Positions 1-32,000 of a stretch of 32,000 nt of DNA are shown one piece after another. Both the position numbers and the translations under genes were made by a program. The notes under the pieces are model-generated. The model worked only from the letters and a program-made list of their open reading frames with translations, searched no databases and was not told the DNA's origin. This stretch comes from an archaeon GW2011_AR10 (lineage in GTDB: Archaea > Iainarchaeota > Iainarchaeia > Iainarchaeales > GW2011-AR10): positions 1,170,001 to 1,202,000 of the forward strand of contig CP010424.1 in assembly GCA_000830275.1 (NCBI GenBank), in the 5' to 3' direction. How positions within the stretch are numbered: position 1 is the stretch's first letter; each line of letters starts with the position of its first letter.

Positions 1-717
1 CAAGGTAATGAGTTTTTCCTGTTTTCTTTCAAACGCCTTCCTTATTTCCTTGAAGCTGGGTTCCTTCAGCTTCATTCTAGTGAACTCTCTTCCAATGCGG
101 TGAGGCCAAGGACTGTGGGCATCAGAGCTAGTGAGAAAAGAATACGAGTGGTTTTCTTCAATCAAGTCTGCAAGCGCCGAGTCAGCGCTCAATCCAAGCT
201 CAATGAATGAAATGCTTTCAGCCATTCCCCCATAAGCTTTCCTGACCGAGTCATGGTGTGCATAAATTCCAGTATAAGGCGTGAAAGAGTGCGCTGGCCC
301 AATGATGCCTTTGGCTTCCTCAACATTTTCAGCTATCTGCTCTGCGTTAAGCCTCAGCACTGGCCTTCCGCACATAGCGCAGTCAAGGTTGCCGAACCCA
401 ATCAATTTCTCGCGGAGTTGTTCTGCAGCAGAAAAGTCAGGCAAGTAAATAAGGTGATGTGCCCTGTCCTTTGATTCAACCTCGGTTCCAACAACAAAAA
501 AGCATTTGCTGTTTTTGTCGGAGAAAACGCCGTTGCTTTCTTCCACAATGCCCTGCTTTACGTGCTCGAACCACTTTTTGTGGAGGATATCAGCACTGGA
601 AACAGCGTCAATGCCCTTAAGTTTAGCCTGCTCCGCAATTATCGGCACAAGCATGTTTTTGCTTACTCCGCCAGCGTAAACGCCGTGCAACTGAAGGTCA
701 AGGTTGAATTCCTTCAT
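1..717 (-). CDS. Endonuclease Q-like PHP-family nuclease (TIGR00375 type), N-terminal 239 aa; gene continues past the left window edge
   Basis: Hand translation of the minus strand from ATG 715-717 is open to position 1: MKEFNLDLQLHGVYAGGVSKNMLVPIIAEQAKLKGIDAVSSADILHKKW...VGTEVESKDRAHHLIY...GPAHSFTPYTG...IELGLSADSALADL...TSSDAHSPWPHRIGREF. This block order matches my memory of the EndoQ family. It is absent from the ORF track because it is truncated. Confidence 0.7.
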   Translation of the reverse strand, partial: MKEFNLDLQLHGVYAGGVSKNMLVPIIAEQAKLKGIDAVSSADILHKKWFEHVKQGIVEESNGVFSDKNSKCFFVVGTEVESKDRAHHLIYLPDFSAAEQLREKLIGFGNLDCAMCGRPVLRLNAEQIAENVEEAKGIIGPAHSFTPYTGIYAHHDSVRKAYGGMAESISFIELGLSADSALADLIEENHSYSFLTSSDAHSPWPHRIGREFTRMKLKEPSFKEIRKAFERKQEKLITL

Positions 718-733
718 TCAATCCCCTATTAAT

Positions 734-826
734 TATAGCAGGCGACATTAATTTTTGAACATTTATTGTCGCCTGATAGATAGCAAATGACCTTGTTTTG
801 TTCAAATATTTTTGTCATTTGCTATA
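734..826. repeat. Family-1 hairpin modules, cluster A (2 modules)
   Basis: Module 1 (734-780): TATAGCAGGCGACA, 19-nt loop, TGTCGCCTGATAGA. Module 2 (781-826): TAGCAAATGAC, 22-nt loop, GTCATTTGCTATA. Loops carry TTGAACA / TGTTCAA. Confidence 0.85.
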
Positions 827-846
827 TATTAATATAAAAAAGAATT

Positions 847-900
847 AATATTTGGAGTATTGGGGAGTTTGGTAATATTTGGAGTATTTGGGTTTTTGGT
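847..900. repeat. Tandem duplication of a 27-bp unit (2 copies)
   Basis: AATATTTGGAGTATTGGGGAGTTTGGT (847-873) is followed directly by AATATTTGGAGTATTTGGGTTTTTGGT (874-900). Confidence 0.8.
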
Positions 901-920
901 AACGGCTGGTAAGCTGCATG

Positions 921-1244
921 CTATATTGGCATGTTGAAGAACTTTAGTATGAGTATTGCCCCTACTCCTGCCAAACCGAAGATGGCAGAAATTACTATTG
1001 TTGGAATAAGCTGCAGCTCAATTTTTAACACGAACACCATCACTGCCCAAGCGATAAGGCCGAGCGCTGAGTTAACAATTATTTTTTTGAGGTGAATGAG
1101 AATAAGTACCGCTGCAATAATTAGAATGAAGCCGATCACGAGAATCTGCCAGTTTCCCGCGAGCTGCTGTGTTATGTCGTTTGCTGTCTGGGAAGCGCCT
1201 TCAATTGCGCTGCCTTCCAGCGCCTGCAAAAACAAACCCTGCAT
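921..1244 (-). CDS. Small integral membrane protein (hypothetical)
   Basis: 107-aa ORF with two or three long hydrophobic segments (ILVIGFILIIAAVLILI, GLIAWAVMVFVL, IPTIVISAIFGLAGVGAILIL). I recognise no family. Confidence 0.5.
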   Translation of the reverse strand: MQGLFLQALEGSAIEGASQTANDITQQLAGNWQILVIGFILIIAAVLILIHLKKIIVNSALGLIAWAVMVFVLKIELQLIPTIVISAIFGLAGVGAILILKFFNMPI

Positions 1245-1262
1245 AAGTATGCCTTTTTTATT

Positions 1263-1517
1263 CTATGGCGAATGACATTAATAATTAAACATTTATTGCT
1301 CATTTGCTATATGTAAAAGACAATATATTTTGCCATATGTAAAAGACAATTATTTTCCAAACAAGAATGTCTTTTACTATATTATATTAAGCTTATCAAT
1401 ATTATACTGTTTTGGTTTTATATTTATAGCAAAACGCTTAAGTAATTGAACATTGAATTGCGTTTTGCATCTAGCAACCAGCAGCATAAAGTTCAAAAAT
1501 ATAAGCTGTTTGCTATA
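1263..1517. repeat. Family-1 hairpin modules, cluster B (about 4 modules)
   Basis: Modules at about 1263-1311, 1336-1381 (GTAAAAGACAAT / ATGTCTTTTAC), 1425-1470 (GCAAAACGC / GCGTTTTGC) and 1472-1517 (GCAACCAGC / GCTGTTTGC). Positions 1425-1517 nearly duplicate 6621-6713. Confidence 0.85.
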
Positions 1518-1534
1518 CTTCAATAGGTGAGTTT

Positions 1535-2173
1535 GTGGTTCAGGGTTTTTCAGAGGAACAGAAAAGGATTGCCGTTAGCCTGCTTCACGGCCCGAAAACA
1601 AGCGAGGAGCTAAACAAGCAGCTCAACATTGCATTCAACGAGCTCAACAAAGAGTTAAACGCCATGCTTAAACTGAAAGTAATCACTAAAAGCGGTTACC
1701 CTCTCCGTTACTCGCTGAAGCCCGAAATTGAGAAAGAGGTCAGGCGCAGAAAGGACCTCTCAGAGGAAGATGACTTCAGGCTGAGAGTAAGAGCCATCGT
1801 TGACGTTCAGACAATTGAAGAGGCACTAGCAAAAAAGTCTTTGGACGAGGTTGAAAAAGCCCTGAGAAAAGACAAGGACTTCACTATTTATGACATAACA
1901 AAGGCAGAGCCAATACAGCAGGGAGAGCACTTCACAAGCTACATGGAGGCAGACCTATCGGTTAAGGACTTCAAGGCACTTGTAAAGCTAATGTACTTTT
2001 ACGGGCCCACCACAATCGAGGTTATCAGGCCAAAGAAACTAGAGTTAAGCCTGGATGACTTGCAGGAAGGCCTCATGGAAATGGCTGAAATGATTCAGGC
2101 ATACAACTATCACATCCTTAAAATGATGAGCAAAAAGGAACTCGAGGATTTCCAGAAAAAGCTCTTCTCTTAA
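1535..2173 (+). CDS. Hypothetical protein with an N-terminal winged-helix-like segment
   Basis: 212-aa ORF with a GTG start 4 nt after AGGTGA. The N-terminus QKRIAVSLLHGPKTSEELNKQL...LKVITKSGYPLRYSL looks wHTH-like. The rest is unrecognised. Confidence 0.55.
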   Translation: MVQGFSEEQKRIAVSLLHGPKTSEELNKQLNIAFNELNKELNAMLKLKVITKSGYPLRYSLKPEIEKEVRRRKDLSEEDDFRLRVRAIVDVQTIEEALAKKSLDEVEKALRKDKDFTIYDITKAEPIQQGEHFTSYMEADLSVKDFKALVKLMYFYGPTTIEVIRPKKLELSLDDLQEGLMEMAEMIQAYNYHILKMMSKKELEDFQKKLFS

Positions 2174-2187
2174 GCTGTGTTAAGCCA

Positions 2188-2295
2188 GAGCTTTACCAAA
2201 ACGTGCTTTTCGGCAAAAACCTTTTAAGAAAAGGTTTACCAAAAAGAGCTTTTCGGCAAAAAACGAAAAAACTGCCTTCTTTTAAAGCCTTCGAT
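2188..2295. repeat. Family-2 short-hairpin concatemer, copy H
   Basis: GCTTTTCGGCAAAAACCTTTTAAGAAAAGGTTTACCAAAAAGAGCTTTTCGGCAAAAAAC... contains the AAACCTTTT-AAG-AAAAGGTTT hairpin and a repeated GCTTTTCGGCAAAAA unit. Confidence 0.8.
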
Positions 2296-2423
2296 GGATT
2301 AGTTGCTATTGGAGTTGCCGAAAAAAGCCATTGGGTCAATTCGTTCAATGTCGAAGCGCAATTCAACAATTTCCATAGTCTTTCCTTTGGAATTTGGCCT
2401 CAAATCGCCCAATTCTCAAGGAA

Positions 2424-2441
2424 AACGAAAAGTATTTAAAT
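2424..2441 (+). promoter_or_regulatory. Candidate BRE/TATA promoter of the S-layer gene
   Basis: AACGAAAAG followed by TATTTAAAT, about 105 nt upstream of ATG 2546. This implies a long 5' UTR ending in the SD GAGGTGA at 2531-2537. Confidence 0.5.
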
Positions 2442-2545
2442 GGCGTTGTGGATTCAATATTAGAGCCTTTGACCTGCGTCTCACTTTTGTATGGTAAGAC
2501 CTGGTTGGGCAGACTCTTGATTAGATCAATGAGGTGACCTAAAAG

Positions 2546-5530
2546 ATGAAGGGATTAAGTATCAAGAAATTAGCTGCTGTGGCTACGGGAGCAGCTTTGG
2601 TCGGAACGGCCTTAGCACCTATAGTTTCAGCACTTGACCTACAGAAAAGCGACGTATTCAACAACAACGGTACACCAAAAGTAAGCATCGTAGTTGGTTC
2701 AGAAGCTGCAATCAGCGACGCTGTATGGGGAGGAAACCTTGCTGCTGCAATAGCCGAGCAGGCTAGATCATACAAGTCAGTAAGCGTTTCAGGCGAAGCC
2801 GGAGATTCCGGTTCTTCAACCCCGAGCGTTTCAGAAATCAGCGTTGACCTGACTGTTGGTGGAACTGTTACATACGCAAACGCAAAAACCTATAAGGCAG
2901 GAGAGACAAGCCAAACAGTTGACTTGAACTCCTATTCTGGAGCAAAAGAGTTTCCTGGATTGCTGTTGACAGACTCAGTTCTGGAAAACCTTGTAAACAA
3001 GTCAGTAACCATTAAGTGGAACGGAACAAACTACACCAGAACATTCAAGGAAGAGATTGGTGTAACTGCCGACACTGCGTTTGACTACTCTGGAGGCGGA
3101 GATGTCGCAGACTTGGAAACATACCTTTCCAACGAGAACGACATTAACTATGCCTTGAACCTTGGTTCAGGTGTTCCAGTGTATGAGACGACATCTACAA
3201 CAAACACATTCACTGACGGAACAAACGATAATGTAAAGATCCCATTGTTTGGGGAAGACTACCTTGTAAGGACTTTTGATAAAGCAAACAACCACATGAG
3301 GTTGATTAAAGAGCAGGACAAGCTGACCTTCAGTGAAGGCGACACAATCACCGGCCTTAAGGGAAGAAATGAACTGGCAGGCCAAGATGTGTCAGTTAAA
3401 GTAACTGAAGTAACGGCTCCAGGCCCGGCTGCTGCAAGCTACAAGGCGAAGTTCGCGTTGGTTGACGCAAACGGAACCGAAGTAAACGTGTACGAGGCAG
3501 CTACAGGAGAAAGCCTTGACGAGCAGTTTGTCGGATCTGACGGCGAGCTTGCCTTGGAGACAATCCTCTACATTGACACAATCAGTGTTGGGGCAAGCAG
3601 CGGAGTTGGAGCAATTGACGTCACAATCGGAACAACTCTTGTAGATCTCTACCATTTGAAGGGATACCCGTATGATTCCAGCAACACAACAGGAATCTAC
3701 GACTACAAGGTAACGTTCCAGTACTCAACTGACGGAAACTGGCTGGCAAAAATTATCATTGGTAACTCTGACCAGAAGTGGACCAACTCTTCAGCCAACA
3801 ACGACCCACTGTATGCTCCGTCAGCGCAGGCTCTGACTTCAACAGGCCAGGCAGGAACAAATGAGGTTTCCTTCCTTGGAACTGAAGCAGACGGAACACT
3901 GGGAAAGAACTATTTCACAGTGTCCTTTGATGGCCTTGAAACAGACGAGCCACTGCACCAGATCAAGGTAACAGACAATGCCTTGGCCTTCACAGACGCA
4001 AGCGACAGAACCCACACAGTCTTTTTCTACAAGAGGCTGAGCAAGAGCACAAGCGGCTCCTCATTCAGCTTTGACGGAAAAACAATCTACTACGCGTCAT
4101 TCGATGGAACAGTGCAGCAGACGATTGGACCAACTATCAGTGCTGATGGCAACAAGTTGAACGGTACAGGCGTGTTCAGAAGCATAGGCCAAGACGCAGG
4201 CGGAACTAACATCACATTCGGAAACGGAGATGTAATCACAGGACTTGCAGTAAATGCATTCATCGACATCAACGGTTTCTACTACAAGATTTCCGCAATC
4301 AACTCAGATGAAAACGACATCACACTGCAAGGTGACGGAAACATTGTCTTCGCAAAGACACCAGTTACAACCTCACAGGCAGCGTCATCAACATCAGACT
4401 ACCTTGAAGCAGACGCAAACAAGTACACAATAATCTTCGCAGACCAAAACACGGCTGACAGGAGAGCATATAGAGGAAACACCATTTCCCTCCAAGGAAA
4501 TGACGATGTTGTCTTCCAGTATGCACTCATGGCAGACCAGTCAACAGGAGAAGACCTCTACCTCTTGCTGGATTCCAGCACAACCTTCAATGGAAGGTAC
4601 GATGCTGACCTCCAGTTCAAGGGAACAGACTTGGGAGAGGATGGAGTAGTTGACGGAACAGAGCCTCCACACAATACAATTGTTGGAGACGACAGGCTGT
4701 ACTACTGGCCTGACGAGTCAAGCGACTTTGGCGGCGGCTCAAACAACGACTACTACATAGCTACATTCGCTGTGGAAACAGGAGGAAGCACCTCAACTGC
4801 TGCTGATGCAACAGCTGACTGGGACACAAACTTCTTCATAGACACAGAAGCAGACGAACTGCCTAGCTTCCCTAACACGAACCTCTCAGGTTACTCAGAG
4901 GACCTCAACTACAACAGAGGAAACATCGATGGGGCAGTCGCGTTCGGCATGGACGAGTACGACGCTACAAAATCCAAGCCAGACAATGCATACAACGATG
5001 TTGGAACCAAGTTCGAAATAGAGGGCTTGGAGCTGACAATCACTGTGCCAGACAACCCGAAGAGAGCAATCCTTGTTGTGAAGACAGAGGGAACAACTAC
5101 CTCAACAACTGGTGGCGAAGAGCTCACTATAGCTGAAGGTGAAAGCGGAACCACAAGCGGTGGAACCACTATCACAATCAGCACCGTGAACTACACTGCT
5201 TCCTGTGCTGCAGGCGAAGGCGAAACCGGAACCTGTGCGGCAGATCCTGAGAACTACTTCGAGCCGGCTGCAGTGCCAGAGCAAATGGTTTATCTGGACA
5301 CTGAGAGCCCAAGCGGAAAGCTGATTCTCGTTGGGGGCCACTTCGTTAACAGGATGTCAGCGAACGTCTCAAACATCAGGGATTTGTTGACTTCTGCAGG
5401 CGACGGTAGAGACCCATGGGTTGACGAGGCAACAGGCAACATTGTTGTGGCAGGTTACACTGCTGACGACACGGTTGCGGCTGCAAGGCAACTCATAAGG
5501 GACATCGAAGCAATTGACATGATGGCTTAA
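2546..5530 (+). CDS. S-layer (surface layer) protein precursor
   Basis: 994 aa. Signal peptide MKGLSIKKLAAVATGAALVGTALAPIVSA. Thr/Ser/Asn/Gly-rich with many NxS/T sequons. The C-terminal block KLILVGGHFVNRMS...NIVVAGYTADDTVAAARQLI is typical of archaeal S-layer C-terminal domains. Strong SD. Confidence 0.85.
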   Translation: MKGLSIKKLAAVATGAALVGTALAPIVSALDLQKSDVFNNNGTPKVSIVVGSEAAISDAVWGGNLAAAIAEQARSYKSVSVSGEAGDSGSSTPSVSEISVDLTVGGTVTYANAKTYKAGETSQTVDLNSYSGAKEFPGLLLTDSVLENLVNKSVTIKWNGTNYTRTFKEEIGVTADTAFDYSGGGDVADLETYLSNENDINYALNLGSGVPVYETTSTTNTFTDGTNDNVKIPLFGEDYLVRTFDKANNHMRLIKEQDKLTFSEGDTITGLKGRNELAGQDVSVKVTEVTAPGPAAASYKAKFALVDANGTEVNVYEAATGESLDEQFVGSDGELALETILYIDTISVGASSGVGAIDVTIGTTLVDLYHLKGYPYDSSNTTGIYDYKVTFQYSTDGNWLAKIIIGNSDQKWTNSSANNDPLYAPSAQALTSTGQAGTNEVSFLGTEADGTLGKNYFTVSFDGLETDEPLHQIKVTDNALAFTDASDRTHTVFFYKRLSKSTSGSSFSFDGKTIYYASFDGTVQQTIGPTISADGNKLNGTGVFRSIGQDAGGTNITFGNGDVITGLAVNAFIDINGFYYKISAINSDENDITLQGDGNIVFAKTPVTTSQAASSTSDYLEADANKYTIIFADQNTADRRAYRGNTISLQGNDDVVFQYALMADQSTGEDLYLLLDSSTTFNGRYDADLQFKGTDLGEDGVVDGTEPPHNTIVGDDRLYYWPDESSDFGGGSNNDYYIATFAVETGGSTSTAADATADWDTNFFIDTEADELPSFPNTNLSGYSEDLNYNRGNIDGAVAFGMDEYDATKSKPDNAYNDVGTKFEIEGLELTITVPDNPKRAILVVKTEGTTTSTTGGEELTIAEGESGTTSGGTTITISTVNYTASCAAGEGETGTCAADPENYFEPAAVPEQMVYLDTESPSGKLILVGGHFVNRMSANVSNIRDLLTSAGDGRDPWVDEATGNIVVAGYTADDTVAAARQLIRDIEAIDMMA

Positions 5531-5567
5531 ACAAGCCATCTTTTTTTCTCTTTTTTTTATTTTTTTA
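5522..5567 (+). terminator. Hairpin plus long oligo-T tract terminating the S-layer gene
   Basis: ATGGCTT-AAAC-AAGCCAT (7-bp stem overlapping the stop codon) is followed by CTTTTTTTCTCTTTTTTTTATTTTTTT. Confidence 0.65.
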
Positions 5568-5621
5568 CGGCCCCTAGAGTTAAGACTGCTTTTTTTAATT
5601 TGTTTGCGGGAAATTGTTCTT

Positions 5622-6230
5622 ATGGAAAAAAAACAGGAATTTTTCATTGCAGTAATCGCGCTTTTCCTTATTTCATTATCCTTTTTTGTAATATTGTCCG
5701 AGTTCTCCCAGGAGTTCAAGTACTCTGTTTCAAGGGACGGCGTTGAGTTTGTTTCAAATGAAGCGCCGCCAGGAGAACTAATGCAGGGCTTGTCTGAAAA
5801 GAGCTCATTTATTGTGGTTTCAGAATTCAGGCCTGGCACCGGGACAACCACGGTAATGGCTGAACCGCTTACAATGTTCAATTCGGTTTTGGTTTCGCTT
5901 GGCAAAAATGTTGTAACAATTGCAAAGGAAACTGATGCAACAGGAAAAATCACTGCCTGCCAGACAAACGATGGCAACGTGCTGGAAAACAGGCGCATTA
6001 CAGTAGAGGAATGCAGCCCGCTCTTAAGCGATTCTTCTAGGGCACGCATAATTGTTGGTTTTCCATCCAATTCTGGCAGTTCACTAGTAATAGTTTCCTC
6101 CGGCCTTGTGGAAATCCAGCCTGCTTCGCTTGAAGAGGTAACCAATGTGTCCTTCCTTGCACTGCAAGCAATGTACTCTGACAGCAGGGAAATACTGGAG
6201 CAAATTAACCGGGTGATTGGCCAGGTATAA
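5622..6230 (+). CDS. Membrane-anchored hypothetical protein
   Basis: ORF track 5604-6230; the first ATG is at 5622 (MEKKQEFFIAVIALFLISLSFFVIL = N-terminal TM anchor). Preferred over the overlapping antisense ORF 5369-6145. Confidence 0.5.
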   Translation: MEKKQEFFIAVIALFLISLSFFVILSEFSQEFKYSVSRDGVEFVSNEAPPGELMQGLSEKSSFIVVSEFRPGTGTTTVMAEPLTMFNSVLVSLGKNVVTIAKETDATGKITACQTNDGNVLENRRITVEECSPLLSDSSRARIIVGFPSNSGSSLVIVSSGLVEIQPASLEEVTNVSFLALQAMYSDSREILEQINRVIGQV

Positions 6231-6356
6231 CTGCTTTAGAGGCGGGGCATAACAAGGAAAGCAAGCTTTTTTTGCTCTGAATGGCCTCGTTTTTCTGGTT
6301 TTAACACTGTTTTTTTCATATTTTATGGGGCACTTTATATAAATAAGGCCATTTAT

Positions 6357-6436
6357 CAGCCTTTTAGGAAAAGGCTGGCGAAAAAAAGCCTACGGCAACA
6401 GCCTTTTAAAAAAAGCCCGTCGAAAATGCGCCTTCT
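6357..6436. repeat. Family-2 short-hairpin concatemer, copy I
   Basis: CAGCCTTTT-AGG-AAAAGGCTG, then GCC-TAC-GGC, then a second AGCCTTTTAAAAAAAGC unit. A TATA-like CTTTATATAAATAA lies at 6333-6346 just upstream. Confidence 0.75.
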
Positions 6437-6541
6437 GCTGGTTGTTTCTGGTTTCTCTCGCTTCTCTCGTCCCTTAGCTGGTTTTTCCTTCAATAAGCCG
6501 AATTCAAACAGTTAATTCCACTGTTTTTAAGCAGTGCGACG

Positions 6542-6826
6542 CTATAGTATATGGCAAAATGCTTTTGTGTTTGAACAAATAGCGAATGACTTTAATAATG
6601 GTAAAAAGCAAGTCATTCGCTATAGCAAAACGCTTAAGTAATTGAACATTGAATTGCGTTTTGCATCTAGCAAACAGCAGTATACAGTTCAAAAATATTG
6701 GCTGTTTGCTATAGTCGCAAAAGACATTAAGAAATTACCGAAACTAATGTCTTTTGCTAAAAAAATTGCATTTTGCATTTAGCAAACAGCAAATTAAATT
6801 TTCAAGAATCAAAGCTGTTTGCTATA
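6542..6826. repeat. Family-1 composite element, copy C (about 285 bp, 6-7 modules)
   Basis: Modules at 6580-6624 (GCGAATGAC/GTCATTCGC), 6621-6666 (GCAAAACGC/GCGTTTTGC), 6668-6713 (GCAAACAGC/GCTGTTTGC), 6714-6759 (GCAAAAGACAT/ATGTCTTTTGC) and 6780-6826 (GCAAACAGC/GCTGTTTGC), plus half-modules. Nearly identical to 26007-26283. Confidence 0.9.
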
Positions 6827-8185
6827 ATGTTGGCAAGCAAAAAAAATTTTGGGCTGGTTGTTTTAATGGCATTCAAAGAACAAAATTTGGGTGTTTTTGG
6901 TTTTTTCAAGTTTTTTTTTGTACTAATAATTTTTGCAGCTATTTTTTTGTTTGTCTTTTTTAACCCCCAGTATGCCAGATGGTACTATGTGTTAGTGGCT
7001 TCAATTGGCTTGTACATTGCGGTCTTCTATGTTCTAACTAATCGTTTGGAATCCGCGGTTTTTCCGCCTGCACTAAAAAAATTTCCCACTGTAACAGTAC
7101 TAATTCCCAGTTATAATGGTGGCGCAACTTTGCAGCGTTGCCTGGAATCTGTTTTGAGCTTTAATTACTCCCGTTCATTTGAGGTAATAGTAATTGATGA
7201 TGCAAGTACGGACAATACTTCTGAAATTCTTAAGTCCTTTCCGCAAGTTAAAGTCATTCGTCATCAAAAAAACCTTGGGAAAGCCAAGGGGCTGAACAAA
7301 GCCATCGGAAAAATAAAAAGCGAGCTCGTTGTCTGCGTGGATTCTGACACCTATCCAAATCCAAATGTTTTGCTGGATTGCGTGCCGCATTTTTACCATG
7401 GCACAAGAGTGGGTGCGGTTGCTCCATTTATTACTGTGGCCAGCACAAAAACATTCATCCAAAAAATGCAAGAAATTGAATACTATTCTGGCTTTGGTTT
7501 TTATTCAAAGGTTGCTGCAATGCTGGATGGGTTATATGTTACGCCAGGCCCCCTCAGTGTTTTCAAGCGCAGTGCACTTTTGGAGATTAAAGGGTTTGAT
7601 GAGGACAACCTCACTGAAGACATGGAAATTGCGCTTCGATTGCATGATTATGGTTATTCGCTTGCCTACTCGCCAACACAGGTGCCTACAGAGGTACCGG
7701 CTACTGTAAGAGGGTTTTATCGCCAGCGCCTCAGATGGTACCGCGGAACAATCTTCAACATTTTGAAATACAAAAAAATGTTTTTTAGCAGTCGCTTTAA
7801 TGAGTTTGGGAAGTTTTTCTTCCCAGCGCTGACAGTTTTTGTGGTTACTACTTTTTTGTCGTTTATAGTTATCTGGGGTTTAATATTTTTCAATATTTTT
7901 CAAGTCCTCCAGATATTTTTCTTGTCCCTGCTTTTCGGGCAATCACAATTGTCTCTGTCCTTTTTGGGGAATATTACTGTCAGCTCGCTGTGGGTTTTTA
8001 TAGGTTTGGCAGTACTGCTGTGGTACGTGTTTTTTGCGGAGAGCATTTCAATGTTGAGCATTAAAAAATCGGCGCAAATGGCCCTGCCTGCTATTGCAAC
8101 CATTTTCTTATACCCCCTTATAATTTCTTTTATTTACACTGTCAGCCTTTTTAAGGAACTAAACGCATCCAAGAGGGCGTGGTAA
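6827..8185 (+). CDS. Family-2 glycosyltransferase, processive beta-glycan synthase type (PgaC/IcaA/NodC-like)
   Basis: Motifs VIVIDDASTDNT, VCVDSDT, TEDMEIALRL and QRLRWYRG (the Q-x-x-R-W signature), with N- and C-terminal TM helices. The first ATG at 6827 (MLASKKNF) is chosen because the track start at 6773 lies inside the repeat. Confidence 0.8.
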   Translation: MLASKKNFGLVVLMAFKEQNLGVFGFFKFFFVLIIFAAIFLFVFFNPQYARWYYVLVASIGLYIAVFYVLTNRLESAVFPPALKKFPTVTVLIPSYNGGATLQRCLESVLSFNYSRSFEVIVIDDASTDNTSEILKSFPQVKVIRHQKNLGKAKGLNKAIGKIKSELVVCVDSDTYPNPNVLLDCVPHFYHGTRVGAVAPFITVASTKTFIQKMQEIEYYSGFGFYSKVAAMLDGLYVTPGPLSVFKRSALLEIKGFDEDNLTEDMEIALRLHDYGYSLAYSPTQVPTEVPATVRGFYRQRLRWYRGTIFNILKYKKMFFSSRFNEFGKFFFPALTVFVVTTFLSFIVIWGLIFFNIFQVLQIFFLSLLFGQSQLSLSFLGNITVSSLWVFIGLAVLLWYVFFAESISMLSIKKSAQMALPAIATIFLYPLIISFIYTVSLFKELNASKRAW

Positions 8186-8859
8186 CCTTGAATCGTTATC
8201 TGCTTGCTGGTTTGATTACTCTCGCAATATTGGGGGTTGTTTTTGGGGCGGTCCTGCTTTTAGATGACTGGCGGGTTTCAGGCATAAACAAAGACCTTGA
8301 AGATTTGAGCATTCAATCAGAGTCCAACAGAGTGCTTTTCTTTTATAACCAAGTTTTTGATCCCGCCGAAAACCCGCGGTTCTGTGAACTAGCCAACTCG
8401 AGCGCTACTCTCCGCTCCAACCAAGGAGACCTGCTTTTTGCAAAACTCGAAAACTATGAAGGCGCCAGTTTCTTTGGCAGTTACAGAATTCTGCGGCAAA
8501 AATACCTGCTTAACCGCATTGAACTGTGGCTTTTTACAACGCTTCAAAACAAAACCTGTGGAAGCAATTTTGTGCCGGTCTTGTTTTTTTATGAATCTAC
8601 TGTTGATTGCCCGGAATGTTTAGTGCAGGGAAACATTTTGGAAGAGCTCCGAAACCAATGCCCAAATGTAAAGATTTTTGCTTTGTCCGTAGATGAAGAA
8701 ATAGATTTAGTGCCTTTAATTCAGTCCCAGTTCAATGTTTCGACTGTTCCTTCCTTGGTTGTGGACAACCAATTTGTTTTTGAATCCTTAACCACTAAAG
8801 AAGAAATCTTAAGAAATATTAAATGTGAAGAAGTCATAGCGAAACGAATAGTTGTTTGA
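8179..8859 (+). CDS. Membrane-anchored thioredoxin-fold protein (CPEC motif)
   Basis: 226 aa. N-terminal TM LLAGLITLAILGVVFGAVLLL. VLFFYESTVDCPECLVQ...STVPSLVV matches a CxxC thioredoxin/glutaredoxin-like layout. Overlaps the GT2 stop by 7 nt. Confidence 0.55.
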   Translation: MVTLNRYLLAGLITLAILGVVFGAVLLLDDWRVSGINKDLEDLSIQSESNRVLFFYNQVFDPAENPRFCELANSSATLRSNQGDLLFAKLENYEGASFFGSYRILRQKYLLNRIELWLFTTLQNKTCGSNFVPVLFFYESTVDCPECLVQGNILEELRNQCPNVKIFALSVDEEIDLVPLIQSQFNVSTVPSLVVDNQFVFESLTTKEEILRNIKCEEVIAKRIVV

Positions 8860-8864
8860 CAAAT

Positions 8865-9005
8865 GGCGTTTTGCAACCAGCCAATAAAAGTTCAAGAATT
8901 AAAGCTGTTCGCTATATAGTAAAAGACATAAGTATTTACACAATAATTGTCTTTTACATATAGCAAGCGACAATAAATGTCTAAATATTAATGTCGCTCG
9001 CTATA
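8865..9005. repeat. Family-1 hairpin modules, cluster D (about 3 modules)
   Basis: Half-module GGCGTTTTGCAAC, then ...GCTGTTCGCTATA, then TAGTAAAAGACAT/GTCTTTTACATATA (8917-8962), then GCAAGCGACA/TGTCGCTCGC (8961-9005). Lies between convergent genes. Confidence 0.85.
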
Positions 9006-9011
9006 GACCAA

Positions 9012-10340
9012 CTAATTCTTCATAATTTCCCTTAGAACGGTTGTTGCATAATTTCCCTTGCCCAAATAGAATGAAACCATTGCCTTTAGTTTTCCTTCAG
9101 TGAATTCGTCTTCTTCAACCGCTTTAAGCTCAAGTTTTTCCGGAAACAATGCTATTTGCTTTCTCGTTCCCTTTGAGGAAACCTCGCTGAATTCCTTAAC
9201 CTGAAACTCCTTCAGCTCAATGCCTTCCTCTGCAAGTGCTTCTCTTTCAATTTCTCCGGGCTTTCCGGAGGCAAGCTCTGATTCAAACCCAAACAAAGCA
9301 GCAGTTGGAATTCCTCCTTCCAAAATATCCCCCTCAATTTCCTTCAGCCCAATTCCTGCTTCAATTCTTTTGTTGATTATTTTGTTGAACAAGTAGCTCT
9401 GGTAAGCGTGCGTGAACATGTAGCGAAGCTGCTTCGGGAGTTTTTTGAATGCTCCCACAAAATCTTTTGGATACTTGCACAGGTGGTGAATCATTGACCT
9501 TTCATACCTGTACTTAACCGGAAAAGCCTTGGTTGCCTCTGAAAAGTTTTTTGTTTCAGCAAGCTGAATGCGGGCATTTTTTATGCTCTCTTCTTCTCCA
9601 GGAGAAGTTGCAGTAAGGTAAAGCATTATTGCTCCCTCAAAATCCCGTTCCACGAGCTGTTTTCCCACGAGGTGTGTTATTTGCCTTATGCCCCCAAAGC
9701 GCTGTTCCCCAAAATAGTTTGCAATGCCTCCCTTCATCTCCTTGAAGCACTGCTCAATTCTTTCCCTAACCTCTTTTTCGCTTAAACCAATTTCCCTTAC
9801 AGTTACCTCAAACTTGTTTCCTTTAAGCATTCCCAAATCAATTCTTTCATCTGCCCATGAGCCAAACCTCAAATCAATGTAGCGGCTGTTGAATTCCTTT
9901 AATTTCCCGTAGTCAGGCGTCCAGACTGAAATGCGCTGGCATGTTATCCCGCGCTTGTCCTTCATTCCGGCAAAGCCAATGCGTTTCCTGCTCACTCCCA
10001 AAAAACGGGTGATTCTCCTTATTGCGTCGTTCAAGTCAAGGTTGAACTTTTCCAGTTCAAGAACAAGGTGTTCTCGTTCCTCGGAATTTTCAGGCCACTG
10101 TTTTTCAAGCTCTTTTTTTTCTATGCCAGCAAATGCTCTGATTTCGCACACCTTTCCATCAGGGGAAATCTCTTCAACCTTGAAATCATCTATGCGCTTC
10201 TTTATCCTTCCCCCTATTCCGGGAGAAAAAGTTGAATAGTTTTTTATTCCAGTCAAAGCAATCACTTCAATGAGAAAAATTAAAACAAAACAAATTTTGC
10301 CCAGTTTAACAGGCAGTTTTGGTGTAATTTGTAACCTCAA
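9012..10340 (-). CDS. truD: tRNA pseudouridine synthase TruD/Pus7 family
   Basis: DDFKVEEI, GFAGMKDKRGITCQ and FGEQRFG motifs. The start is uncertain: the first ~28 residues are hydrophobic, and in-frame GTG (10265) or TTG (10256) are alternatives. Confidence 0.85.
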   Translation of the reverse strand: MRLQITPKLPVKLGKICFVLIFLIEVIALTGIKNYSTFSPGIGGRIKKRIDDFKVEEISPDGKVCEIRAFAGIEKKELEKQWPENSEEREHLVLELEKFNLDLNDAIRRITRFLGVSRKRIGFAGMKDKRGITCQRISVWTPDYGKLKEFNSRYIDLRFGSWADERIDLGMLKGNKFEVTVREIGLSEKEVRERIEQCFKEMKGGIANYFGEQRFGGIRQITHLVGKQLVERDFEGAIMLYLTATSPGEEESIKNARIQLAETKNFSEATKAFPVKYRYERSMIHHLCKYPKDFVGAFKKLPKQLRYMFTHAYQSYLFNKIINKRIEAGIGLKEIEGDILEGGIPTAALFGFESELASGKPGEIEREALAEEGIELKEFQVKEFSEVSSKGTRKQIALFPEKLELKAVEEDEFTEGKLKAMVSFYLGKGNYATTVLREIMKN

Positions 10341-10341
10341 A

Positions 10342-11586
10342 CTATTTGAACCTTAGCATTGCGCCAATTCCGCCGAATGCCCTGTAGAACTGCATTCCTT
10401 CCTGTGTTTCAGTTGAAATTATTTCAACTTCCGCGCCGGTCTGCTGCGCTTTCTCCAGCATGAAGTCAAGGTAATCTATTTCCTCAACTGTTTCAAGCTG
10501 TGGGCTGCCGCACTTGATGCACTTTTCCCTGCCTGGATTGAATGAAAGGCTCTTCGAAACTATTTCCCGGAAGCTACCGCACTGCTCGCAGTGGAACCTG
10601 AAAACGCTCCAGCCAATCTCTTCGCTGAGCAAAAGTGTTGCAACCTTCCCGATTTCAAGCGCTTCATTAACCTCTCGTTCGCCAAAAACAGCCAAGCCTG
10701 TCCTGGCAATTTCCTCCAAGAACTTGTTCACGAGCATTCTTTCTTTCATCATTGCAGTGTCCTTGAGCAGGGTCTCCGAGCGCTGAATCAGCTCGCGAAT
10801 GCCTGAATCATCAGTGTAAGATGTATCAATCTGGCCCAGGATTTTCTTCTTTAGCCTGTGGTCAACAAGGTCCTTTTCCAGAAAATAGTTTTTCGTTACT
10901 CCGGGACCGCCTACAATCACGCCCTTGAGTTTGTCCTCGTATGGAAGAAAAACATCATTCAGTTTCTCGCTGATTCTCTTGTAAAATTCCTGCGCTGCTT
11001 CCTCGCGTAAGTGCTCAAATCTTTTCGCGCTTTGTCCACCGGCACGCGACTTTCCTGCAACGCCGCTGGTAAAACTTCCAGCGATTTCATACTTTTTTCC
11101 AATCAAAACAGCTATTGTTGCCTCATTCTTGTCAATGGTAATCAGCGCGTAAACATCCTTGTGTTCCCCCATTTCTTTCAGTGGTGCAAGATGGAACTCT
11201 GAATCGCACCAGTACAGCTTTGTTTTAAGCTCCAGCGGCGGCTTGATAGTGAACAGCCTTATGTCGGATTTTCCTTCCTGCTCTGAAATGTTTCCAGCAA
11301 AAACAACCAATCCATTTTTTGGGATTTTGAAGTCAATCTGCTTCAGGAAACTGGTTATTTTTCGGAGCGCTCCCTGAACGTTCTTCCTTGTTGCAGGGCT
11401 TTTAATGTTTGAGCTCTGGCTTATCTCTTCACTAAGCTGCCCCATGACAGTGCCGCGGTCAGTGCCTAGGGGGATATACACACTAATAAGTTCAGTGCCC
11501 CGTCCCTTGAATTTTGCGAGCTTGGCTAACTTTTTGTTGAAGATTATTCTCTCAGATTCTGTAACTTCTTCCAGTTTCAATGCCAT
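10342..11586 (-). CDS. prf1: Peptide chain release factor aRF1
   Basis: 414 aa with the NIKS motif (SSNIKSPATRKNV), the GGQ motif (RAGGQSAKRF) and a C-terminal zinc-ribbon-like CEQCG...CIKCG insert. 1 nt upstream of truD. Confidence 0.9.
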   Translation of the reverse strand: MALKLEEVTESERIIFNKKLAKLAKFKGRGTELISVYIPLGTDRGTVMGQLSEEISQSSNIKSPATRKNVQGALRKITSFLKQIDFKIPKNGLVVFAGNISEQEGKSDIRLFTIKPPLELKTKLYWCDSEFHLAPLKEMGEHKDVYALITIDKNEATIAVLIGKKYEIAGSFTSGVAGKSRAGGQSAKRFEHLREEAAQEFYKRISEKLNDVFLPYEDKLKGVIVGGPGVTKNYFLEKDLVDHRLKKKILGQIDTSYTDDSGIRELIQRSETLLKDTAMMKERMLVNKFLEEIARTGLAVFGEREVNEALEIGKVATLLLSEEIGWSVFRFHCEQCGSFREIVSKSLSFNPGREKCIKCGSPQLETVEEIDYLDFMLEKAQQTGAEVEIISTETQEGMQFYRAFGGIGAMLRFK

Positions 11587-11660
11587 GAAAAACCGACCCT
11601 ATGATTTATATTTTAAGACAATAGATTATTATTATTTGTTTAATTTCGCCGTGGTATCCA

Positions 11661-12491
11661 ATGTTTGACATATTTGAGGATTATGCCAGGCAAGCAGAGC
11701 AGGAAGAGAAAAAATCTTCTGATGGTTCTGCAGCAGGTTCTGTTGTTTCCAGCCAATCTTACGGCTCTTATTCTTCAGGTGAAACCATTTATGCAGTTTC
11801 AGTTGGGGGCTCGCTTTTAATTGAACAAAAGCCGAGCAGCTCCCAGATTGCAAAGCTCGCTGAAAAAATCAGTTCGCTTCACCGGGAGGGCTACAAATTT
11901 GCGCTGGTTGTTGGTGGCGGCAAGGTTGCAAGAAACTATGCTGCGTCAGCCAAAGCCCTCGGGGCGAACAACTTTGTGCAGGACGAGTTAGGAATTATGA
12001 TTACCAGGGCAAACGCATTGCTTTTGGTTCAGGCACTTGAAGCAGCTCATGAAGAGGTTTTAACTGATGTTAAGAAAGCAAAGCATGTTTTAGAGCAGGG
12101 AAAAATCCCGGTGTTCGGCGGCTTAATGCCTTCGTTTACCACTGATGCGGTAGCTGCACTGGTAGCAGAAGAGTTAGGCGGGGTTTTCGTTAACTTAACC
12201 AATGTTGACGGCATTTACAGCCTTGACCCCAACAAGAGCCCAAGAGCAAAATTCTTTGAAACGCTTTCTTATGATAAACTGCTTTCGCTTATGAAATTGT
12301 CAGAGTCAAAGCCCGCCCAAAACATTGTGCTGGATTTGCCATGCTGCCTCATTCTAAAAAGGAGCAGAATAAAGGGCATTGTAATGAACGGCTTTGAGCT
12401 TGAAAACTTTGAGGCAATGCTGAAGGGCCAAGACTTCAGGGGAACGGTAATTGAAGAGCCGTACGTTACGGAAGAAGAAGCCGAAGATTGA
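11661..12491 (+). CDS. pyrH: Uridylate (UMP) kinase, archaeal type, with a ~45-aa Ser-rich N-terminal extension
   Basis: VSVGGSLL, LVVGGGKVARNY and TTDAVAALVAEELG motifs of amino-acid-kinase-fold PyrH. The N-terminus KKSSDGSAAGSVVSSQSYGSYSSG is low complexity. Confidence 0.8.
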   Translation: MFDIFEDYARQAEQEEKKSSDGSAAGSVVSSQSYGSYSSGETIYAVSVGGSLLIEQKPSSSQIAKLAEKISSLHREGYKFALVVGGGKVARNYAASAKALGANNFVQDELGIMITRANALLLVQALEAAHEEVLTDVKKAKHVLEQGKIPVFGGLMPSFTTDAVAALVAEELGGVFVNLTNVDGIYSLDPNKSPRAKFFETLSYDKLLSLMKLSESKPAQNIVLDLPCCLILKRSRIKGIVMNGFELENFEAMLKGQDFRGTVIEEPYVTEEEAED

Positions 12492-12876
12492 TGCTTGGCG
12501 CATTCAAGTTGCCCTTTATATTTTCAAACTCTTTTCTTGTCATAGGCGCAAACAAATTTTCACCGATTTTGGAAAACAAAAACCCTTCAGGTGAAACACC
12601 GTAAGTAAACCCTCCCAAAGTTGAAACACCCAACTTAAGGTCTTCCCGATTAAAACCTTTCACTCTTTCAATTTTTGTTCCAACGCCCGAAACTTCATAA
12701 ATCCCGTAAAGCGTGCCTGTTCTGCTCACTCCAATGAGAACGTTCCCAATCTTTTGTTGAACCGCAAATTTTGGCAGTGCCCTAGTGCCTTTTTTCCTTA
12801 CAGCGTTTTTTCCAGGTTTTCTTGCAGCATTTCTTGTGGGCTTTCTTGGCGGCATAAAAAAGAATTGTTCCTTCAC
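12466..12876 (-). CDS. Hypothetical protein with a basic N-terminus
   Basis: 136-aa ORF directly downstream of dph2 on the same strand. Its 3' end overlaps the convergent pyrH stop by 26 nt. No recognisable motif; start uncertain (M1 or M8). Confidence 0.4.
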   Translation of the reverse strand: MKEQFFFMPPRKPTRNAARKPGKNAVRKKGTRALPKFAVQQKIGNVLIGVSRTGTLYGIYEVSGVGTKIERVKGFNREDLKLGVSTLGGFTYGVSPEGFLFSKIGENLFAPMTRKEFENIKGNLNAPSINLRLLLP

Positions 12877-12887
12877 CTATTTAAGCC

Positions 12888-13886
12888 TTAATACAGGACA
12901 TCAAAATTGAAGTCCTCCCACTTCCGTTTCCCGAAAACGATTTCAAGCTCTAAAGGGTTAATTATTGGTTTCTTCCAGTGCTCTGCGTCATCCCCCACAA
13001 TCCTTGTGCAGGCAGTGTTGACAAAGCAGTCAACTTTCACGCCCGCCATGTATTCTTCCCTGACCAAGTCCATTGCAAGCAGGAAAGCTTTTTTTCCGTG
13101 GCCTTCAATCAGTGCCTTGCAGTCCAATGCAACCTGCTTGTATCTTTGCCCGGTTTTAGTTGAAATCAGGATTCCAAAGCTTTCTGCCTCTTTTGCCATC
13201 GCAATTGCAGCGAACCGTTTCCTTGCGTAAAGGTCCCTCTCCTTGCTTAAGTCAACAACTTTTGCGGTGCTTGTGTCAGCAAACAAAACAGGTTTCTTTG
13301 AAGAAAAAGCAATTCCAATCGGGTGGAACAAGCCTTCGCCAAAGTAAAGTATTGCGTCAGCTGAATGCTCAATGCTTGTAACAGCAGTGTAATTGCATCC
13401 AAGGACCTGGCCTCTTTCAGCAATCCTTGGAGAGCCCTCGCCTATTAAAACCTTAAAATTTTTTTCCTCGAGCCTGTTTTTTATTTTGTCAAGCAACGGA
13501 AGAAACTGTGCGTGGGTGCAGAGTGCAACCGCCTTGAACTTTTTTTTCTTCAGTTCAACTTCAACTTCTTTCATGAGCTTCTCAAAAGTTTTGCCGTCAA
13601 CAGTGTCATAGATTGGAATGTGCACTACATTCTTTGGCCTGTGAATTGGAGCATGCCCCAAATGAATCAGCAGGTCAGCGTTCAGCGACTTCATCTGGTG
13701 AAGTGCAAGGTCACAGGCACCAAAAGTTGGGTCCATCACAACAAACACTTCGTTGTTGTTAACTTTCAGTTCCTCAGCAATTTGGGTTGTGAACTGCTTT
13801 AACCCTTCCGGCAGCTGCACCAAAACGGTTTTGGCGTCAGCTTCAATTACTGCCTTTTTTGCTTTGCTCAAGTCAATGTCAAGCAT
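12888..13886 (-). CDS. dph2: Diphthamide synthesis protein Dph2 (2-(3-amino-3-carboxypropyl)histidine synthase)
   Basis: 332 aa. VLVQLPEGLK, FGACDL and three-domain spacing with conserved Cys (GACD, LCTHAQF, NTACTRI) match my memory of archaeal Dph2. Confidence 0.75.
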   Translation of the reverse strand: MLDIDLSKAKKAVIEADAKTVLVQLPEGLKQFTTQIAEELKVNNNEVFVVMDPTFGACDLALHQMKSLNADLLIHLGHAPIHRPKNVVHIPIYDTVDGKTFEKLMKEVEVELKKKKFKAVALCTHAQFLPLLDKIKNRLEEKNFKVLIGEGSPRIAERGQVLGCNYTAVTSIEHSADAILYFGEGLFHPIGIAFSSKKPVLFADTSTAKVVDLSKERDLYARKRFAAIAMAKEAESFGILISTKTGQRYKQVALDCKALIEGHGKKAFLLAMDLVREEYMAGVKVDCFVNTACTRIVGDDAEHWKKPIINPLELEIVFGKRKWEDFNFDVLY

Positions 13887-13925
13887 GAAACCAGCTTGAA
13901 GAATTAATCAGAAAAAACCAGCAGA

Positions 13926-14633
13926 CTATTTCTTTTCCCCTTGCCTGCCCTCTGCTTTTGGCTCGGCCTTCTTTTCCCCGGCTTTCGCTTCCTCTCCACT
14001 CTTCTTCTTTTCTCCCTTTGCTTCCTCAGCGCCCCCAGCCTTCTCTTCCTCTTCCTTTGTTTCAGCCTTTGTTACCTTAATCTTCCTAGGCTTTGAGCCA
14101 ATTGACTTAACATCGGTGTGAACAACAACATCCAAACCAAGGGGCATTCTTGCATTTGCCCTAAGCAACGCGGTTTTAGCGGCTTCAATGTTGGCTTCAT
14201 CCACCAGCACGCTCATCATTTTCTGTCCCGGCCTAACCCTAACGGCTCTTCCAATTACTTTTCCGAAAGAGTGGCTCATTCCAGTGCTGATTCTGTCAGC
14301 TCCAGCTCCCTGAGCCTGCTTGTTTTCCCTCAGCAGCTGGTGGGGGTAAACCCTGATTTTCATGAAGTAGCCGTCCTTACCAAAATTGTTATGTAGAAAT
14401 CTGTTGATTGCTATTCTGCTTGACTCAATTGCGTTGTCCCTTACCTGCACTTTTTCTTTTGCAACAAGGTCAAGGATGTGAGAGAACTCTTTTAACGGGT
14501 TACCCATGTTGAACTGCCTTGTCTTAAGGCCCGGAGCAGCGCCTACATAATTCTTTCTATGCACCTTGACAGCGAGCCTCGTGTATGCCCTGTCCTTGGT
14601 TGAACTATAGCAGTGCCCTGGCCTTAAACCCAT
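13926..14633 (-). CDS. rpl10e: Ribosomal protein uL16 (L10e) with a ~50-aa Lys/Glu/Ala-rich C-terminal tail
   Basis: N-terminus MGLRPGHCYS...AYTR...GAAPGLKTRQFNMGN is typical of L10e. The tail is KAETKEEEEKAGGAEEAKGEKKKSGEEAKAGEKKAEPKAEGRQGEKK. Confidence 0.9.
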   Translation of the reverse strand: MGLRPGHCYSSTKDRAYTRLAVKVHRKNYVGAAPGLKTRQFNMGNPLKEFSHILDLVAKEKVQVRDNAIESSRIAINRFLHNNFGKDGYFMKIRVYPHQLLRENKQAQGAGADRISTGMSHSFGKVIGRAVRVRPGQKMMSVLVDEANIEAAKTALLRANARMPLGLDVVVHTDVKSIGSKPRKIKVTKAETKEEEEKAGGAEEAKGEKKKSGEEAKAGEKKAEPKAEGRQGEKK

Positions 14634-14666
14634 TCAAATCACTGAAGCAATTAAACCCTAAAAAAT

Positions 14667-14758
14667 TATAGCAAAATGCTTGTGTGTTTGAACAAAAACT
14701 GCATTTTGCAACTAGCAAACAGCAAATTAATGCTCAAAAATCAAAGCTGTTTGCTGTA
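14667..14758. repeat. Family-1 hairpin modules, cluster E (2 modules)
   Basis: TATAGCAAAATGC/GCATTTTGCAAC (14667-14712) and TAGCAAACAGC/GCTGTTTGCTGTA (14713-14758). Lies immediately upstream of rpl10e. Confidence 0.85.
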
Positions 14759-14805
14759 GAGCAATCCTATAATACTCTTCAATTGCAATCATTTTTAAGG
14801 CTTTA

Positions 14806-15007
14806 GGTAAACCTTTTAGGAAAAGGTTTGCGAAAAAGTGCCTTCGGCCAAAACCTTTTAAGAAAAGGTTTATCAAAATGGGGCTGCGCCGAAAACCTTT
14901 TTAGAAACCCAAGCAAAATCATAGATTTTGCGGGCCTCGCAAAACCAAGGGTTTTGCAAGGAGTTTTATCAAAAAGTGCCTTCGGCTGAAAACTTTTAGG
15001 AAAACTT
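14806..15007. repeat. Family-2 short-hairpin concatemer, copy J (longest copy)
   Basis: Consecutive hairpins AAACCTTTT-AGG-AAAAGGTTT, GCC-TTC-GGC, AACCTTTT-AAG-AAAAGGTT, GGC-TGC-GCC, GCAAAATC-ATA-GATTTTGC, GCAAAACC-AAG-GGTTTTGC and GCC-TTC-GGC. Positions 14895-14995 align with 18775-18870. Confidence 0.85.
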
Positions 15008-15240
15008 TAACGTGTTACCCGCAGAAAACCACCATTAGGCAGGCGCCTGTAAAGAATGTAAGAGAGAGGGCTCCTTACTTTATCTGCCCTCACCATGCCG
15101 CCACTCCTTGTTCTAACATAGTAACTGCGCAAATTAATGGGGGCTGGCCTGCGCTGCGGCCTAAAATAGGGTTGTGCTGTAGGTCTGGCGAAAGGTTGGC
15201 CTCTCCTAACAGGCTTTCTCGGCAGCAAACGCAATGGCAT
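15007..15240 (-). CDS. Hyper-basic 77-aa ORF (Arg/Pro-rich); coding status uncertain, a structured RNA is an alternative
   Basis: MPLRLLPRKPVRRGQPFARPTAQPYFRPQRRPAP... There is no SD. A TATA-like TTTTATTAA lies about 25-30 nt upstream of the ATG on the minus strand, consistent with either a leaderless mRNA or an RNA 5' end. The segment is visibly more GC-rich than its flanks. Confidence 0.35.
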   Translation of the reverse strand: MPLRLLPRKPVRRGQPFARPTAQPYFRPQRRPAPINLRSYYVRTRSGGMVRADKVRSPLSYILYRRLPNGGFLRVTR

Positions 15241-15303
15241 ATGAAAAGAAAAAGTTCTTTGAAGTTAATAAAACTGATGGTACTAGAATACCTGCACCAA
15301 CTG

Positions 15304-15645
15304 TCAGCGAATCATTTTTTCTAAGCCTGCGTTCTGTGGTGCAAACGGAAACTGCATTTTTTCCGCGGAAGCAGTGCGCTTTTTCTCAAAAAAGGAGCGC
15401 AGTTCCTCCCAGAGTTCTTTTCCCTGCTTTTGTGAAAGCGTCTTGATTATTGTTGGTTCTGGCTGCGCGTATCTAACAAGTACAAAGTCGTTTTCTTTCA
15501 CTGCCTCGTTAAGGCTTGGGTGCACTAAAACAATAACCTGATTTTCGTCCCACATCTCGCACCGTGCCTGAACCGAATTGTCAGCTGAAACAATGCCTTT
15601 GTCTGAGGACTTCAACAGTTTAATGACTTTTCCAAGGTGGTACAT
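15304..15645 (-). CDS. Hypothetical protein
   Basis: 113-aa ORF with no recognisable motif. Confidence 0.45.
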   Translation of the reverse strand: MYHLGKVIKLLKSSDKGIVSADNSVQARCEMWDENQVIVLVHPSLNEAVKENDFVLVRYAQPEPTIIKTLSQKQGKELWEELRSFFEKKRTASAEKMQFPFAPQNAGLEKMIR

Positions 15646-15693
15646 TCAACCAACAACAAATTAAAGTTGAATTGGTTATTTAATGTTATTGCA

Positions 15694-16260
15694 ATGAACA
15701 AAAAAATTGCATTTTTACTGGCCTTAATGGTTTTGCTTTTTGGCTGCCAGCAGCCGCCCACAACAAATGCTGTTGGAGATGAGCCTGATGCGGTTAAGAA
15801 CGGTGAAGCAGACCAAAGCTTGAACAGAGAAGGGCAAACTCCGGAAAGCATAGGAGAAGCGCCACTGCCAGATGATGCAATTGTTCAGGATGACAATTTG
15901 GCTGAAGGAGAGCTTCCATTAGATGATGGCTTGCCTGACTATGTGCCGAGAAACAGTCCATCGGTAAGGTTAACGCTGAACACCATAACAATTTACCTTA
16001 AAGCCGGGGACACAGTAAACGTTTCAGGCACTGGCAGTTACAGTGGAAAAAAGCTAACCGTTACTTTGGATGAAGTGCTTAACCCTGGTGCGGGCTCCAG
16101 CTCATTCAATGCAAGGTTCAGGGTATTAGATGAGGAAAACAGCGAAATTACAACCACTGTTGTTGGGAATGAAACCGAGCTAGAGTTTTTTGACGCTAAT
16201 GGAATGCAGGTAACTTTTGATGCTTTCCTGTTCGTGGAAAGCATTTCAGTGCCTGCCTGA
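15694..16260 (+). CDS. Putative secreted lipoprotein (hypothetical)
   Basis: The internal ATG at 15694 gives MNKKIAFLLALMVLLFGCQQ (signal peptide plus lipobox-like LFGC), followed by an acidic linker. Confidence 0.55.
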   Translation: MNKKIAFLLALMVLLFGCQQPPTTNAVGDEPDAVKNGEADQSLNREGQTPESIGEAPLPDDAIVQDDNLAEGELPLDDGLPDYVPRNSPSVRLTLNTITIYLKAGDTVNVSGTGSYSGKKLTVTLDEVLNPGAGSSSFNARFRVLDEENSEITTTVVGNETELEFFDANGMQVTFDAFLFVESISVPA

Positions 16261-16269
16261 GGTGGTCTA

Positions 16270-16641
16270 ATGGGTCTTCCTGCAGCAGAGAGAATGAATT
16301 TGATTAGAATGAAGAGGCTGGAAGCAGGGCTTAAGAACCTTCAATGGAAGGGACGGCGCTGGTGGGCTCGCCAAAGTCCGGAGCTGAGGGCATTCAAGGA
16401 AAGCATTTTGAAGGAAATAAGGGAAGGAAACATTCACGACCCAATAAAAGTTATGGAATTGATTGCAGAATTCAATAAAAAGCACCAAACAAGATATGAT
16501 GTAAGGCACTTTTTTTCGCCAGAAGAAAGGATTGAGTTGTCAAAGCTTTTCCAAGAAATGTTTTTGCAGCGTAAAACAGGGGAACAGCATGGCAGGATAG
16601 CGGGACTTACACCACAGGAAAGGCATGCACTCACAATTTAG
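16270..16641 (+). CDS. Hypothetical protein
   Basis: 123-aa ORF, 9 nt after the preceding stop. Basic and helical-looking. No family recognised. Confidence 0.4.
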   Translation: MGLPAAERMNLIRMKRLEAGLKNLQWKGRRWWARQSPELRAFKESILKEIREGNIHDPIKVMELIAEFNKKHQTRYDVRHFFSPEERIELSKLFQEMFLQRKTGEQHGRIAGLTPQERHALTI

Positions 16642-16706
16642 TAGAAAAGCTTGACCAAAAGAAAAAGCACTAATTTTTGATAAATTTGCGGCCTATTGCT
16701 TTGCAA

Positions 16707-16904
16707 TATAGCAAAATGCTTAAGTAATTGAACATTGAATTGCGTTTTGCATCTAGCAAACAGCAGTATACAGTTCAAAAATATTGGCTGTTTGCTATAG
16801 TCGCAAAAGACATTAAGAAATTACCAAAAATAATGTCTTTTGCTAAAAAAATTGCATTTTGCAACCAGCAAATTAATGCTCAAAAATCAAAGCTGTTTGC
16901 TGTA
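16707..16904. repeat. Family-1 composite element, copy F (deletion variant of C and G)
   Basis: Same module order as 6621-6826, with only a couple of substitutions over ~150 bp. It lacks the GCGAATGAC module. Its first module is a chimera (5' arm GCAAAATGC, 3' arm GCGTTTTGC). Confidence 0.9.
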
Positions 16905-16944
16905 GGTAAAAAGGTTTGCGTTGCATTTGGCTGCAAACGAAGAG

Positions 16945-17101
16945 AGCTGAGGATGGGAGTCGAACCCATCTCTTCCGCTTACAGCAACCAAAAGCTGCAA
17001 AAGACAGCTTTCTTTTGCTTTCTTTTGCTTTCTTTTGTAAACTTTTCTTTTCTAAAGAAAAGTTTCTGCAGGCGGATGCATGGCCGATCTGCCACCCCAG
17101 C
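16945..17101 (-). tRNA. tRNA-Cys (anticodon GCA) with an 86-nt intron at the canonical 37/38 position
   Basis: Hand-folded on the minus strand. Acceptor GCTGGGG/CCTCAGC (one G-U). D arm GCA-GATCGGCCA-TGC. Anticodon stem TCCGC/GCGGA with loop CTGCAGA. 4-nt variable loop. T arm ATGGG-TTCGACT-CCCAT. Discriminator T, no encoded CCA. Exons are 17066-17101 and 16945-16979; the intron is 16980-17065. Confidence 0.85.
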
Positions 17102-17215
17102 GAAACGGTAACCTCCGTTTACAAGGTGTGCCATTTTCAATGGCACTGGCTCGGCTCTTGGAGCCTCGCAACGGCTGGAACTTCAGCCGGCAAAGGTACC
17201 ATTAATCATTTTTGC
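17102..17215. other. Run of five consecutive perfect hairpins between tRNA-Cys and the ThiI-like gene (function unknown)
   Basis: AAACGG/CCGTTT (17103-17120), GTGCCAT/ATGGCAC (17128-17146), GGCTC/GAGCC (17153-17165), CGGCTG/CAGCCG (17172-17189), GGCAAA/TTTGCC (17189-17215). Confidence 0.5.
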
Positions 17216-17271
17216 CAGAAAACTTATTTAAGGGTACTATTGCTTTCTGAAGAGCTATTTTAACGGTTTTG

Positions 17272-18192
17272 ATGGAATGTTCCTGTATGAATGAGCAGGA
17301 ATGCGTGCTTTTGAAGACTTCTCCTGAAATATCCCTTAAAACCCATTACGTGAGAAGATACTTCACTGAAAAACTTGTTTCCAACATTAAAACTGTTTTG
17401 AGGCAAAACAAGCTCAGTGGCACTGAGGTCAGAAAAAAACCCGGCAGGCTGTTAATTTACTCTGAGAAAAAAAAGCTCCCGAAAATCGGCAAATTGATGG
17501 AAAACATTTTCGGCGTTACTTCAGTTGCGTTTGCCAACAAAATTGGTTCAGTTGAAAAAAGCGAAATAATTCTTGAAGCAGTAAAGCTAGCGGGGATGCA
17601 TTTTAGTGAAATGGACTCTTTTGCGGTCAGGGTTAAAAGGCACGGCACTCACCATTTCTCTTCAAAGCAGCTCGAGGAGGAAATAGGTTCAGCAATAAAC
17701 CAGAAAATTAACGGGTTAATTGTTGACTTGACTTCTCCAAGCAAAGAGCTGTTTGTTGAGGTCAAGGATCTTGAAACATTTTTTTACACTGAGGAAAGCC
17801 CTGCTGCAGGCGGGCTGCCTTTAGGCTGTGAAGGCAATGTTGCAGTTGAATTCCTTGGGAGAAAAGAGGAGCTGCTCGCAGCTTGGCTGATGATGAAGCG
17901 GGGCTGCAATGTTTTTCCGCTTGTGGAAAAGAAAACCAAAAAAATTGAATCACACATCAATAAGTTGAGGAAATGGAATTCTTTCAGGAAATTCAAGCTC
18001 ACAGAGTTGCAGGACAAGAAAGACTTGCTTGAAAAAAAAGATATTGCGGTAAAGGCAATAGTGAAGGCAGACACTGTTTTCTCACGAGAATTTGTTGCGG
18101 AGAAAAAAAGGCAGCCAGTGCCTGTCTTCTGGCCACTTGTTTTTTACCCTGAGGAATTGTTTGAACGCGATATAAAGAAGGTGCTAGGTTGA
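17272..18192 (+). CDS. ThiI-like THUMP-domain protein with a degenerate PP-loop domain
   Basis: LLKTSPEISLKTHYVRRYFTEKLVSNIKTVL (ThiI N-terminal style), a THUMP-like middle, then GGLPLGCEGNVAVEFLGRKEELLAAWLMMKRGCNVFPL, where the expected SGGxDS is replaced by LGRKEE. Short C-terminus. ATG at 17272. Confidence 0.6.
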   Translation: MECSCMNEQECVLLKTSPEISLKTHYVRRYFTEKLVSNIKTVLRQNKLSGTEVRKKPGRLLIYSEKKKLPKIGKLMENIFGVTSVAFANKIGSVEKSEIILEAVKLAGMHFSEMDSFAVRVKRHGTHHFSSKQLEEEIGSAINQKINGLIVDLTSPSKELFVEVKDLETFFYTEESPAAGGLPLGCEGNVAVEFLGRKEELLAAWLMMKRGCNVFPLVEKKTKKIESHINKLRKWNSFRKFKLTELQDKKDLLEKKDIAVKAIVKADTVFSREFVAEKKRQPVPVFWPLVFYPEELFERDIKKVLG

Positions 18193-18980
18193 TTAAAGGC
18201 GTTGTGTTTGATTTGGATGGCGTTATAGTCAACACTCCGGACATTTACTTTAAGACAATGAAGGAATATATTAGGGGGCACTCAGTCAAAGTAAAGGATG
18301 AGGATGTGTCCAAGCTAATTGGCTACTCGTTGAGGGACGAGCTAATGCTGATAAACCAGAAATATGGCCTCAATATTGAACTCTCTGAATTTGTTTCAGT
18401 TGTTCTCTCCAAGTCAAGGAAACTGATGGAAAAAGAGATGAAGGTCAATGATGGTTTTACTGAACTGCTTTCAGAACTGAAGGAAAACCGCTTCAAAACA
18501 GCTGTTGCCTCAAACAATGTTCCTTCAACAATTGATTTCATTCTGTCAAAGTACGGTTTCCTTGAGTCATTTGATGCAATTGTTGGAGCCGACGATGTGA
18601 AGCATGGAAAGCCCAGCCCTGAAATATACATTAAAGCAGTTGAAAAGTTGGGTTTGAAGAAAGAGGAGTGCATCGCAATTGAGGACACTTTAATAGGGTT
18701 AAAGGCAGTCAGTGCAGCTGGCCTTAAATGCATTGCTTTTCCAAACAAGTTCACTAACGGCCAAAACCTTTTAAGCAAACCCAAGCAAAATCATGGATTT
18801 TGCGGGTCTCGCAAAACCAAAGGTTTTGCAAGGAGGTTTGCGAAAAGTGGCCTTCGGCTAAAACCAAAGGTTTTACGAGGAGGTTTGCGAAAACGCAGCT
18901 CCGCCAAAAACCTTTTCGGAGCAGTTTTAACAATCGGGAGCCTCACTGAATTGAATTCAGGGGTAATAAGGGGGCTTTAA
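18189..18980 (+). CDS. HAD-superfamily hydrolase (beta-phosphoglucomutase/phosphatase-like, subfamily IA) carrying an in-frame repeat insertion near the C-terminus
   Basis: VVFDLDGVIVNT (motif I), VASNN (II), KHGKPSPEIY (III), IAIEDTLIGLKAVSAAG (IV). TTG start overlaps the upstream stop (TTGA). Residues ~193-240 are encoded by the family-2 repeat. Confidence 0.8.
   Translation: MIKGVVFDLDGVIVNTPDIYFKTMKEYIRGHSVKVKDEDVSKLIGYSLRDELMLINQKYGLNIELSEFVSVVLSKSRKLMEKEMKVNDGFTELLSELKENRFKTAVASNNVPSTIDFILSKYGFLESFDAIVGADDVKHGKPSPEIYIKAVEKLGLKKEECIAIEDTLIGLKAVSAAGLKCIAFPNKFTNGQNLLSKPKQNHGFCGSRKTKGFARRFAKSGLRLKPKVLRGGLRKRSSAKNLFGAVLTIGSLTELNSGVIRGL
18761..18916 (+). mobile_element. Family-2 repeat copy K inserted in frame within the HAD hydrolase CDS
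   Basis: Bounded by near-identical direct repeats CCAAAACCTTTT (18761-18772) and CCAAAAACCTTTT (18904-18916), whose ends are 144 bp apart. The interior aligns with intergenic copy J (GCAAAATCATGGATTTTGC, GCAAAACCAAAGGTTTTGC, GGCCTTCGGCT). Confidence 0.7.
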
Positions 18981-20207
18981 ATGAGGGTGGCGATTTTTTC
19001 TGACACTCACCTTGGCTTCAAAGCGTTTGGGCGAGAGCAAGAAAGCTTTGAGAATGCGGAGCAGGCATTTGGCATAGCGTTGGATAATAAAGCAGACGTA
19101 ATCCTGATTGCGGGCGACATATTCAATGAAGTAACTCCCTCAACCGATGTGCTGGTTGGTGCCTTTCAGCTGTTCAGCAAAGCGAAGACAAGCAAAAAGG
19201 ACATAAAAATAGGGGTTTCCTCGAAAAAGCAAGTGATAGAGGAAATAGTTGCAGGAATTCCAATAATCTTAATTCACGGAAACCACGAATTCAGGGGAAA
19301 AGACTACACTAACGTGCTGCACCTTTACAGCAAATCCGGTTTCGCTTTCTACCTTCACGCTGAAACAGCTGTGCTGGAAAAAGGAAACGAAAAGCTTGCA
19401 GTGCATGCTTTAGGCGGGGTGCCAGAGCAAAAAGCGCTGGATGCGCTAAAGCTTTGGAATCCAAAGCCAGTGGAAAGCGCAGTGAACATTCTCCTATTGC
19501 ACCAGAATTTCAAGGAGTTTTCCCCGGTTGAAGACGAAATGGTTGCAACCCTTTCCTTGGATGATTTGCCAAATGGCTTTGACTTGATTGCTTCAGGGCA
19601 TCTTCATTGGACGGTAAAGCAAAAGCTCGGCAAAACAACTTTTTTGCTTGCAGGAAGCACAATCTGCACGCAGATGAAGAAAGTAGAGCAGGAAAACAGG
19701 AAAGGCGTTCACTTGTTTGAAACTCAAGCAAAAACCATTGAATTCATTCCTTTGCCTGTGCAGAGAAACCTTTTCTACCATAAAATAAGCTTTGAAGAGG
19801 CCAAGCCAGAGCAAGTAATCCACAAAATTCATGAGGCAATAGAGAAAGACTTAAAAGAAGGAAATGCCTTGCCCCCGCTTATAAGGCTGAAACTGGTTGG
19901 CAACCTGTCCAAGGGCATTTCGCTTTCAGATATTGACTTAAAGGCTGTTGAGGAAAAATTTCGGGGAAAAGCCATTATGTCTGTTTCGAAGGAGTTTTCA
20001 ACAACCGCTTTCAAGAAAAAAATTGCGGAACTCAGGCAAATACAGCAGTCAAAGCAGTCAATTTCTTCAATTGGCTTAAGCATTCTTGAAAAAAACCTGA
20101 AGGAAACCGATTTCAATGACGCATTTGAAGTGAAGAGAATATTTGACTTGCTTGCAGAAGACGAAACAGACAAAGTCTCTGAAATTCTTTCAAGAAGGAA
20201 AAAATAA
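18981..20207 (+). CDS. mre11: DNA double-strand break repair nuclease Mre11
   Basis: Calcineurin-like phosphoesterase motifs: FSDTHLG, AGDIFN, IHGNHE, SGHLH. 408 aa. ATG immediately follows the HAD stop. Confidence 0.85.
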   Translation: MRVAIFSDTHLGFKAFGREQESFENAEQAFGIALDNKADVILIAGDIFNEVTPSTDVLVGAFQLFSKAKTSKKDIKIGVSSKKQVIEEIVAGIPIILIHGNHEFRGKDYTNVLHLYSKSGFAFYLHAETAVLEKGNEKLAVHALGGVPEQKALDALKLWNPKPVESAVNILLLHQNFKEFSPVEDEMVATLSLDDLPNGFDLIASGHLHWTVKQKLGKTTFLLAGSTICTQMKKVEQENRKGVHLFETQAKTIEFIPLPVQRNLFYHKISFEEAKPEQVIHKIHEAIEKDLKEGNALPPLIRLKLVGNLSKGISLSDIDLKAVEEKFRGKAIMSVSKEFSTTAFKKKIAELRQIQQSKQSISSIGLSILEKNLKETDFNDAFEVKRIFDLLAEDETDKVSEILSRRKK

Positions 20208-20214
20208 GCTGGCT

Positions 20215-21594
20215 TTAGTGGTTTTGCCTTCGGAACTCAGCGTAGTCAACTAAGGCCTTAATTGACTTGGCTGCAACAGAAGGGTACTTGAAAACAATAA
20301 CGCCTCCTCTTTCAAGCTCTCTGCTTCTCTCAATGGTGTATTCTGAACCAATTGTGACAACCAATAAAGGCTTTTTGGCTTTCTTTTTTATTTCAATCAG
20401 CTCTTTGACTATTTTTTTGTCAATTGCAGGCGTGTTGAATAGAATCAAAACAAGCAGGATATCGATTTTTTTTTCGCGCAGCCCTGCCAGAATTGCCTGC
20501 TTGTATCTTTTGTCGTCTGCATCCCCGACTAAGTCAAGGGGGTTGCTTACAGTAACAGTGCGGGGAAATGCTTTCCTTAAGAGCTTTTCATTTCCTCTGC
20601 TAAACCCTGCAAGCTTTAAGCAGTTTCCAACGACTTGGTCGGCTGTAACAATGCCGTAACCGCCGCCATTAGTGATAATCAAAACCCGGTTTCCTTTTGG
20701 CAGTGGCTCGTTCTCAAGAGTTTTGGCAAAAGAAAACAAGTCAATCAAATCGTATGCCTGAATTATTCCTGTTTGCCGGAATAATGCCTCATAGACTTCA
20801 ACTGACCCGGCCAAAGAGCCAGTGTGAGAAGCAGTTGCGTTGTGGGTTTCCTTGTTCATGCCTCCCTTCAATGCAACGATAGGCATCCTAAGCGAGGTTT
20901 CCCTTGCAACCTTAAAGAATTTCCTGCCTTTTTTCACTCCTTCAATGTACATTGCCAAAACTTTGGTTTGCTTGTCACGCTTGAAGTATTCAACTAAATC
21001 TGATTCATCAACATCCATTGCGTTGCCATAGGAAACAAACTTGCTTAACCCAAACTCTTGGCTTGAAATCCAGTCAAGCAATGCAACGCCAAGCGCCCCT
21101 GACTGGCTGATGAAAGCAACTTTTCCTTTTTTCGGGTACCCCATTTTCCTGCTCTCAGAAAACGTGCTGTTAAGCCCGTTGAAACTGTTGTAAACGCCAA
21201 AGCAGTTAGGGCCGATGACTCGTGTGCCGGGGTTCTTGCTGATAATTTTCTGGATTTCAGCGGTCAGTTTTTTTTCCCCGATTTCAGCAAAGCCAGCACT
21301 AATTATTATTGCGCCACCAACTTTTTTCTCAATGCACTCCCTTAACACCATTGGTACGGCTTTTGCTGGAACTGCAACAATTGCTAGGTCAACCTTTGCA
21401 GGAATGCTTTTGACTGATGGAAAAGCCTTTTTTCCAAGAATTGTGGCGTGATTTGGGTTTACAGGAAAAACTTTTATCGCTAGTCTGGTGCTGAAAAAAT
21501 TCTCAAGCAGTGCTTTCCCAATACTTTTAGGCTGGTTGCTTGCACCGATTACTGCAACGCTTTCAGGGTAAAAAAAGCAGTCCAATTCCTCCAA
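20215..21594 (-). CDS. ADP-forming acetyl/acyl-CoA synthetase alpha-type protein (CoA-binding plus CoA-ligase flavodoxin domains)
   Basis: FFYPESVAVIGASNQPKSIGKALLENF, IGPNCFGV, SQSGALG and ASHTGSLAG (phosphohistidine-loop-like). 459 aa. Confidence 0.75.
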   Translation of the reverse strand: MEELDCFFYPESVAVIGASNQPKSIGKALLENFFSTRLAIKVFPVNPNHATILGKKAFPSVKSIPAKVDLAIVAVPAKAVPMVLRECIEKKVGGAIIISAGFAEIGEKKLTAEIQKIISKNPGTRVIGPNCFGVYNSFNGLNSTFSESRKMGYPKKGKVAFISQSGALGVALLDWISSQEFGLSKFVSYGNAMDVDESDLVEYFKRDKQTKVLAMYIEGVKKGRKFFKVARETSLRMPIVALKGGMNKETHNATASHTGSLAGSVEVYEALFRQTGIIQAYDLIDLFSFAKTLENEPLPKGNRVLIITNGGGYGIVTADQVVGNCLKLAGFSRGNEKLLRKAFPRTVTVSNPLDLVGDADDKRYKQAILAGLREKKIDILLVLILFNTPAIDKKIVKELIEIKKKAKKPLLVVTIGSEYTIERSRELERGGVIVFKYPSVAAKSIKALVDYAEFRRQNH

Positions 21595-21669
21595 AACATC
21601 ACCTGAAAGAATTAGCGTTTTCTTCTTAATAATTTTATTGGCTCCAACAAAAGCACTAAAACAAAAAGT

Positions 21670-22827
21670 TTACGGCAAAAAATCCTTTGCCTTGATTTTC
21701 TTTGGAAGGTACTCATCCGCAACAAAGCTCAAGGATTTGTTTGCCAGGGCCTGCTGCTCTATCCTGATTTTTTCACTGAGTGCCTTTTTGAGCTGCCTCT
21801 GCCATTCACTGTTTTGAAACCAGGGGTACTCAAGCATTTCTTTGGCTCTCTTTATGTCGCCTTCCTTCATTCTCTCGGTTACATTTTTCAGCTCGTACGT
21901 TTCAACGTCATCCAGCGTCATTCCAATATATTTTGCACCAGGCACTGCAAGCAGGTCAGAGTGAGCTGCCAGAGCCATTGAACCCTGCTTTATAACGCTG
22001 TAAATATACCAGCCGTAAGGGTCGCCATCCGTAAACATGTAAACAGGAAGCTTTGCTTCCATGTGAAGCCTGTGAATAAGCCTTCTGGTGCCCCGTGCGG
22101 CCTGCCCCCCAGTGCTCACAAGGATTGCTCTGTTTTTCTTTGCGAAGTCTTCCTCCACAAGCCTCTCATACATTGCTTCGGTTTCAATTACAAGAACATA
22201 GTTTGCGTCCACCTTCAATATCTCAATTTCTTCAGGCTCAACCCTTGACATAATGCTCCAACCGCCCCGTCCAAGCTTCCCTGCATTGAAGGTGTCATTG
22301 TTGTGCTTTCTGTCCCTGAGTGTTATATCCCCATAGAGTGTTCCCTTTGGGTTTGCGTGCAGGTTCAGCTTTTCCCTGATTGAATTAACTGCATGCTCTA
22401 AATCTACAATTACTCCATCTGATTCTGTCTGCTCCTCAAAAGTGTTTTCCTTGCTACCCCCTATTGTGTGCTTTAACTCATAATATATTTCACGAATTGC
22501 AGCTGTCTTGTTTTCCTCAAGGTATTCGTGGGTTTTTGCTGAAACAATCATTGTCTGCATGAATTTCCTTGCGTGACCGATATTAAGGAAGTTCCTCGTG
22601 GTTGTTTTATCGCCTAGCGTTAAAAGCTTGTCTTTCTCATCGAACTCAACGTTGCCTCTGCCCCTCTGCTGTGTTACAAACTCTGGGTCCTTATGCTTGT
22701 TAATGTCGCCAACTATTTCTTCACCAATGCGCCTGATTTTTTGTGCAATAATCTTTGGGTCTTCTTTTTCCCTTAGCTTTTCACCTGCTGTTTTCTTTGA
22801 TTTTCTGGCGCTGTTTTTTGCTGGCAT
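21670..22827 (-). CDS. top6A: DNA topoisomerase VI subunit A (Spo11-like)
   Basis: Toprim block FTDGDPYGWYIY, winged-helix catalytic region REIYYELKH, 385 aa. Its start overlaps the top6B stop (TGATG). Confidence 0.9.
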   Translation of the reverse strand: MPAKNSARKSKKTAGEKLREKEDPKIIAQKIRRIGEEIVGDINKHKDPEFVTQQRGRGNVEFDEKDKLLTLGDKTTTRNFLNIGHARKFMQTMIVSAKTHEYLEENKTAAIREIYYELKHTIGGSKENTFEEQTESDGVIVDLEHAVNSIREKLNLHANPKGTLYGDITLRDRKHNNDTFNAGKLGRGGWSIMSRVEPEEIEILKVDANYVLVIETEAMYERLVEEDFAKKNRAILVSTGGQAARGTRRLIHRLHMEAKLPVYMFTDGDPYGWYIYSVIKQGSMALAAHSDLLAVPGAKYIGMTLDDVETYELKNVTERMKEGDIKRAKEMLEYPWFQNSEWQRQLKKALSEKIRIEQQALANKSLSFVADEYLPKKIKAKDFLP

Positions 22828-24563
22828 CAGTTCTCCTCCTCAGCTTCCGTTTTTTTCTTTCTTTTCTTCTCGTTTTTCTTTGTTTTTTCCATTGTTTCCT
22901 CAATTTCTTCCTTGACTTTCTCTTCAGCTTCTTCTTCAAGCCTCAGCTTTTCGAGGACAAGCTTTTCAAGGTTCTTCCTCAACTTTCCCTCGTTTTCCTT
23001 GGTAAGCTTATTCAGTGCAAAAGCAATTTCTGGAATGTACTTGTAAAAGATTTCCCTCTTCATTTGCTTTTCCTGTTCTCTTTTCTTTCCAGAAATGTAA
23101 ATCCCGGTTTTCCTCCCAGAATCCATTAAGGCAAGCCTGAGTTCCTCCATTATTTCCTCTTCATCGCTTATTGCCTGCTTTCCAGCAGAAGTGTAAGGGA
23201 TGTGAACGCTGATTAAGTTGACGAAAATGGTTAAGGGTGCATTCTCCAAGTCTTTTATGCCATAACGCTTCCAATCAATTGATTGCACTGCCTTCGTAAT
23301 GGCGCATCCTCCAGAGTCAAACAAAAGTGGCGCCCTGTTGGCAAACCTCATTACTTCAATTTTTCGTTCCGGCTCGAATACGTTGGTTTCCCCGCCTTCC
23401 TGTTCTTTTGTTTTCTGGTTTTGCTCTTCATTGCCTCTGCCGGCGTTTCCACCGAAAGCAATCGAAACCTCAACTTGGAATGGAAACCCCCCAGAGTAAA
23501 CCTGTGGCCTTCTTGTTACAACTGAAAGATATTCCGGCTGGACAATGCTCTGAAGGCTTTTATTGATGCGGTCCTCACCGATTGGCCTTAAACCATCAGT
23601 GCGAGGAGCAATGAAATTCATTTTCTTGAACATTTTAACTATTTCCTCTGCCTCATCCCATGAAAGCTGTTTGGGGTCTTTCCTCAAATCAAAGGAAACA
23701 TTCTTCCTTATTTCTTCAAGCGCCTTGTCCCCCATTCGGTCAAATTCTGTTTTTAGGAAACTGCTTGTTTGCCTTGAATCAGTGTACCTGCTCAAACTAA
23801 TTATTTCGTCAACTGTAACCCCTTTTGGGTGCGGTTTCATTTCAACGGGCTTTGATGGAATATCTTTGGCAGACCTGTCAAAATTTGTAGTGCTTTTGTC
23901 TGGTGCAATGAACTTGATTTTTGCGTGCGGGTTTGCGATTGCAGTTCTTCTCAGGTATTCAAGTGGTGCCTGCTCGGACTTCACGTATTTCACGCCCTTG
24001 AACCTTGCCTTAACCGCCAAGCCCTTGAACTCCTTGTTTAATTCCACAAGATTCGAAATTTTTGGCTGGTTAATTTTTGGGTCAATACTTATCTCAAGGC
24101 TCATTGGCTTGTTTTTCCCGGTTCCTGTTATGACCTTGACAGGTTTTCCTGTAGTAATCTGTGAAAGCATTGTGCAGCCTGATGCTCCAATGCCCTGTTG
24201 GCCGCGCATCTGCATCATTCTGTGAAACTTTGTTCCGGCAAGAAGCTGTCCGAGCGCTTTTCCAACTGTTTCCTTTGTCAGCCCAGGGCCATTGTCTTTA
24301 ACAGTGATCTCGTAGTATCCGTCTCCAAGTTCCTCAATCTGCACTTCAATATCCGGAAGAATCCTTGCTTCCTCGCAGGCATCCAAAGAATTTGTTACAT
24401 ATTCATGGACAATTGTTGTAAGGGTTTTGATTTTTCCAGTCAAGCCAAGCATCTGCATATTCTTTTTGAAGAACTCTGCAACAGAATGCTCTTTGAATTC
24501 CTTCGAGATTTCCTCAGCGCTGATAACCTTCTCTATTGCACTGGCTTTCTGTTTCTCTGCCAA
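22827..24563 (-). CDS. top6B: DNA topoisomerase VI subunit B (GHKL ATPase) with a Glu/Lys-rich C-terminal tail
   Basis: HEYVTNSLDA (N box), DNGPGL, GQQGIGASG. TTG start 5 nt after AGGTGAT. The tail is EEEAEEKVKEEIEETMEKTKKNEKKRKKKTEAEEEN. Confidence 0.9.
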   Translation of the reverse strand: MAEKQKASAIEKVISAEEISKEFKEHSVAEFFKKNMQMLGLTGKIKTLTTIVHEYVTNSLDACEEARILPDIEVQIEELGDGYYEITVKDNGPGLTKETVGKALGQLLAGTKFHRMMQMRGQQGIGASGCTMLSQITTGKPVKVITGTGKNKPMSLEISIDPKINQPKISNLVELNKEFKGLAVKARFKGVKYVKSEQAPLEYLRRTAIANPHAKIKFIAPDKSTTNFDRSAKDIPSKPVEMKPHPKGVTVDEIISLSRYTDSRQTSSFLKTEFDRMGDKALEEIRKNVSFDLRKDPKQLSWDEAEEIVKMFKKMNFIAPRTDGLRPIGEDRINKSLQSIVQPEYLSVVTRRPQVYSGGFPFQVEVSIAFGGNAGRGNEEQNQKTKEQEGGETNVFEPERKIEVMRFANRAPLLFDSGGCAITKAVQSIDWKRYGIKDLENAPLTIFVNLISVHIPYTSAGKQAISDEEEIMEELRLALMDSGRKTGIYISGKKREQEKQMKREIFYKYIPEIAFALNKLTKENEGKLRKNLEKLVLEKLRLEEEAEEKVKEEIEETMEKTKKNEKKRKKKTEAEEEN

Positions 24564-24582
24564 CCAATATCACCTTTTGCAT

Positions 24583-25113
24583 TCAAAGGTCAAACTTTTC
24601 TTCCTCAAAACCGTGCTCAAGCTTCCTGAAAACCGTTTCATGGCTTGCTCCGTGCACGAGCAATTCAACAGACTTCCTTGCCTTCTCTATTGCTTCCTCT
24701 GTTCCAATAATGCTGATTGTCTTCCCGTAAACCGAAATCAAGGCGTTGGTGTTTTCCTCTATTTCCTTTCTCGCTTTCCCTTTTTTGCCTATTACTCTTC
24801 CCCTTCTGTGCTCCCGGGCCCTGCTGGTTGAAGCAACATCACTCAACTCAATGACGTCCAAAACCATTCCTTCCTTGAACAGCTCAAATGCCCTTTCAGG
24901 GGAAAAGCCCCTAGCAATTGCTTTCACCACATTAAGCGCTTTAAGGAACCCAAGTGGTGTTCCTTTTCCAAGGGAAACCTCAACTTCTCCGCTCTCAGAG
25001 TCAATGCTTAACCTGCAGCCTGCCTTCCTTTCAATTTCCCTCTTGGTTAGGCCTTTTACGCCTACTAGGGCTCCAACCCTGTCCAATGGCACTTTAATGA
25101 CTTCAGACTGCAT
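24583..25113 (-). CDS. Two-KH-domain RNA-binding protein (archaeal Dim2/Pno1-like)
   Basis: VGALVGVKGLTKREIE and GRVIGKKGKARKEIE GxxG loops. 176 aa. Lies next to rio1, as in the conserved archaeal neighbourhood. Confidence 0.8.
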   Translation of the reverse strand: MQSEVIKVPLDRVGALVGVKGLTKREIERKAGCRLSIDSESGEVEVSLGKGTPLGFLKALNVVKAIARGFSPERAFELFKEGMVLDVIELSDVASTSRAREHRRGRVIGKKGKARKEIEENTNALISVYGKTISIIGTEEAIEKARKSVELLVHGASHETVFRKLEHGFEEEKFDL

Positions 25114-25133
25114 AGTGACCTCAAAAAAGCGGG

Positions 25134-25167
25134 TATATATATTATAATAATATATATAATATATAAA
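25134..25167 (-). promoter_or_regulatory. Pure (TA)-rich tract, candidate TATA/promoter region for the KH gene
   Basis: TATATATATTATAATAATATATATAATATATAAA lies 20-55 nt upstream of ATG 25113 (minus strand), with SD GAGGT in between. Confidence 0.4.
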
Positions 25168-25182
25168 GGTTTTGGGGGTTTT

Positions 25183-25956
25183 TCACTTCTTTTTCTTGGT
25201 TTCTTTTCCTTTTGCTTTAACCGCCCCGTAAACTTCTTCAAACGACTTCCGTAATCCCTTTTTCGAGTAAAAATCCGCCACATTTTTCACATCCCGTTCA
25301 AAGAATTCCCTTGCACTAGGATGGGTTCTCAGCACTGCCTGGCCCAAGTCAATGAATACAAGCTCGTTATCGTTTACAAGAGCATTGTATTCTGAGAGGT
25401 CCGCGTGAACAATGCCAGCGCCATAAAACATTCTCGCCATAAACTCAATTGTCTGCAGGTAAAAGCCTTCAAGCTGTTCAATGCTCTCCACCTTAAAGTC
25501 TTTCAGCCTCGGAGCAGCTTTCCCATTACTTCCAATGAACTCCATTACAAGTGCGTTATCCTTGAAGCCAAGAGGCAATGGCACCCTTGCCTTTGCTTCT
25601 GATGCGAGCACTAAGTTCTTGTACTCTTTTCTCACCCACGCATAAACAATGCTGCGCTTGTCAGAGCCAATGCTTTTGAACCTTCTGTCCCCAACAATGT
25701 ATTTTTGCATGTTCCTGAAGTCAGAGGTTTCAATCTTGTAGAGCTTTACTGCCCTGTAATTTCCGGAAACATCAGTTGCCCTGAACACGTGCGCTTCCTT
25801 GCCGGTTGAAACAACAAATTCAAGCAAATCAAACAGGCCGCGCGTTGCAAGCACATGGATTGCCATGACCGCGTTCGCGTCAAATACCTGCGCAAAAATC
25901 TTTCTATCCTTCTCTTCACTAATGTAGTTTTTGAGTGTTTCAATTTCCCTCTTCAT
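25183..25956 (-). CDS. rio1: RIO-type serine/threonine kinase/ATPase, Rio1 class
   Basis: STGKEAHVF, AVKLYK, IVHADLSEYN and IDLGQAV motifs. No N-terminal wHTH, so Rio1 rather than Rio2. Confidence 0.85.
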   Translation of the reverse strand: MKREIETLKNYISEEKDRKIFAQVFDANAVMAIHVLATRGLFDLLEFVVSTGKEAHVFRATDVSGNYRAVKLYKIETSDFRNMQKYIVGDRRFKSIGSDKRSIVYAWVRKEYKNLVLASEAKARVPLPLGFKDNALVMEFIGSNGKAAPRLKDFKVESIEQLEGFYLQTIEFMARMFYGAGIVHADLSEYNALVNDNELVFIDLGQAVLRTHPSAREFFERDVKNVADFYSKKGLRKSFEEVYGAVKAKGKETKKKK

Positions 25957-26006
25957 TTACAAATAAATGAAAGAAACAGGTAATTAACTTTTCTTTTCAC
26001 AGAATA

Positions 26007-26283
26007 TATAGCAAAACGCTTATGTATTTGAACAAATAGCGAATGACTTTAATAATGGTAGAAAACAAGTCATTCGCTATAGCAAAACGCTTAAGTAATT
26101 GAACATTGAAACTGCGTTTTGCATCTAGCAAACAGCAGTATAAAGTTCAAAAATATTGGCTGTTTGCTATAGTCGCAAAAGACATTAAGAAATTACCAAA
26201 ACTAATGTCTTTTGCTAAAAAACTGCATTGCAACCAGCAACAGCAAATTAAATTGTCAAAAAAAATTAAAGCTGTCTGCTGTA
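26007..26283. repeat. Family-1 composite element, copy G (about 277 bp)
   Basis: Collinear with 6542-6826. By eye there are only about half a dozen differences over the central ~190 bp. Lies between the aIF1A stop and the rio1 start. Confidence 0.9.
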
Positions 26284-26293
26284 GAACTAATGC

Positions 26294-26629
26294 TCATAGT
26301 GGCAGCTTGTTGAGGAAGCCTTTCTTTTTCAAGTGCTCTGCCTGAACGCCAGTGTAGCGCCAGATTATGTCTGCCTTGATTGGCTGGAAATCCCAGAGCC
26401 TTACAATTACTATGTCTCTTTCCCGTATCCAGACGCGCTTCTTGATTTTGCCTGGAATCCTGCACATTCTTTCAATGCCGTCCTCGCACGAGACCTTTAT
26501 CTGGTCGCCGCCGAATAGTTGCAGCACAACGCCAAACAATTCCAGGTTTTCTTTTCTTGGCAGTTTCGCCCGCCTTATTTCTTCCTGTTTTTTCTGTTCC
26601 TCTTTTTCAAGTTCTTTCTTTGAAGACAG
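26294..26629 (-). CDS. eif1a: Translation initiation factor aIF1A (S1-like OB fold); 5' limit uncertain
   Basis: FGVVLQLFGGDQIKVSCEDGIERMCRIPGKIKKRVWIRERDIVIVRLWDF...DIIWRY is canonical aIF1A. The track starts at TTG 26539, but the in-frame upstream 30 codons (…EEIRRAKLPRKENLE) also look like the family N-terminus and are open back to the TAA at 26630-26632. Confidence 0.8.
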   Translation of the reverse strand: MSSKKELEKEEQKKQEEIRRAKLPRKENLELFGVVLQLFGGDQIKVSCEDGIERMCRIPGKIKKRVWIRERDIVIVRLWDFQPIKADIIWRYTGVQAEHLKKKGFLNKLPL

Positions 26630-26642
26630 TTAACTCAACTCC

Positions 26643-26954
26643 TCATACAGGCAATTTGTAAATCTGCACGTGTGGAACCATTCCAATTCTAATGATGTCC
26701 CCTTCTTTTATTAACCCTTGCTTTAATGCAACCCCTACTGCTTTTGTTCCAAGCAAATTAATGTTGTCTGCTTCCTGCAGCATTCCAGCCAATTGTTTTT
26801 CGCTTGTTTTCCTGCTTCCATAAAATCCTTTTCTAGCCTCAATTGAAATTTCTCCATCCTGAACTGTTTTGCCTAAAAGCTCCTTGTCACAGCAAGCTAA
26901 AACATTTGAGCCATGAGCCTTGAAAACCCGTGAGAACAAGTTAAACCCCTTCAC
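26643..26954 (-). CDS. DUF424-family protein
   Basis: VLACCDKELLGKTV...EARKGFYGS...INLLGTKAV...MVPHVQIY matches my recollection of DUF424. The likely GTG start at 26954 overlaps the aIF2-beta stop (GTGA). Confidence 0.6.
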   Translation of the reverse strand: MKGFNLFSRVFKAHGSNVLACCDKELLGKTVQDGEISIEARKGFYGSRKTSEKQLAGMLQEADNINLLGTKAVGVALKQGLIKEGDIIRIGMVPHVQIYKLPV

Positions 26955-27355
26955 AGTCTCTTGACAGGGTAGGATGCGCCGCAAGCAGAGCACTTAAGCA
27001 TTTTCACGCCCTGCATTTCAATGAAGTGCGTGTCAGGTTTATGGCACTGGTTGCACAAAACAAACTGCTTAAAGTAGTAACCAAAAATCTTGTTAAGCTG
27101 CTCTTTGGAAAATTTTCCGCTGACCAAAAGCTTGCCCTCTGAAATTGTTATTGGAGCAGCAAGCTCTGAAGTCAAAAATTTTAGCAAATGCTTTTCCTCC
27201 CTGTTGGCTGCCTTCAAAATCTGGGAAAAATTTTTTACAATGGTTTTGGTTCCCTGAATGTGGCTGTCAACATCTGGAATCTCAAACCTTTCCCCGGTAA
27301 CAGTTTTCTTTGGCAGGCTCATGTAGGCGCGGTCCAGCATTTTCCCGTATTCCAT
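26951..27355 (-). CDS. eif2b: Translation initiation factor aIF2 beta subunit
   Basis: MEYGKMLDRAY..., ending in the zinc ribbon CNQCHKPDTHFIEMQGVKMLKCSACGA. The first ATG is at 27355; the track's TTG at 27397 is less likely. Confidence 0.85.
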   Translation of the reverse strand: MEYGKMLDRAYMSLPKKTVTGERFEIPDVDSHIQGTKTIVKNFSQILKAANREEKHLLKFLTSELAAPITISEGKLLVSGKFSKEQLNKIFGYYFKQFVLCNQCHKPDTHFIEMQGVKMLKCSACGASYPVKRL

Positions 27356-27475
27356 AACCAAATCTACCAAATTTAGTATTTTAAAGCTATTGGACAAAGC
27401 CGCTTCGCTGCAAACCTTAATAAATGAATTAATCCATTAATAACTTCAGCCTTGGTTGCGGTTGCGTGTGTGCGA

Positions 27476-28087
27476 ATGAAGCAAGAAAATAATCTGGCGT
27501 TTCAAATAATTTTTTTTCTATCTGTTTTGCTAATTATAGTTTCCTTGTTTCTTTTCCTAAGCGATAAGCCGCAGTTTTTTTCAGAAATGGTGGACGAGTA
27601 TGGCTTGCTGGGGCTGTTTATTGGGGCAATAATTGGCACTTCCACGATTTTGCTGCCTTTGCCAATTGATGTTGTTATAGCGCTTGTTGGGGCAGAACCA
27701 AGCATTGTAGGGTTAGAGGGTTCGCTTCCGAATTTGATAGTAATTGGATTGATTGCCGGGTTAGGCGCAGCAATAGGTGAAATGACTTCTTACTTGCTCG
27801 GGTTAATGGGAATGAAAGCAATTGAAAAAAACTTTGAAAGCGTGATTCTAAAAAAAATTGATGAAACAAGGGAAAGGCTGAACAAGAGCGGCATTTTTTT
27901 CATTTTCATTGCCTCTGCCACTCCAATTCCTTTCGATTTGGTTGGAATAGTGGCAGGCCTAATAAAGTACTCCCCGACAAAATTCTTCATAGGTGCCTTA
28001 ATAGGAAAAGTTTTTAGGTATGTTCTGCTTGCCTTCGCCGGTTTTTACGGAATAGGCGCCATTAAAGGAATCTTTTTTCTCCCCTAA
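27476..28087 (+). CDS. Polytopic membrane protein, DedA/YqaA (VTT/SNARE-associated) like
   Basis: About five hydrophobic helices. The LPLPIDVVIALVGA motif resembles the VTT-domain re-entrant loop. ATG at 27476. Confidence 0.5.
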   Translation: MKQENNLAFQIIFFLSVLLIIVSLFLFLSDKPQFFSEMVDEYGLLGLFIGAIIGTSTILLPLPIDVVIALVGAEPSIVGLEGSLPNLIVIGLIAGLGAAIGEMTSYLLGLMGMKAIEKNFESVILKKIDETRERLNKSGIFFIFIASATPIPFDLVGIVAGLIKYSPTKFFIGALIGKVFRYVLLAFAGFYGIGAIKGIFFLP

Positions 28088-28467
28088 AGCGCTGTTGAAT
28101 GCTGTTGCATGATTCACAGAAACAATCAGCTAAAAACTGGCGGCATCAGTTCTTAGCATCCTCATCATCCTTGCGTCATCAGGTGTTAACCTCATTAATG
28201 TTTGAATTTTGGTGGGTTATGACACCCGCTTTAACCCCTGTTCCGGCCTCCATTTTGTAAATAGAATATAAATAATTCACATTAAAATTGTTGCTCTCAC
28301 GTTCAAGAACGAAGCAAAACACGGCACGGAACAAAGGCAAGAATAAGCCAAAAGCTCTTTACCTGGCAGAATTTATCTTTATAAAGAAATTATCTTTTCT
28401 TGTTGAATTGTATAAAGTTTTATTAAACCTATTCTTGTAAGATAATTAATCTGGAGGGTTGTTATTT

Positions 28468-28605
28468 ATGTGGGGGATAAAATCAAAGAAAGGTTTTGCT
28501 TTTGCATTTTACGCTTTCTTTGTTTCAAGTATCTTTTTTATAACAAAAAATAAATTAAAAAAGACCAAGCCAGAAAAAATATTTACGGCCAGTTCTTTGA
28601 GTTGA
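28468..28605 (+). CDS. Possible 45-aa single-TM peptide
   Basis: ATG 8 nt after GGAGGG. MWGIKSKKGFAFAFYAFFVSSIFFITKNKLKKTKPEKIFTASSLS. Below the ORF-track size cutoff. Confidence 0.3.
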   Translation: MWGIKSKKGFAFAFYAFFVSSIFFITKNKLKKTKPEKIFTASSLS

Positions 28606-28611
28606 TTTCAA

Positions 28612-29028
28612 ATGTTTGTGAAAAAAGAACAATTTATTGCTGTGTTTTTGGTGGTTTTTGCAGTTGCTTTATTGTTTCTTAGTGGTTGTTTGGAAAAGAC
28701 TTGTTTTAACCGTGCTGACTGTCCTTTAAGCGATTCCGAGTACATTCAAATCGCAAAAACAACTTCGGAAGCACAAGCATTCCTGCAAAAATATCCTGAT
28801 GCAAACATTGGGGTTGAGAGAACTGAATACTTGGCAGTTGACTTTATAAAAAATAAGTCAGGTGAAAGCACTATTGTTCCACCTTACTTGCGATTAAGAG
28901 TTTTTATAAACACTTCAACGAACAAGCCAGCGTCAGCTTTCATAGAATGTAACCTCACGGGTGACAACTATTCAAGAATAGACCAAGACATTGTTAATTA
29001 CATAAAAATAGAAAAATGTTTAGCATGA
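28612..29028 (+). CDS. Putative lipoprotein (hypothetical)
   Basis: Signal peptide with lipobox: FLVVFAVALLFLSGC. 138 aa. No family recognised. Confidence 0.5.
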   Translation: MFVKKEQFIAVFLVVFAVALLFLSGCLEKTCFNRADCPLSDSEYIQIAKTTSEAQAFLQKYPDANIGVERTEYLAVDFIKNKSGESTIVPPYLRLRVFINTSTNKPASAFIECNLTGDNYSRIDQDIVNYIKIEKCLA

Positions 29029-29509
29029 ACTAGCTCCCTTTCTTTTTCTTTTTTTTCTAATTTTTTGCCGAAATAAAAAAATTATTCAGAGGGAATCAGA
29101 GTTGAGTTAAATCATCATTCCCGTTGAGGGGTCAGAAGGTCTTAACTTCATCCCGCGCCTTCCTAATACTCTGTTTTTGAATGTGTTTAAAACCCTTTTT
29201 TTGGTCACTCGGAAGTGAGGCTTGTTTTTCAGTTCTCCATCAATTCTGCATTGTCCGGATTCTCGGGCGCAGACAAATATTTCAGGTAAGCCGTGATTTT
29301 TGAGTTCTAAAAGGATCTGTTTTGCGTATGTTTATTTCAAATAGTTCACATAAAGAAAGCGGGTTTTTCCAATTAGCCGGTTTTTTTGGAATTGGTGTCA
29401 TCGCCCTCCACTTTTCAGACTATAACCTCATCATCGTCTGCAGTAATTTATAGAGATTATTGCTTTAATTCTTTGCTTTTTTTTATATTCTGTTAAAGTG
29501 GTTTTTCAT

Positions 29510-29679
29510 ATGGGTAAAGAAAAAAATGGAAAGTTGTTATTTCAGAGAATGTTGTAAAGAAGATGGAAATGCTGCCTGAAAAAGACCAGAAAAAACTAAT
29601 GAATGCAATGGAAAAACTAGCTGAAAACCCTTATGCCGGCAAATCATCAAACAATTTAAATGGTTACGCTATAACGTAA
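29510..29679 (+). pseudogene. RelE/ParE-type toxin remnant (frameshifted in an A-run and C-terminally truncated)
   Basis: ATG GGT AAA G-A8 shifts frame into WKVVISENVVKKMEMLPEKDQKKLMNAMEKLAENPYAGKSSNNLNGYAIT*. This resembles the first half of RelE/ParE toxins and stops before the conserved C-terminal catalytic half. A TATA-like TTTTTTTTATATT lies upstream. Confidence 0.45.
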
Positions 29680-30110
29680 CCCTATTTAAATGCTTAAAAA
29701 GGGTTTGACTGGGTTAAGGCTAACAAAAGGCAGCGTAAATGTTAGTCTAAATCTTTGTGCTGGTTAGGCTGATAAGTGGCAATAACTTCCTTAGCCTAAC
29801 TGTCTGCCCAAACTTTCGAAAACTTTTTTCTTTTTCGGACAAGCCGCTTAATTTTGCATTACTACTCTTTTCTTTGCTCTAAAGCCAAATAGTTTGTATA
29901 AAATCCAAATTTCTTCCTATGGCAACGCTCAAAATACTGGTGCTAACAACTACGCTTTTTGCGAGGATGACCTCATAATCGCCTACTGTGATGTATAAGG
30001 ATTATTCCTTAAAATTAACGGTTTTTTGCAGAGAGCAACGTTCACCTAATCCAAGTAAAATTTATAATCTGGTAGCGCCTTTTATTCTTAAAATGAAAGG
30101 AGGTGAAATT

Positions 30111-30356
30111 ATGGCTGGGTTTTCGCAGATTAGTGCCAAGGCGGCTGCAATTACTGGTGCGGTTCTGGGTTTTCTGTGCGGTATTTTTTCAATCGGAATG
30201 GTTGGAATGATGGGGCTGAATTATGCAGGCTTTACCATGATGGGCGGCGCATATTCTTATCTGGGCTGGTTTACCGCAATTTATGGCCTTGTGATTGGCG
30301 CGATTGTAGGCGGATTAATTGCAATAGTATACAACTGGGCACTTTCACTCAAGTAA
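30111..30356 (+). CDS. Small Gly-rich two-to-three-TM membrane protein (possibly GlsB/YeaQ/YmgE-like)
   Basis: ATG 4 nt after GGAGGTGA. MAGFSQISAKAAAITGAVLGFLCGIFSIGMVGMMG...GAIVGGLIAIVYNW. The track start at 29988 is unlikely. Confidence 0.55.
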   Translation: MAGFSQISAKAAAITGAVLGFLCGIFSIGMVGMMGLNYAGFTMMGGAYSYLGWFTAIYGLVIGAIVGGLIAIVYNWALSLK

Positions 30357-30447
30357 AGAACATTGCAGAATTATGCTGTGTGCTTGATAAGCTGTTTTTG
30401 CTAGGCTGGGCTTAACCAAAGTGAGAATTCTGTCTGATTCAATCAGT

Positions 30448-31557
30448 TTATGTTGAGTGCCCGAACTTCATTTGTATTTGTCCTGGAGCACTTGTTACAG
30501 GCGGTTCTGCCCTGTAAATAATCCAAACAAAATCAACGCCGTTTGCAGACTGGTCCAGCGGGCCATCAGCAGAGCTGCCATTCCAACCATTAAGCACAAT
30601 TTTGTATTTTGGCCCATATTCTGTTACGCCCCAATTTTGCCAGTCGGAATCCTGTATCTGCTCTATTCTCCATGTGCCTGAAGAACTTTCATAACCCCAT
30701 GTGAGATCAGGTTCCAAAAAAAGCCTTAGTGTTGTAGGTGTTTCAAGGTAGTTCATGCCCCCGCTGTCATAATACAATACCTCTGAATACACCCTCCATG
30801 CCCCTACAAGGTTTTCAATTGAAGGTTCTCCAAAATCCGGTGGCACAATATTTTCAGGCTGAGCCGGAGGCACTTCTTCAATTTCATTGTTTGCTTGTGT
30901 AGCTCCATTATACTGCTCCTGTACAGTGCCTTGTTGTTCTACTCCATTATCCTGCTGTTCGGGGTTGTAGCCTTCGGGGACGTAGAACTCTACTGATTCA
31001 ATCATTTTTGCAACTGTGGAAGAGTGCTTGTCAAAGTCCTGCGCATCCGCAGCATAAGTAACCATATATCCCCAGTTGTCAGAATCAATTGTCCAAACCT
31101 GTGTTGCCCTGAGATCAAGATCCCCTGCCTTGCCTGTGTAATTTATCCAGTATGCATCAAGCCCTCCAAGTGTTGTCACTCCCTCCCCCTTAATCTGCAT
31201 GCCTTCAAGATGCTCGGCAAGCGAACTTTTCGAAATTTCAGTGAACTCATCAAGCGTCATTGGTTGTGATGAAAAATCAGTTGCAGTAACAACAACATTT
31301 TCATTAAAGGCACTTGAACCGTTTTCAGGCGCGTTAAAAACCACAACAGAACCTTCAATTTCTTTCATCAGCCAAGTTTTAGGGTACTTCATTCGCATTC
31401 CGTAATCCAAGCTGTCATATTGCAGGAATTCTTCCACCTGAACAGAACTTTGCTCTTGTGGAGAATTGTTGGTGTTAGAGGGGAATAGATTAAGGCAGCC
31501 TGACAGTATCACAATTGATATAATTGAAAAGATGAGCATTGTTTGTTTTAATTTCAT
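30448..31557 (-). CDS. Secreted lipoprotein with a PsbP/DcrB-like (DUF1795-type) domain
   Basis: Signal plus lipobox IVILSGC. The YPKTWLMKE...NENVVVTATDF...GGLDAYWINYTG...WGYMVTYAA pattern resembles PsbP-like domains. The C-terminal half is unrecognised. Confidence 0.5.
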   Translation of the reverse strand: MKLKQTMLIFSIISIVILSGCLNLFPSNTNNSPQEQSSVQVEEFLQYDSLDYGMRMKYPKTWLMKEIEGSVVVFNAPENGSSAFNENVVVTATDFSSQPMTLDEFTEISKSSLAEHLEGMQIKGEGVTTLGGLDAYWINYTGKAGDLDLRATQVWTIDSDNWGYMVTYAADAQDFDKHSSTVAKMIESVEFYVPEGYNPEQQDNGVEQQGTVQEQYNGATQANNEIEEVPPAQPENIVPPDFGEPSIENLVGAWRVYSEVLYYDSGGMNYLETPTTLRLFLEPDLTWGYESSSGTWRIEQIQDSDWQNWGVTEYGPKYKIVLNGWNGSSADGPLDQSANGVDFVWIIYRAEPPVTSAPGQIQMKFGHST

Positions 31558-31675
31558 CAGAATTCATACGAATTCATTATATATAAATTTGCCCCCATCA
31601 AGGCTTTGCGGATTTTTTAGCCAAAAGAGGTTTTAGGTAAATTTTTGCCGTAAAAAAAGCTCATTCAATGCCCTG

Positions 31676-32000
31676 TCAGAAACCAATTAATTTTGAAAGG
31701 AAAAAAGCTGCAATCATTAAAGCGGTCTGTGGAGGCAAAGCTGGCAAAGCCTTGCCAATCCTTTTTGAGAGGTAACTGATTGTTAGAATCAGGCCTGTAA
31801 GGGAGGCAAGCAGGATCAATGTCGGGGGAACAAGGTACTGTGGGAAAGGGTACAGTGGTTTTGTTGATGCGAGAACGCTTGTAGCGAAAACAAGCGGCAT
31901 TACAAGGTCACCGGTTCCCAACTCGAACTGGTGCTCTTTGGTTGGCAAAGCGTAAGTGAAGGAAAGATTTTTTTTAGTCACGCTTTTTGCAAGCGTAACC
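31676..32000 (-). CDS. Presenilin/signal-peptide-peptidase-type GxGD intramembrane aspartyl protease, C-terminal part; 5' end outside the window
   Basis: LGTGDLVMP (GxGD) and KALPALPP (PAL motif) in consecutive TM segments. The frame stays open from 31981 to the window end. Confidence 0.65.
   Translation of the reverse strand, partial: VTLAKSVTKKNLSFTYALPTKEHQFELGTGDLVMPLVFATSVLASTKPLYPFPQYLVPPTLILLASLTGLILTISYLSKRIGKALPALPPQTALMIAAFFLSKLIGF

Follow-up and report, generated by a model that had tools for sequence, protein, structure and literature searches.

The window analysed here, a 32,000-nucleotide stretch of chromosomal DNA, comes from GW2011_AR10 (hereafter AR10), a groundwater DPANN archaeon of the Diapherotrites (Ca. 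Iainarchaeum) with a small, streamlined genome of 1.24 Mb. Among the genes of the window are those for an S-layer protein, a GT2 glycosyltransferase, TruD, eRF1, an amino-acid kinase, a diphthamide synthase, L10e, a THUMP protein, Topo VI A and B, RIO1 and eIF-1A; the eRF1 and L10e are exact matches to AJF60775.1 and AJF60779.1, and the region is present at 99.5-100% identity in several aquifer metagenomes. A search of the window with a covariance model made from the repeat family found 24 modules of about 45 bases in seven arrays, all of them intergenic, while the same model found zero modules in control DNA (about 1 Mb, unrelated). Likewise, 24 inverted repeats with perfectly matched arms of 9 bp or more and a spacer of 13-28 nt were counted in the window, compared with 3.5 ± 2.2 in 100 dinucleotide-preserving shuffles (maximum 12). 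The modules account for about 3% of the window DNA and, as we estimate, for a quarter or more of its intergenic part; core genes with modules in their promoter or leader regions are L10e, RIO1, MCM and a THUMP-domain gene.

Each module is 40-47 bp long and follows the plan (nTA)GCAAA-NN-GC, AT-rich centre of 15-23 nt, GC-NN-TTTGC-TAT(A). The outer five stem pairs (GCAAA/TTTGC) are almost constant and the next two are free yet complementary; the AT-rich stems measure 9-14 bp, with a variable inner part of 2-6 bp that is kept Watson-Crick complementary and an extension to 10-14 bp in types GCGAATGACTT, GCAAAAGACATTA, GTAAAAGACA and GCAGGCGACA. Two conserved kinds of centre exist, X type (AATTnAAnGTTCAATTAnTTA) and Y type (ATAAAAnGTTCAAAAATATAA), both asymmetric, and the modules are polar, the covariance-model scores of the two strands lying 10-30 bits apart. 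At the 3' end, TAT is found in at least 90% of modules, mostly as TATAG, with TGTAG only after E2, F5 and G6; the 5' flank ahead of GCAAA is variable (ATA, CTA, GAT, TAT, ATG or GTC). X and Y modules mostly stand back to back and point outward, which places TATA at both outer ends of such a divergent pair, and modules, pairs and blocks all end in TAGCAAA...TTTGCTA, that is, in terminal inverted repeats. The arrays are as follows.

Array A, 735-825: divergent pair A1-A2.
A1, 735-779, minus strand: arms CAGGCGACA / TGTCGCCTG, minus-strand centre ATAAATGTTCAAAAATTAA; faces the gene starting at 717; 53.5 bits on the minus strand, 20.7 on the plus strand.
A2, 780-825, plus strand: arms (ATA)GCAAATGAC / GTCATTTGC(TAT).
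Array B, 1265-1516: modules B1-B4.
B1, 1265-1310, minus strand: arms GCAAATGAG / GTCATTCGC at 1268-1307, two mismatches (one A·C, one G·G); 23 nt upstream of the start codon at 1244.
B2, 1313-1380, orientation ambiguous (44.1 vs 36.6 bits): module at 1339-1377 with arms GTAAAAGACA / TGTCTTTTAC, preceded at 1313-1338 by a 26-bp tandem duplicate of its left arm.
B3, 1426-1471, minus strand: arms GCAAAACGC / GCGTTTTGC, X-type centre (AATTCAATGTTCAATTACTTAA on the minus strand).
B4, 1471-1516, plus strand: arms GCAACCAGC / GCTGTTTGC at 1474-1513 with a C·T mismatch, Y-type centre (…AAAGTTCAAAAATATAA); ends 21 nt ahead of the GTG at 1535.
Array C, 6553-6825, unstranded: split X-type module (left arm and half centre 6555-6578, right arm GCATTTTGC 6767-6775) enclosing a block of four modules.
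Block of array C: C1 6579-6623 (plus), C2 6622-6667 (minus), C3 6667-6712 (plus), C4 6714-6760 (plus).
C6, 6779-6825, plus strand: follows the right arm of the split module.
Array D, 8862-9005, unstranded: between the convergent gene ends at 8859 and 9012; orphan right arm GCGTTTTGC, D2 8870-8915 (plus, two mismatches), D3 8916-8959 (minus), D4 8960-9004 (plus, one A·C mismatch).
Array E, 14668-14757: divergent pair of E1 14668-14712 (minus, arms GCAAAATGC) and E2 14712-14757 (plus, arms GCAAACAGC).
L10e promoter, 14784-14797, minus strand: ancestral BRE/TATA, AAAGCCTTAAAAAT in gene orientation, conserved in relatives.
Array F, 16708-16903: F1 16708-16753 (minus, mixed), F2 16753-16798 (plus), F3 16800-16846 (plus), orphan right arm GCATTTTGC 16855-16863, F5 16858-16903 (plus, C·T mismatch).
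Array G, 26010-26285: half module 26012-26035, G1 26036-26080 (plus), G2 26079-26125 (minus), G3 26125-26170 (plus), G4 26172-26218 (plus), degenerate last module at about 26226-26275.

An initial annotation of this DNA had claimed that the arms conserve complementarity rather than sequence, and had named eight arm pairs. All eight were found in the window, four of them within 734-1517 and four elsewhere.

GCAGGCGACA/TGTCGCCTG: 738-775.
GCAAATGAC/GTCATTTGC: 783-822.
GTAAAAGACA/TGTCTTTTAC: 1339-1377.
GCAAAACGC/GCGTTTTGC: 1429-1468.
GCGAATGAC/GTCATTCGC: 6582-6620 and 26039-26077.
GCAAAATGC/GCATTTTGC: 14671-14709.
GCAAACAGC/GCTGTTTGC: 6670, 6782, 14715, 16756 and 26128.
GCAAAAGACAT/ATGTCTTTTGC: 6717, 16803 and 26175.

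We aligned 38 distinct modules from AR10, from a Lac Pavin Iainarchaeum metagenome-assembled genome (MAG) and from metagenome contigs, mostly of the Hainich aquifer. The 9-bp helix is Watson-Crick paired at 96.5%, and seven of its nine pairs carry compensatory double changes; at columns 9/39 and 10/38 all four pair types (CG, AU, UA and GC) are present, with zero and two broken cells, respectively. Double-changed cells number 66, compared with 20.7 ± 3.8 after shuffling, and the covariation score is 0.400, compared with 0.153 ± 0.015; neither value was reached in any of 500 shuffles, and sliding the partner columns lowers the score to 0.05-0.10. The claim of complementarity thus holds, and the proposed minimum of eight stem alleles on one scaffold is exceeded, with 11 perfect 9-bp alleles among 23 arm pairs. 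The initial annotation had also allowed for the opposite outcome, a lack of independent double substitutions. These are present, since the same two loop types carry different complementary cores in different organisms: the core of X loops is ACGC or ATGC in AR10, GAGC in the Hainich contigs and AAGC at two further loci (L230 and L245), and that of Y loops is CAGC, CTGC, CCGC, TCGC or GTGC. The centre (…GTTCAAAAAT…) is conserved across organisms more than the arm core; between AR10 and Hainich, X-type centres are identical at 17 of 22 positions and both variable pairs differ. Two Hainich copies, one with A·C (L180) and one with G·T (L197), represent the two alternative half-steps of a single A-T to G-C change. 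Arm complementarity is therefore real and arose repeatedly. Perfect pairing is not strictly required, since mismatch-bearing copies have themselves been duplicated, as for the arm pair GCAACCAGC/GCTGTTTGC, which is found in three to four modules. Polarity, the conserved centre, the organisation into pairs and blocks and the evidence for insertion had no place in the initial annotation.

Array E is an 85-bp insertion in the conserved leader of L10e, with TA on each side. When this pair is excised, the region upstream of the AR10 L10e gene becomes exactly colinear with that of relatives (L277, L278, L130 and others); the L10e BRE/TATA lies 35 nt upstream of the inserted pair, and after excision TATA and ATG are 72 nt apart, the distance seen in L278. 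In three of the five relatives that align there, a single TA stands at the insertion point, and the leader holds the insertion in AR10 but lacks it in six relatives, which were obtained via their L10e homologues and share the gene order of AR10. In these six (L129-L131 and L276-L278) the covariance model found no module above noise, the sole match being a weak one in L276 (E = 0.31, 19.3 bits); with modules missing from the relatives, the comparison yields empty-site evidence in place of orthologous modules. TA...TA flanks are seen at the E pair and at both A pairs; TATA is however constant at every copy, so that a TA duplication is not separable from it. The nested block has a single TA on each side.

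Copies are found at several scales. The A1-A2 pair recurs at a second locus (L126, 19258-19346) with TATA flanks at both loci, and an identical or near-identical X-Y pair stands beside unrelated flanks in at least eight Hainich aquifer contigs. A composite array of about 280 bp is present at 6548 and 26005 and, in a shortened version, at 16707; array G is a paralogue of array C (90.8% identity across 283 bp), and in both a four-module block sits inside the centre of another module. At one further locus (L168), an X-type module contains a repeat of a different kind. No transposase domain or other partner protein was identified in the 52 kb examined out of the 1.24-Mb AR10 genome.

Beyond AR10, modules are carried by the Lac Pavin MAG (L069) and by 14 metagenome loci of other sequence. 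A scan of a genome collection for GCAAACAGC-N20-26-GCTGTTTGC gave nearly all chance matches, the Lac Pavin MAG being the only relevant one among the matches listed. The metagenome scan for GTTCAAAAAT-N6-14-TTTGCTATA gave 115 loci, about 100 of them by chance and 14 true module carriers (L197, L245 and 12 taken straight from the scan), and in a viral scan all 29 matches were chance ones, none with a covariance-model match. Among strains 99.5-100% identical, no module is polymorphic for presence or absence, and hence there is no sign of recent module movement; strain differences consist of point changes, mostly in loops, and of a conversion-like patch in array F.

Altogether, we read the modules as small, lineage-restricted, directional, hairpin-type intergenic DNA repeats of a DPANN archaeon, an archaeal equivalent of the REP/BIME/REPIN elements or MITEs of bacteria, and assign this reading a probability of about 0.5. 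The family is probably mobile, and a known RNA or a protein-dimer binding site is less likely than such a mobile hairpin repeat family.

The gene context points to a second reading, possible though on the whole doubtful, in which the modules are portable promoter or insulator cassettes: the centre would act as an outward BRE/TATA core promoter and the 3' TATA as a proximal promoter element, the T-run would stop transcription arriving from the other side, and the arms, flanking the TATA box, would regulate how accessible it is. In favour of this, polarity and outward orientation do not vary. Terminal modules end 21, 23 and 21 nt ahead of three start codons in the window and 23 nt ahead of one elsewhere (L235), with a Shine-Dalgarno-like motif in between at all four genes; the Y-type centre TGTTCAAAAATATAAG resembles the eRF1 promoter TGTCTTAAAATATAAA, which is itself module-free; and tandem gene gaps run in the order stop codon, second (terminator-like) repeat family, module array, start codon. 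These features suggest that the outward-facing centre could serve as a BRE/TATA-like core promoter. Against this, the ancestral TATA box of L10e persists upstream of the insertion, and canonical BRE/TATA elements follow downstream of the arrays at MCM, RIO1 and the L168 gene, so that the modules are not simply the promoters of these genes. Moreover, array D fills a gap between convergent genes and several Hainich pairs also face gene 3' ends, the inner modules of arrays have nothing to transcribe, the relatives use ordinary promoters, and the complementarity of the arms is left unexplained. The module 3' TATA as the TATA box of the gene itself was considered and rejected, the 17-19 nt from TATA centre to start codon being too short. 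Because L10e, MCM, RIO1 and the L168 gene keep their own TATA elements and because array D and the Hainich pairs face 3' ends, promoter or insulator activity is possible as a secondary property only. The cassette reading could be compatible with the mobile-repeat reading.

A conserved loop on a covarying stem is also the classic signature of structured RNA, and modules in leaders, trailers or small RNAs might present the loop to an RNA-binding protein or stabilise, process or terminate a transcript, much like co-transcribed REP or Correia elements. We hold this to be unlikely, and slightly less credible than a promoter role. In its favour, the conserved L10e TATA box precedes the E pair, which is thus probably part of the mRNA leader, and array C is predicted to fold into nested, discrete hairpins in which the split arms still pair (z = -9.05). 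The pattern of mismatches speaks against it. The initial annotation had seen a weak hint of a single-stranded form in a U-G wobble confined to the plus strand, which is not borne out: on the loop-oriented forward strand, G·T occurs 3 times and A·C 7 times among distinct arm pairs (6 vs 8 with four further copies), the stem cells of the 38-module alignment hold 3 G·U and 5 A·C, and mismatches show no strand bias. The chimeric module behind that hint is real and spans 16711-16750 (GCAAAATGC...GCGTTTTGC), yet it is a junction of two types and the wobble reading falls with this: its left arm comes from a split ATGC-type module and is joined directly to loop and right arm from a module of ACGC type, and the perfect partner arm of the split module, GCATTTTGC, survives at 16855-16863. 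A deletion between the direct repeats GCAAAA(T/C)GCTT that are seen in array C would be expected to leave such a junction. Relative to the genes beside them, modules also point either way, so that no single strand is consistently transcribed. The lack of a G·U preference and the two orientations fit a DNA-level palindrome, which predicts strict Watson-Crick pairing without strand bias in mismatches, and leave an RNA or strand-specific form unsupported. Further points against RNA are the 9-bp AT-rich stems with large loops, the single-strand fold energies of -3.5 to -12.4 kcal/mol per module (DNA parameters), which for some modules are no different from those of shuffles, and the database searches, in which the whole window gave zero Rfam matches at gathering score and zero at E <= 1, and a tRNA search gave no match.

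The initial annotation had further offered selection for a hairpin or cruciform, and of this the conserved pairing stands. A cruciform is disfavoured by the centres of 15-23 nt, since extrusion from duplex DNA is unlikely with an unpaired centre of this size.

The remaining proposal, a dimeric binding site with a specificity-determining core, would turn the modules into operator arrays with half-sites about 31 bp (three helical turns) apart and variable cores that select paralogous regulators; the constant GCAAA/TTTGC half-sites at fixed centre-to-centre spacing, the nearby promoters and two tandem Lrp/AsnC-type proteins encoded close by would suit it, but we think it very improbable, because at least 11 perfect alleles would need one protein each, and thus as many regulators in a 1.24-Mb genome, positions uncontacted by protein are not expected to covary, the same loop type carries different alleles in different organisms, and near-identical 90-bp pairs at many unrelated loci, together with the L10e insertion, suit spreading copies better. 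As allele-specific binders the two tandem proteins were rejected, being barely related to each other and also matching the NirDL-like HTH family, which takes its name from an enzyme, siroheme decarboxylase. C/D-box and H/ACA small RNAs, CRISPR, archaeal origin-recognition boxes, dif/Xer sites and integron attC appeared improbable on sequence grounds and were likewise dropped.

Returning to the mobile hairpin repeats, we propose that the modules have spread by copy-and-paste, singly, as outward X-Y pairs (about 90 bp) or in blocks of several modules, landing in TA-rich promoter or leader regions and sometimes in the centre of another module. The matching of the arms would be upheld at the DNA level, either by a propagation machinery that recognises a single-stranded hairpin or by within-strand template switching that corrects the arms, and the two routes may combine. 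Distinct inner stems would let each module of an array fold on itself. We infer a single-stranded DNA form of the modules and active mobility by an HUH/Y1 transposase or a TA-targeting DDE transposase; the centre may double as an outward BRE/TATA-like promoter whose T-run faces incoming transcripts. Since the centre varies less across organisms than the inner stem does, and since the outward orientation is constant, a host-level or protein-binding function is suggested, for which a purely selfish model is insufficient. A more far-reaching view, which we regard as tentative and rather unlikely, is that of self-contained mobile regulatory cassettes of DPANN archaea, with a BRE/TATA core promoter in the loop and an allele-specific stem on either side of it; they would spread in outward pairs that stop incoming transcription and start it anew, and with stems that are mutually orthogonal, arrays could fold into a set succession of hairpins, as single-stranded DNA or as RNA.

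With the REP, BIME and REPIN elements of bacteria, the modules share that they are short, extragenic, lineage-specific palindromes in high copy, with several sequence classes per genome and structure kept over sequence. As in REP and BIME, they form mosaic arrays of alternating orientation, here seven intergenic arrays of 2-6 modules with X and Y opposed, and the centre between inverted units recalls BIME-1, in which a protein-binding motif (an IHF site) lies in that position. These bacterial elements are mobilised by RAYT, a Y1 transposase of the IS200/IS605 type. Recognition of REP elements as single-stranded hairpins has been proposed (PMC3733652, PMC2817692). There are also differences: REPs are 20-40 bp long with a G+C-rich stem and a small loop, as opposed to 40-47 bp, an AT-rich stem and a centre of 15-23 nt; the GTAG or CGTC end tag belongs to REPs, while the modules end in TA-GCAAA and show no conserved tag of this kind; REPs mostly lie downstream of genes and modules mostly at 5' regions; and the host is archaeal, with no RAYT found in the 52 kb examined.

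MITEs (such as Stowaway and other IS630/Tc1-mariner derivatives) and the Correia elements of Neisseria resemble the modules in their terminal inverted repeats, in the TA on both sides of the inserted pair and the insertion at a TA present in relatives, and in insertions near promoters, nested insertions and possible outward promoters and co-transcription. The filled site in AR10 and the empty ones in six relatives at L10e are also MITE-like, and come without polymorphism among AR10 strains. Unlike MITEs, the units are 40-47 bp and the pairs about 90 bp long with only some seven terminal bases constant; the inner arms covary, a property that terminal repeats do not need in order to be bound by a transposase; target duplication is inseparable from the conserved TATA ends; and no parent insertion sequence is known for the modules or was seen in the loci examined. 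Units that are small for a MITE, loops that far exceed those of REPs and AT-rich stems all count against the mobile-repeat reading.

Two further systems are similar in part. The BOX elements of Streptococcus pneumoniae (boxA-boxB-boxC) are modular, intergenic units of about 45-60 bp in variable combinations, predicted to form stable stem-loops near gene starts; there is however no sequence relationship, the modules of BOX are not individually palindromic with allele-specific stems, and the host is bacterial. Integron attC sites are imperfect inverted repeats whose folded single-strand structure, and not the sequence, is conserved and recognised; they differ in their length (57-141 bp), R''/L''-L'/R' boxes, extrahelical bases and gene cassettes beside an integrase, none of which is present here.

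In summary, although REP, BIME and REPIN palindromic repeats are well studied in bacteria, we found in the literature no description of a small palindromic repeat family in DPANN archaea. If the modules truly are mobile promoter or insulator elements, they would be of a kind not described in archaea. The family provides an unusually clean natural case of a covarying stem combined with a conserved directional loop, and thereby makes testable how such repeats propagate in archaea, whether they rewire transcription in reduced genomes, and whether DNA-level mechanisms can mimic the covariation that is normally read as RNA structure.

Comparison of the window with locus L001, to which it is 99.95% identical over 21 kb, revealed that all differences (10 of 10) fall within array F, at 16830-16912, one of the arrays of hairpin-type repeat modules. 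These differences, among them a 5-nt insertion, shift the sequence toward that of another array, array G. They result either from gene conversion between the arrays or from chimeric joining of repeat copies during metagenome assembly.

The modules also share a recurrent mismatched left arm, GCAACCAGC (versus GCTGTTTGC), which is found in 3-4 modules with differing centres, and whose first GC is usually shared with the last GC of the right arm of the preceding module (…TTTTGCAACCAGC…).

Modules with the mismatched left arm GCAACCAGC
1474-1513, module
8873-8912, module
16861-16900, module
about 26226, module

Between array F and a THUMP-domain gene lies an unannotated ORF of 115 aa, which holds a short tandem repeat, GCTTTCTTTT x3, at 17007-17050. 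Another tandem repeat, of 27 bp (TAATATTTGGAGTATTGGGGAGTTTGG, 2.1 copies, 846-902), with the terminal sequence GGGTTTTTGG, directly follows the outward end of module A2 of array A, and one strain carries a 3-nt insertion at 875 in this repeat region. Array A is adjoined by an MJ0043_C-family gene (window 1-717, extending past the window edge; L124 10531-13143), which shows an intein polymorphism: its product has 423 aa in most strains and 870 aa in strain ERZ4903137, where an intein is present together with a LAGLIDADG domain. In the syntenic relative L131, an intein is also present in the eRF1 gene (16537-19293).

Toward the end of the window, a stretch at about 28100-30400 is low in G+C (35-36%) and contains only short ORFs, and the synteny with strain L126 stops at about 28164. 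Past this break, L126 (11000-21110) carries other genes (GARS, ferric reductase, RNase HII and ZPR1) together with a second copy of the A1-A2 module pair of array A. The stretch and the end of synteny may mark a rearrangement or an island boundary.

Strain L004/L124 (99.55% identity) shows 65 differences from the window, about 14-15 of which are clustered beside array C in 75 bp of non-coding DNA (6408-6483). The stretch 6410-6545 on the minus strand, for which Rfam gave no match, begins just beyond the outward-facing end of the split module (whose arms are parted by an enclosed block) and terminates in GGGC-TTTTTTT. This stretch may represent a small RNA or peptide gene that lacks annotation.

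Finally, a second repeat family consists of tandem units of 42-47 bp, in each of which a palindrome, AAACCTTTT-nn-AAAAGGTTT, precedes a G+C-rich hairpin (…GCCTTCGGC…).

Copies of the second repeat family
2195-2275, window
6355-6410, window
14805-14907, window
18813-18915, window
17440-17580, locus L123
620-700, module-carrying locus L168

At its 3' end, a called HAD hydrolase ORF overlaps with the window copy at 18813-18915. Since the copies mostly lie directly after gene 3' ends, this family may act as a terminator, or else may represent a further mobile family.

Follow-up and report, generated by a model that had tools for sequence, protein, structure and literature searches.

Hairpin doublets in the intergenic DNA of a Diapherotrites archaeon look like TA-targeting miniature mobile elements

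The Correia elements (CREE) of Neisseria duplicate a TA dinucleotide upon insertion and have no known cognate transposase. The archaeal MITEs, such as SM1-4 of Sulfolobus and the PATEs of Haloquadratum, are non-autonomous elements of 80-600 bp that are tied to known IS families, while the small dispersed repeats (SDR) of the Nostocales are reportedly very small hairpin-forming mobile repeats, often nested in each other and in MITEs. Correia elements have a length of ~104-157 bp (PMC3184786), and carry 26-bp terminal inverted repeats (TIRs) that begin with 5'-TATAG (PMC5039591). They occur between genes in hundreds of copies, which often immediately precede a gene, and have promoters at their ends (PMC2649163, PMC3184786). 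REPs are palindromes of 20-40 nt with a GTAG or CGTC tag and are linked to RAYTs (PMC3733652). REPINs have been reported as not detected in archaea, and the only archaeal Y1 proteins known are of the IS200 type, subclass 1.1 (PMC6006769). In a census of anonymous MITEs, a Woesearchaeon and Altiarchaeum rank highest among the archaea, and MITE density is high in DPANN genomes (PMC11602168).

The DNA considered here, referred to as the window, is a stretch of 32,000 nt. Its host genome is that of a Candidatus Diapherotrites archaeon (Iainarchaeota, DPANN). The window contains archaeal housekeeping genes, among them those for aRF1, TruD, an archaeal UMP kinase, Dph2, uL16/L10e, an S-layer protein, a ThiI-like protein, topoisomerase VI, eIF-1A and RIO1, and the best non-identical protein match of its aRF1 reaches only 72% identity. 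Six assemblies, among them GCA_013332025.1 and JGI 3300025308, contain the locus with 99.5-100% identity, and they derive from different samples.

Seven intergenic gaps of the window hold arrays of short hairpin modules, here called Family 1, with the appearance of miniature transposable elements such as have been described so far mainly in bacteria. All seven arrays delimited by an earlier, sequence-only reading exist, with the correction that the fourth begins at ~8837 and not at 8865. Together they measure 1,369 nt and take up 4.3% of the window, or 22% if only its intergenic DNA is counted, and one additional doublet lies in the 19 kb of flanks (window-equivalent coordinates 37097-37199). 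The G+C content is 42.7% in the window and 36% in its intergenic DNA. Hairpins with a perfect stem of at least 9 bp and a loop of 10-32 nt occur 25 times in the whole window versus 4.5 +/- 2.1 times in dinucleotide shuffles, and 24 times versus 1.7 +/- 1.3 in the intergenic DNA alone, so that the palindromes clearly exceed composition-matched intergenic shuffles, a comparison on which the sequence-only reading had staked its case. The exact pattern TAGCAAA-N20-45-TTTGCTA is found 5 times, with 0.04 expected.

Each module is 43-45 nt long and is composed of an arm of 11-12 nt starting with TAGCAAA, a 21-nt AT-rich loop and the complementary arm. The alignment bears out the formula first proposed, in which TA-GCAAA and variable nucleotides precede an AT-rich loop around TTGAACA or TGTTCAA, followed by the complement of the variable nucleotides and TTTGC-TA. 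The types A, A', B, C, C', D, E and F, initially taken for a mosaic of different modules, are instead stem variants within a single family, whose loop is conserved and oriented and whose stems covary, and align as such (MAFFT, free strand choice) with the window consensus TAGCA-AAnnRC-WTTAATWTTTGAACAWTT-ATTG-YnnTT-TGCTA. The loop is conserved in its 5' half (WTTAATWTTTGAACA), the ends of the family can be written TATAGCAAA...WTTAATWTTTGAACA, and the asymmetry of this conserved loop gives each module an orientation. R1, a covariance model trained on the window modules, scores the correct strand 20-30 bits above the opposite one; run unfiltered on the 32 kb, it detects 27 full modules (43-45 nt), 27/27 inside the seven arrays and none elsewhere, besides interrupted copies. 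The covariance model was preferred to an iterated nhmmer profile, which drifted and lost modules of the window, covarying stems being beyond what an HMM can represent.

Beyond TAGCAAA, the stem holds a covarying part of 3-4 bp. In the window-based alignment, 88.9% of the cells of the 12-bp stem are paired, versus 76.6% in shuffles and 31-56% with a slid partner, and changes on both sides of the stem account for 55 cells versus 18.3 expected, a value reached by 0/500 shuffles. One-sided changes of the G-U intermediate type are limited to 4 cells in the same alignment. Wobble pairs are nearly absent and complementarity therefore holds on both strands, which points to a DNA-level palindrome and not to an RNA helix. 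The covariation is found within modules, not between the ends of the element; a classic TIR transposon needs none, and in this respect the pattern speaks against mobility of Family 1.

Modules recur as convergent (+)(-) pairs of ~90 bp, with a 2-3-nt spacer and TATAG...CTATA ends. The modules had been described as head-to-tail, a view that does not survive the assignment of loop orientation, which gives mostly convergent neighbours: + - in arrays 1 and 5, + - ... + - in array 2, + - + - in array 4, + - - (A'R) - in array 6, and A'L [+ + - -] A'R - in arrays 3 and 7. The partner modules within a doublet carry different stems, and as single-stranded DNA the doublets fold into two independent hairpins (z -2.6 to -6.9, minimum-energy and centroid folds). 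Because the conserved loop half abuts the outer arm, the doublet has imperfect terminal inverted repeats of ~26 nt, which match at 17-19/26 positions. The outer flank is TA in 71/78 modules versus a background of 5.6%, TA is present on both sides in all ten doublets or arrays inspected, and the termini read TA-TAG...CTA-TA, with a variable inner spacer (GA 32, TA 11, TC 10).

Array 1 (734-826) is one convergent doublet (E1 736-778, +; F1 781-824, -; R1 scores 55.7 and 56.1 bits); its modules are separated by GA, its outer flanks are both TA, and it folds as two hairpins with z -6.9. The array precedes the start (717) of a minus-strand MJ0043_C-like gene by 18 nt and is 95 nt downstream from a 107-aa gene, and its E-F doublet has a second copy at another locus of the genome (L236) with 95.7% identity. 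Array 2 (1263-1517), located in a divergent promoter gap, is composed of F2 (1266-1309, +), a partial duplicate of a D arm (1310-1336), D2 (1337-1379, -), 47 nt of non-module DNA and an A-C doublet (1427-1470, +; 1472-1515, -), scores 47.2, 47.1, 55.5 and 51.6 bits in this order, and ends 17 nt ahead of the GTG start at 1535. Further copies of the A-C doublet, at 6621, 16707 and 26078, match it with 93.5-94.6% identity. Array 4 (8837-9005) fills a convergent 3'-3' gap with a degenerate A (8837-8876, +), C'' (8871-8914, -), D3 (8917-8959, +) and E2 (8961-9003, -), which score 20.3 (E 0.013), 42, 52.2 and 55.3 bits; the degenerate A supplies the last codons and the stop of the ORF at 8179-8859. 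Array 5 (14667-14758), a simple A'-C' doublet (14669-14711, +; 14713-14756, -; 48.1 and 52.4 bits), lies 33 nt upstream of the gene for ribosomal protein L10e/uL16 (start 14633, minus strand), and a doublet 95% identical to it is found in another metagenome contig (L189).

The remaining arrays are built from modules too, and arrays 3 and 7 also hold one that is split by nested insertions. The A' module, intact in array 5, is interrupted in its loop by B-[A-C]-D, after which its right half and the partner C' follow. In array 3 (6542-6826), the left half of A' (6552-6579, +; detected by nhmmer, model positions 3-27) is followed by B (6580-6622, +), A (6623-6666, +), C (6668-6711, -), D (6715-6759, -), the right half of A' (6758-6777) and C' (6780-6824, -), with R1 scores of 44.2, 55.5, 52.9, 46.1 and 52.3 bits in order. 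The two halves, when joined, give an intact A' module as at 14669, and the array ends at the ATG (6827) of a glycosyltransferase ORF, which has an alternative start at 6866. Array 7 (26007-26283), the second nested composite, lies between the eIF-1A and RIO1 genes (both on the minus strand) and consists of an A left half (26009-26036, +; nhmmer, model positions 1-27), B (26037-26079, +), A (26080-26124, +), C (26126-26169, -), D (26173-26217, -), a right-half remnant (26218-26236) and C' (26228-26281, -), with 43.8, 52.3, 55.2, 50.5 and 25.0 bits in order; it is 90.8% identical to array 3 over 283 nt. Array 6 (16707-16904) is a deletion derivative of this composite, 92.7% identical to array 3 over 206 nt, in which the deletion fused the A' arm to the A loop. 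Its chimeric first module (16709-16752, +), made of the A' arm, the A loop and the A right arm, is followed by C (16754-16797, -), D (16801-16845, -), a remnant of the A' right half (~16846-16863) and C' (16859-16902, -), and the scores are 53.8, 52.9, 49.4 and 46.6 bits in order.

The composite is thus present at three loci with 90.8-92.7% identity, and the A-C doublet is found in two different contexts, standing alone in array 2 and inside composites elsewhere. Since the point at which the A' loop is interrupted falls in a run of A, a TA duplication there would not be recognisable. Overall, Family 1 comprises non-coding units of 44-95 bp whose copies at unrelated loci of this genome are 91-96% identical. 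Since the copies in the window differ from one another by 5-9%, the activity of the family in this genome may be old.

Beyond this genome, metagenomes were scanned with the pattern TAGCAAAYRRC-N17-25-GYYRTTTGCTA, and the following figures refer to the matches listed. Besides GC-rich chance palindromes, these are mostly hairpins of 43-44 nt from groundwater and sediment contigs with 27-45% GC, whose loops match Family 1. R1, although trained on Iainarchaeal modules only, gives them 35-61 bits with a clear strand asymmetry, versus ~27 bits on either strand for chance palindromes. Among the matches listed outside the window, (+)(-) pairs occur at at least 40 loci, (+)(+) once and (-)(+) at none. 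Exact protein look-ups assign L225 to Candidatus Pacearchaeota and L134 and L205 to Candidatus Woesearchaeota, and other module-bearing contigs encode archaeal RNase P p30 and PheRS. The conservation of the loop motif across phyla could also reflect a host protein instead of mobility. Low-GC relatives of the family are dispersed as well, and in one population a 98-bp doublet is present at many unrelated loci with 82-100% identity. The broad alignment has the consensus TAGCAAAtaaC-nTTAATttTyGnA...GttaTTTGCTA and contains 121 two-sided stem changes versus 33.7 expected, the retrieval pattern having fixed purine or pyrimidine at three stem positions. A scan of a genome collection with the loose pattern GCAAACAGC-N16-28-GCTGTTTGC listed mainly chance bacterial palindromes and, among the matches listed, one real member, an A'-C doublet in L121, a contig of a GTDB representative named 'Candidatus Iainarchaeum archaeon'.

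The family is lineage-specific. The covariance model scan suggested with the sequence-only reading reveals members in other DPANN contigs but none in the three nearest Diapherotrites relatives (69-72% aRF1 identity), which keep the gene order and contain no module in 3 x 21 kb. None of the metagenome loci that carry similar modules is an orthologue of the window, and a scan of 2.9 million viral contigs gave two chance palindromes and no member of Family 1. Strains of the same species, diverged by at most 0.45%, carry identical arrays, without presence/absence polymorphism of Family 1.

Insertion polymorphism is observed in a sister family, TAGAG/ATGGA, hosted by a DPANN population from the same sample series (same aquifers). 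It shares the architecture of Family 1, with a 45-nt hairpin TAGAGAATTAGCC-19-GGCTAATTCTCTA, whose loop starts with TAATTTTGTTAC, paired with an ATGGA-type hairpin; because R1 gives its modules only 13-15 bits, it is regarded as a distinct family. Between an FKBP-like gene and ftsZ, a comparison of L245 and L246 with L247 reveals a 141-nt insertion, with identities of 99.6% and 99.95% in the flanks. When empty, the site has the sequence GTAATGC-TA-ACTGC, and when filled, GTAATGC-TA-[TAGAG...TGTCCA]-TA-ACTGC, so the insertion is a 139-nt element with imperfect TIRs (TAGAGAATTAG / TGGACAATTAG) and a 2-bp TA duplication. At a second site, by tgt, strains that are 98-99.7% identical carry 0 (L254), 3 (L252, L253, L256) or 4 (L249) modules, and L252 and L253 carry the loop of one module in opposite directions.

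A mobilising enzyme was sought at these loci and in the examined part of the genome. As the sequence-only reading had observed, the window encodes no transposase, Cas protein or reverse transcriptase, and the precomputed Pfam lists of called genes extend this to the 19 kb of flanks. The search that it suggested, for a transposase flanked by the same hairpins, gave no autonomous IS with matching ends in ~58 kb of this genome or beside the modules at ~100 other loci. By Pfam scan, the ORFs adjoining modules in other contigs are ordinary genes, with no transposase that has module-like ends; 549 ORFs from module-bearing loci form no multi-copy gene cluster, and no RAYT or Y1 (HUH) gene is present at the loci examined. 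Two candidates were rejected: a DDE_Tnp_1 ORF beside a doublet in L226, the element ends of which are unrelated to the modules, and a multi-copy IS66-like element (DUF2080 + DDE_Tnp_IS66; L139, L257-L260) with ends unlike modules, the L139 doublet being ~1 kb away. With regard to catalogued sequences, Rfam gives 0 matches for the window at gathering thresholds, in line with the expectation that the unit matches no catalogued RNA family, and at E <=10 all matches of array 3 are far below gathering, the best of those to CRISPR-DR families having E = 10. A CRISPR, judged the poorer likeness from the outset, is indeed not what is seen, given that the modules abut with 0-5 nt between them, where a CRISPR would have direct repeats and unique spacers at regular intervals, alternate in orientation and lack cas genes, and readings as C/D-box sRNA, attC or split tRNA were dropped on anatomy. 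BLAST against phages and plasmids gave no similarity, and literature searches by sequence strings returned unrelated primers only. No published description of these modules, of the doublets or of their cross-DPANN spread was found in the open-access literature, which agrees with the earlier impression that the unit is not a described archaeal repeat class.

The closest analogue of Family 1 is the Correia element of Neisseria. Both are non-coding, ~100-150 bp long in the case of CREE, with TIRs of ~26 nt and TATAG...CTATA ends, although the Correia inverted repeat, 5'-TATAGTGGATTAAC..., has only its first five bases (TATAG) in common with Family 1. CREE differ in their bacterial host and in a conserved core with an IHF site in place of two self-complementary halves, whereas each half of the Family 1 doublet is itself a hairpin with covarying stems. 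TA-targeting MITEs (Stowaway, derived from IS630-Tc1-mariner; ERIC-type, with TA at both termini) share with Family 1 the TIRs, the TA flanks, the small size, the lack of coding capacity, the nested insertions and the many dispersed copies (PMC3184786); unlike them, Family 1 has internal hairpin symmetry and no related autonomous IS at the loci examined, and its size, 44 nt for the module to ~90 nt for the doublet, equals that of the smallest known MITEs or falls short of it. A simple MITE had been set aside by the sequence-only reading, but the convergent doublet, its ~26-nt TIRs, the TA flanks and the TA duplication of the sister family point to a MITE after all. The archaeal MITEs and PATEs are, like Family 1, non-autonomous archaeal elements, but longer. 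The SDR differ by their cyanobacterial host, their length of 21-27 nt and their sequences, and no doublet organisation is known for them.

The likeness to REP/BIME clusters that had been favoured at first stands in part. Short extragenic palindromes in alternating or inverted units and mosaic clusters are common to REP/BIME, REPIN and Family 1, and REPINs also share doublets of ~100 bp and compensatory stem evolution (PMC3116915, PMC2817692, PMC3733652). However, Family 1 has no GTAG/CGTC tag, its terminus being (T)ATAG with A before TAG in 71/78 modules; it is AT-rich with a conserved 21-nt loop, whereas a REP is a GC-rich stem-loop of 20-40 nt; its doublets fold into two separate hairpins and not into one long hairpin; and, unlike in REPIN-RAYT systems, a TA duplication is found in the sister family and no RAYT is seen at the loci examined.

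Taken together, Family 1 probably consists of non-coding, non-autonomous, TA-targeting, MITE/REP-like palindromic elements that are, or formerly were, transposable and that insert preferentially into or next to copies of themselves. We infer that Family 1 itself transposes from its nesting, the recurrence of identical units in more than one context, the copies of composites and its lineage-specific presence, and the TA duplication demonstrated for the sister family in another organism supports this reading by shared architecture. A protein supplied in trans would recognise the ~26-nt ends of the doublet (arm plus conserved loop half), the usual propagating unit being the convergent module pair of ~90 bp. 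The element would insert at TA dinucleotides and duplicate them, frequent insertion in or beside existing copies would build the nested mosaic arrays, and the composites would then move or be copied as blocks set by their outermost ends, while stem complementarity would be preserved in the DNA itself, on both strands.

Several other explanations have to be weighed against this one. In an archaeal REP/REPIN-RAYT-type system, a single-copy HUH/Y1 enzyme (IS200/RAYT-like) would read the hairpins as single-stranded DNA, cleave at their foot and copy inverted doublets. Extragenic hairpins in inverted doublets and mosaic clusters would be expected from it, as would complementarity kept within each hairpin and not between the two element ends, the conservation of stem-base and loop nucleotides that structure-specific recognition predicts, and the lack of an ordinary transposase nearby, as with single-copy RAYTs. 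Such a system is nevertheless unlikely, given the ATAG terminus without GTAG or CGTC tag, the fold into two hairpins, the fact that the IS200-type Y1 subclass 1.1 is the only one known from archaea (PMC6006769), the absence of a Y1 gene from every locus examined and the 2-bp TA duplication of the sister family, since IS200/IS605-type transposition makes none. Less probable still are small RNA genes or RNA-level regulatory hairpins. The almost complete lack of G-U intermediates (4 one-sided versus 55 two-sided changes) means that the constraint acts on both strands, and both orientations are equally common relative to the flanking genes; stable hairpins, covarying stems and a conserved loop would suit an RNA, and modules inside co-directional gene runs must be transcribed, but even at E = 10 Rfam offers no match that reaches gathering thresholds, the modules are nested and interrupted, and their loci are not conserved in relatives. 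That chance palindromes in AT-rich spacers (36% GC) or the mis-assembly to which repeats are prone have produced the pattern is hardly credible in view of 24 hairpins versus 1.7 +/- 1.3 in shuffles and 5 exact patterns versus 0.04. Moreover, the arrays are no assembly artefacts, because all seven are identical or nearly so in the six independent assemblies, which come from different samples and assemblers.

A further explanation regards the modules as cis elements maintained by the host and spread by recombination, either as BRE/TATA promoters, as bidirectional terminators or insulators, or as sites for chromatin or topology proteins. Iainarchaeota, Woesearchaeota and Pacearchaeota share the conserved 5' half of the loop, and its reverse complement (CGAAAATTAA / CCGAATATTAAT / TTCAAAAATTAAT) looks, suggestively, like an outward-facing BRE plus TATA. 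Arrays 1, 2, 3, 5 and 7 lie 0-52 nt from start codons, several of them ending within 0-35 nt, and the module end with its TA flank yields GCTATAAT close to some starts, as upstream of the L10e gene; in Neisseria, the Correia elements carry promoters (PMC2649163, PMC3184786). On the other hand, modules occur in every intergenic context, as had been proposed: they lie upstream or downstream of genes, with array 2 in a divergent gap and array 4 between convergent 3' ends. In a test of orientation and distance relative to ORFs, addressing the promoter hypothesis, outer ends face gene starts 37 times versus gene ends 25 times, which is not significant (7/14 in the window). The orthologous intergenic regions of the three relatives do without modules, and nesting, composite copies and, in the sister family, strain-level TA-duplicating insertions are features of mobile DNA. 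A host role as the main explanation is accordingly rather improbable, and a host function may be a secondary role of TA-targeting mobile elements. Across all loci, 76/82 modules do not overlap a mechanical ORF (at least 100 aa), and in most of the remaining six cases the overlap is due to a spurious extension of the ORF. Effects on neighbouring genes, likewise secondary, could include transcript hairpins, T-runs and the TATA-like ...GCTA-TA junction.

A tentative and rather doubtful extension is a TA-targeting hairpin-doublet superfamily across Iainarchaeota, Woesearchaeota and Pacearchaeota, whose ends would be read by an enzyme, possibly single-copy or domesticated, or would double as portable BRE/TATA promoters (TBP/TFB). 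If true, it would be an archaeal counterpart of the bacterial REPIN/BIME or Correia elements, and a promoter role, through reading by TBP/TFB, would explain the conservation of the loop motif between phyla. The hairpin doublets in three DPANN lineages and the polymorphism of the sister family provide a concrete system for finding the mobilising enzyme and for asking whether the elements carry promoters or terminators. The repeats probably break DPANN metagenome assemblies, and they offer strain markers. DPANN genomes are among the smallest and most compact cellular genomes, yet a single repeat family makes up 22% of the intergenic DNA here; this share, together with orthologous gaps that are several-fold longer than those of the relatives, indicates that selfish DNA shapes even reduced genomes. 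The gaps of the three relatives are much shorter, and upstream of uL16, for example, they measure 89 nt versus 670 nt in this genome.

TA-flanked hairpins of 45-47 nt also occur in low-GC DPANN contigs as additional, distinct families (TAGAGAACTGCGTA.., ATGGATAACTGC.., ATAGGTCTTCCC.., TAGAGAAAACCGAT..), found at L219 5920-6700, L216 3243-3333 and L233 1415-1506. The L219 locus is an 800-bp mosaic assembled from such families, and the TA-flanked hairpin phenomenon is a superfamily rather than one family. In a sister family of Family 1, the 19-nt loop of one TAGAG module is oppositely oriented in two strains, L252 (221-265) and L253 (1192-1236), in which the DNA flanking the module is 99% identical. 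These opposite orientations suggest that the loop has been flipped via recombination across the 13-bp inverted arms. One module-bearing DPANN population harbors, in many short contigs, a multi-copy IS66-like element composed of a 65-aa DUF2080 ORF and a 452-aa DDE_Tnp_IS66 (L139 9477-10835; also L257-L260), the ends of which are unrelated to the hairpin modules.

The window itself contains a second repeat family, unrelated to Family 1 and a frequent neighbor of its arrays, which is composed of tandem units of ~42-47 nt (AAACCTTTTAGGAAAAGGTTT + GCGAAAAAGTGCCTTCGGC) with two small hairpins per unit. Its copies lie at 2189-2267, 6344-6438, 14796-14997 and 18760-18958, the last of which is located within the 3' end of a HAD-hydrolase ORF (18189-18980). 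Since the ortholog in the relative L238 has only 219 aa versus 263 aa in the window, this copy may encode a C-terminal extension.

A third repeat family appears where another contig, L236 (ERZ27254739), joins the sequence of the window. The two are 99.96% identical from 28164 on and differ in the neighborhood before it, and the junction is marked by two copies of a ~100-nt repeat ending in GGCTCAGAGTTGAGTTGAC. Either the DNA has been rearranged at this repeat or the contig is an assembly chimera. A motif resembling this repeat is also present at 29086-29127. In the 2.3-kb stretch 28088-30447, the only ORF encodes 138 aa; several AT-rich hairpins lie in the stretch too, and it has no Rfam matches at E ≤ 0.01.

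A non-coding stretch of 380 nt directly follows array 6 of Family 1 (16905-17286). Around 16944-16990, its minus strand resembles the T-arm and acceptor 3' half of a tRNA (GATGGGTTCGACTCCCATC...). ARAGORN predicts no tRNA genes across the whole window, and Rfam gives no matches at E ≤ 0.01 in 16905-17286; the tRNA-like stretch may belong to a tRNA that is split or contains an intron, or to a structured RNA of another kind. In L194 (1-151) and L204 (1098-1249), a tRNA 3' half is immediately adjoined by a hairpin module (TAGCTAACGAC..GTCCTTAGCTA). These two contigs are 99.7% identical and part ways at the module and the tRNA 3' half, a divergence point that may be an integration junction.

Another type of small insertion is a GC-rich element of ~145 nt with two or three hairpins (CAGAGAACTCC..GGAGTTCTCTG, GGGGAGCC..GGCTCCCC). 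One species has it downstream of a gene encoding 64 aa (L243 4712-4855), and the 87-92% identical relatives of that species (L245, L247 and L248) lack it. Left of the window start, the MJ0043_C-like gene that lies upstream of array 1 encodes 423 aa in one strain (L234 10528-11799) and 870 aa in another (L235 10531-13143). The 870-aa form contains Intein_splicing and LAGLIDADG domains, and the two lengths are therefore an intein presence/absence polymorphism inside the population.

Follow-up and report, generated by a model that had tools for sequence, protein, structure and literature searches.

Tandem arrays of tri-loop hairpins form a dispersed repeat family in the DPANN archaeon GW2011_AR10

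Among the short palindromic repeats of prokaryotic genomes, the Rickettsia palindromic elements (RPE) were reportedly described by Ogata and colleagues in 2000 as selfish palindromic repeats that reside in-frame in protein-coding genes. A second group, the bacterial REP and BIME sequences, is mobilized by RAYT transposases of the Y1/HUH type. It has proposed roles in mRNA 3'-end stability and in termination and is portrayed as being both mobile and used at the 3' ends of mRNAs (PMC2817692, PMC3733652). REP palindromes carry a conserved tetranucleotide, GTAG or CGTC, as a tag at their 5' foot (PMC3733652). The genomes of DPANN archaea are very small and dispersed repeats would be unexpected there.

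In a 32,000-nt stretch of the genome of the archaeon GW2011_AR10, to which we refer as the window, four loci of concatenated tri-loop hairpins (termed Family 2) had been predicted, with structured RNA genes undergoing compensatory evolution as the implied interpretation. Our analysis, in which the search for copies covered 50.6 kb of the source genome (the window and joined flanking sequence), retains the first part of this proposal, as the hairpins constitute a real repeat family, and abandons the second. The interpretation as structured RNA genes is not supported, being countered by the heterogeneous contexts of the arrays, by the absence of the family from a syntenic relative (L093) and by a conversion-like patch in a close strain. 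With moderate confidence, we instead consider Family 2 to be composed of interspersed hairpin-forming DNA repeats of archaeal REP/BIME- or RPE-like character and not of ncRNA genes.

Composition and dispersal of the hairpin arrays

Inspection of the sequence and comparisons with chance expectation found all four predicted loci of back-to-back short hairpins in place (Table 1). The typical unit consists of a 9-bp hairpin with a 3-nt purine loop (hairpin A), a linker of the form GCG/ATC/ACC + AAAA(A)G and a 3-bp mini-hairpin (GCC-TTC-GGC). Predicted G+C mini-palindromes are present as GCC-TTC-GGC (14841, 14979, 18850), GCC-TAC-GGC (6388) and GGC-TGC-GCC (14883). A second type of unit is built from the bulged hairpins CCC-AA-GCAAAATC-ATR-GATTTTGC-GGG and CTC-GCAAAACC-AAR-GGTTTTGC-AAG-GAG, which in the composite of array 3 take the form CCC-AA-GCAAAATC-ATA-GATTTTGC-GGG and CTC-GCAAAACC-AAG-GGTTTTGC-AAG-GAG, and this array closes with the degenerate unit AAAACTTTT-AGG-AAAACTTT. 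The first unit of array 2 combines CAGCCTTTT-AGG-AAAAGGCTG with GCGAAAAAAA and GCC-TAC-GGC, and its second unit (6399-6440) is degenerate in the window.

All four window arrays are located on the plus strand and the units of every array share one orientation. Array 1 begins in sense orientation 15 nt past the stop codon of an MJ0538-family gene (1535-2173, plus strand), array 2 sits 127 nt past a stop codon and downstream of T7/T5/T7 runs, and array 3 is antisense to both neighbours, since it is flanked by minus-strand genes (L10e, start at 14633; a 113-aa gene, stop at 15304). Together, the contexts of the arrays comprise a 3' UTR, a divergent promoter region, an antisense position between two genes and coding sequence, with a related hairpin residing in an intron. 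The genes of the window include those for archaeal housekeeping proteins (L10e, eRF1, TruD, Topo VI, RIO1, eIF1A) and an S-layer protein. A G+C-rich stretch at 15008-15260, examined as possible ncRNA, gave no folding signal. As a separate observation, a GCAAAAY half-site is common to the repeats of Family 2 and Family 1.

Table 1. Positions of Family 2 arrays, their hairpins and associated features, numbered from the first nucleotide of the window.
Feature	Position	Strand	Description
Array 5	-6324..-6193	-	Left of the window, in the divergent PriS/cation-ATPase intergenic region; antisense to PriS, 50 nt 5' of its start
Array 1	2188-2295	+	Half-unit AGCTTT-ACCAAAACG-TGCTTTTCGGCA, hairpin A with AAG loop (2217-2237), ACCAAAAAG linker, mini-hairpin, degenerate tail
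TATA-like box CTTTATATAAATAA	6333-6346	+	11 nt 5' of array 2; called from sequence only
Array 2	6357-6440	+	Two 42-nt units
Hairpin CAGCCTTTT-AGG-AAAAGGCTG	6357-6377	+	
Array 3	14806-15007	+	Two type-A units (14809-14850, 14851-14892), then composite copy (14888-15007)
Hairpin A, AAACCTTTT-AGG/AAG-AAAAGGTTT	14809-14829, 14851-14871, 2217-2237	+	
Hairpin GCAAAATC-ATA/ATG-GATTTTGC	14913-14931, 18785-18803	+	
Hairpin GCAAAACC-AAG/AAA-GGTTTTGC	14939-14957, 18811-18829	+	
Possible solo half-unit GAAAAGCTT-GACCAAAAG	16643-16660	+	Directly 3' of the stop codon of a 123-aa gene; weak match, E = 0.28
Intron-containing tRNA gene	16944-17101	-	86-nt intron at 16980-17065
Hairpin AAACTTTTCTTT-AGA-AAAGAAAAGTTT, then ACAAAAG	17039-17065	-	First 27 nt of the tRNA intron, RNA sense
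HAD-family hydrolase gene, 263 aa	18189-18980	+	Hosts array 4; ORF uninterrupted through the array
Array 4	18760-18906	+	Composite copy, four ~47-nt units; last partial unit may reach ~18925

The repetition is far beyond chance. In the window, the 21-nt palindrome AAACCTTTT-ARG-AAAAGGTTT is found at 3 sites where 0.01 are expected and the pattern GCAAAAYC-NNN-GRTTTTGC at 4 sites, compared to an expectation of 0.16. With 36 rows, perfect hairpins with a stem of at least 7 bp are about threefold more numerous than in dinucleotide shuffles (mean of 13), and most of the surplus falls in Family 2 loci. Tandem periods amount to 42 nt (14809-14907) and 47 nt (18813-18912). On a larger scale, the segments 14888-14991 and 18760-18863 share 83% identity over 104 ungapped nt (93% over 73 nt in BLAST).

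The expectation that further copies exist in the genome was borne out by a fifth array 6.2 kb to the left of the window, which is 91% identical to array 4 (18760-18906) over 138 nt. A four-unit composite of about 140 nt thereby exists in three copies of 91-94% identity (14888-15007, 18760-18906 and array 5). Within the 50.6 kb, the five arrays hold about 20 hairpins with palindromes of 19-27 nt, and nhmmer searches with HMMs of the composite and of the 42-nt unit recovered only these arrays and the weak half-unit at 16643-16660. Contigs of several metagenomes, as well as GCA_013332025.1, are identical to the window sequence. The four window arrays are all fixed in strains of 99.6-100% identity, array 5 contains one extra unit in strain L095, and no pair of empty and filled sites was encountered for Family 2 among the close strains compared.

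Rfam returned no matches at gathering score for the whole window, so that the family matches no known RNA family; when ranked by E-value, Rfam 15 gave only chance-level matches for 14600-15350 (E ≥ 0.16, far under the gathering scores). Literature searches by motif string and by topic turned up no published description of the hairpin element. A scan of viral contigs with the hairpin gave only two matches and thus no sign of a viral origin. A CRISPR array was rejected because the units abut with linkers of 7-10 nt and no unique spacers, and the T-rich strand was rejected as the TATA box of a core promoter owing to its distance of 58-500 nt to downstream gene starts.

Copies within genes, stem pairing and turnover among relatives

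Array 4 illustrates how the repeats have entered a gene. A protein alignment shows the array as an in-frame insert in the HAD-family hydrolase, whose roughly 48 additional residues coincide precisely with the array. The six nearest homologues (215-218 aa) all lack this insert and align only to residues 1-~192 and the last ~19 residues, and the conserved C-terminus, including an invariant Ala, resumes past it. The insert has AAAACC at either end, the sequence with which units of the tandem array begin. Because two of the three sense frames are free of stop codons in every array, a tolerated in-frame insertion is plausible. Array 4 thus combines, as do RPE, a stop-free in-frame insert in a conserved protein with non-coding copies elsewhere, and its insertion is the behaviour of repeated DNA that has landed in a gene and not that of a conserved RNA gene.

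A related hairpin is embedded in a tRNA gene at 16944-17101, which is missed by a default tRNA search and appears once introns are allowed. After splicing at the canonical position 37/38, the 72-nt product is called as tRNA-Cys(GCA), and it has U73 and a variable loop that is short. The hairpin and tail at the start of the intron follow the same grammar as hairpin A and its tail, and similar units are located inside tRNA introns of two other loci (L004 and L047). With one copy inside an ORF and another inside a tRNA intron, at least two copies must be transcribed, which bears out the suggestion that transcription involves at least one. These placements imply that selfish or semi-domesticated hairpin repeats, in the form of a REP-like family that enters coding sequence and a tRNA intron, operate in DPANN archaea too. 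In practical terms, the arrays lengthen or break ORF calls, as in the HAD gene, mask an intron-containing tRNA and fragment assemblies.

Single-strand folding of the arrays surpasses that of shuffled sequences (z = -3.3 and -3.95), and stems remain paired where sequences differ, both among window units and among six modules from DPANN genomes. Of the cells in six 42-nt window units and one strain variant, 90% are paired. The covariation of stems that had been put forward is only partly sustained: three pairs do change on both sides, but within the window these trace back to only about two independent events. The double-sided changes concern AAA/TTT to CAG/CTG and GCC/GGC to GGC/GCC, and a change of C-G to T-A distinguishes GCAAAACC/GGTTTTGC from TAAAACC/GGTTTTA. 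Other genomes provide the stronger evidence on structure: in the second hairpin of the six DPANN modules, five of seven pairs change on both sides with the (A/G)TAAA loop kept, and the pair-change score of this set, which is small and chosen by eye, was reached in none of 500 shuffles. Strain L095 (99.5% identical) carries six clustered substitutions in the unit at 6399-6440, which turn it into a good hairpin that copies the adjacent unit. Judged from the sequences, this clustered difference appears to be a gene-conversion-like patch. As conversion alters both arms together without selection on an RNA, it can mimic compensatory evolution.

The comparison with more distant relatives reveals turnover combined with positional preference of module sites. 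The closest genome retrieved, a Candidatus Iainarchaeum MAG (L041), contains a syntenic block with 55-70% protein identity, which places the source of the window in the Iainarchaeota/Diapherotrites group of DPANN archaea. At the site orthologous to array 1, a degenerate unit (TAA-ACCGGTT-AACCAAAAG-GTGG..CCAC) is placed right 3' of the stop codon of the MJ0538-family gene, whose product is about 57% identical to its counterpart in the window. Behind the S-layer gene of the same MAG, a hairpin and tail unit is found between the stop codon and a terminator hairpin, whereas the window has the terminator hairpin alone at this place. At an orthologous site in two loci of Iainarchaeota (L017 and L024), hairpin A is kept and the second hairpin is replaced. 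The syntenic L093 (THUMP-HAD-Mre11, L10e, Dph2) carries the 215-aa form of the HAD protein and shows no family-type hairpins in 20.6 kb, and a metagenome scan with the Mre11-like neighbour retrieved two distant relatives only, neither of them with family hairpins. The presence of the family is lineage-specific in this respect.

The building block of Family 2 is a polar module, a perfect 19-27-nt palindrome composed of A(3-4) and a pyrimidine run, a purine tri-loop, and a purine run followed by T(3-4), to which an A-rich tail (AYC/GCG + AAAA) and usually a second small G+C hairpin with freely varying stem are added. Such modules are joined head to tail with periods of 42-47 nt. If Family 2 indeed consists of interspersed DNA repeats, arrays as well as the ~140-nt four-unit composite would have been copied to unlinked sites and would persist where extra sequence is tolerated. 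Sites of this kind are the immediate 3' side of stop codons, promoter-distal intergenic DNA, a tRNA intron and, with one in-frame copy, a coding sequence. Units may have been homogenized within and between arrays by gene conversion or template switching, and this process, together with the need of a hairpin-recognizing factor for a paired stem, would keep the arms complementary. For the copying itself, we would guess at a hairpin-recognizing HUH/Y1-type enzyme that acts in trans and with strand specificity, as for REP sequences and IS200/IS605 ends. No transposase or RAYT-like gene was detected near any copy, and neither a RAYT nor a partner IS in the 50.6 kb. Among related loci totalling about 0.5 Mb, a tblastn search with an IS608 TnpA query identified a single IS200/IS605 TnpA-like ORF, which is located 1.5 kb from a hairpin (L042) and has no systematic link to the repeats. 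Many copies may also have been co-opted as hairpins at transcript 3' ends.

The hairpin module in other archaea and alternative readings

To follow the distribution of the hairpin, one genome per species was scanned for the exact 21-mer, which gave 84 stretches. The basic module that emerged consists of the AAACCTTTT-ARG-AAAAGGTTT hairpin and a polar C(N)AAAA tail. Archaeal matches derive from at least nine lineages, comprising ANME-1/Methanophagales, other Methanobacteriota MAGs, Syntrophoarchaeum, Methanocellales, Methanosarcina, Iainarchaeota/Diapherotrites, Micrarchaeota, Nanoarchaeota and Woesearchaeota. The tail is located within 10 nt of the hairpin on the strand with the purine (ARG) loop in 58 of 68 archaeal matches and on the other side in none of them (0/68), statistics which describe this one hairpin and not the whole family, as the related loci were gathered by exact match to it. 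Since the tail was outside the search pattern, it is an independent conserved feature. It is absent from all 17 bacterial matches, which have unrelated flanks and of which 13 represent one repeat at contig ends of a single Clostridiales bin. In ANME-1, the module is found inside multi-copy elements with apparently inverted ends.

The module also shows a preference for the 3' ends of genes. Based on gene positions that rest on crude, simple ORF calls, 10 of the 61 intergenic matches lie in sense orientation at most 20 nt past a stop codon, compared to 2.0 expected (p = 3e-5, a five-fold enrichment), and antisense matches equally near a stop amount to about one case. TAA stop codons are frequently fused with the hairpin at its AAACC. 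Beyond mRNAs, the module also follows tRNA and RNase P RNA genes, at a distance of 3-25 nt. Arrays follow tRNA genes in sense orientation in five loci (L026, L069, L020, L047, L054), in Micrarchaeota as 4-6 tandem hairpins with stems that differ yet are perfectly paired, and in L044 the hairpin starts 3 nt past the RNase P RNA gene. In 18 related loci, Rfam detected only tRNAs and one RNase P RNA. The module grammar common to nine lineages, the enrichment at stop codons and the adjacency to stable-RNA genes argue for a host function over pure selfishness. With its position near the 3' ends of genes and stable RNAs in ANME-1, Methanosarcina, Methanocellales and several DPANN phyla, the polar module is a candidate cis-element, whose candidate role would be in archaeal 3'-end formation or mRNA stability, an area that is poorly understood.

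The same features could be accounted for if the module served above all as a functional RNA element at the 3' ends of transcripts, acting in termination, in the definition of the 3' end or as a block to 3'-to-5' exonucleases, with arrays providing several consecutive 3' ends and copies in odd places as by-products. We regard this as possible, if rather unlikely. Besides the sense adjacency to stop codons, the fusion of TAA to AAACC and the placement behind tRNA and RNase P RNA genes, it would explain the polarity conserved across lineages and the unit retained at the orthologous 3' UTR in L041, and there is precedent in Haloferax, where hairpins were found upstream of 503 mapped RNA 3' ends and where a reporter showed 59% termination at one hairpin (PMC7237163). 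It is, however, at odds with several placements in the genome investigated here, as one of six is antisense to both neighbours (14806-15007) and one in a divergent promoter region (-6324..-6193), and as two others, in coding sequence and in an intron, are at sites where termination would be harmful. Archaeal termination tracks the U-tract (PMC8716108), whereas the T runs of the arrays are just 3-4 long. Hairpin A, with two G-C pairs and TTT(T)A behind it, departs from the G+C-rich stem and at least five T that define an intrinsic terminator. A scan for terminator-like structures, in which hairpin A was not flagged, detected 34 compared to 25.3 ± 5.2 in shuffles and thus no enrichment. Array 2 is located downstream of the T7/T5/T7 runs, which themselves already resemble a terminator, and the overall orientation of the module relative to the upstream gene is only 36:24. 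The two readings, of a REP-like repeat and of a 3'-end element, are compatible and not exclusive.

A more far-reaching proposal, that hairpin and tail form a conserved archaeal cis-signal for RNA 3'-end formation in both mRNAs and stable RNAs, which is read by a conserved factor and whose runaway expansion would have created the dispersed arrays of this DPANN genome, appears doubtful to us. In the layout of the module, a stem-loop lies directly past the stop codon and precedes ACC/AUC and a purine-rich stretch, an arrangement reminiscent of the 3' signal of metazoan histone mRNAs. The metazoan signal is cut by CPSF73, whose archaeal homologue aCPSF1/FttA is the general termination factor.

Still less probable is a reading of the arrays as independent genes for small RNAs, each with a promoter of its own. 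TATA-like boxes are indeed present in sense orientation 11-45 nt upstream of the three arrays that are not directly behind a gene (at 6333-6346, as ATTTTTAAGG at ~14790 and as AAATTTTAAATC 5' of array 5), L017 and L024 contain TTTTAAATTAATT about 15 nt upstream of the hairpin, and the folding z-scores of -3.3 and about -4.0 would suit a structured RNA. AT-rich intergenic DNA, however, abounds in TATA-like strings, arrays 1 and 4 are devoid of such a box, Rfam matches are nil, the content of units varies by locus and the family is missing from the syntenic L093. The box that had been predicted in front of array 2 is in place, but with the usual spacing transcription would begin within the 5' arm of the first hairpin, and none of the other copies has a comparable box.

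Finally, we consider it very improbable that the repeats act as immobile DNA, in the form of cruciforms, intrastrand triplexes or protein-binding arrays of nucleoid or regulatory function, with the purine tail mirroring the purine arm: although the match of the linker purine run as a mirror of the arm (mean of 4.25 compared to 4.04 ± 0.04) was reached in none of 1000 permutations, mirror and direct matches are indistinguishable in purine runs of low complexity, the A run of the tail simply begins the next hairpin within arrays, the foot of the stem, where three A:T pairs have the opposite polarity, makes the geometry of a triplex awkward, and we know of no protein that binds the repeats. The layout of intrastrand triplex motifs (pyrimidine arm, loop, purine arm, loop, purine arm), which are abundant repeats in bacteria (PMC4666352), and the half-site in common with Family 1 count on its side.

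Comparison with known systems

Family 2 shares with MITEs and with the IS200/IS605-derived PATEs of archaea that it is small, non-coding, multi-copy and structured, a likeness that includes the longer elements of ANME-1. The T-rich strand of the unit, with TTGAT followed by a hairpin, resembles the target-plus-left-end layout of ISDra2-type elements, although the spacing between hairpin and tag differs from that in IS608 and ISDra2 ends. Terminal inverted repeats are absent, as the ends AAAACCTTTTAAG... and ...GCGAAAACGCAGCTYCGC of the three composite copies are not inverted repeats, and no common direct repeat that would indicate a target-site duplication flanks the five arrays. Archaeal sites of hairpin-assisted termination are similar in having a hairpin close behind the stop codon that stands between an A run and a T run, and Family 2 differs from them by T runs of 3-4, by being repeated and dispersed, and by its intronic, coding and antisense copies.

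The resemblance to RPE is that of a palindromic repeat of about 100-150 nt that is found both between genes and in-frame without stop codons, where it adds a peptide segment. This resemblance is functional only and not a matter of homology, as there is no sequence relationship, and Family 2 is distinguished by tandem mini-hairpins in place of one long palindrome and by a single intragenic copy so far.

With respect to REP and BIME sequences, neither GTAG nor CGTC was found at the palindromes of Family 2, where the tag is instead an A-rich 3' tail (AYC/GCG-AAAA, or TTTTGAT or TTTTCGC on the other strand), and its units all have the same orientation, whereas REPs alternate in BIMEs. Family 2 further differs by A/T-rich stems, 3-nt loops, one intragenic copy, no RAYT found and a DPANN archaeal host. 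Since the REP/BIME tag and the alternation are absent, no RAYT was found and the features of MITEs are lacking, we have filed the family under no named group. It may nevertheless be akin to REP and BIME sequences in its short (20-40 nt) multi-copy palindromes, which assemble into composite clusters mostly just behind genes, and it is akin to them in stems that are kept despite drift of the sequence and in a short one-sided tag that confers polarity.

Family 1 repeats and their position relative to genes

Besides the short tri-loop hairpin arrays designated Family 2, the window contains a second repeat family, termed Family 1, whose elements span about 90-170 nt, contain two long-loop hairpins each and are bounded by TATAGCAAAAYGC ... 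GCTGTTTGCTATA. Family 1 has a GCAAAAY/RTTTTGC half-site in common with the Family 2 hairpins, and in two cases a Family 1 element adjoins a Family 2 array. The start codons at 1535 (of an MJ0538-family gene), 6827 and 14633 (minus strand, of the gene encoding L10e) are each preceded by a Family 1 end at a distance of about 0-35 nt; these ends may therefore carry outward-facing TATA boxes.

Family 1 elements and the intron-containing tRNA gene in the window
Feature	Window position	Strand	Detection
Family 1 element	1425-1590		
Family 1 element	6548-6826		
Family 1 element	8852-8925		
Family 1 element	14667-14767		
Family 1 element	16707-16913		
Family 1 element	26005-26283 (tandem pair)		
tRNA gene with intron	16944-17101	-	ARAGORN, introns allowed

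Differences between strains and an intron-containing tRNA gene

Comparison with contigs of related strains revealed differences of several kinds. Contig DUFG01000016.1 (L090) is devoid of the 147 nt at 26059-26205, which encompass one copy of a tandem Family 1 pair, and is 99.97% identical in the remainder. The segment is a presence/absence polymorphism of a single Family 1 copy. The gene extending across the window start (~117, minus strand) encodes an MJ0043_C-family protein of 423 residues in the strain of the window vs 870 residues in the strain contig L095, where it contains an intein with Intein_splicing and LAGLIDADG domains. This intein of about 1.3 kb is polymorphic between strains. 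In the syntenic relative L093, an intein is also found in subunit B of Topo VI. At 6450-6490, nine substitutions cluster within 40 nt between strains that are elsewhere 99.5% identical, which defines a local hypervariable or recombined patch; the cluster is located immediately 3' of the second Family 2 array. Finally, the match between strain contig L097 and the window begins only at 28164; to the left of this point the contig carries other genes. The adjacent stretch at 28000-30000, which shows the lowest G+C content of the window (0.355) and harbors only short ORFs, may be a variable island.

The intron-containing tRNA gene escaped detection in a default ARAGORN run and was labelled tRNA-Ser(GCT) once introns were allowed. 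Splicing at 37/38 instead yields a type I tRNA-Cys(GCA) with U73, whose intron contains three tandem AAAGCAAAAG repeats.

The hairpin module in other genomes

Among the loci matched by the exact 21-nt hairpin, those from one Clostridiales MAG appear to be coincidental matches. In this MAG, ERR1305899-bin.49 (L001, L012, L032, L034, L049, L050, L064, L068, L073, L076, L077), the identical 21-mer is found less than about 50 nt from many contig ends as part of an unrelated conserved repeat, aaattatagtttgacg...AAACC...aaaaatctaaattggtaaaccgcaattcgg, at which the assembly is broken.

In locus L019 (2463-2600), 3' of a tRNA-Ile(TAT) gene, a 38-nt hairpin-bearing segment is placed between 14-nt direct repeats corresponding to the 3' end of this tRNA (CCCGGACCCATCAG), an arrangement resembling a duplicated target or what is left of an att-like site.

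In ANME-1, Syntrophoarchaeum and related MAGs (L003, L005, L009, L010, L029, L038, L039, L043, L046, L061, L081), the module is embedded in longer multi-copy elements with seemingly inverted ends, gacacagattaacgcagattaacaca ... tgtgttgcgtaaatc.... Copies from ANME-1 and Syntrophoarchaeum MAGs are nearly identical, and these elements look like a MITE common to different orders.

Follow-up and report, generated by a model that had tools for sequence, protein, structure and literature searches.

A full-length intergenic repeat within the reading frame of a HAD phosphatase gene of Candidatus Iainarchaeum

Why does a HAD phosphatase from archaeon GW2011_AR10 have 48 residues that its relatives lack? 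The gene lies within a 32,000-nucleotide stretch of contig CP010424.1 (the window). A first-pass annotation of the window, made from the letters alone, had proposed that a copy of a dispersed repeat (family 2) sits in frame in this gene and adds 48 codons to it. The open reading frame and an alignment with orthologs bear this out (Table 1). The best explanation is that a full-length intergenic repeat integrated in frame into the HAD gene of Candidatus Iainarchaeum, and we consider this to be quite probable.

Table 1. Features of the window (coordinates within the 32,000 nucleotides)
Feature	Position	Strand	Basis or remark
Family-2 locus A, two units	2189..2267	+	starts 16 nt past the stop of ORF 1535..2173
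Family-2 locus B, two units	6357..6439	+	downstream of ORF 5604..6230
Two tandem generic 42-nt units (C1, C2), just upstream of copy J	14809..14891	+	tandem repeat search
Copy J, composite element (hairpin modules and one unit), intergenic	14888..15005	+	repeat search family D9; copy cited in the first-pass annotation
Upstream THUMP/ThiI-ferredoxin-like gene	17269..18192	+	stop overlaps HAD start; operon context
Host gene, HAD-IA (beta-phosphoglucomutase-like) phosphatase, 263 aa	18189..18980	+	ORF, Pfam HAD_2, PDB matches, cluster member names
Left direct repeat CCAAAACCTTTT	18761..18772	+	includes the element's own first 10 nt
Full-length family-2 element, 143 nt, sense orientation	18763..18905	+	protein alignment, DNA alignment, pairwise identities
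Extra C unique to the HAD copy	18776..18776	+	TTTTAAGCAAACCC vs 7 nt in the other four copies
Hairpin 1 (CCCAAGCAAAATC-ATG-GATTTTGC-GGG), most conserved composite module	18780..18806	+	stem invariant in five copies; predicted pairs; MFE fold
Unit D1, 47 nt	18813..18859	+	Tandem Repeats Finder, period 47, 2.1 copies
Unit D2, 46 nt	18860..18905	+	same as the last unit of copy K but for one base (18901)
Right direct repeat CCAAAAACCTTTT	18904..18916	+	absent from the right flanks of copies K and L016
Downstream Mre11-like metallophosphoesterase gene	18981..20207	+	ATG directly after HAD stop codon

The insertion in the HAD phosphatase gene

The host protein is identical to AJF60785.1 from archaeon GW2011_AR10, which is annotated in the public record as just beta-phosphoglucomutase / HAD phosphatase. 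Residues 5-183 match HAD_2 from Pfam (E = 2e-35), and the matches in PDB, by both sequence and fold, are to TM_1254 and beta-phosphoglucomutase (beta-PGM). Motifs I-IV of HAD subfamily IA (DxD, S/T, K, and E/D-D) are present, as are a Rossmannoid core and a helical cap, with conserved motif residues D8/D10, S108, K141, and E165/D166; D8, D10, K141, E165, and D166 show no variation in our alignments. At the C-terminal 'AD' motif, the alignment has valine in this protein in place of the conserved aspartate, which could hint at relaxed constraint.

Relative to its orthologs, the gene has a net gain of 144 nt (48 codons) that is in frame and free of stop codons. In the protein alignment, this gain is one gap-free block of 48 residues (194-241) between TNGQN and LFGAVLTIGSL. 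The six closest homologs are 41-56% identical to the HAD protein, and no homolog that we retrieved has the segment, which goes against the concern in the first-pass annotation that it might be native sequence. The six are of 215 amino acids (P0003-P0007) or 218 amino acids (P0008). The 215-residue positional orthologs, which lie in the same THUMP-HAD-Mre11-like order, are exactly 48 residues shorter. (The gene order THUMP-HAD-metallophosphoesterase-CoA-ligase-TopoVI is also found in insert-free relatives; we compared contigs L004-L007, which carry the orthologs P0004 and P0007.) The first-pass annotation had placed the insertion after motif IV and expected a plausible HAD C-terminus to follow. 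This is what we see: if the 48 residues are left out, then the C-terminus is FPNKFTNGQNLFGAVLTIGSL, whose 21 residues are the same number as in the orthologous FPNQFAKSGSFAKADLVVESL. With a gain of 144 nt and no stop in frame, the gene retains the coding capacity for a whole HAD enzyme, including all four catalytic motifs and the native C-terminus. The insertion point is only 22 codons before the stop. No empty-site allele turned up in the databases, and at 56% identity the closest ortholog without the insert is too distant to define the exact junction or any target duplication.

The insert contains 9 lysines, 7 arginines, and no acidic residues, and it raises the predicted pI of the protein from 6.2 to 9.6. 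The repeat accounts for 18% of AJF60785.1. The Lys/Arg-rich peptide that was quoted in the first-pass annotation occurs exactly in the ORF (PKQNHGFCGSR is a peptide within the insert, and NLFGAVLTIGSLTELNSGVIR is the peptide of the read-through C-terminus). When we compared six-frame peptides to 5.8 billion proteins, only the HAD protein was recovered. A second six-frame search gave no matches, and it missed the HAD protein even when given the peptide of copy J, so its sensitivity was low.

In the AlphaFold2 model of the HAD protein (mean pLDDT of 86.3 and pTM of 0.80), blocks of 10 residues have pLDDT of 88-98 for residues 1-190 (nearly all above 90) and 95-98 from residue 251, and the C-terminal 20 residues are above 90. 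Target-normalised TM-scores from Foldseek are 0.75-0.82 against beta-PGM, TM_1254, and HDHD1A. Residues 201-239, which are within the insert, have pLDDT below 50 and no secondary structure, and the model places this low-confidence segment between the strand at 180-183 and the strand at 247-248. The insertion site is predicted to fall in the loop that connects the final two core strands, which is compatible with the HAD fold, and the 48-residue Lys/Arg-rich insert is probably a disordered surface loop. The first-pass annotation had expected a surface loop or the C-terminal region, and the model agrees.

The arrangement with the insert is seen in at least six independent assemblies, and the databases list the protein with the insert for 17 contigs, of which the longest is 1,241,428 bp. 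An identical HAD gene was assembled in three JGI samples. A strain from ENA is 99.74% identical over 7.7 kb, and of its 20 SNPs, eight cluster 50-90 nt upstream of the insert and none are within it. A diverged strain has amino-acid changes in the HAD core and no disruption. In every strain sampled, the gene is full-length with no stop codon or frameshift, and the insertion is fixed across these strains. Given so many independent assemblies, including the 1.24-Mb contig, we can set aside the concern in the first-pass annotation that the assembly might be chimeric or the gene truncated at the insertion.

We considered two contigs as possible truncated genes and rejected both. L008 (P0002) is uninformative, as it runs into unrelated sequence at a point 100 nt upstream of the insert. 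L097 (P0060) joins the flank of the intergenic copy K by way of the near-identical unit D2. As L097 illustrates, rearranged molecules or misassemblies through the family-2 repeat do occur. The repeats mediate rearrangements at the level of assemblies at least, and possibly real ones: copy K and the HAD copy are in inverted orientation, and L097 suggests that the ~25 kb between them may be flipped in some members of the population.

The repeat family and its hairpins

Family 2 is a compact and clearly delimited family of repeats in Candidatus Iainarchaeum. In ~61 kb of AR10-like sequence we identified six loci, four of them in the window (A, B, C/J, and the HAD copy) and the others in L016 and in L102 (copy K, 1068-1213). 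Five of the six are intergenic. Coding density is ~81%, and if the loci were placed at random, at least five of six would be intergenic with P ~ 0.001. The distance from the preceding stop codon is ~16-25 nt for locus A and the L016 copy and 127 nt for locus B. Neither the ORFs of the window nor the genes called in the flanking loci include a transposase.

The HAD element had been aligned to copy J in the first-pass annotation, and their similarity is far beyond chance: 14892-14963 and 18763-18835 are 93% identical over 73 nt (E = 4e-23). As repeat family D9, the pair is 83% identical over 104 nt, and the identity over the whole alignment is 79.5%. Two more full-length copies come from the same species. 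Copy K is 92.3% identical to the HAD element over 142 nt. The L016 copy is 83.9% identical over the full length and 92% identical over the first 125 nt (E = 1.5e-47, for L016/L014). Read in the homologous frame, the intergenic copies give a nearly identical peptide.

We also looked for the repeat more widely. A pattern scan of metagenome contigs, a collection that does not include the window's own contig, gave 6 loci. Two of these, L014 and L016, are real copies and the others are not, and there are no copies in the related loci L004-L007. The pattern AAAACCAARGGTTTTRCRAGGAG had 0 matches in genome contigs. When genome contigs were scanned with the HAD alignment, only distant and mostly bacterial HAD genes were found among the matches listed. 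A generic-hairpin scan of viral contigs gave 2 matches, both limited to the hairpin motif of ~21-30 nt.

The element consists of a left hairpin module and then two units of 46-47 nt; family-2 units form tandem arrays with a period of 42-47 nt. Unit D1 has the hairpins AAAACC-AAA-GGTTTT and GGCC-TTCG-GGCT, the latter with a cUUCGg-type loop (18849-18859). As RNA, 18745-18935 is predicted to fold with -62.9 kcal/mol (z = -4.08), and 0 of 200 shuffled sequences were as stable. Three hairpins are conserved among the copies, and their pairing is preserved through changes on both sides. There was no meaningful match to Rfam, either in a scan of the window with gathering thresholds or in a scan of 14600-15350 by E-value, and a tRNA scan found nothing. 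A scan for bacterial-type terminators flags the element's hairpins on the opposite strand only, which is uninformative for an archaeon.

Ends, frame, and route of integration

The left end of the element, AAAACC, is common to all copies, and we set the right end where the HAD copy and copy K cease to match. A direct repeat of 11-12 nt, which is the element's own first motif, flanks the HAD copy. The first-pass annotation had noted the bracketing repeats CCAAAACCTTTT and CCAAAAACCTTTT, and it is correct that their ends are 144 nt apart with no stop codon between them. The repeat is the AAAACCTTTT motif, which opens every family-2 unit and is the start of the element in all five composite copies, and no right-flank repeat that matches AAAACCTTTT was found for the L016 copy or copy K, which have no flank duplication. 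The direct repeat at the HAD insert is therefore not demonstrably a target-site duplication. CCAAAAACCTTTT could belong to the native HAD gene (microhomology), or a further, truncated unit could begin there. Aligning the first 30 nt with the last 30 nt in reverse complement revealed no terminal inverted repeats; the HAD element's best end-to-end match is 12 nt with 2 mismatches, and it is internal rather than terminal.

The usual length of the element, 142-143 nt, is not a multiple of three, so at least one extra base was needed, possibly the C at 18776. At the homologous position, copy J has TAG in the homologous frame, and we view this C as a candidate frame-restoring indel. The need for an extra base is not explained by a simple one-step insertion. 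A given frame is free of stops in ~27% of dinucleotide shuffles; multiplying by 1/3 for the length gives ~9%, so it is plausible that an in-frame insertion survived by chance.

We propose that a non-autonomous and hairpin-rich repeat of ~142-143 nt became multicopy in Candidatus Iainarchaeum (GW2011_AR10; Diapherotrites, DPANN), with almost all of its copies between genes, and that one full-length copy integrated in the sense orientation toward the 3' end of the HAD gene. The integration site would encode the loop that links the final two beta-strands of the Rossmann-like core. This copy would have been retained because it is among the few genic insertions that do not destroy the host gene, and it would leave translation into the adjoining mre11-like gene uninterrupted. 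The 10-nt AAAACCTTTT motif opens every family unit and is present at the HAD junction too, and the route that we prefer is recombination or template switching at this motif. We prefer this to cut-and-paste transposition because there are no terminal inverted repeats, no target-site duplications in the two other copies with unique flanks, and no transposase in the window or the flanking loci. From the sequence we infer this route, as well as that the insert is translated and that the enzyme is still active.

The HAD gene might instead be dead or dispensable, with the frame kept by luck or only to maintain coupling to the mre11-like gene, whose ATG abuts the HAD stop. A stop-free and in-frame outcome with a chance of ~9% is not negligible; with the stop just 22 codons past the insertion, an intact C-terminus is poor evidence of later selection; and the change of Asp to Val in the 'AD' motif fits with a loss of function. 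However, the catalytic residues are all intact, the core is modeled with very high confidence, and the gene is full-length, without stops or frameshifts, in every sampled strain, including the diverged strain whose core has amino-acid changes. We think it unlikely that the gene is dead. Another possibility is that the basic loop was co-opted, so that its 16 lysines and arginines form a new surface for binding nucleic acids or a partner, which would be relevant to the THUMP and Mre11-like products of the operon. The increase in predicted pI (6.2 to 9.6) and the operon neighbors, which act on RNA or DNA, are consistent with this, as is the diverged strain with no SNP in the insert and eight SNPs 50-90 nt upstream. 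But the strains have diverged too little (0.26%) for 0 SNPs in 144 nt to be meaningful, the peptide is a plain translation of the repeat (the intergenic copies encode nearly the same one), and the insert has no predicted structure, and we consider co-option to be quite unlikely.

The first-pass annotation had also raised the possibility that the segment is removed at the RNA level, as a bulge-helix-bulge intron or by other processing, to give a mature HAD protein of 215 amino acids. The segment is strongly structured, its removal would restore the length of the orthologs because it is 144 nt long, and a few mRNAs, among them that of crenarchaeal cbf5, are known substrates of the archaeal splicing endonuclease. 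We did not find support for this idea: a relaxed scan of 18700-19000 for hBHBh' motifs (a central 4 bp and at least 2 bp in each flanking helix) yielded 39 chance candidates, and in no case was the spacing across the insert 144 nt. Also, the junctions are direct repeats, so they cannot pair with each other; the same element is present in intergenic DNA, where splicing plays no part; and Rfam has no match. Excision seems very improbable. The converse reading is that the HAD gene is the original home of the segment and the source of the intergenic copies, or else that the assembly is chimeric. L097, in which the HAD insert is joined to the flank of copy K, does indicate that assemblers or the cell can switch copies. 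Nevertheless, every retrieved homolog lacks the segment, tandem 42-nt units at several intergenic sites are hard to derive from a coding loop, and at least six independent assemblies agree (with 17 contigs on record, the longest of 1.24 Mb), so these readings are already close to refuted and we give them almost no weight. An insert of 48 residues with no predicted structure is also too short to be an intein.

A more speculative reading is that family 2 is not a transposon but an RNA structural module that spreads by recombination or template switching at AAAACCTTTT, and that the HAD copy was exapted twice, as an RNA structure that tunes the mre11-like gene and as a basic loop that binds nucleic acids. 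This is suggested by the cUUCGg-type tetraloops, by the hairpins that are kept through compensatory changes, and by the usual location at the ends of mRNAs. We consider this reading unlikely.

Comparison with known repeats

Bulge-helix-bulge introns, such as the one in cbf5, resemble the HAD insert in that it is structured, a multiple of three in length, and within an archaeal ORF. They differ in that the HAD insert lacks a bulge-helix-bulge motif at its junctions and is a dispersed repeat that is also found between genes.

Like REP/BIME sequences, family-2 repeats are short imperfect palindromes that are mainly extragenic, often lie just past stop codons, and form clustered arrays (A, B, and L016), and transcripts probably include them at mRNA ends. 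REP-like sequences have been reported in archaea (PMC12306157). However, family-2 units are in direct tandem (with a 42-nt period) and do not alternate in orientation, they start with AAAACCTTTT and have no consistent GTAG or CGTC at the bases of their hairpins, and no RAYT transposase is present in the sequence at hand. REPs also seldom overlap coding regions, while one family-2 copy lies within an ORF.

Family 2 also resembles MITEs, as it is small and non-autonomous with strong secondary structure and a copy that is fused in frame to a host ORF. PMC10969869 gives intragenic in-frame copies for ERIC, BOX, QMITE1 of Coxiella, and MITEs of Anabaena, and mentions archaeal MITEs in Sulfolobus, Halobacterium, and Haloquadratum. 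Unlike MITEs, family 2 has no terminal inverted repeats, its L016 copy and copy K have no target-site duplication, and no parent insertion sequence was identified.

The first-pass annotation compared the insertion to Rickettsia palindromic elements (RPEs). The in-frame insertion of repeats is best known from Rickettsia, and to our knowledge, the route from a repeat to a protein loop has been described mainly in obligate intracellular bacteria. The parallel holds for the insertion itself, which is in frame and stop-free and adds 48 amino acids at a predicted surface loop of a conserved housekeeping-type gene, and for the family, which is dispersed and multicopy in one genome and has stable hairpins. 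As summarized in PMC10969869, RPEs insert in frame and without stops and add a peptide at a position that is compatible with the fold. The parallel may not extend to frequency: in ~61 kb we found only one in-frame copy, versus five intergenic loci, while nearly half of 44 RPEs are inside ORFs, so frequent genic insertion as for RPEs is not shown here. Family 2 is also modular, with tandem units of 42-47 nt instead of one palindrome; homology to RPEs would not be expected across domains; and its host is an archaeon (DPANN).

Overall, the HAD insertion is a real in-frame repeat insertion of the RPE-like kind, which is an already known phenomenon. Being a lone event of an established type, it is useful as a clean and testable example rather than as a new principle. 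It suggests that the RPE-type route to new protein segments, in which a selfish or structural DNA repeat becomes a translated loop of a conserved enzyme, is also at work in a genome-reduced DPANN archaeon.

Insertion in the HAD gene

The ORF at 18189..18980 (+), found by reading the region 17900-19400 and by listing its ORFs, encodes a 263-aa protein whose residues 5-183 match Pfam HAD_2 (E=2e-35). By sequence, its nearest solved structures are Thermotoga TM_1254 and beta-phosphoglucomutases, and alignments show that the catalytic motif residues (D8, D10, K141, E165, and D166) are conserved. The first-pass annotation had claimed that a hairpin-rich repeat, family-2, is inserted in frame in this gene and that the HAD C-terminus resumes after it; the peptide that it quoted is present exactly in the translation. 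Among 5.8 billion proteins, we found five homologs with 50-56% identity, all 215 aa and so exactly 48 residues shorter than the 263-aa protein, plus one with 42% identity and 218 aa. In the protein alignment, which the annotation had proposed as a check, the 48 extra residues (194-241) are a single block between ...FPNKFTNGQN and LFGAVLTIGSLTELNSGVIRGL. Both flanks align to the orthologs, so the C-terminus does resume. Once these residues are taken out, FPN through SL spans 21 residues, as in the orthologs.

The two homologs whose contigs we fetched (P0007 and P0004) are positional orthologs of the HAD gene: in these loci (L004-L007) the gene order is THUMP, HAD, Mre11-like metallophosphoesterase, and CoA ligase, with a topoisomerase VI gene next in L004. 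The family-2 repeat is absent from L004-L007. That the 48 residues are native HAD sequence is effectively excluded, as the retrieved orthologs lack the segment. (The topoisomerase VI B gene of this relative, L004 14883-18173, encodes 1096 aa with intein and LAGLIDADG matches; the gene in the window, 22827..24563, encodes 578 aa without an intein.)

Structure modelling, the other suggested check, agrees. The AlphaFold2 model, run with a 50-sequence alignment, has a mean pLDDT of 86.3 and a pTM of 0.80, and its target-normalised TM-scores against beta-phosphoglucomutase, TM_1254, and HDHD1A are 0.75-0.82. Taken in blocks of 10 residues, pLDDT lies at 88-98 for residues 1-190 (above 90 in nearly all blocks) and at 95-98 from residue 251. 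The insert is predicted to emerge between the strand at 180-183 and the final strand at 247-248; residues 201-239 have pLDDT under 50 and no secondary structure. The insert contains 9 Lys, 7 Arg, and no acidic residues; with it, the protein has a predicted pI of 9.6 instead of 6.2. An intergenic copy of the repeat (L016), read in the homologous frame, would give almost the same peptide, so the sequence of the insert follows from the repeat itself.

The THUMP stop overlaps the TTG start of the HAD gene (18189), and the HAD TAA directly precedes the ATG of the mre11-like gene (18981). The three genes appear to be translationally coupled, so a polar effect of the structured insert, if any, would hit the mre11-like gene.

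Copies, ends, and distribution of the repeat

Repeat copies, element modules, and strain differences
Feature	Position or sequence	Location or remarks
Family-2 locus A	2189-2267	window
Family-2 locus B	6357-6439	window
Two generic 42-nt units, then composite copy J	14809-15005	window
HAD copy	18763-18905	window
L016/L014, full-length composite copy	~25 nt past membrane-protein ORF stop codon	outside window, same species; gene's own orientation
Copy K, full-length composite	divergent intergenic region, cation ATPase / DNA primase small-subunit genes	outside window, same species
Composite element, module 1	AAAACCTTTT + short linker	
Composite element, module 2	CCCAAGCAAAATC/GATTTTGCGGG	hairpin 1
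Composite element, module 3	GCAAAACC/GGTTTTGC	hairpin 2
Composite element, modules 4-5	two 46-47-nt units	GC-rich hairpin at end of each
Second repeat family	734-830, 1258-1520, 6548-6830, 8852-9007, 14667-14760, 16707-16905, 26005-26284	window; repeat families D1, D3, D5, D7, I19
Differences, window vs L002 (sample 3300025309)	14640-14657, 18022-18031, 28058-28066	

The insert had been reported to align with intergenic copy J, and it does: 104 nt at 83% identity (find_repeats family D9), or 93% over 73 nt by BLAST (E=4e-23), which is far beyond chance. Its nearest full-length relative is copy K, ~6.3 kb left of the window start (92.3% identity, one 1-nt gap). Two assemblies of copy K are not alike (L102 1068-1263 vs. 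L103 1121-1263): one includes an additional left-hairpin module of 53 nt where the other has a run of NN. This points to either variation in module number or a collapsed assembly.

The composite element measures 142-143 nt. Folded as RNA, 18745-18935 is significantly stable (-62.9 kcal/mol, z=-4.08), and in an RNAalifold alignment of three copies, three pairs are kept via two-sided changes, two of them within conserved hairpins. The loop in unit D1, the first of the 46-47-nt units, and in several other units is a cUUCGg-type tetraloop. The terminal hairpin of unit D2 is CAGCTCCG(C) in the HAD copy and CAGC-TTC-GCTG in its copy K counterpart. We found no terminal inverted repeats in the element, no flanking duplication at copies L016 and K, and no transposase gene, either in the window or among genes called in the flanking loci.

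All copies share the left end AAAACC, and we placed the right end of the HAD copy where it diverges from copy K, after ...CGCAGCTYCGCY at 18905. The direct repeats that were said to bracket the insert are present (CCAAAACCTTTT at 18761-18772 and CCAAAAACCTTTT at 18904-18916, with ends 144 nt apart). Given these ends, the left one is the element's own starting motif and the right one is a similar 10-nt string, which may be native HAD sequence (microhomology) or a stub of the next unit.

Five of the six family-2 loci, within ~61 kb of AR10-like sequence, are intergenic. Coding sequence makes up ~81% of the window, and random placement would give at least 5/6 intergenic loci with P ~0.001; therefore, genic copies are counter-selected or avoided. 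In ~27% of shuffles with this composition, a given frame contains no stop, so ~9% of random insertions are both in frame and open. One surviving in-frame copy is what a purifying-selection filter would leave. The usual length of the element is not a multiple of three. C18776 is found in the HAD copy only (the other four copies lack this base, and copy J has TAG there in the homologous frame), and it could be a frame-restoring change. Two six-frame peptide searches for other translated copies returned the HAD protein itself or nothing; the second search was demonstrably of low sensitivity.

A second repeat family, unrelated to family-2, lies in many intergenic regions, often adjoining gene starts. 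Identity between its copies is 75-96%, over up to 166 nt, and its arms resemble inverted repeats (TATAGCAAAAYGCTT...TTGAACA / TTCAAAAAT...GCTGTTTGCTATA). It looks more MITE-like than family-2. Also, 15000-15250, between the family-2 array and ORF 15304..15645, has a G+C content of ~55% (vs. 43% for the window), no ORF, and no Rfam match at gathering or E<=1. It may be an unannotated structured RNA.

Strains and rival readings

An assembly artefact is effectively excluded as the source of the insert by many intact assemblies. The window corresponds to JGI contig Ga0209211_10000698, and two other JGI samples assembled the HAD gene base for base. AJF60785.1, from the 90% cluster of the HAD protein, matches it at every one of the 263 residues and is recorded for 17 contigs of up to 1,241,428 bp; it is named 'beta-phosphoglucomutase [archaeon GW2011_AR10]' and also 'Candidatus Iainarchaeum sp.' / 'Candidatus Diapherotrites archaeon'. 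An ENA strain (L098), 99.74% identical over 7.7 kb, carries the same insert, and none of its 20 SNPs lies in it. Eight of the 20 cluster in a 39-nt part of the HAD core shortly before the insert (18674-18712; I164V, K172M, A173S, and S175N), a pattern resembling a short tract of recombination or gene conversion.

The first-pass annotation had allowed for a chimeric assembly or a truncated gene. Two contigs at first appeared to contradict the intact arrangement, and both are explained. L008 is uninformative: 100 nt before the insert, it departs into sequence unrelated to the window. L097 (Ga0103681_1028515, from another sample; 1-3063) tracks the window to 18904 and then matches the copy K flank (L102 1-1112) at 100% identity. 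It switches inside unit D2 (window 18860-18904), where the HAD copy and copy K differ by one base. Either the assembly of L097 is chimeric or L097 reflects a real inversion (polymorphism) between two inverted copies ~25 kb apart; in both cases, the many intact assemblies are not undermined.

Other differences between strains lie elsewhere. Relative to the window, the population in sample 3300025309 lacks 18 nt upstream of the L16/L10e gene and 9 nt near the end of the VTT-domain gene, and single-base indels at an A-run break its THUMP gene call into two pieces of 248 and 43 aa. In L099, an ENA contig of the same species, synteny is lost just past ORF 28612..29028 (~13100 onward, or window ~28.1-28.6 kb): GARS, ferric reductase, and RNase HII genes follow in L099, and VTT, eIF, and RIO1 genes in the window. 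This is either a rearrangement or a strain difference.

It had also been suggested that the 144-nt segment may be removed at the RNA level. However, none of the 39 candidates from a relaxed bulge-helix-bulge scan has the 144-nt spacing that excision would need; the two junctions, being direct repeats, cannot pair with each other; and the element is also present in intergenic DNA. Alternatively, the HAD gene may be dead, or its frame may be held open solely to couple its translation to that of the mre11-like gene, whose ATG abuts the HAD stop, but the catalytic motifs and the full HAD ORF are intact in all strains. Exaptation of the basic loop is possible but unlikely. The HAD insertion is real, and the main interpretation of the first-pass annotation is supported.

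Comparison with known systems

Family-2 differs from MITEs in lacking terminal inverted repeats, from REPs in lacking the GTAG/CGTC head, and from archaeal introns in lacking a bulge-helix-bulge. In its normal behaviour, it resembles REP/BIME in consisting of short palindromes that form clusters, lie mostly outside genes, and often sit close to gene ends. Archaea are also reported to have REP-like sequences (PMC12306157), and in-frame copies within genes are on record for ERIC, BOX, Coxiella QMITE1, and Anabaena MITEs as well (reviewed in PMC10969869). The closest analogy is the Rickettsia palindromic element (RPE), as the first-pass annotation had proposed. The parallel holds for the HAD copy, which works like an RPE in one gene, but it is limited to that gene: RPEs are marked by recurrent genic insertion, whereas in the ~61 kb of AR10-like sequence and in the peptide searches the HAD gene is the only one with a family-2 copy. 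This is a structured intergenic repeat inserted in frame, and apparently translated, in a gene of a DPANN archaeon. It is a single event of a kind already known and mechanistically unsurprising, and it provides a clean, testable case in an under-studied lineage.

Follow-up and report, generated by a model that had tools for sequence, protein, structure and literature searches.

The spacer between the archaeal aIF1A and rio1 genes holds a composite of small non-coding hairpin repeats whose units recur at other loci of the 32,000-nt stretch of DNA analysed here (the window). We read the region as a mosaic of such repeats, an archaeal counterpart of REP/REPIN/BIME or MITE-like elements and neither a gene nor a single transposon, and put the probability of this reading at roughly 55%. 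On this best reading, the repeats form a REPIN/BIME- or MITE-like non-autonomous family that is new for DPANN archaea. Judged by comparison of the copies, the near-identity of the composites appears to belong to a nested block of ~181 bp, lodged in a hairpin loop of an older pair of repeats, and not to the composite as a whole. DPANN genomes are very small and gene-dense, yet this family takes up about a quarter of the window's intergenic DNA; it offers a handle on how non-coding DNA arises and spreads in reduced archaeal genomes, and bears on whether REPIN-like long-lived elements exist outside bacteria and on what supplies promoters and terminators in reduced archaea.

The initial annotation had described a ~280-bp composite of six modules at 26007–26283, with further copies at 6542–6826, 16707–16904 and 1425–1517, and alignment upholds much of that description. 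The copies at 6542–6826 and 26007–26283 are collinear as claimed, with 255 of 281 columns identical (90.7%; 18 substitutions, 8 gap columns). That at 16707–16904 is indeed the composite minus one hairpin and matches the 6542 copy at 190 of 206 columns (92.2%), while 1425–1517, said to duplicate two of the modules, is 93.5–94.6% identical to the three composites over 93–94 nt. Differences counted by eye (about half a dozen between the 6542 and 26007 copies, about two in the 16707 copy) agree with those in the central three hairpins (~142 nt), where the three composites differ by 3–4 substitutions and 0–1 indel (96.5–97.9% identity). The outer ends form the imperfect inverted repeat that had been noticed, TATAGCAAAAYGC ... 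GCTGTYTGCTRTA, and matches to PF01176 and PF01163 confirm the placement between aIF1A and rio1.

Perfect hairpins with a stem of at least 10 bp and a loop of 10–30 nt number 14 in the window, compared to a mean of 1.25 and a maximum of 4 in 20 dinucleotide shuffles of it, and the folding of the composite departs from that of shuffles with z = −7.8 (RNA, + strand), −6.5 (RNA, − strand) and −7.4 (DNA). The aIF1A–rio1 copy is identical in five independent assemblies (L001–L004 and L009), which rules out an assembly artefact. Together, these results exclude chance and confirm that the repeat composite is real.

The unit of the family is a module of ~46–49 nt that forms a hairpin. Oriented by their loop motif, the modules follow a single consensus, TATAGCAAAnnGC-TTAwATnTTTGAACAwwwAwTT-GCnnTTTGCTAkAT, with a conserved head (TATAGC), a covarying stem of 9–14 bp and a conserved AT-rich loop centred on TTGAAC. 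The stem classes ACGC, ATGC, CAGC, TGAC, AGACA and GCGACA coexist in the one genome. Covariation of the 11-bp module stem is strong: in 24 seed modules, 92% of the stem cells are paired and compensatory double changes occur at 7 of 11 pairs, stem pairing values that none of 500 shuffles reached, with slid controls only 28–53% paired. In an alignment of 45 unique modules the head reads TATAG, rarely TACAG, GATAG or TATGG, and in none of them GTAG. Stem mismatches in 45 distinct modules, read in the sense of the model, comprise nine G.T or T.G and one A.C (p = 0.02, the copies not being independent), a bias which suggests that pairing of one strand matters, either in RNA or in single-stranded DNA.

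We built a covariance model from the seed modules and ran it on the window without filters. It returned ~25 modules, all within seven intergenic clusters (734–826, 1264–1517, 6550–6826, 8835–9005, 14667–14758, 16707–16904 and 26007–26283); one weak match overlaps the last 25 nt of an ORF, and the clusters are otherwise intergenic. The modules span 1,246 bp, corresponding to 3.9% of the window and 23% of its intergenic DNA, and the probability of all seven clusters falling in the intergenic 16.7% of the window is ~4 × 10−6. The spacers that hold them are divergent, co-directional and convergent alike. The recurring building block, found as nine pairs in the window, is a tail-to-tail (+,−) pair of ~93 bp with its TATAGC heads pointing outward and with TATAGCAAAAYGC and GCTGTTTGCTATA as terminal inverted repeats, and by the covariance-model matches both the order and the number of modules differ at every locus. 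TA is always present on both sides of a pair, yet it is part of the palindrome TATAGC...GCTATA, and because the module ends are palindromic in this way a TA duplication is indistinguishable from them; the check for target-site duplications gave no unambiguous one.

Such strongly covarying stems around conserved loops, together with very stable predicted folds, wobble pairs favoured in one sense and the retention of the family in several species, could also mark structured small-RNA genes, whose multi-hairpin transcripts or processed hairpins would base-pair or bind protein through their loops. We consider this improbable, as Rfam 15 has no match over the whole window at gathering thresholds or at E ≤ 1, the two strands fold equally well, and the modules of a pair are opposed, so that any transcript has one of them in antisense. 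Moreover, loops flip between copies with no other change, the module content is different at each locus, no dedicated promoter or terminator is evident, and so many copies in 32 kb, at such a share of the intergenic DNA, would be untypical of RNA genes. A CRISPR array was rejected, since the units are inverted repeats that enclose conserved loops, their junctions vary and whole units recur elsewhere. Default ARAGORN finds no tRNA in the window, and weak tRNA-like calls inside the repeats, made at very low thresholds, were disregarded.

The junction of adjacent modules, TTYGCTATAGCRAA, is a palindrome, and its boxes recur every ~45–48 bp. If a dimeric regulator or chromatin protein bound duplex DNA at palindromic TTTGCTA-TAGCAAA junction boxes ~46 bp apart, and so wrapped or organised the intergenic DNA, such a pattern would result, but we give this reading very little credence. 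The junction spacing varies, with GCTATAGC, GCATCTAGC and GCTATAGTCGC all found, and neither the covariation of the variable inner 4–6 stem positions, which lie ~20 nt apart, nor the strand-biased G.T mismatches would be explained; varying spacing and covarying inner stems led us to reject the junction-palindrome operator model.

Table 1. Coordinates of the composite, its parts, related clusters and flanking genes in the window.
Feature	Position	Strand	Remarks
Host A-type module, 5′ arm and proximal loop (TATAGCAAAACGC TTATGTATTTGAACAA)	26007–26035	+	broken just after TTTGAACAA; 24/29 versus the 5′ half of intact 14667–14712
Nested ~181-bp block of four hairpins	26036–26217	+	imperfect inverted-repeat ends TAGCGAATGAC / GTCTTTTGCTA
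Block hairpin, stem ATAGCGAATGACTT	26036–26080		perfect stem; covariance-model match 26034–26081 (−)
Block hairpin, stem GCAAAACGC	26082–26122		perfect stem; covariance-model match 26078–26125 (+)
Block hairpin, stem TAGCAAACAGC	26126–26169		perfect stem; covariance-model match 26123–26171 (−)
Block hairpin, stem GCAAAAGACATTA	26175–26215		perfect stem; covariance-model match 26175–26217 (−)
A-run, then degenerate host A 3′ arm (CTGCA--TTGCAAC)	26218–26234	+	aligns to AAAAACTGCATTTTGCAAC of 14694–14712 and to 6759–6777
Host B-type module, stem CAGCAACAGC/GCTGTCTGCTG	26232–26283	−	one stem mismatch; covariance-model E = 4 × 10−4
Second full composite	6550–6826	+	host 5′ half 6550–6578, block 6579–6758, host 3′ arm and B module 6759–6826
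Third composite	16707–16904	+	without host loop and GCGAATGAC hairpin; block portion 16720–16844
'Empty' host pair	14667–14758	+	intact A module (stem GCAAAATGC) and B module (stem TAGCAAACAGC), no nested block
Cluster of four modules, between divergent genes	1264–1517	+	1425–1517 is the ACGC(+)/CAGC(−) pair alone
Pair, stem CAGGCGACA (+) and stem ATAGCAAATGAC (−)	734–826	+	also at two further loci in the species
Three to four modules filling a convergent-gene spacer (unknown ORF / TruD)	8835–9005	+	
aIF1A, flanks the composite	26294–26539	−	PF01176, E = 4.8 × 10−22
RIO1 kinase, start codon ~50 bp from the left end of the composite	25183–25956	−	PF01163, E = 4.4 × 10−57

Of the six collinear modules proposed, the first is only the 5′ half of a hairpin, with the 3′ arm ~190 bp downstream (Table 1). 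Between these arms lies the nested block, whose ends match at 9 of 11 positions and whose hairpins follow the order TGAC, ACGC, CAGC, AGAC in both 6550–6826 and 26007–26283. Among the three loci that carry it (26036–26217, 6579–6758 and 16720–16844) the block is 96.0–98.4% identical, whereas the host parts reach 86% in the 5′ half and 75–81% in the 3′ part, a contrast with a Fisher p of ~1 × 10−5 for each pair of copies. The description 'almost identical' therefore holds for the inner ~181 bp and does not extend to the outer parts. This identity step and the existence of the empty pair at 14667–14758 argue for the copying of a discrete nested unit, so that the dispersed copying of non-coding DNA proposed in the initial annotation stands, with a unit smaller than the whole ~280-bp composite.

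The empty pair, 34 bp upstream of the gene for ribosomal protein L10e (minus strand), differs from the host part of 16707–16904 by one substitution and a 7-nt deletion, and filled and empty versions of one host subtype thus coexist. The flanks of the nested block are A-runs (AAA on one side and AAAA to AAAAAA on the other), compared to AAAAA in the empty pair. The 71 bp missing from the 16707 copy correspond exactly to the interval from the host 5′ arm to the 5′ arm of the ACGC module, both of which are TATAGCAAAAYGC, and the hybrid 5′ arm left behind, GCAAAATGC, forms a stem with GCGTTTTGC that includes a U.G wobble; recombination or slippage between direct TATAGCAAAAYGC arms would have this outcome. 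A 123-aa ORF and an intron-containing tRNA-Ser gene converge on this copy from its two sides. The likely ATG (6866) of a GT2 glycosyltransferase gene follows 40 bp after the second composite, and the segment 6474–6727, which includes part of that composite, matches contig L038 at 96.9%.

Other pairs, too, recur with sharp ends in unrelated flanks, in line with the copying claim. The CAGGCGACA/ATAGCAAATGAC pair (GGCGACA/AATGAC) is found in the window at 734–826, in L007 at 1480–1573 and in L048 at 19257–19347, with identical ends and a first module that is 100% identical at all three loci; a 7-bp TATTAAT repeat flanks one of the three copies. The loop of the second module in L007 (1524–1573) is the reverse complement of that in the window (778–826), one substitution aside. 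In chloroplast non-coding DNA, minute loop inversions leave the spacer between short inverted repeats in both orientations with the arms unchanged. The loop flip seen here resembles them, although the chloroplast inversions are a mutational phenomenon without an element family and the archaeal flip is between paralogous copies.

Two contig segments from different samples, L007 7900–8340 and L038 1–470, have a common left flank (on the side of a Ham1-like gene) and permuted modules in the order TGAC-like, AAAGACA, CAGC, ACGC, TGAC, while their right flanks differ (rio1 in L007, the 6474–6547 flank in L038). They point to at least one additional composite locus in this species and to either a chimeric assembly or recombination among copies. 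L007, where the rio1-side composite is joined to different upstream genes, was rejected as proof of rearrangement, given the further locus and a probable assembly chimera. The repeats break or scramble metagenome assemblies of the species: several assemblies break off inside the composite, one (a GenBank MAG) has an NN gap there and one is a probable chimera.

The window is identical to contigs of the metagenome-assembled genome GCA_013332025.1 and to several groundwater metagenome contigs. The closest named homologues of its RIO1 belong to Candidatus Diapherotrites (Iainarchaeia, DPANN); matches form a same-species cluster at 99%, and the next is only 66% identical. Four strains with 99.5–99.8% identity have the same module content in clusters 1–4, without a presence/absence change in these four clusters, and point differences amount to 6 in 804 bp of the clusters compared to ~0.6% in genes. 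Assemblies that extend across the rio1 or the 16707 copy all have it unaltered, and no empty orthologous site was seen among the strains and the spanning assemblies, where filled and empty host pairs are paralogous only. The initial annotation had called the copying recent and proposed comparing strains for presence/absence; at this scale recency is not borne out, as the comparison revealed neither gain nor loss and a divergence like that of genes. A 145-bp shorter aIF1A–rio1 spacer in GCA_013332025.1 (L005) was rejected as an empty site because it contains an NN scaffold gap.

The same population varies in an intein. The MJ0043_C-like gene at 1–717, which runs off the left end of the window, has no intein within the window or in L044 and L046 (423 aa), while in L045 and L047 it carries one (Intein_splicing and LAGLIDADG, 870 aa), a presence/absence polymorphism within a population of 99.5–99.8% identity. 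Contig L048 is 99.96% identical to the window genome over 13.4 kb and then continues into other genes (GARS, ferric reductase, RNase HII and ZPR1); its breakpoint relative to L049, at ~28164 in the 28088–28610 spacer, has no module of this family and reflects either a structural variant or an assembly join.

Beyond the species, the nearest relatives (RIO1 66% and 59% identical) keep the order aIF2beta-DUF424-aIF1A...RIO1-KH-TopoVI; in both, other genes separate aIF1A from RIO1, and the syntenic region of 20 kb contains no modules. At the junction of the two genes, one relative (L011, 8874–9945) has a nucleotidyltransferase gene (NTP_transf_2/Polbeta) and a 235-aa ORF on the opposite strand, and another (L012, 9352–9951) a 199-aa ORF; insertions at this junction seem to recur within the clade.

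In a pattern scan, the CAGC module with the same GTTCAAAAAT loop, usually joined to the same partner, was also located in an uncultured archaeon (GC 0.30), in several metagenome contigs with 81–95% identity over the pair, and in a MAG of Candidatus Iainarchaeum from Lac Pavin with two near-identical copies (GC 0.50 for the loci and 0.24–0.27 for the element). The same tail-to-tail pair occurs in L019, L021, L025, L032 and L035, and loops are conserved between species, with 81–86% identity over the pair. Thus, the module family is common to several Iainarchaeia and not private to the source genome; these have genome GC contents of 0.30–0.50, and the GC content of the element stays at 0.24–0.31. 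Other contigs hold a sister family with a shared TAGCAA...TTGCTA stem base and different loops. The neighbours of the modules in other species are also housekeeping genes, such as those for aCPSF1/FttA, ribose-5-phosphate isomerase and a DHH phosphoesterase. Viral contigs gave no match to the CAGC-module pattern; four phage-contig matches to a degenerate junction pattern (57–64% GC) were rejected as unrelated repeats, as were eight bacterial matches in the genome-collection scan, which are long terminator-like hairpins with an 11-mer in common by chance.

Several known systems share parts of this architecture. Among the traits that make the family behave like REP/REPIN/BIME or MITE-like elements are its sharp boundaries within unrelated sequence, its nested copies and its patchy occurrence across lineages. 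BIMEs assemble palindromes into higher-order clusters and mosaics, as does the module family. Like REP and REPIN sequences, the modules are short extragenic palindromes whose stems covary and tolerate G.T pairs (PMC3116915, PMC3733652). In REP sequences one end of the palindrome bears a conserved tetranucleotide, GTAG or CGTC (PMC3733652), whereas the archaeal modules lack this 5′ tag and start with TATAG or TACAG. Further likenesses are the inverted pairing (head-to-head or tail-to-tail dimers, including heterodimers with different stems; nine doublets here) and the strictly intergenic location in many copies, with proposed roles in mRNA stability or termination. In contrast to most REP loops, of 2–5 nt, those of the modules measure 17–24 nt and are conserved in sequence around a TTGAAC core; they occur in a DPANN archaeon, a nested block occupies a hairpin loop, and no RAYT gene was found in ~75 kb of the species.

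Correia elements of Neisseria and other prokaryotic MITEs with TA duplication are non-autonomous, ~100–150 bp long and bounded by TATAG-starting inverted repeats with TA flanks; Correia elements lie between genes and close to them, their ends can make outward promoters and their transcripts form hairpins, and no cognate transposase is known for them. The archaeal units resemble them in length, non-autonomy, TATAG-starting terminal inverted repeats with TA flanks and intergenic location near genes, but are unrelated in sequence and are themselves hairpins with conserved loops, arranged in nested and permuted mosaics. As in MITEs, terminal inverted repeats bound both the pairs and the nested block; presence/absence polymorphism at orthologous sites was not found. 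BOX elements of Streptococcus pneumoniae are intergenic composites of boxA, boxB and boxC in variable number and order with stable predicted folds. The archaeal clusters likewise combine few module types in variable number and order in intergenic DNA and are predicted to fold stably, but BOX modules are not individually perfect hairpins with one consensus, and the two have no sequence relation. A search of the literature on such repeats in Diapherotrites or Iainarchaeota gave nothing relevant.

The proteins of the window and the ~75 kb of the species examined yielded no transposase, RAYT-like (Y1/HUH) protein or recombinase; a search of window ORFs without a Pfam match at E ≤ 1 gave no transposase, and none was found beside the modules at the loci of other species. 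We assign the repeats to no named family because the GTAG/CGTC tag is absent and no RAYT or transposase, unambiguous target duplication or orthologous empty site was found.

Comparison of the paralogues suggests how the composite may have formed. The four-hairpin block would have entered an older pair, in the loop of its first hairpin just after TTTGAACAA. Three diverged host pairs now carry the block at this one position, either through site-specific insertion or because gene conversion between host pairs may have spread it. The 16707 copy would later have lost its 71 bp through recombination between the two direct 5′ arms. The units would be mobilised in trans by an enzyme encoded elsewhere in the genome, probably as single-stranded hairpins. 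Hairpin formation may also drive loop inversions and deletions, as the exact loop flip between paralogous copies and the 71-bp deletion between direct arms suggest. The earlier inference of transposition or gene conversion survives as copying, recast as a nested block within older pairs that is fixed in the species.

Once fixed, inserted units might be used by the host as promoter or terminator signals or as 3′ RNA hairpins, a supply suggested by TTTGCTATA heads 17–51 bp from start codons and by loop tracts of T5–T8 that face incoming transcription. As a hypothesis, the conserved loops and the positions of heads and T-tracts are compatible with co-option of mobile DNA.

The same observations lend themselves to a reading in which the modules are host cis-regulatory cassettes from the outset (portable promoters, terminators or insulators, or hairpins of 3′ or 5′ untranslated regions), maintained by selection and spread by recombination or gene conversion, with the heads as TATA-like boxes for outgoing genes and U-tract hairpins that stop or stabilise incoming transcripts. 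Cluster ends lie 17–51 bp from the start codons of six genes, and the divergent pair around 1264–1517 has essentially no other DNA for two promoters. T5–T8 tracts in B-type modules face transcription after aIF1A (26232–26283 on the minus strand, with a loop T8 tract 11 bp downstream of the stop codon) and after tRNA-Ser (16856–16904). Loops are conserved across species, the element stays AT-rich within a genome of 50% GC, the bias of G.T over A.C suits base-pairing in transcripts that enter the module, and strain divergence is no higher in clusters than in genes. Loops conserved between species together with covarying stems look like the signature of a functional structured element and not of junk DNA, which counts against our preferred reading.

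We nevertheless regard regulatory cassettes as an unlikely origin. The distance from head to start codon varies, from 17 to 70 nt when other species are included; TTTGCTATA is unlike the TTTATATA-type boxes upstream of other genes in the window; and up to six consecutive hairpins are more than a terminator or promoter would require. T5 tracts are missing from the loops of A-type modules, so a uniform bidirectional terminator was rejected. The nearest relatives have the same gene junctions without modules, and the sharp step in identity between block and host suits insertion better than conversion. Regulatory use is also compatible with a mosaic of mobile hairpin repeats, since mobile elements can be co-opted.

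Combining both aspects, we offer as a speculative extension, to be held only tentatively, that Iainarchaeia may carry an undescribed REPIN-like system. An enzyme for processing hairpins or single-stranded DNA would move the TTGAAC-loop units and also favour them as targets, by nested insertion directed to the loop. Fixed units would in addition serve as intergenic cassettes, with outward TATA-like heads and U-tract hairpins that terminate or stabilise transcripts.

The genes around the composite and elsewhere in the window are housekeeping genes: aIF1A and the RIO1 kinase gene are followed by those for a KH-domain protein and then topoisomerase VI, and the remainder encode an S-layer protein, TruD, aRF1, L10e, diphthamide synthase, a THUMP protein and others. 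A perfect AT-only palindrome at 25136–25165 (TATATATTAT...ATAATATATA), 23–52 bp upstream of the KH-domain gene, is probably the TATA region of that gene.

The tRNA-Ser(GCU) gene at 16944–17101 (−), detected by ARAGORN only with introns allowed, ends 40 bp from the third composite and has an 86-nt intron with three tandem AAAGAAAGC units; just upstream of it, at ~17101–17230 on the minus strand, is a GC-rich, strongly structured stretch. The region 28088–29985 is gene-poor and low in GC (0.355), with one or two short ORFs and no modules of the family described here. A second, unrelated repeat family consists of units of ~42–47 nt with two short hairpins, AAACCTTTT-AGG-AAAAGGTTT and GCC-TTCG-GC (cUUCGg-like). 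Its tandem arrays lie close downstream of genes, at 2189–2267, 6344–6438, 14796–14997 and 18760–18958; two of the arrays lie at most ~110 bp from clusters of the first family, and one overlaps the 3′ end of a HAD hydrolase ORF.
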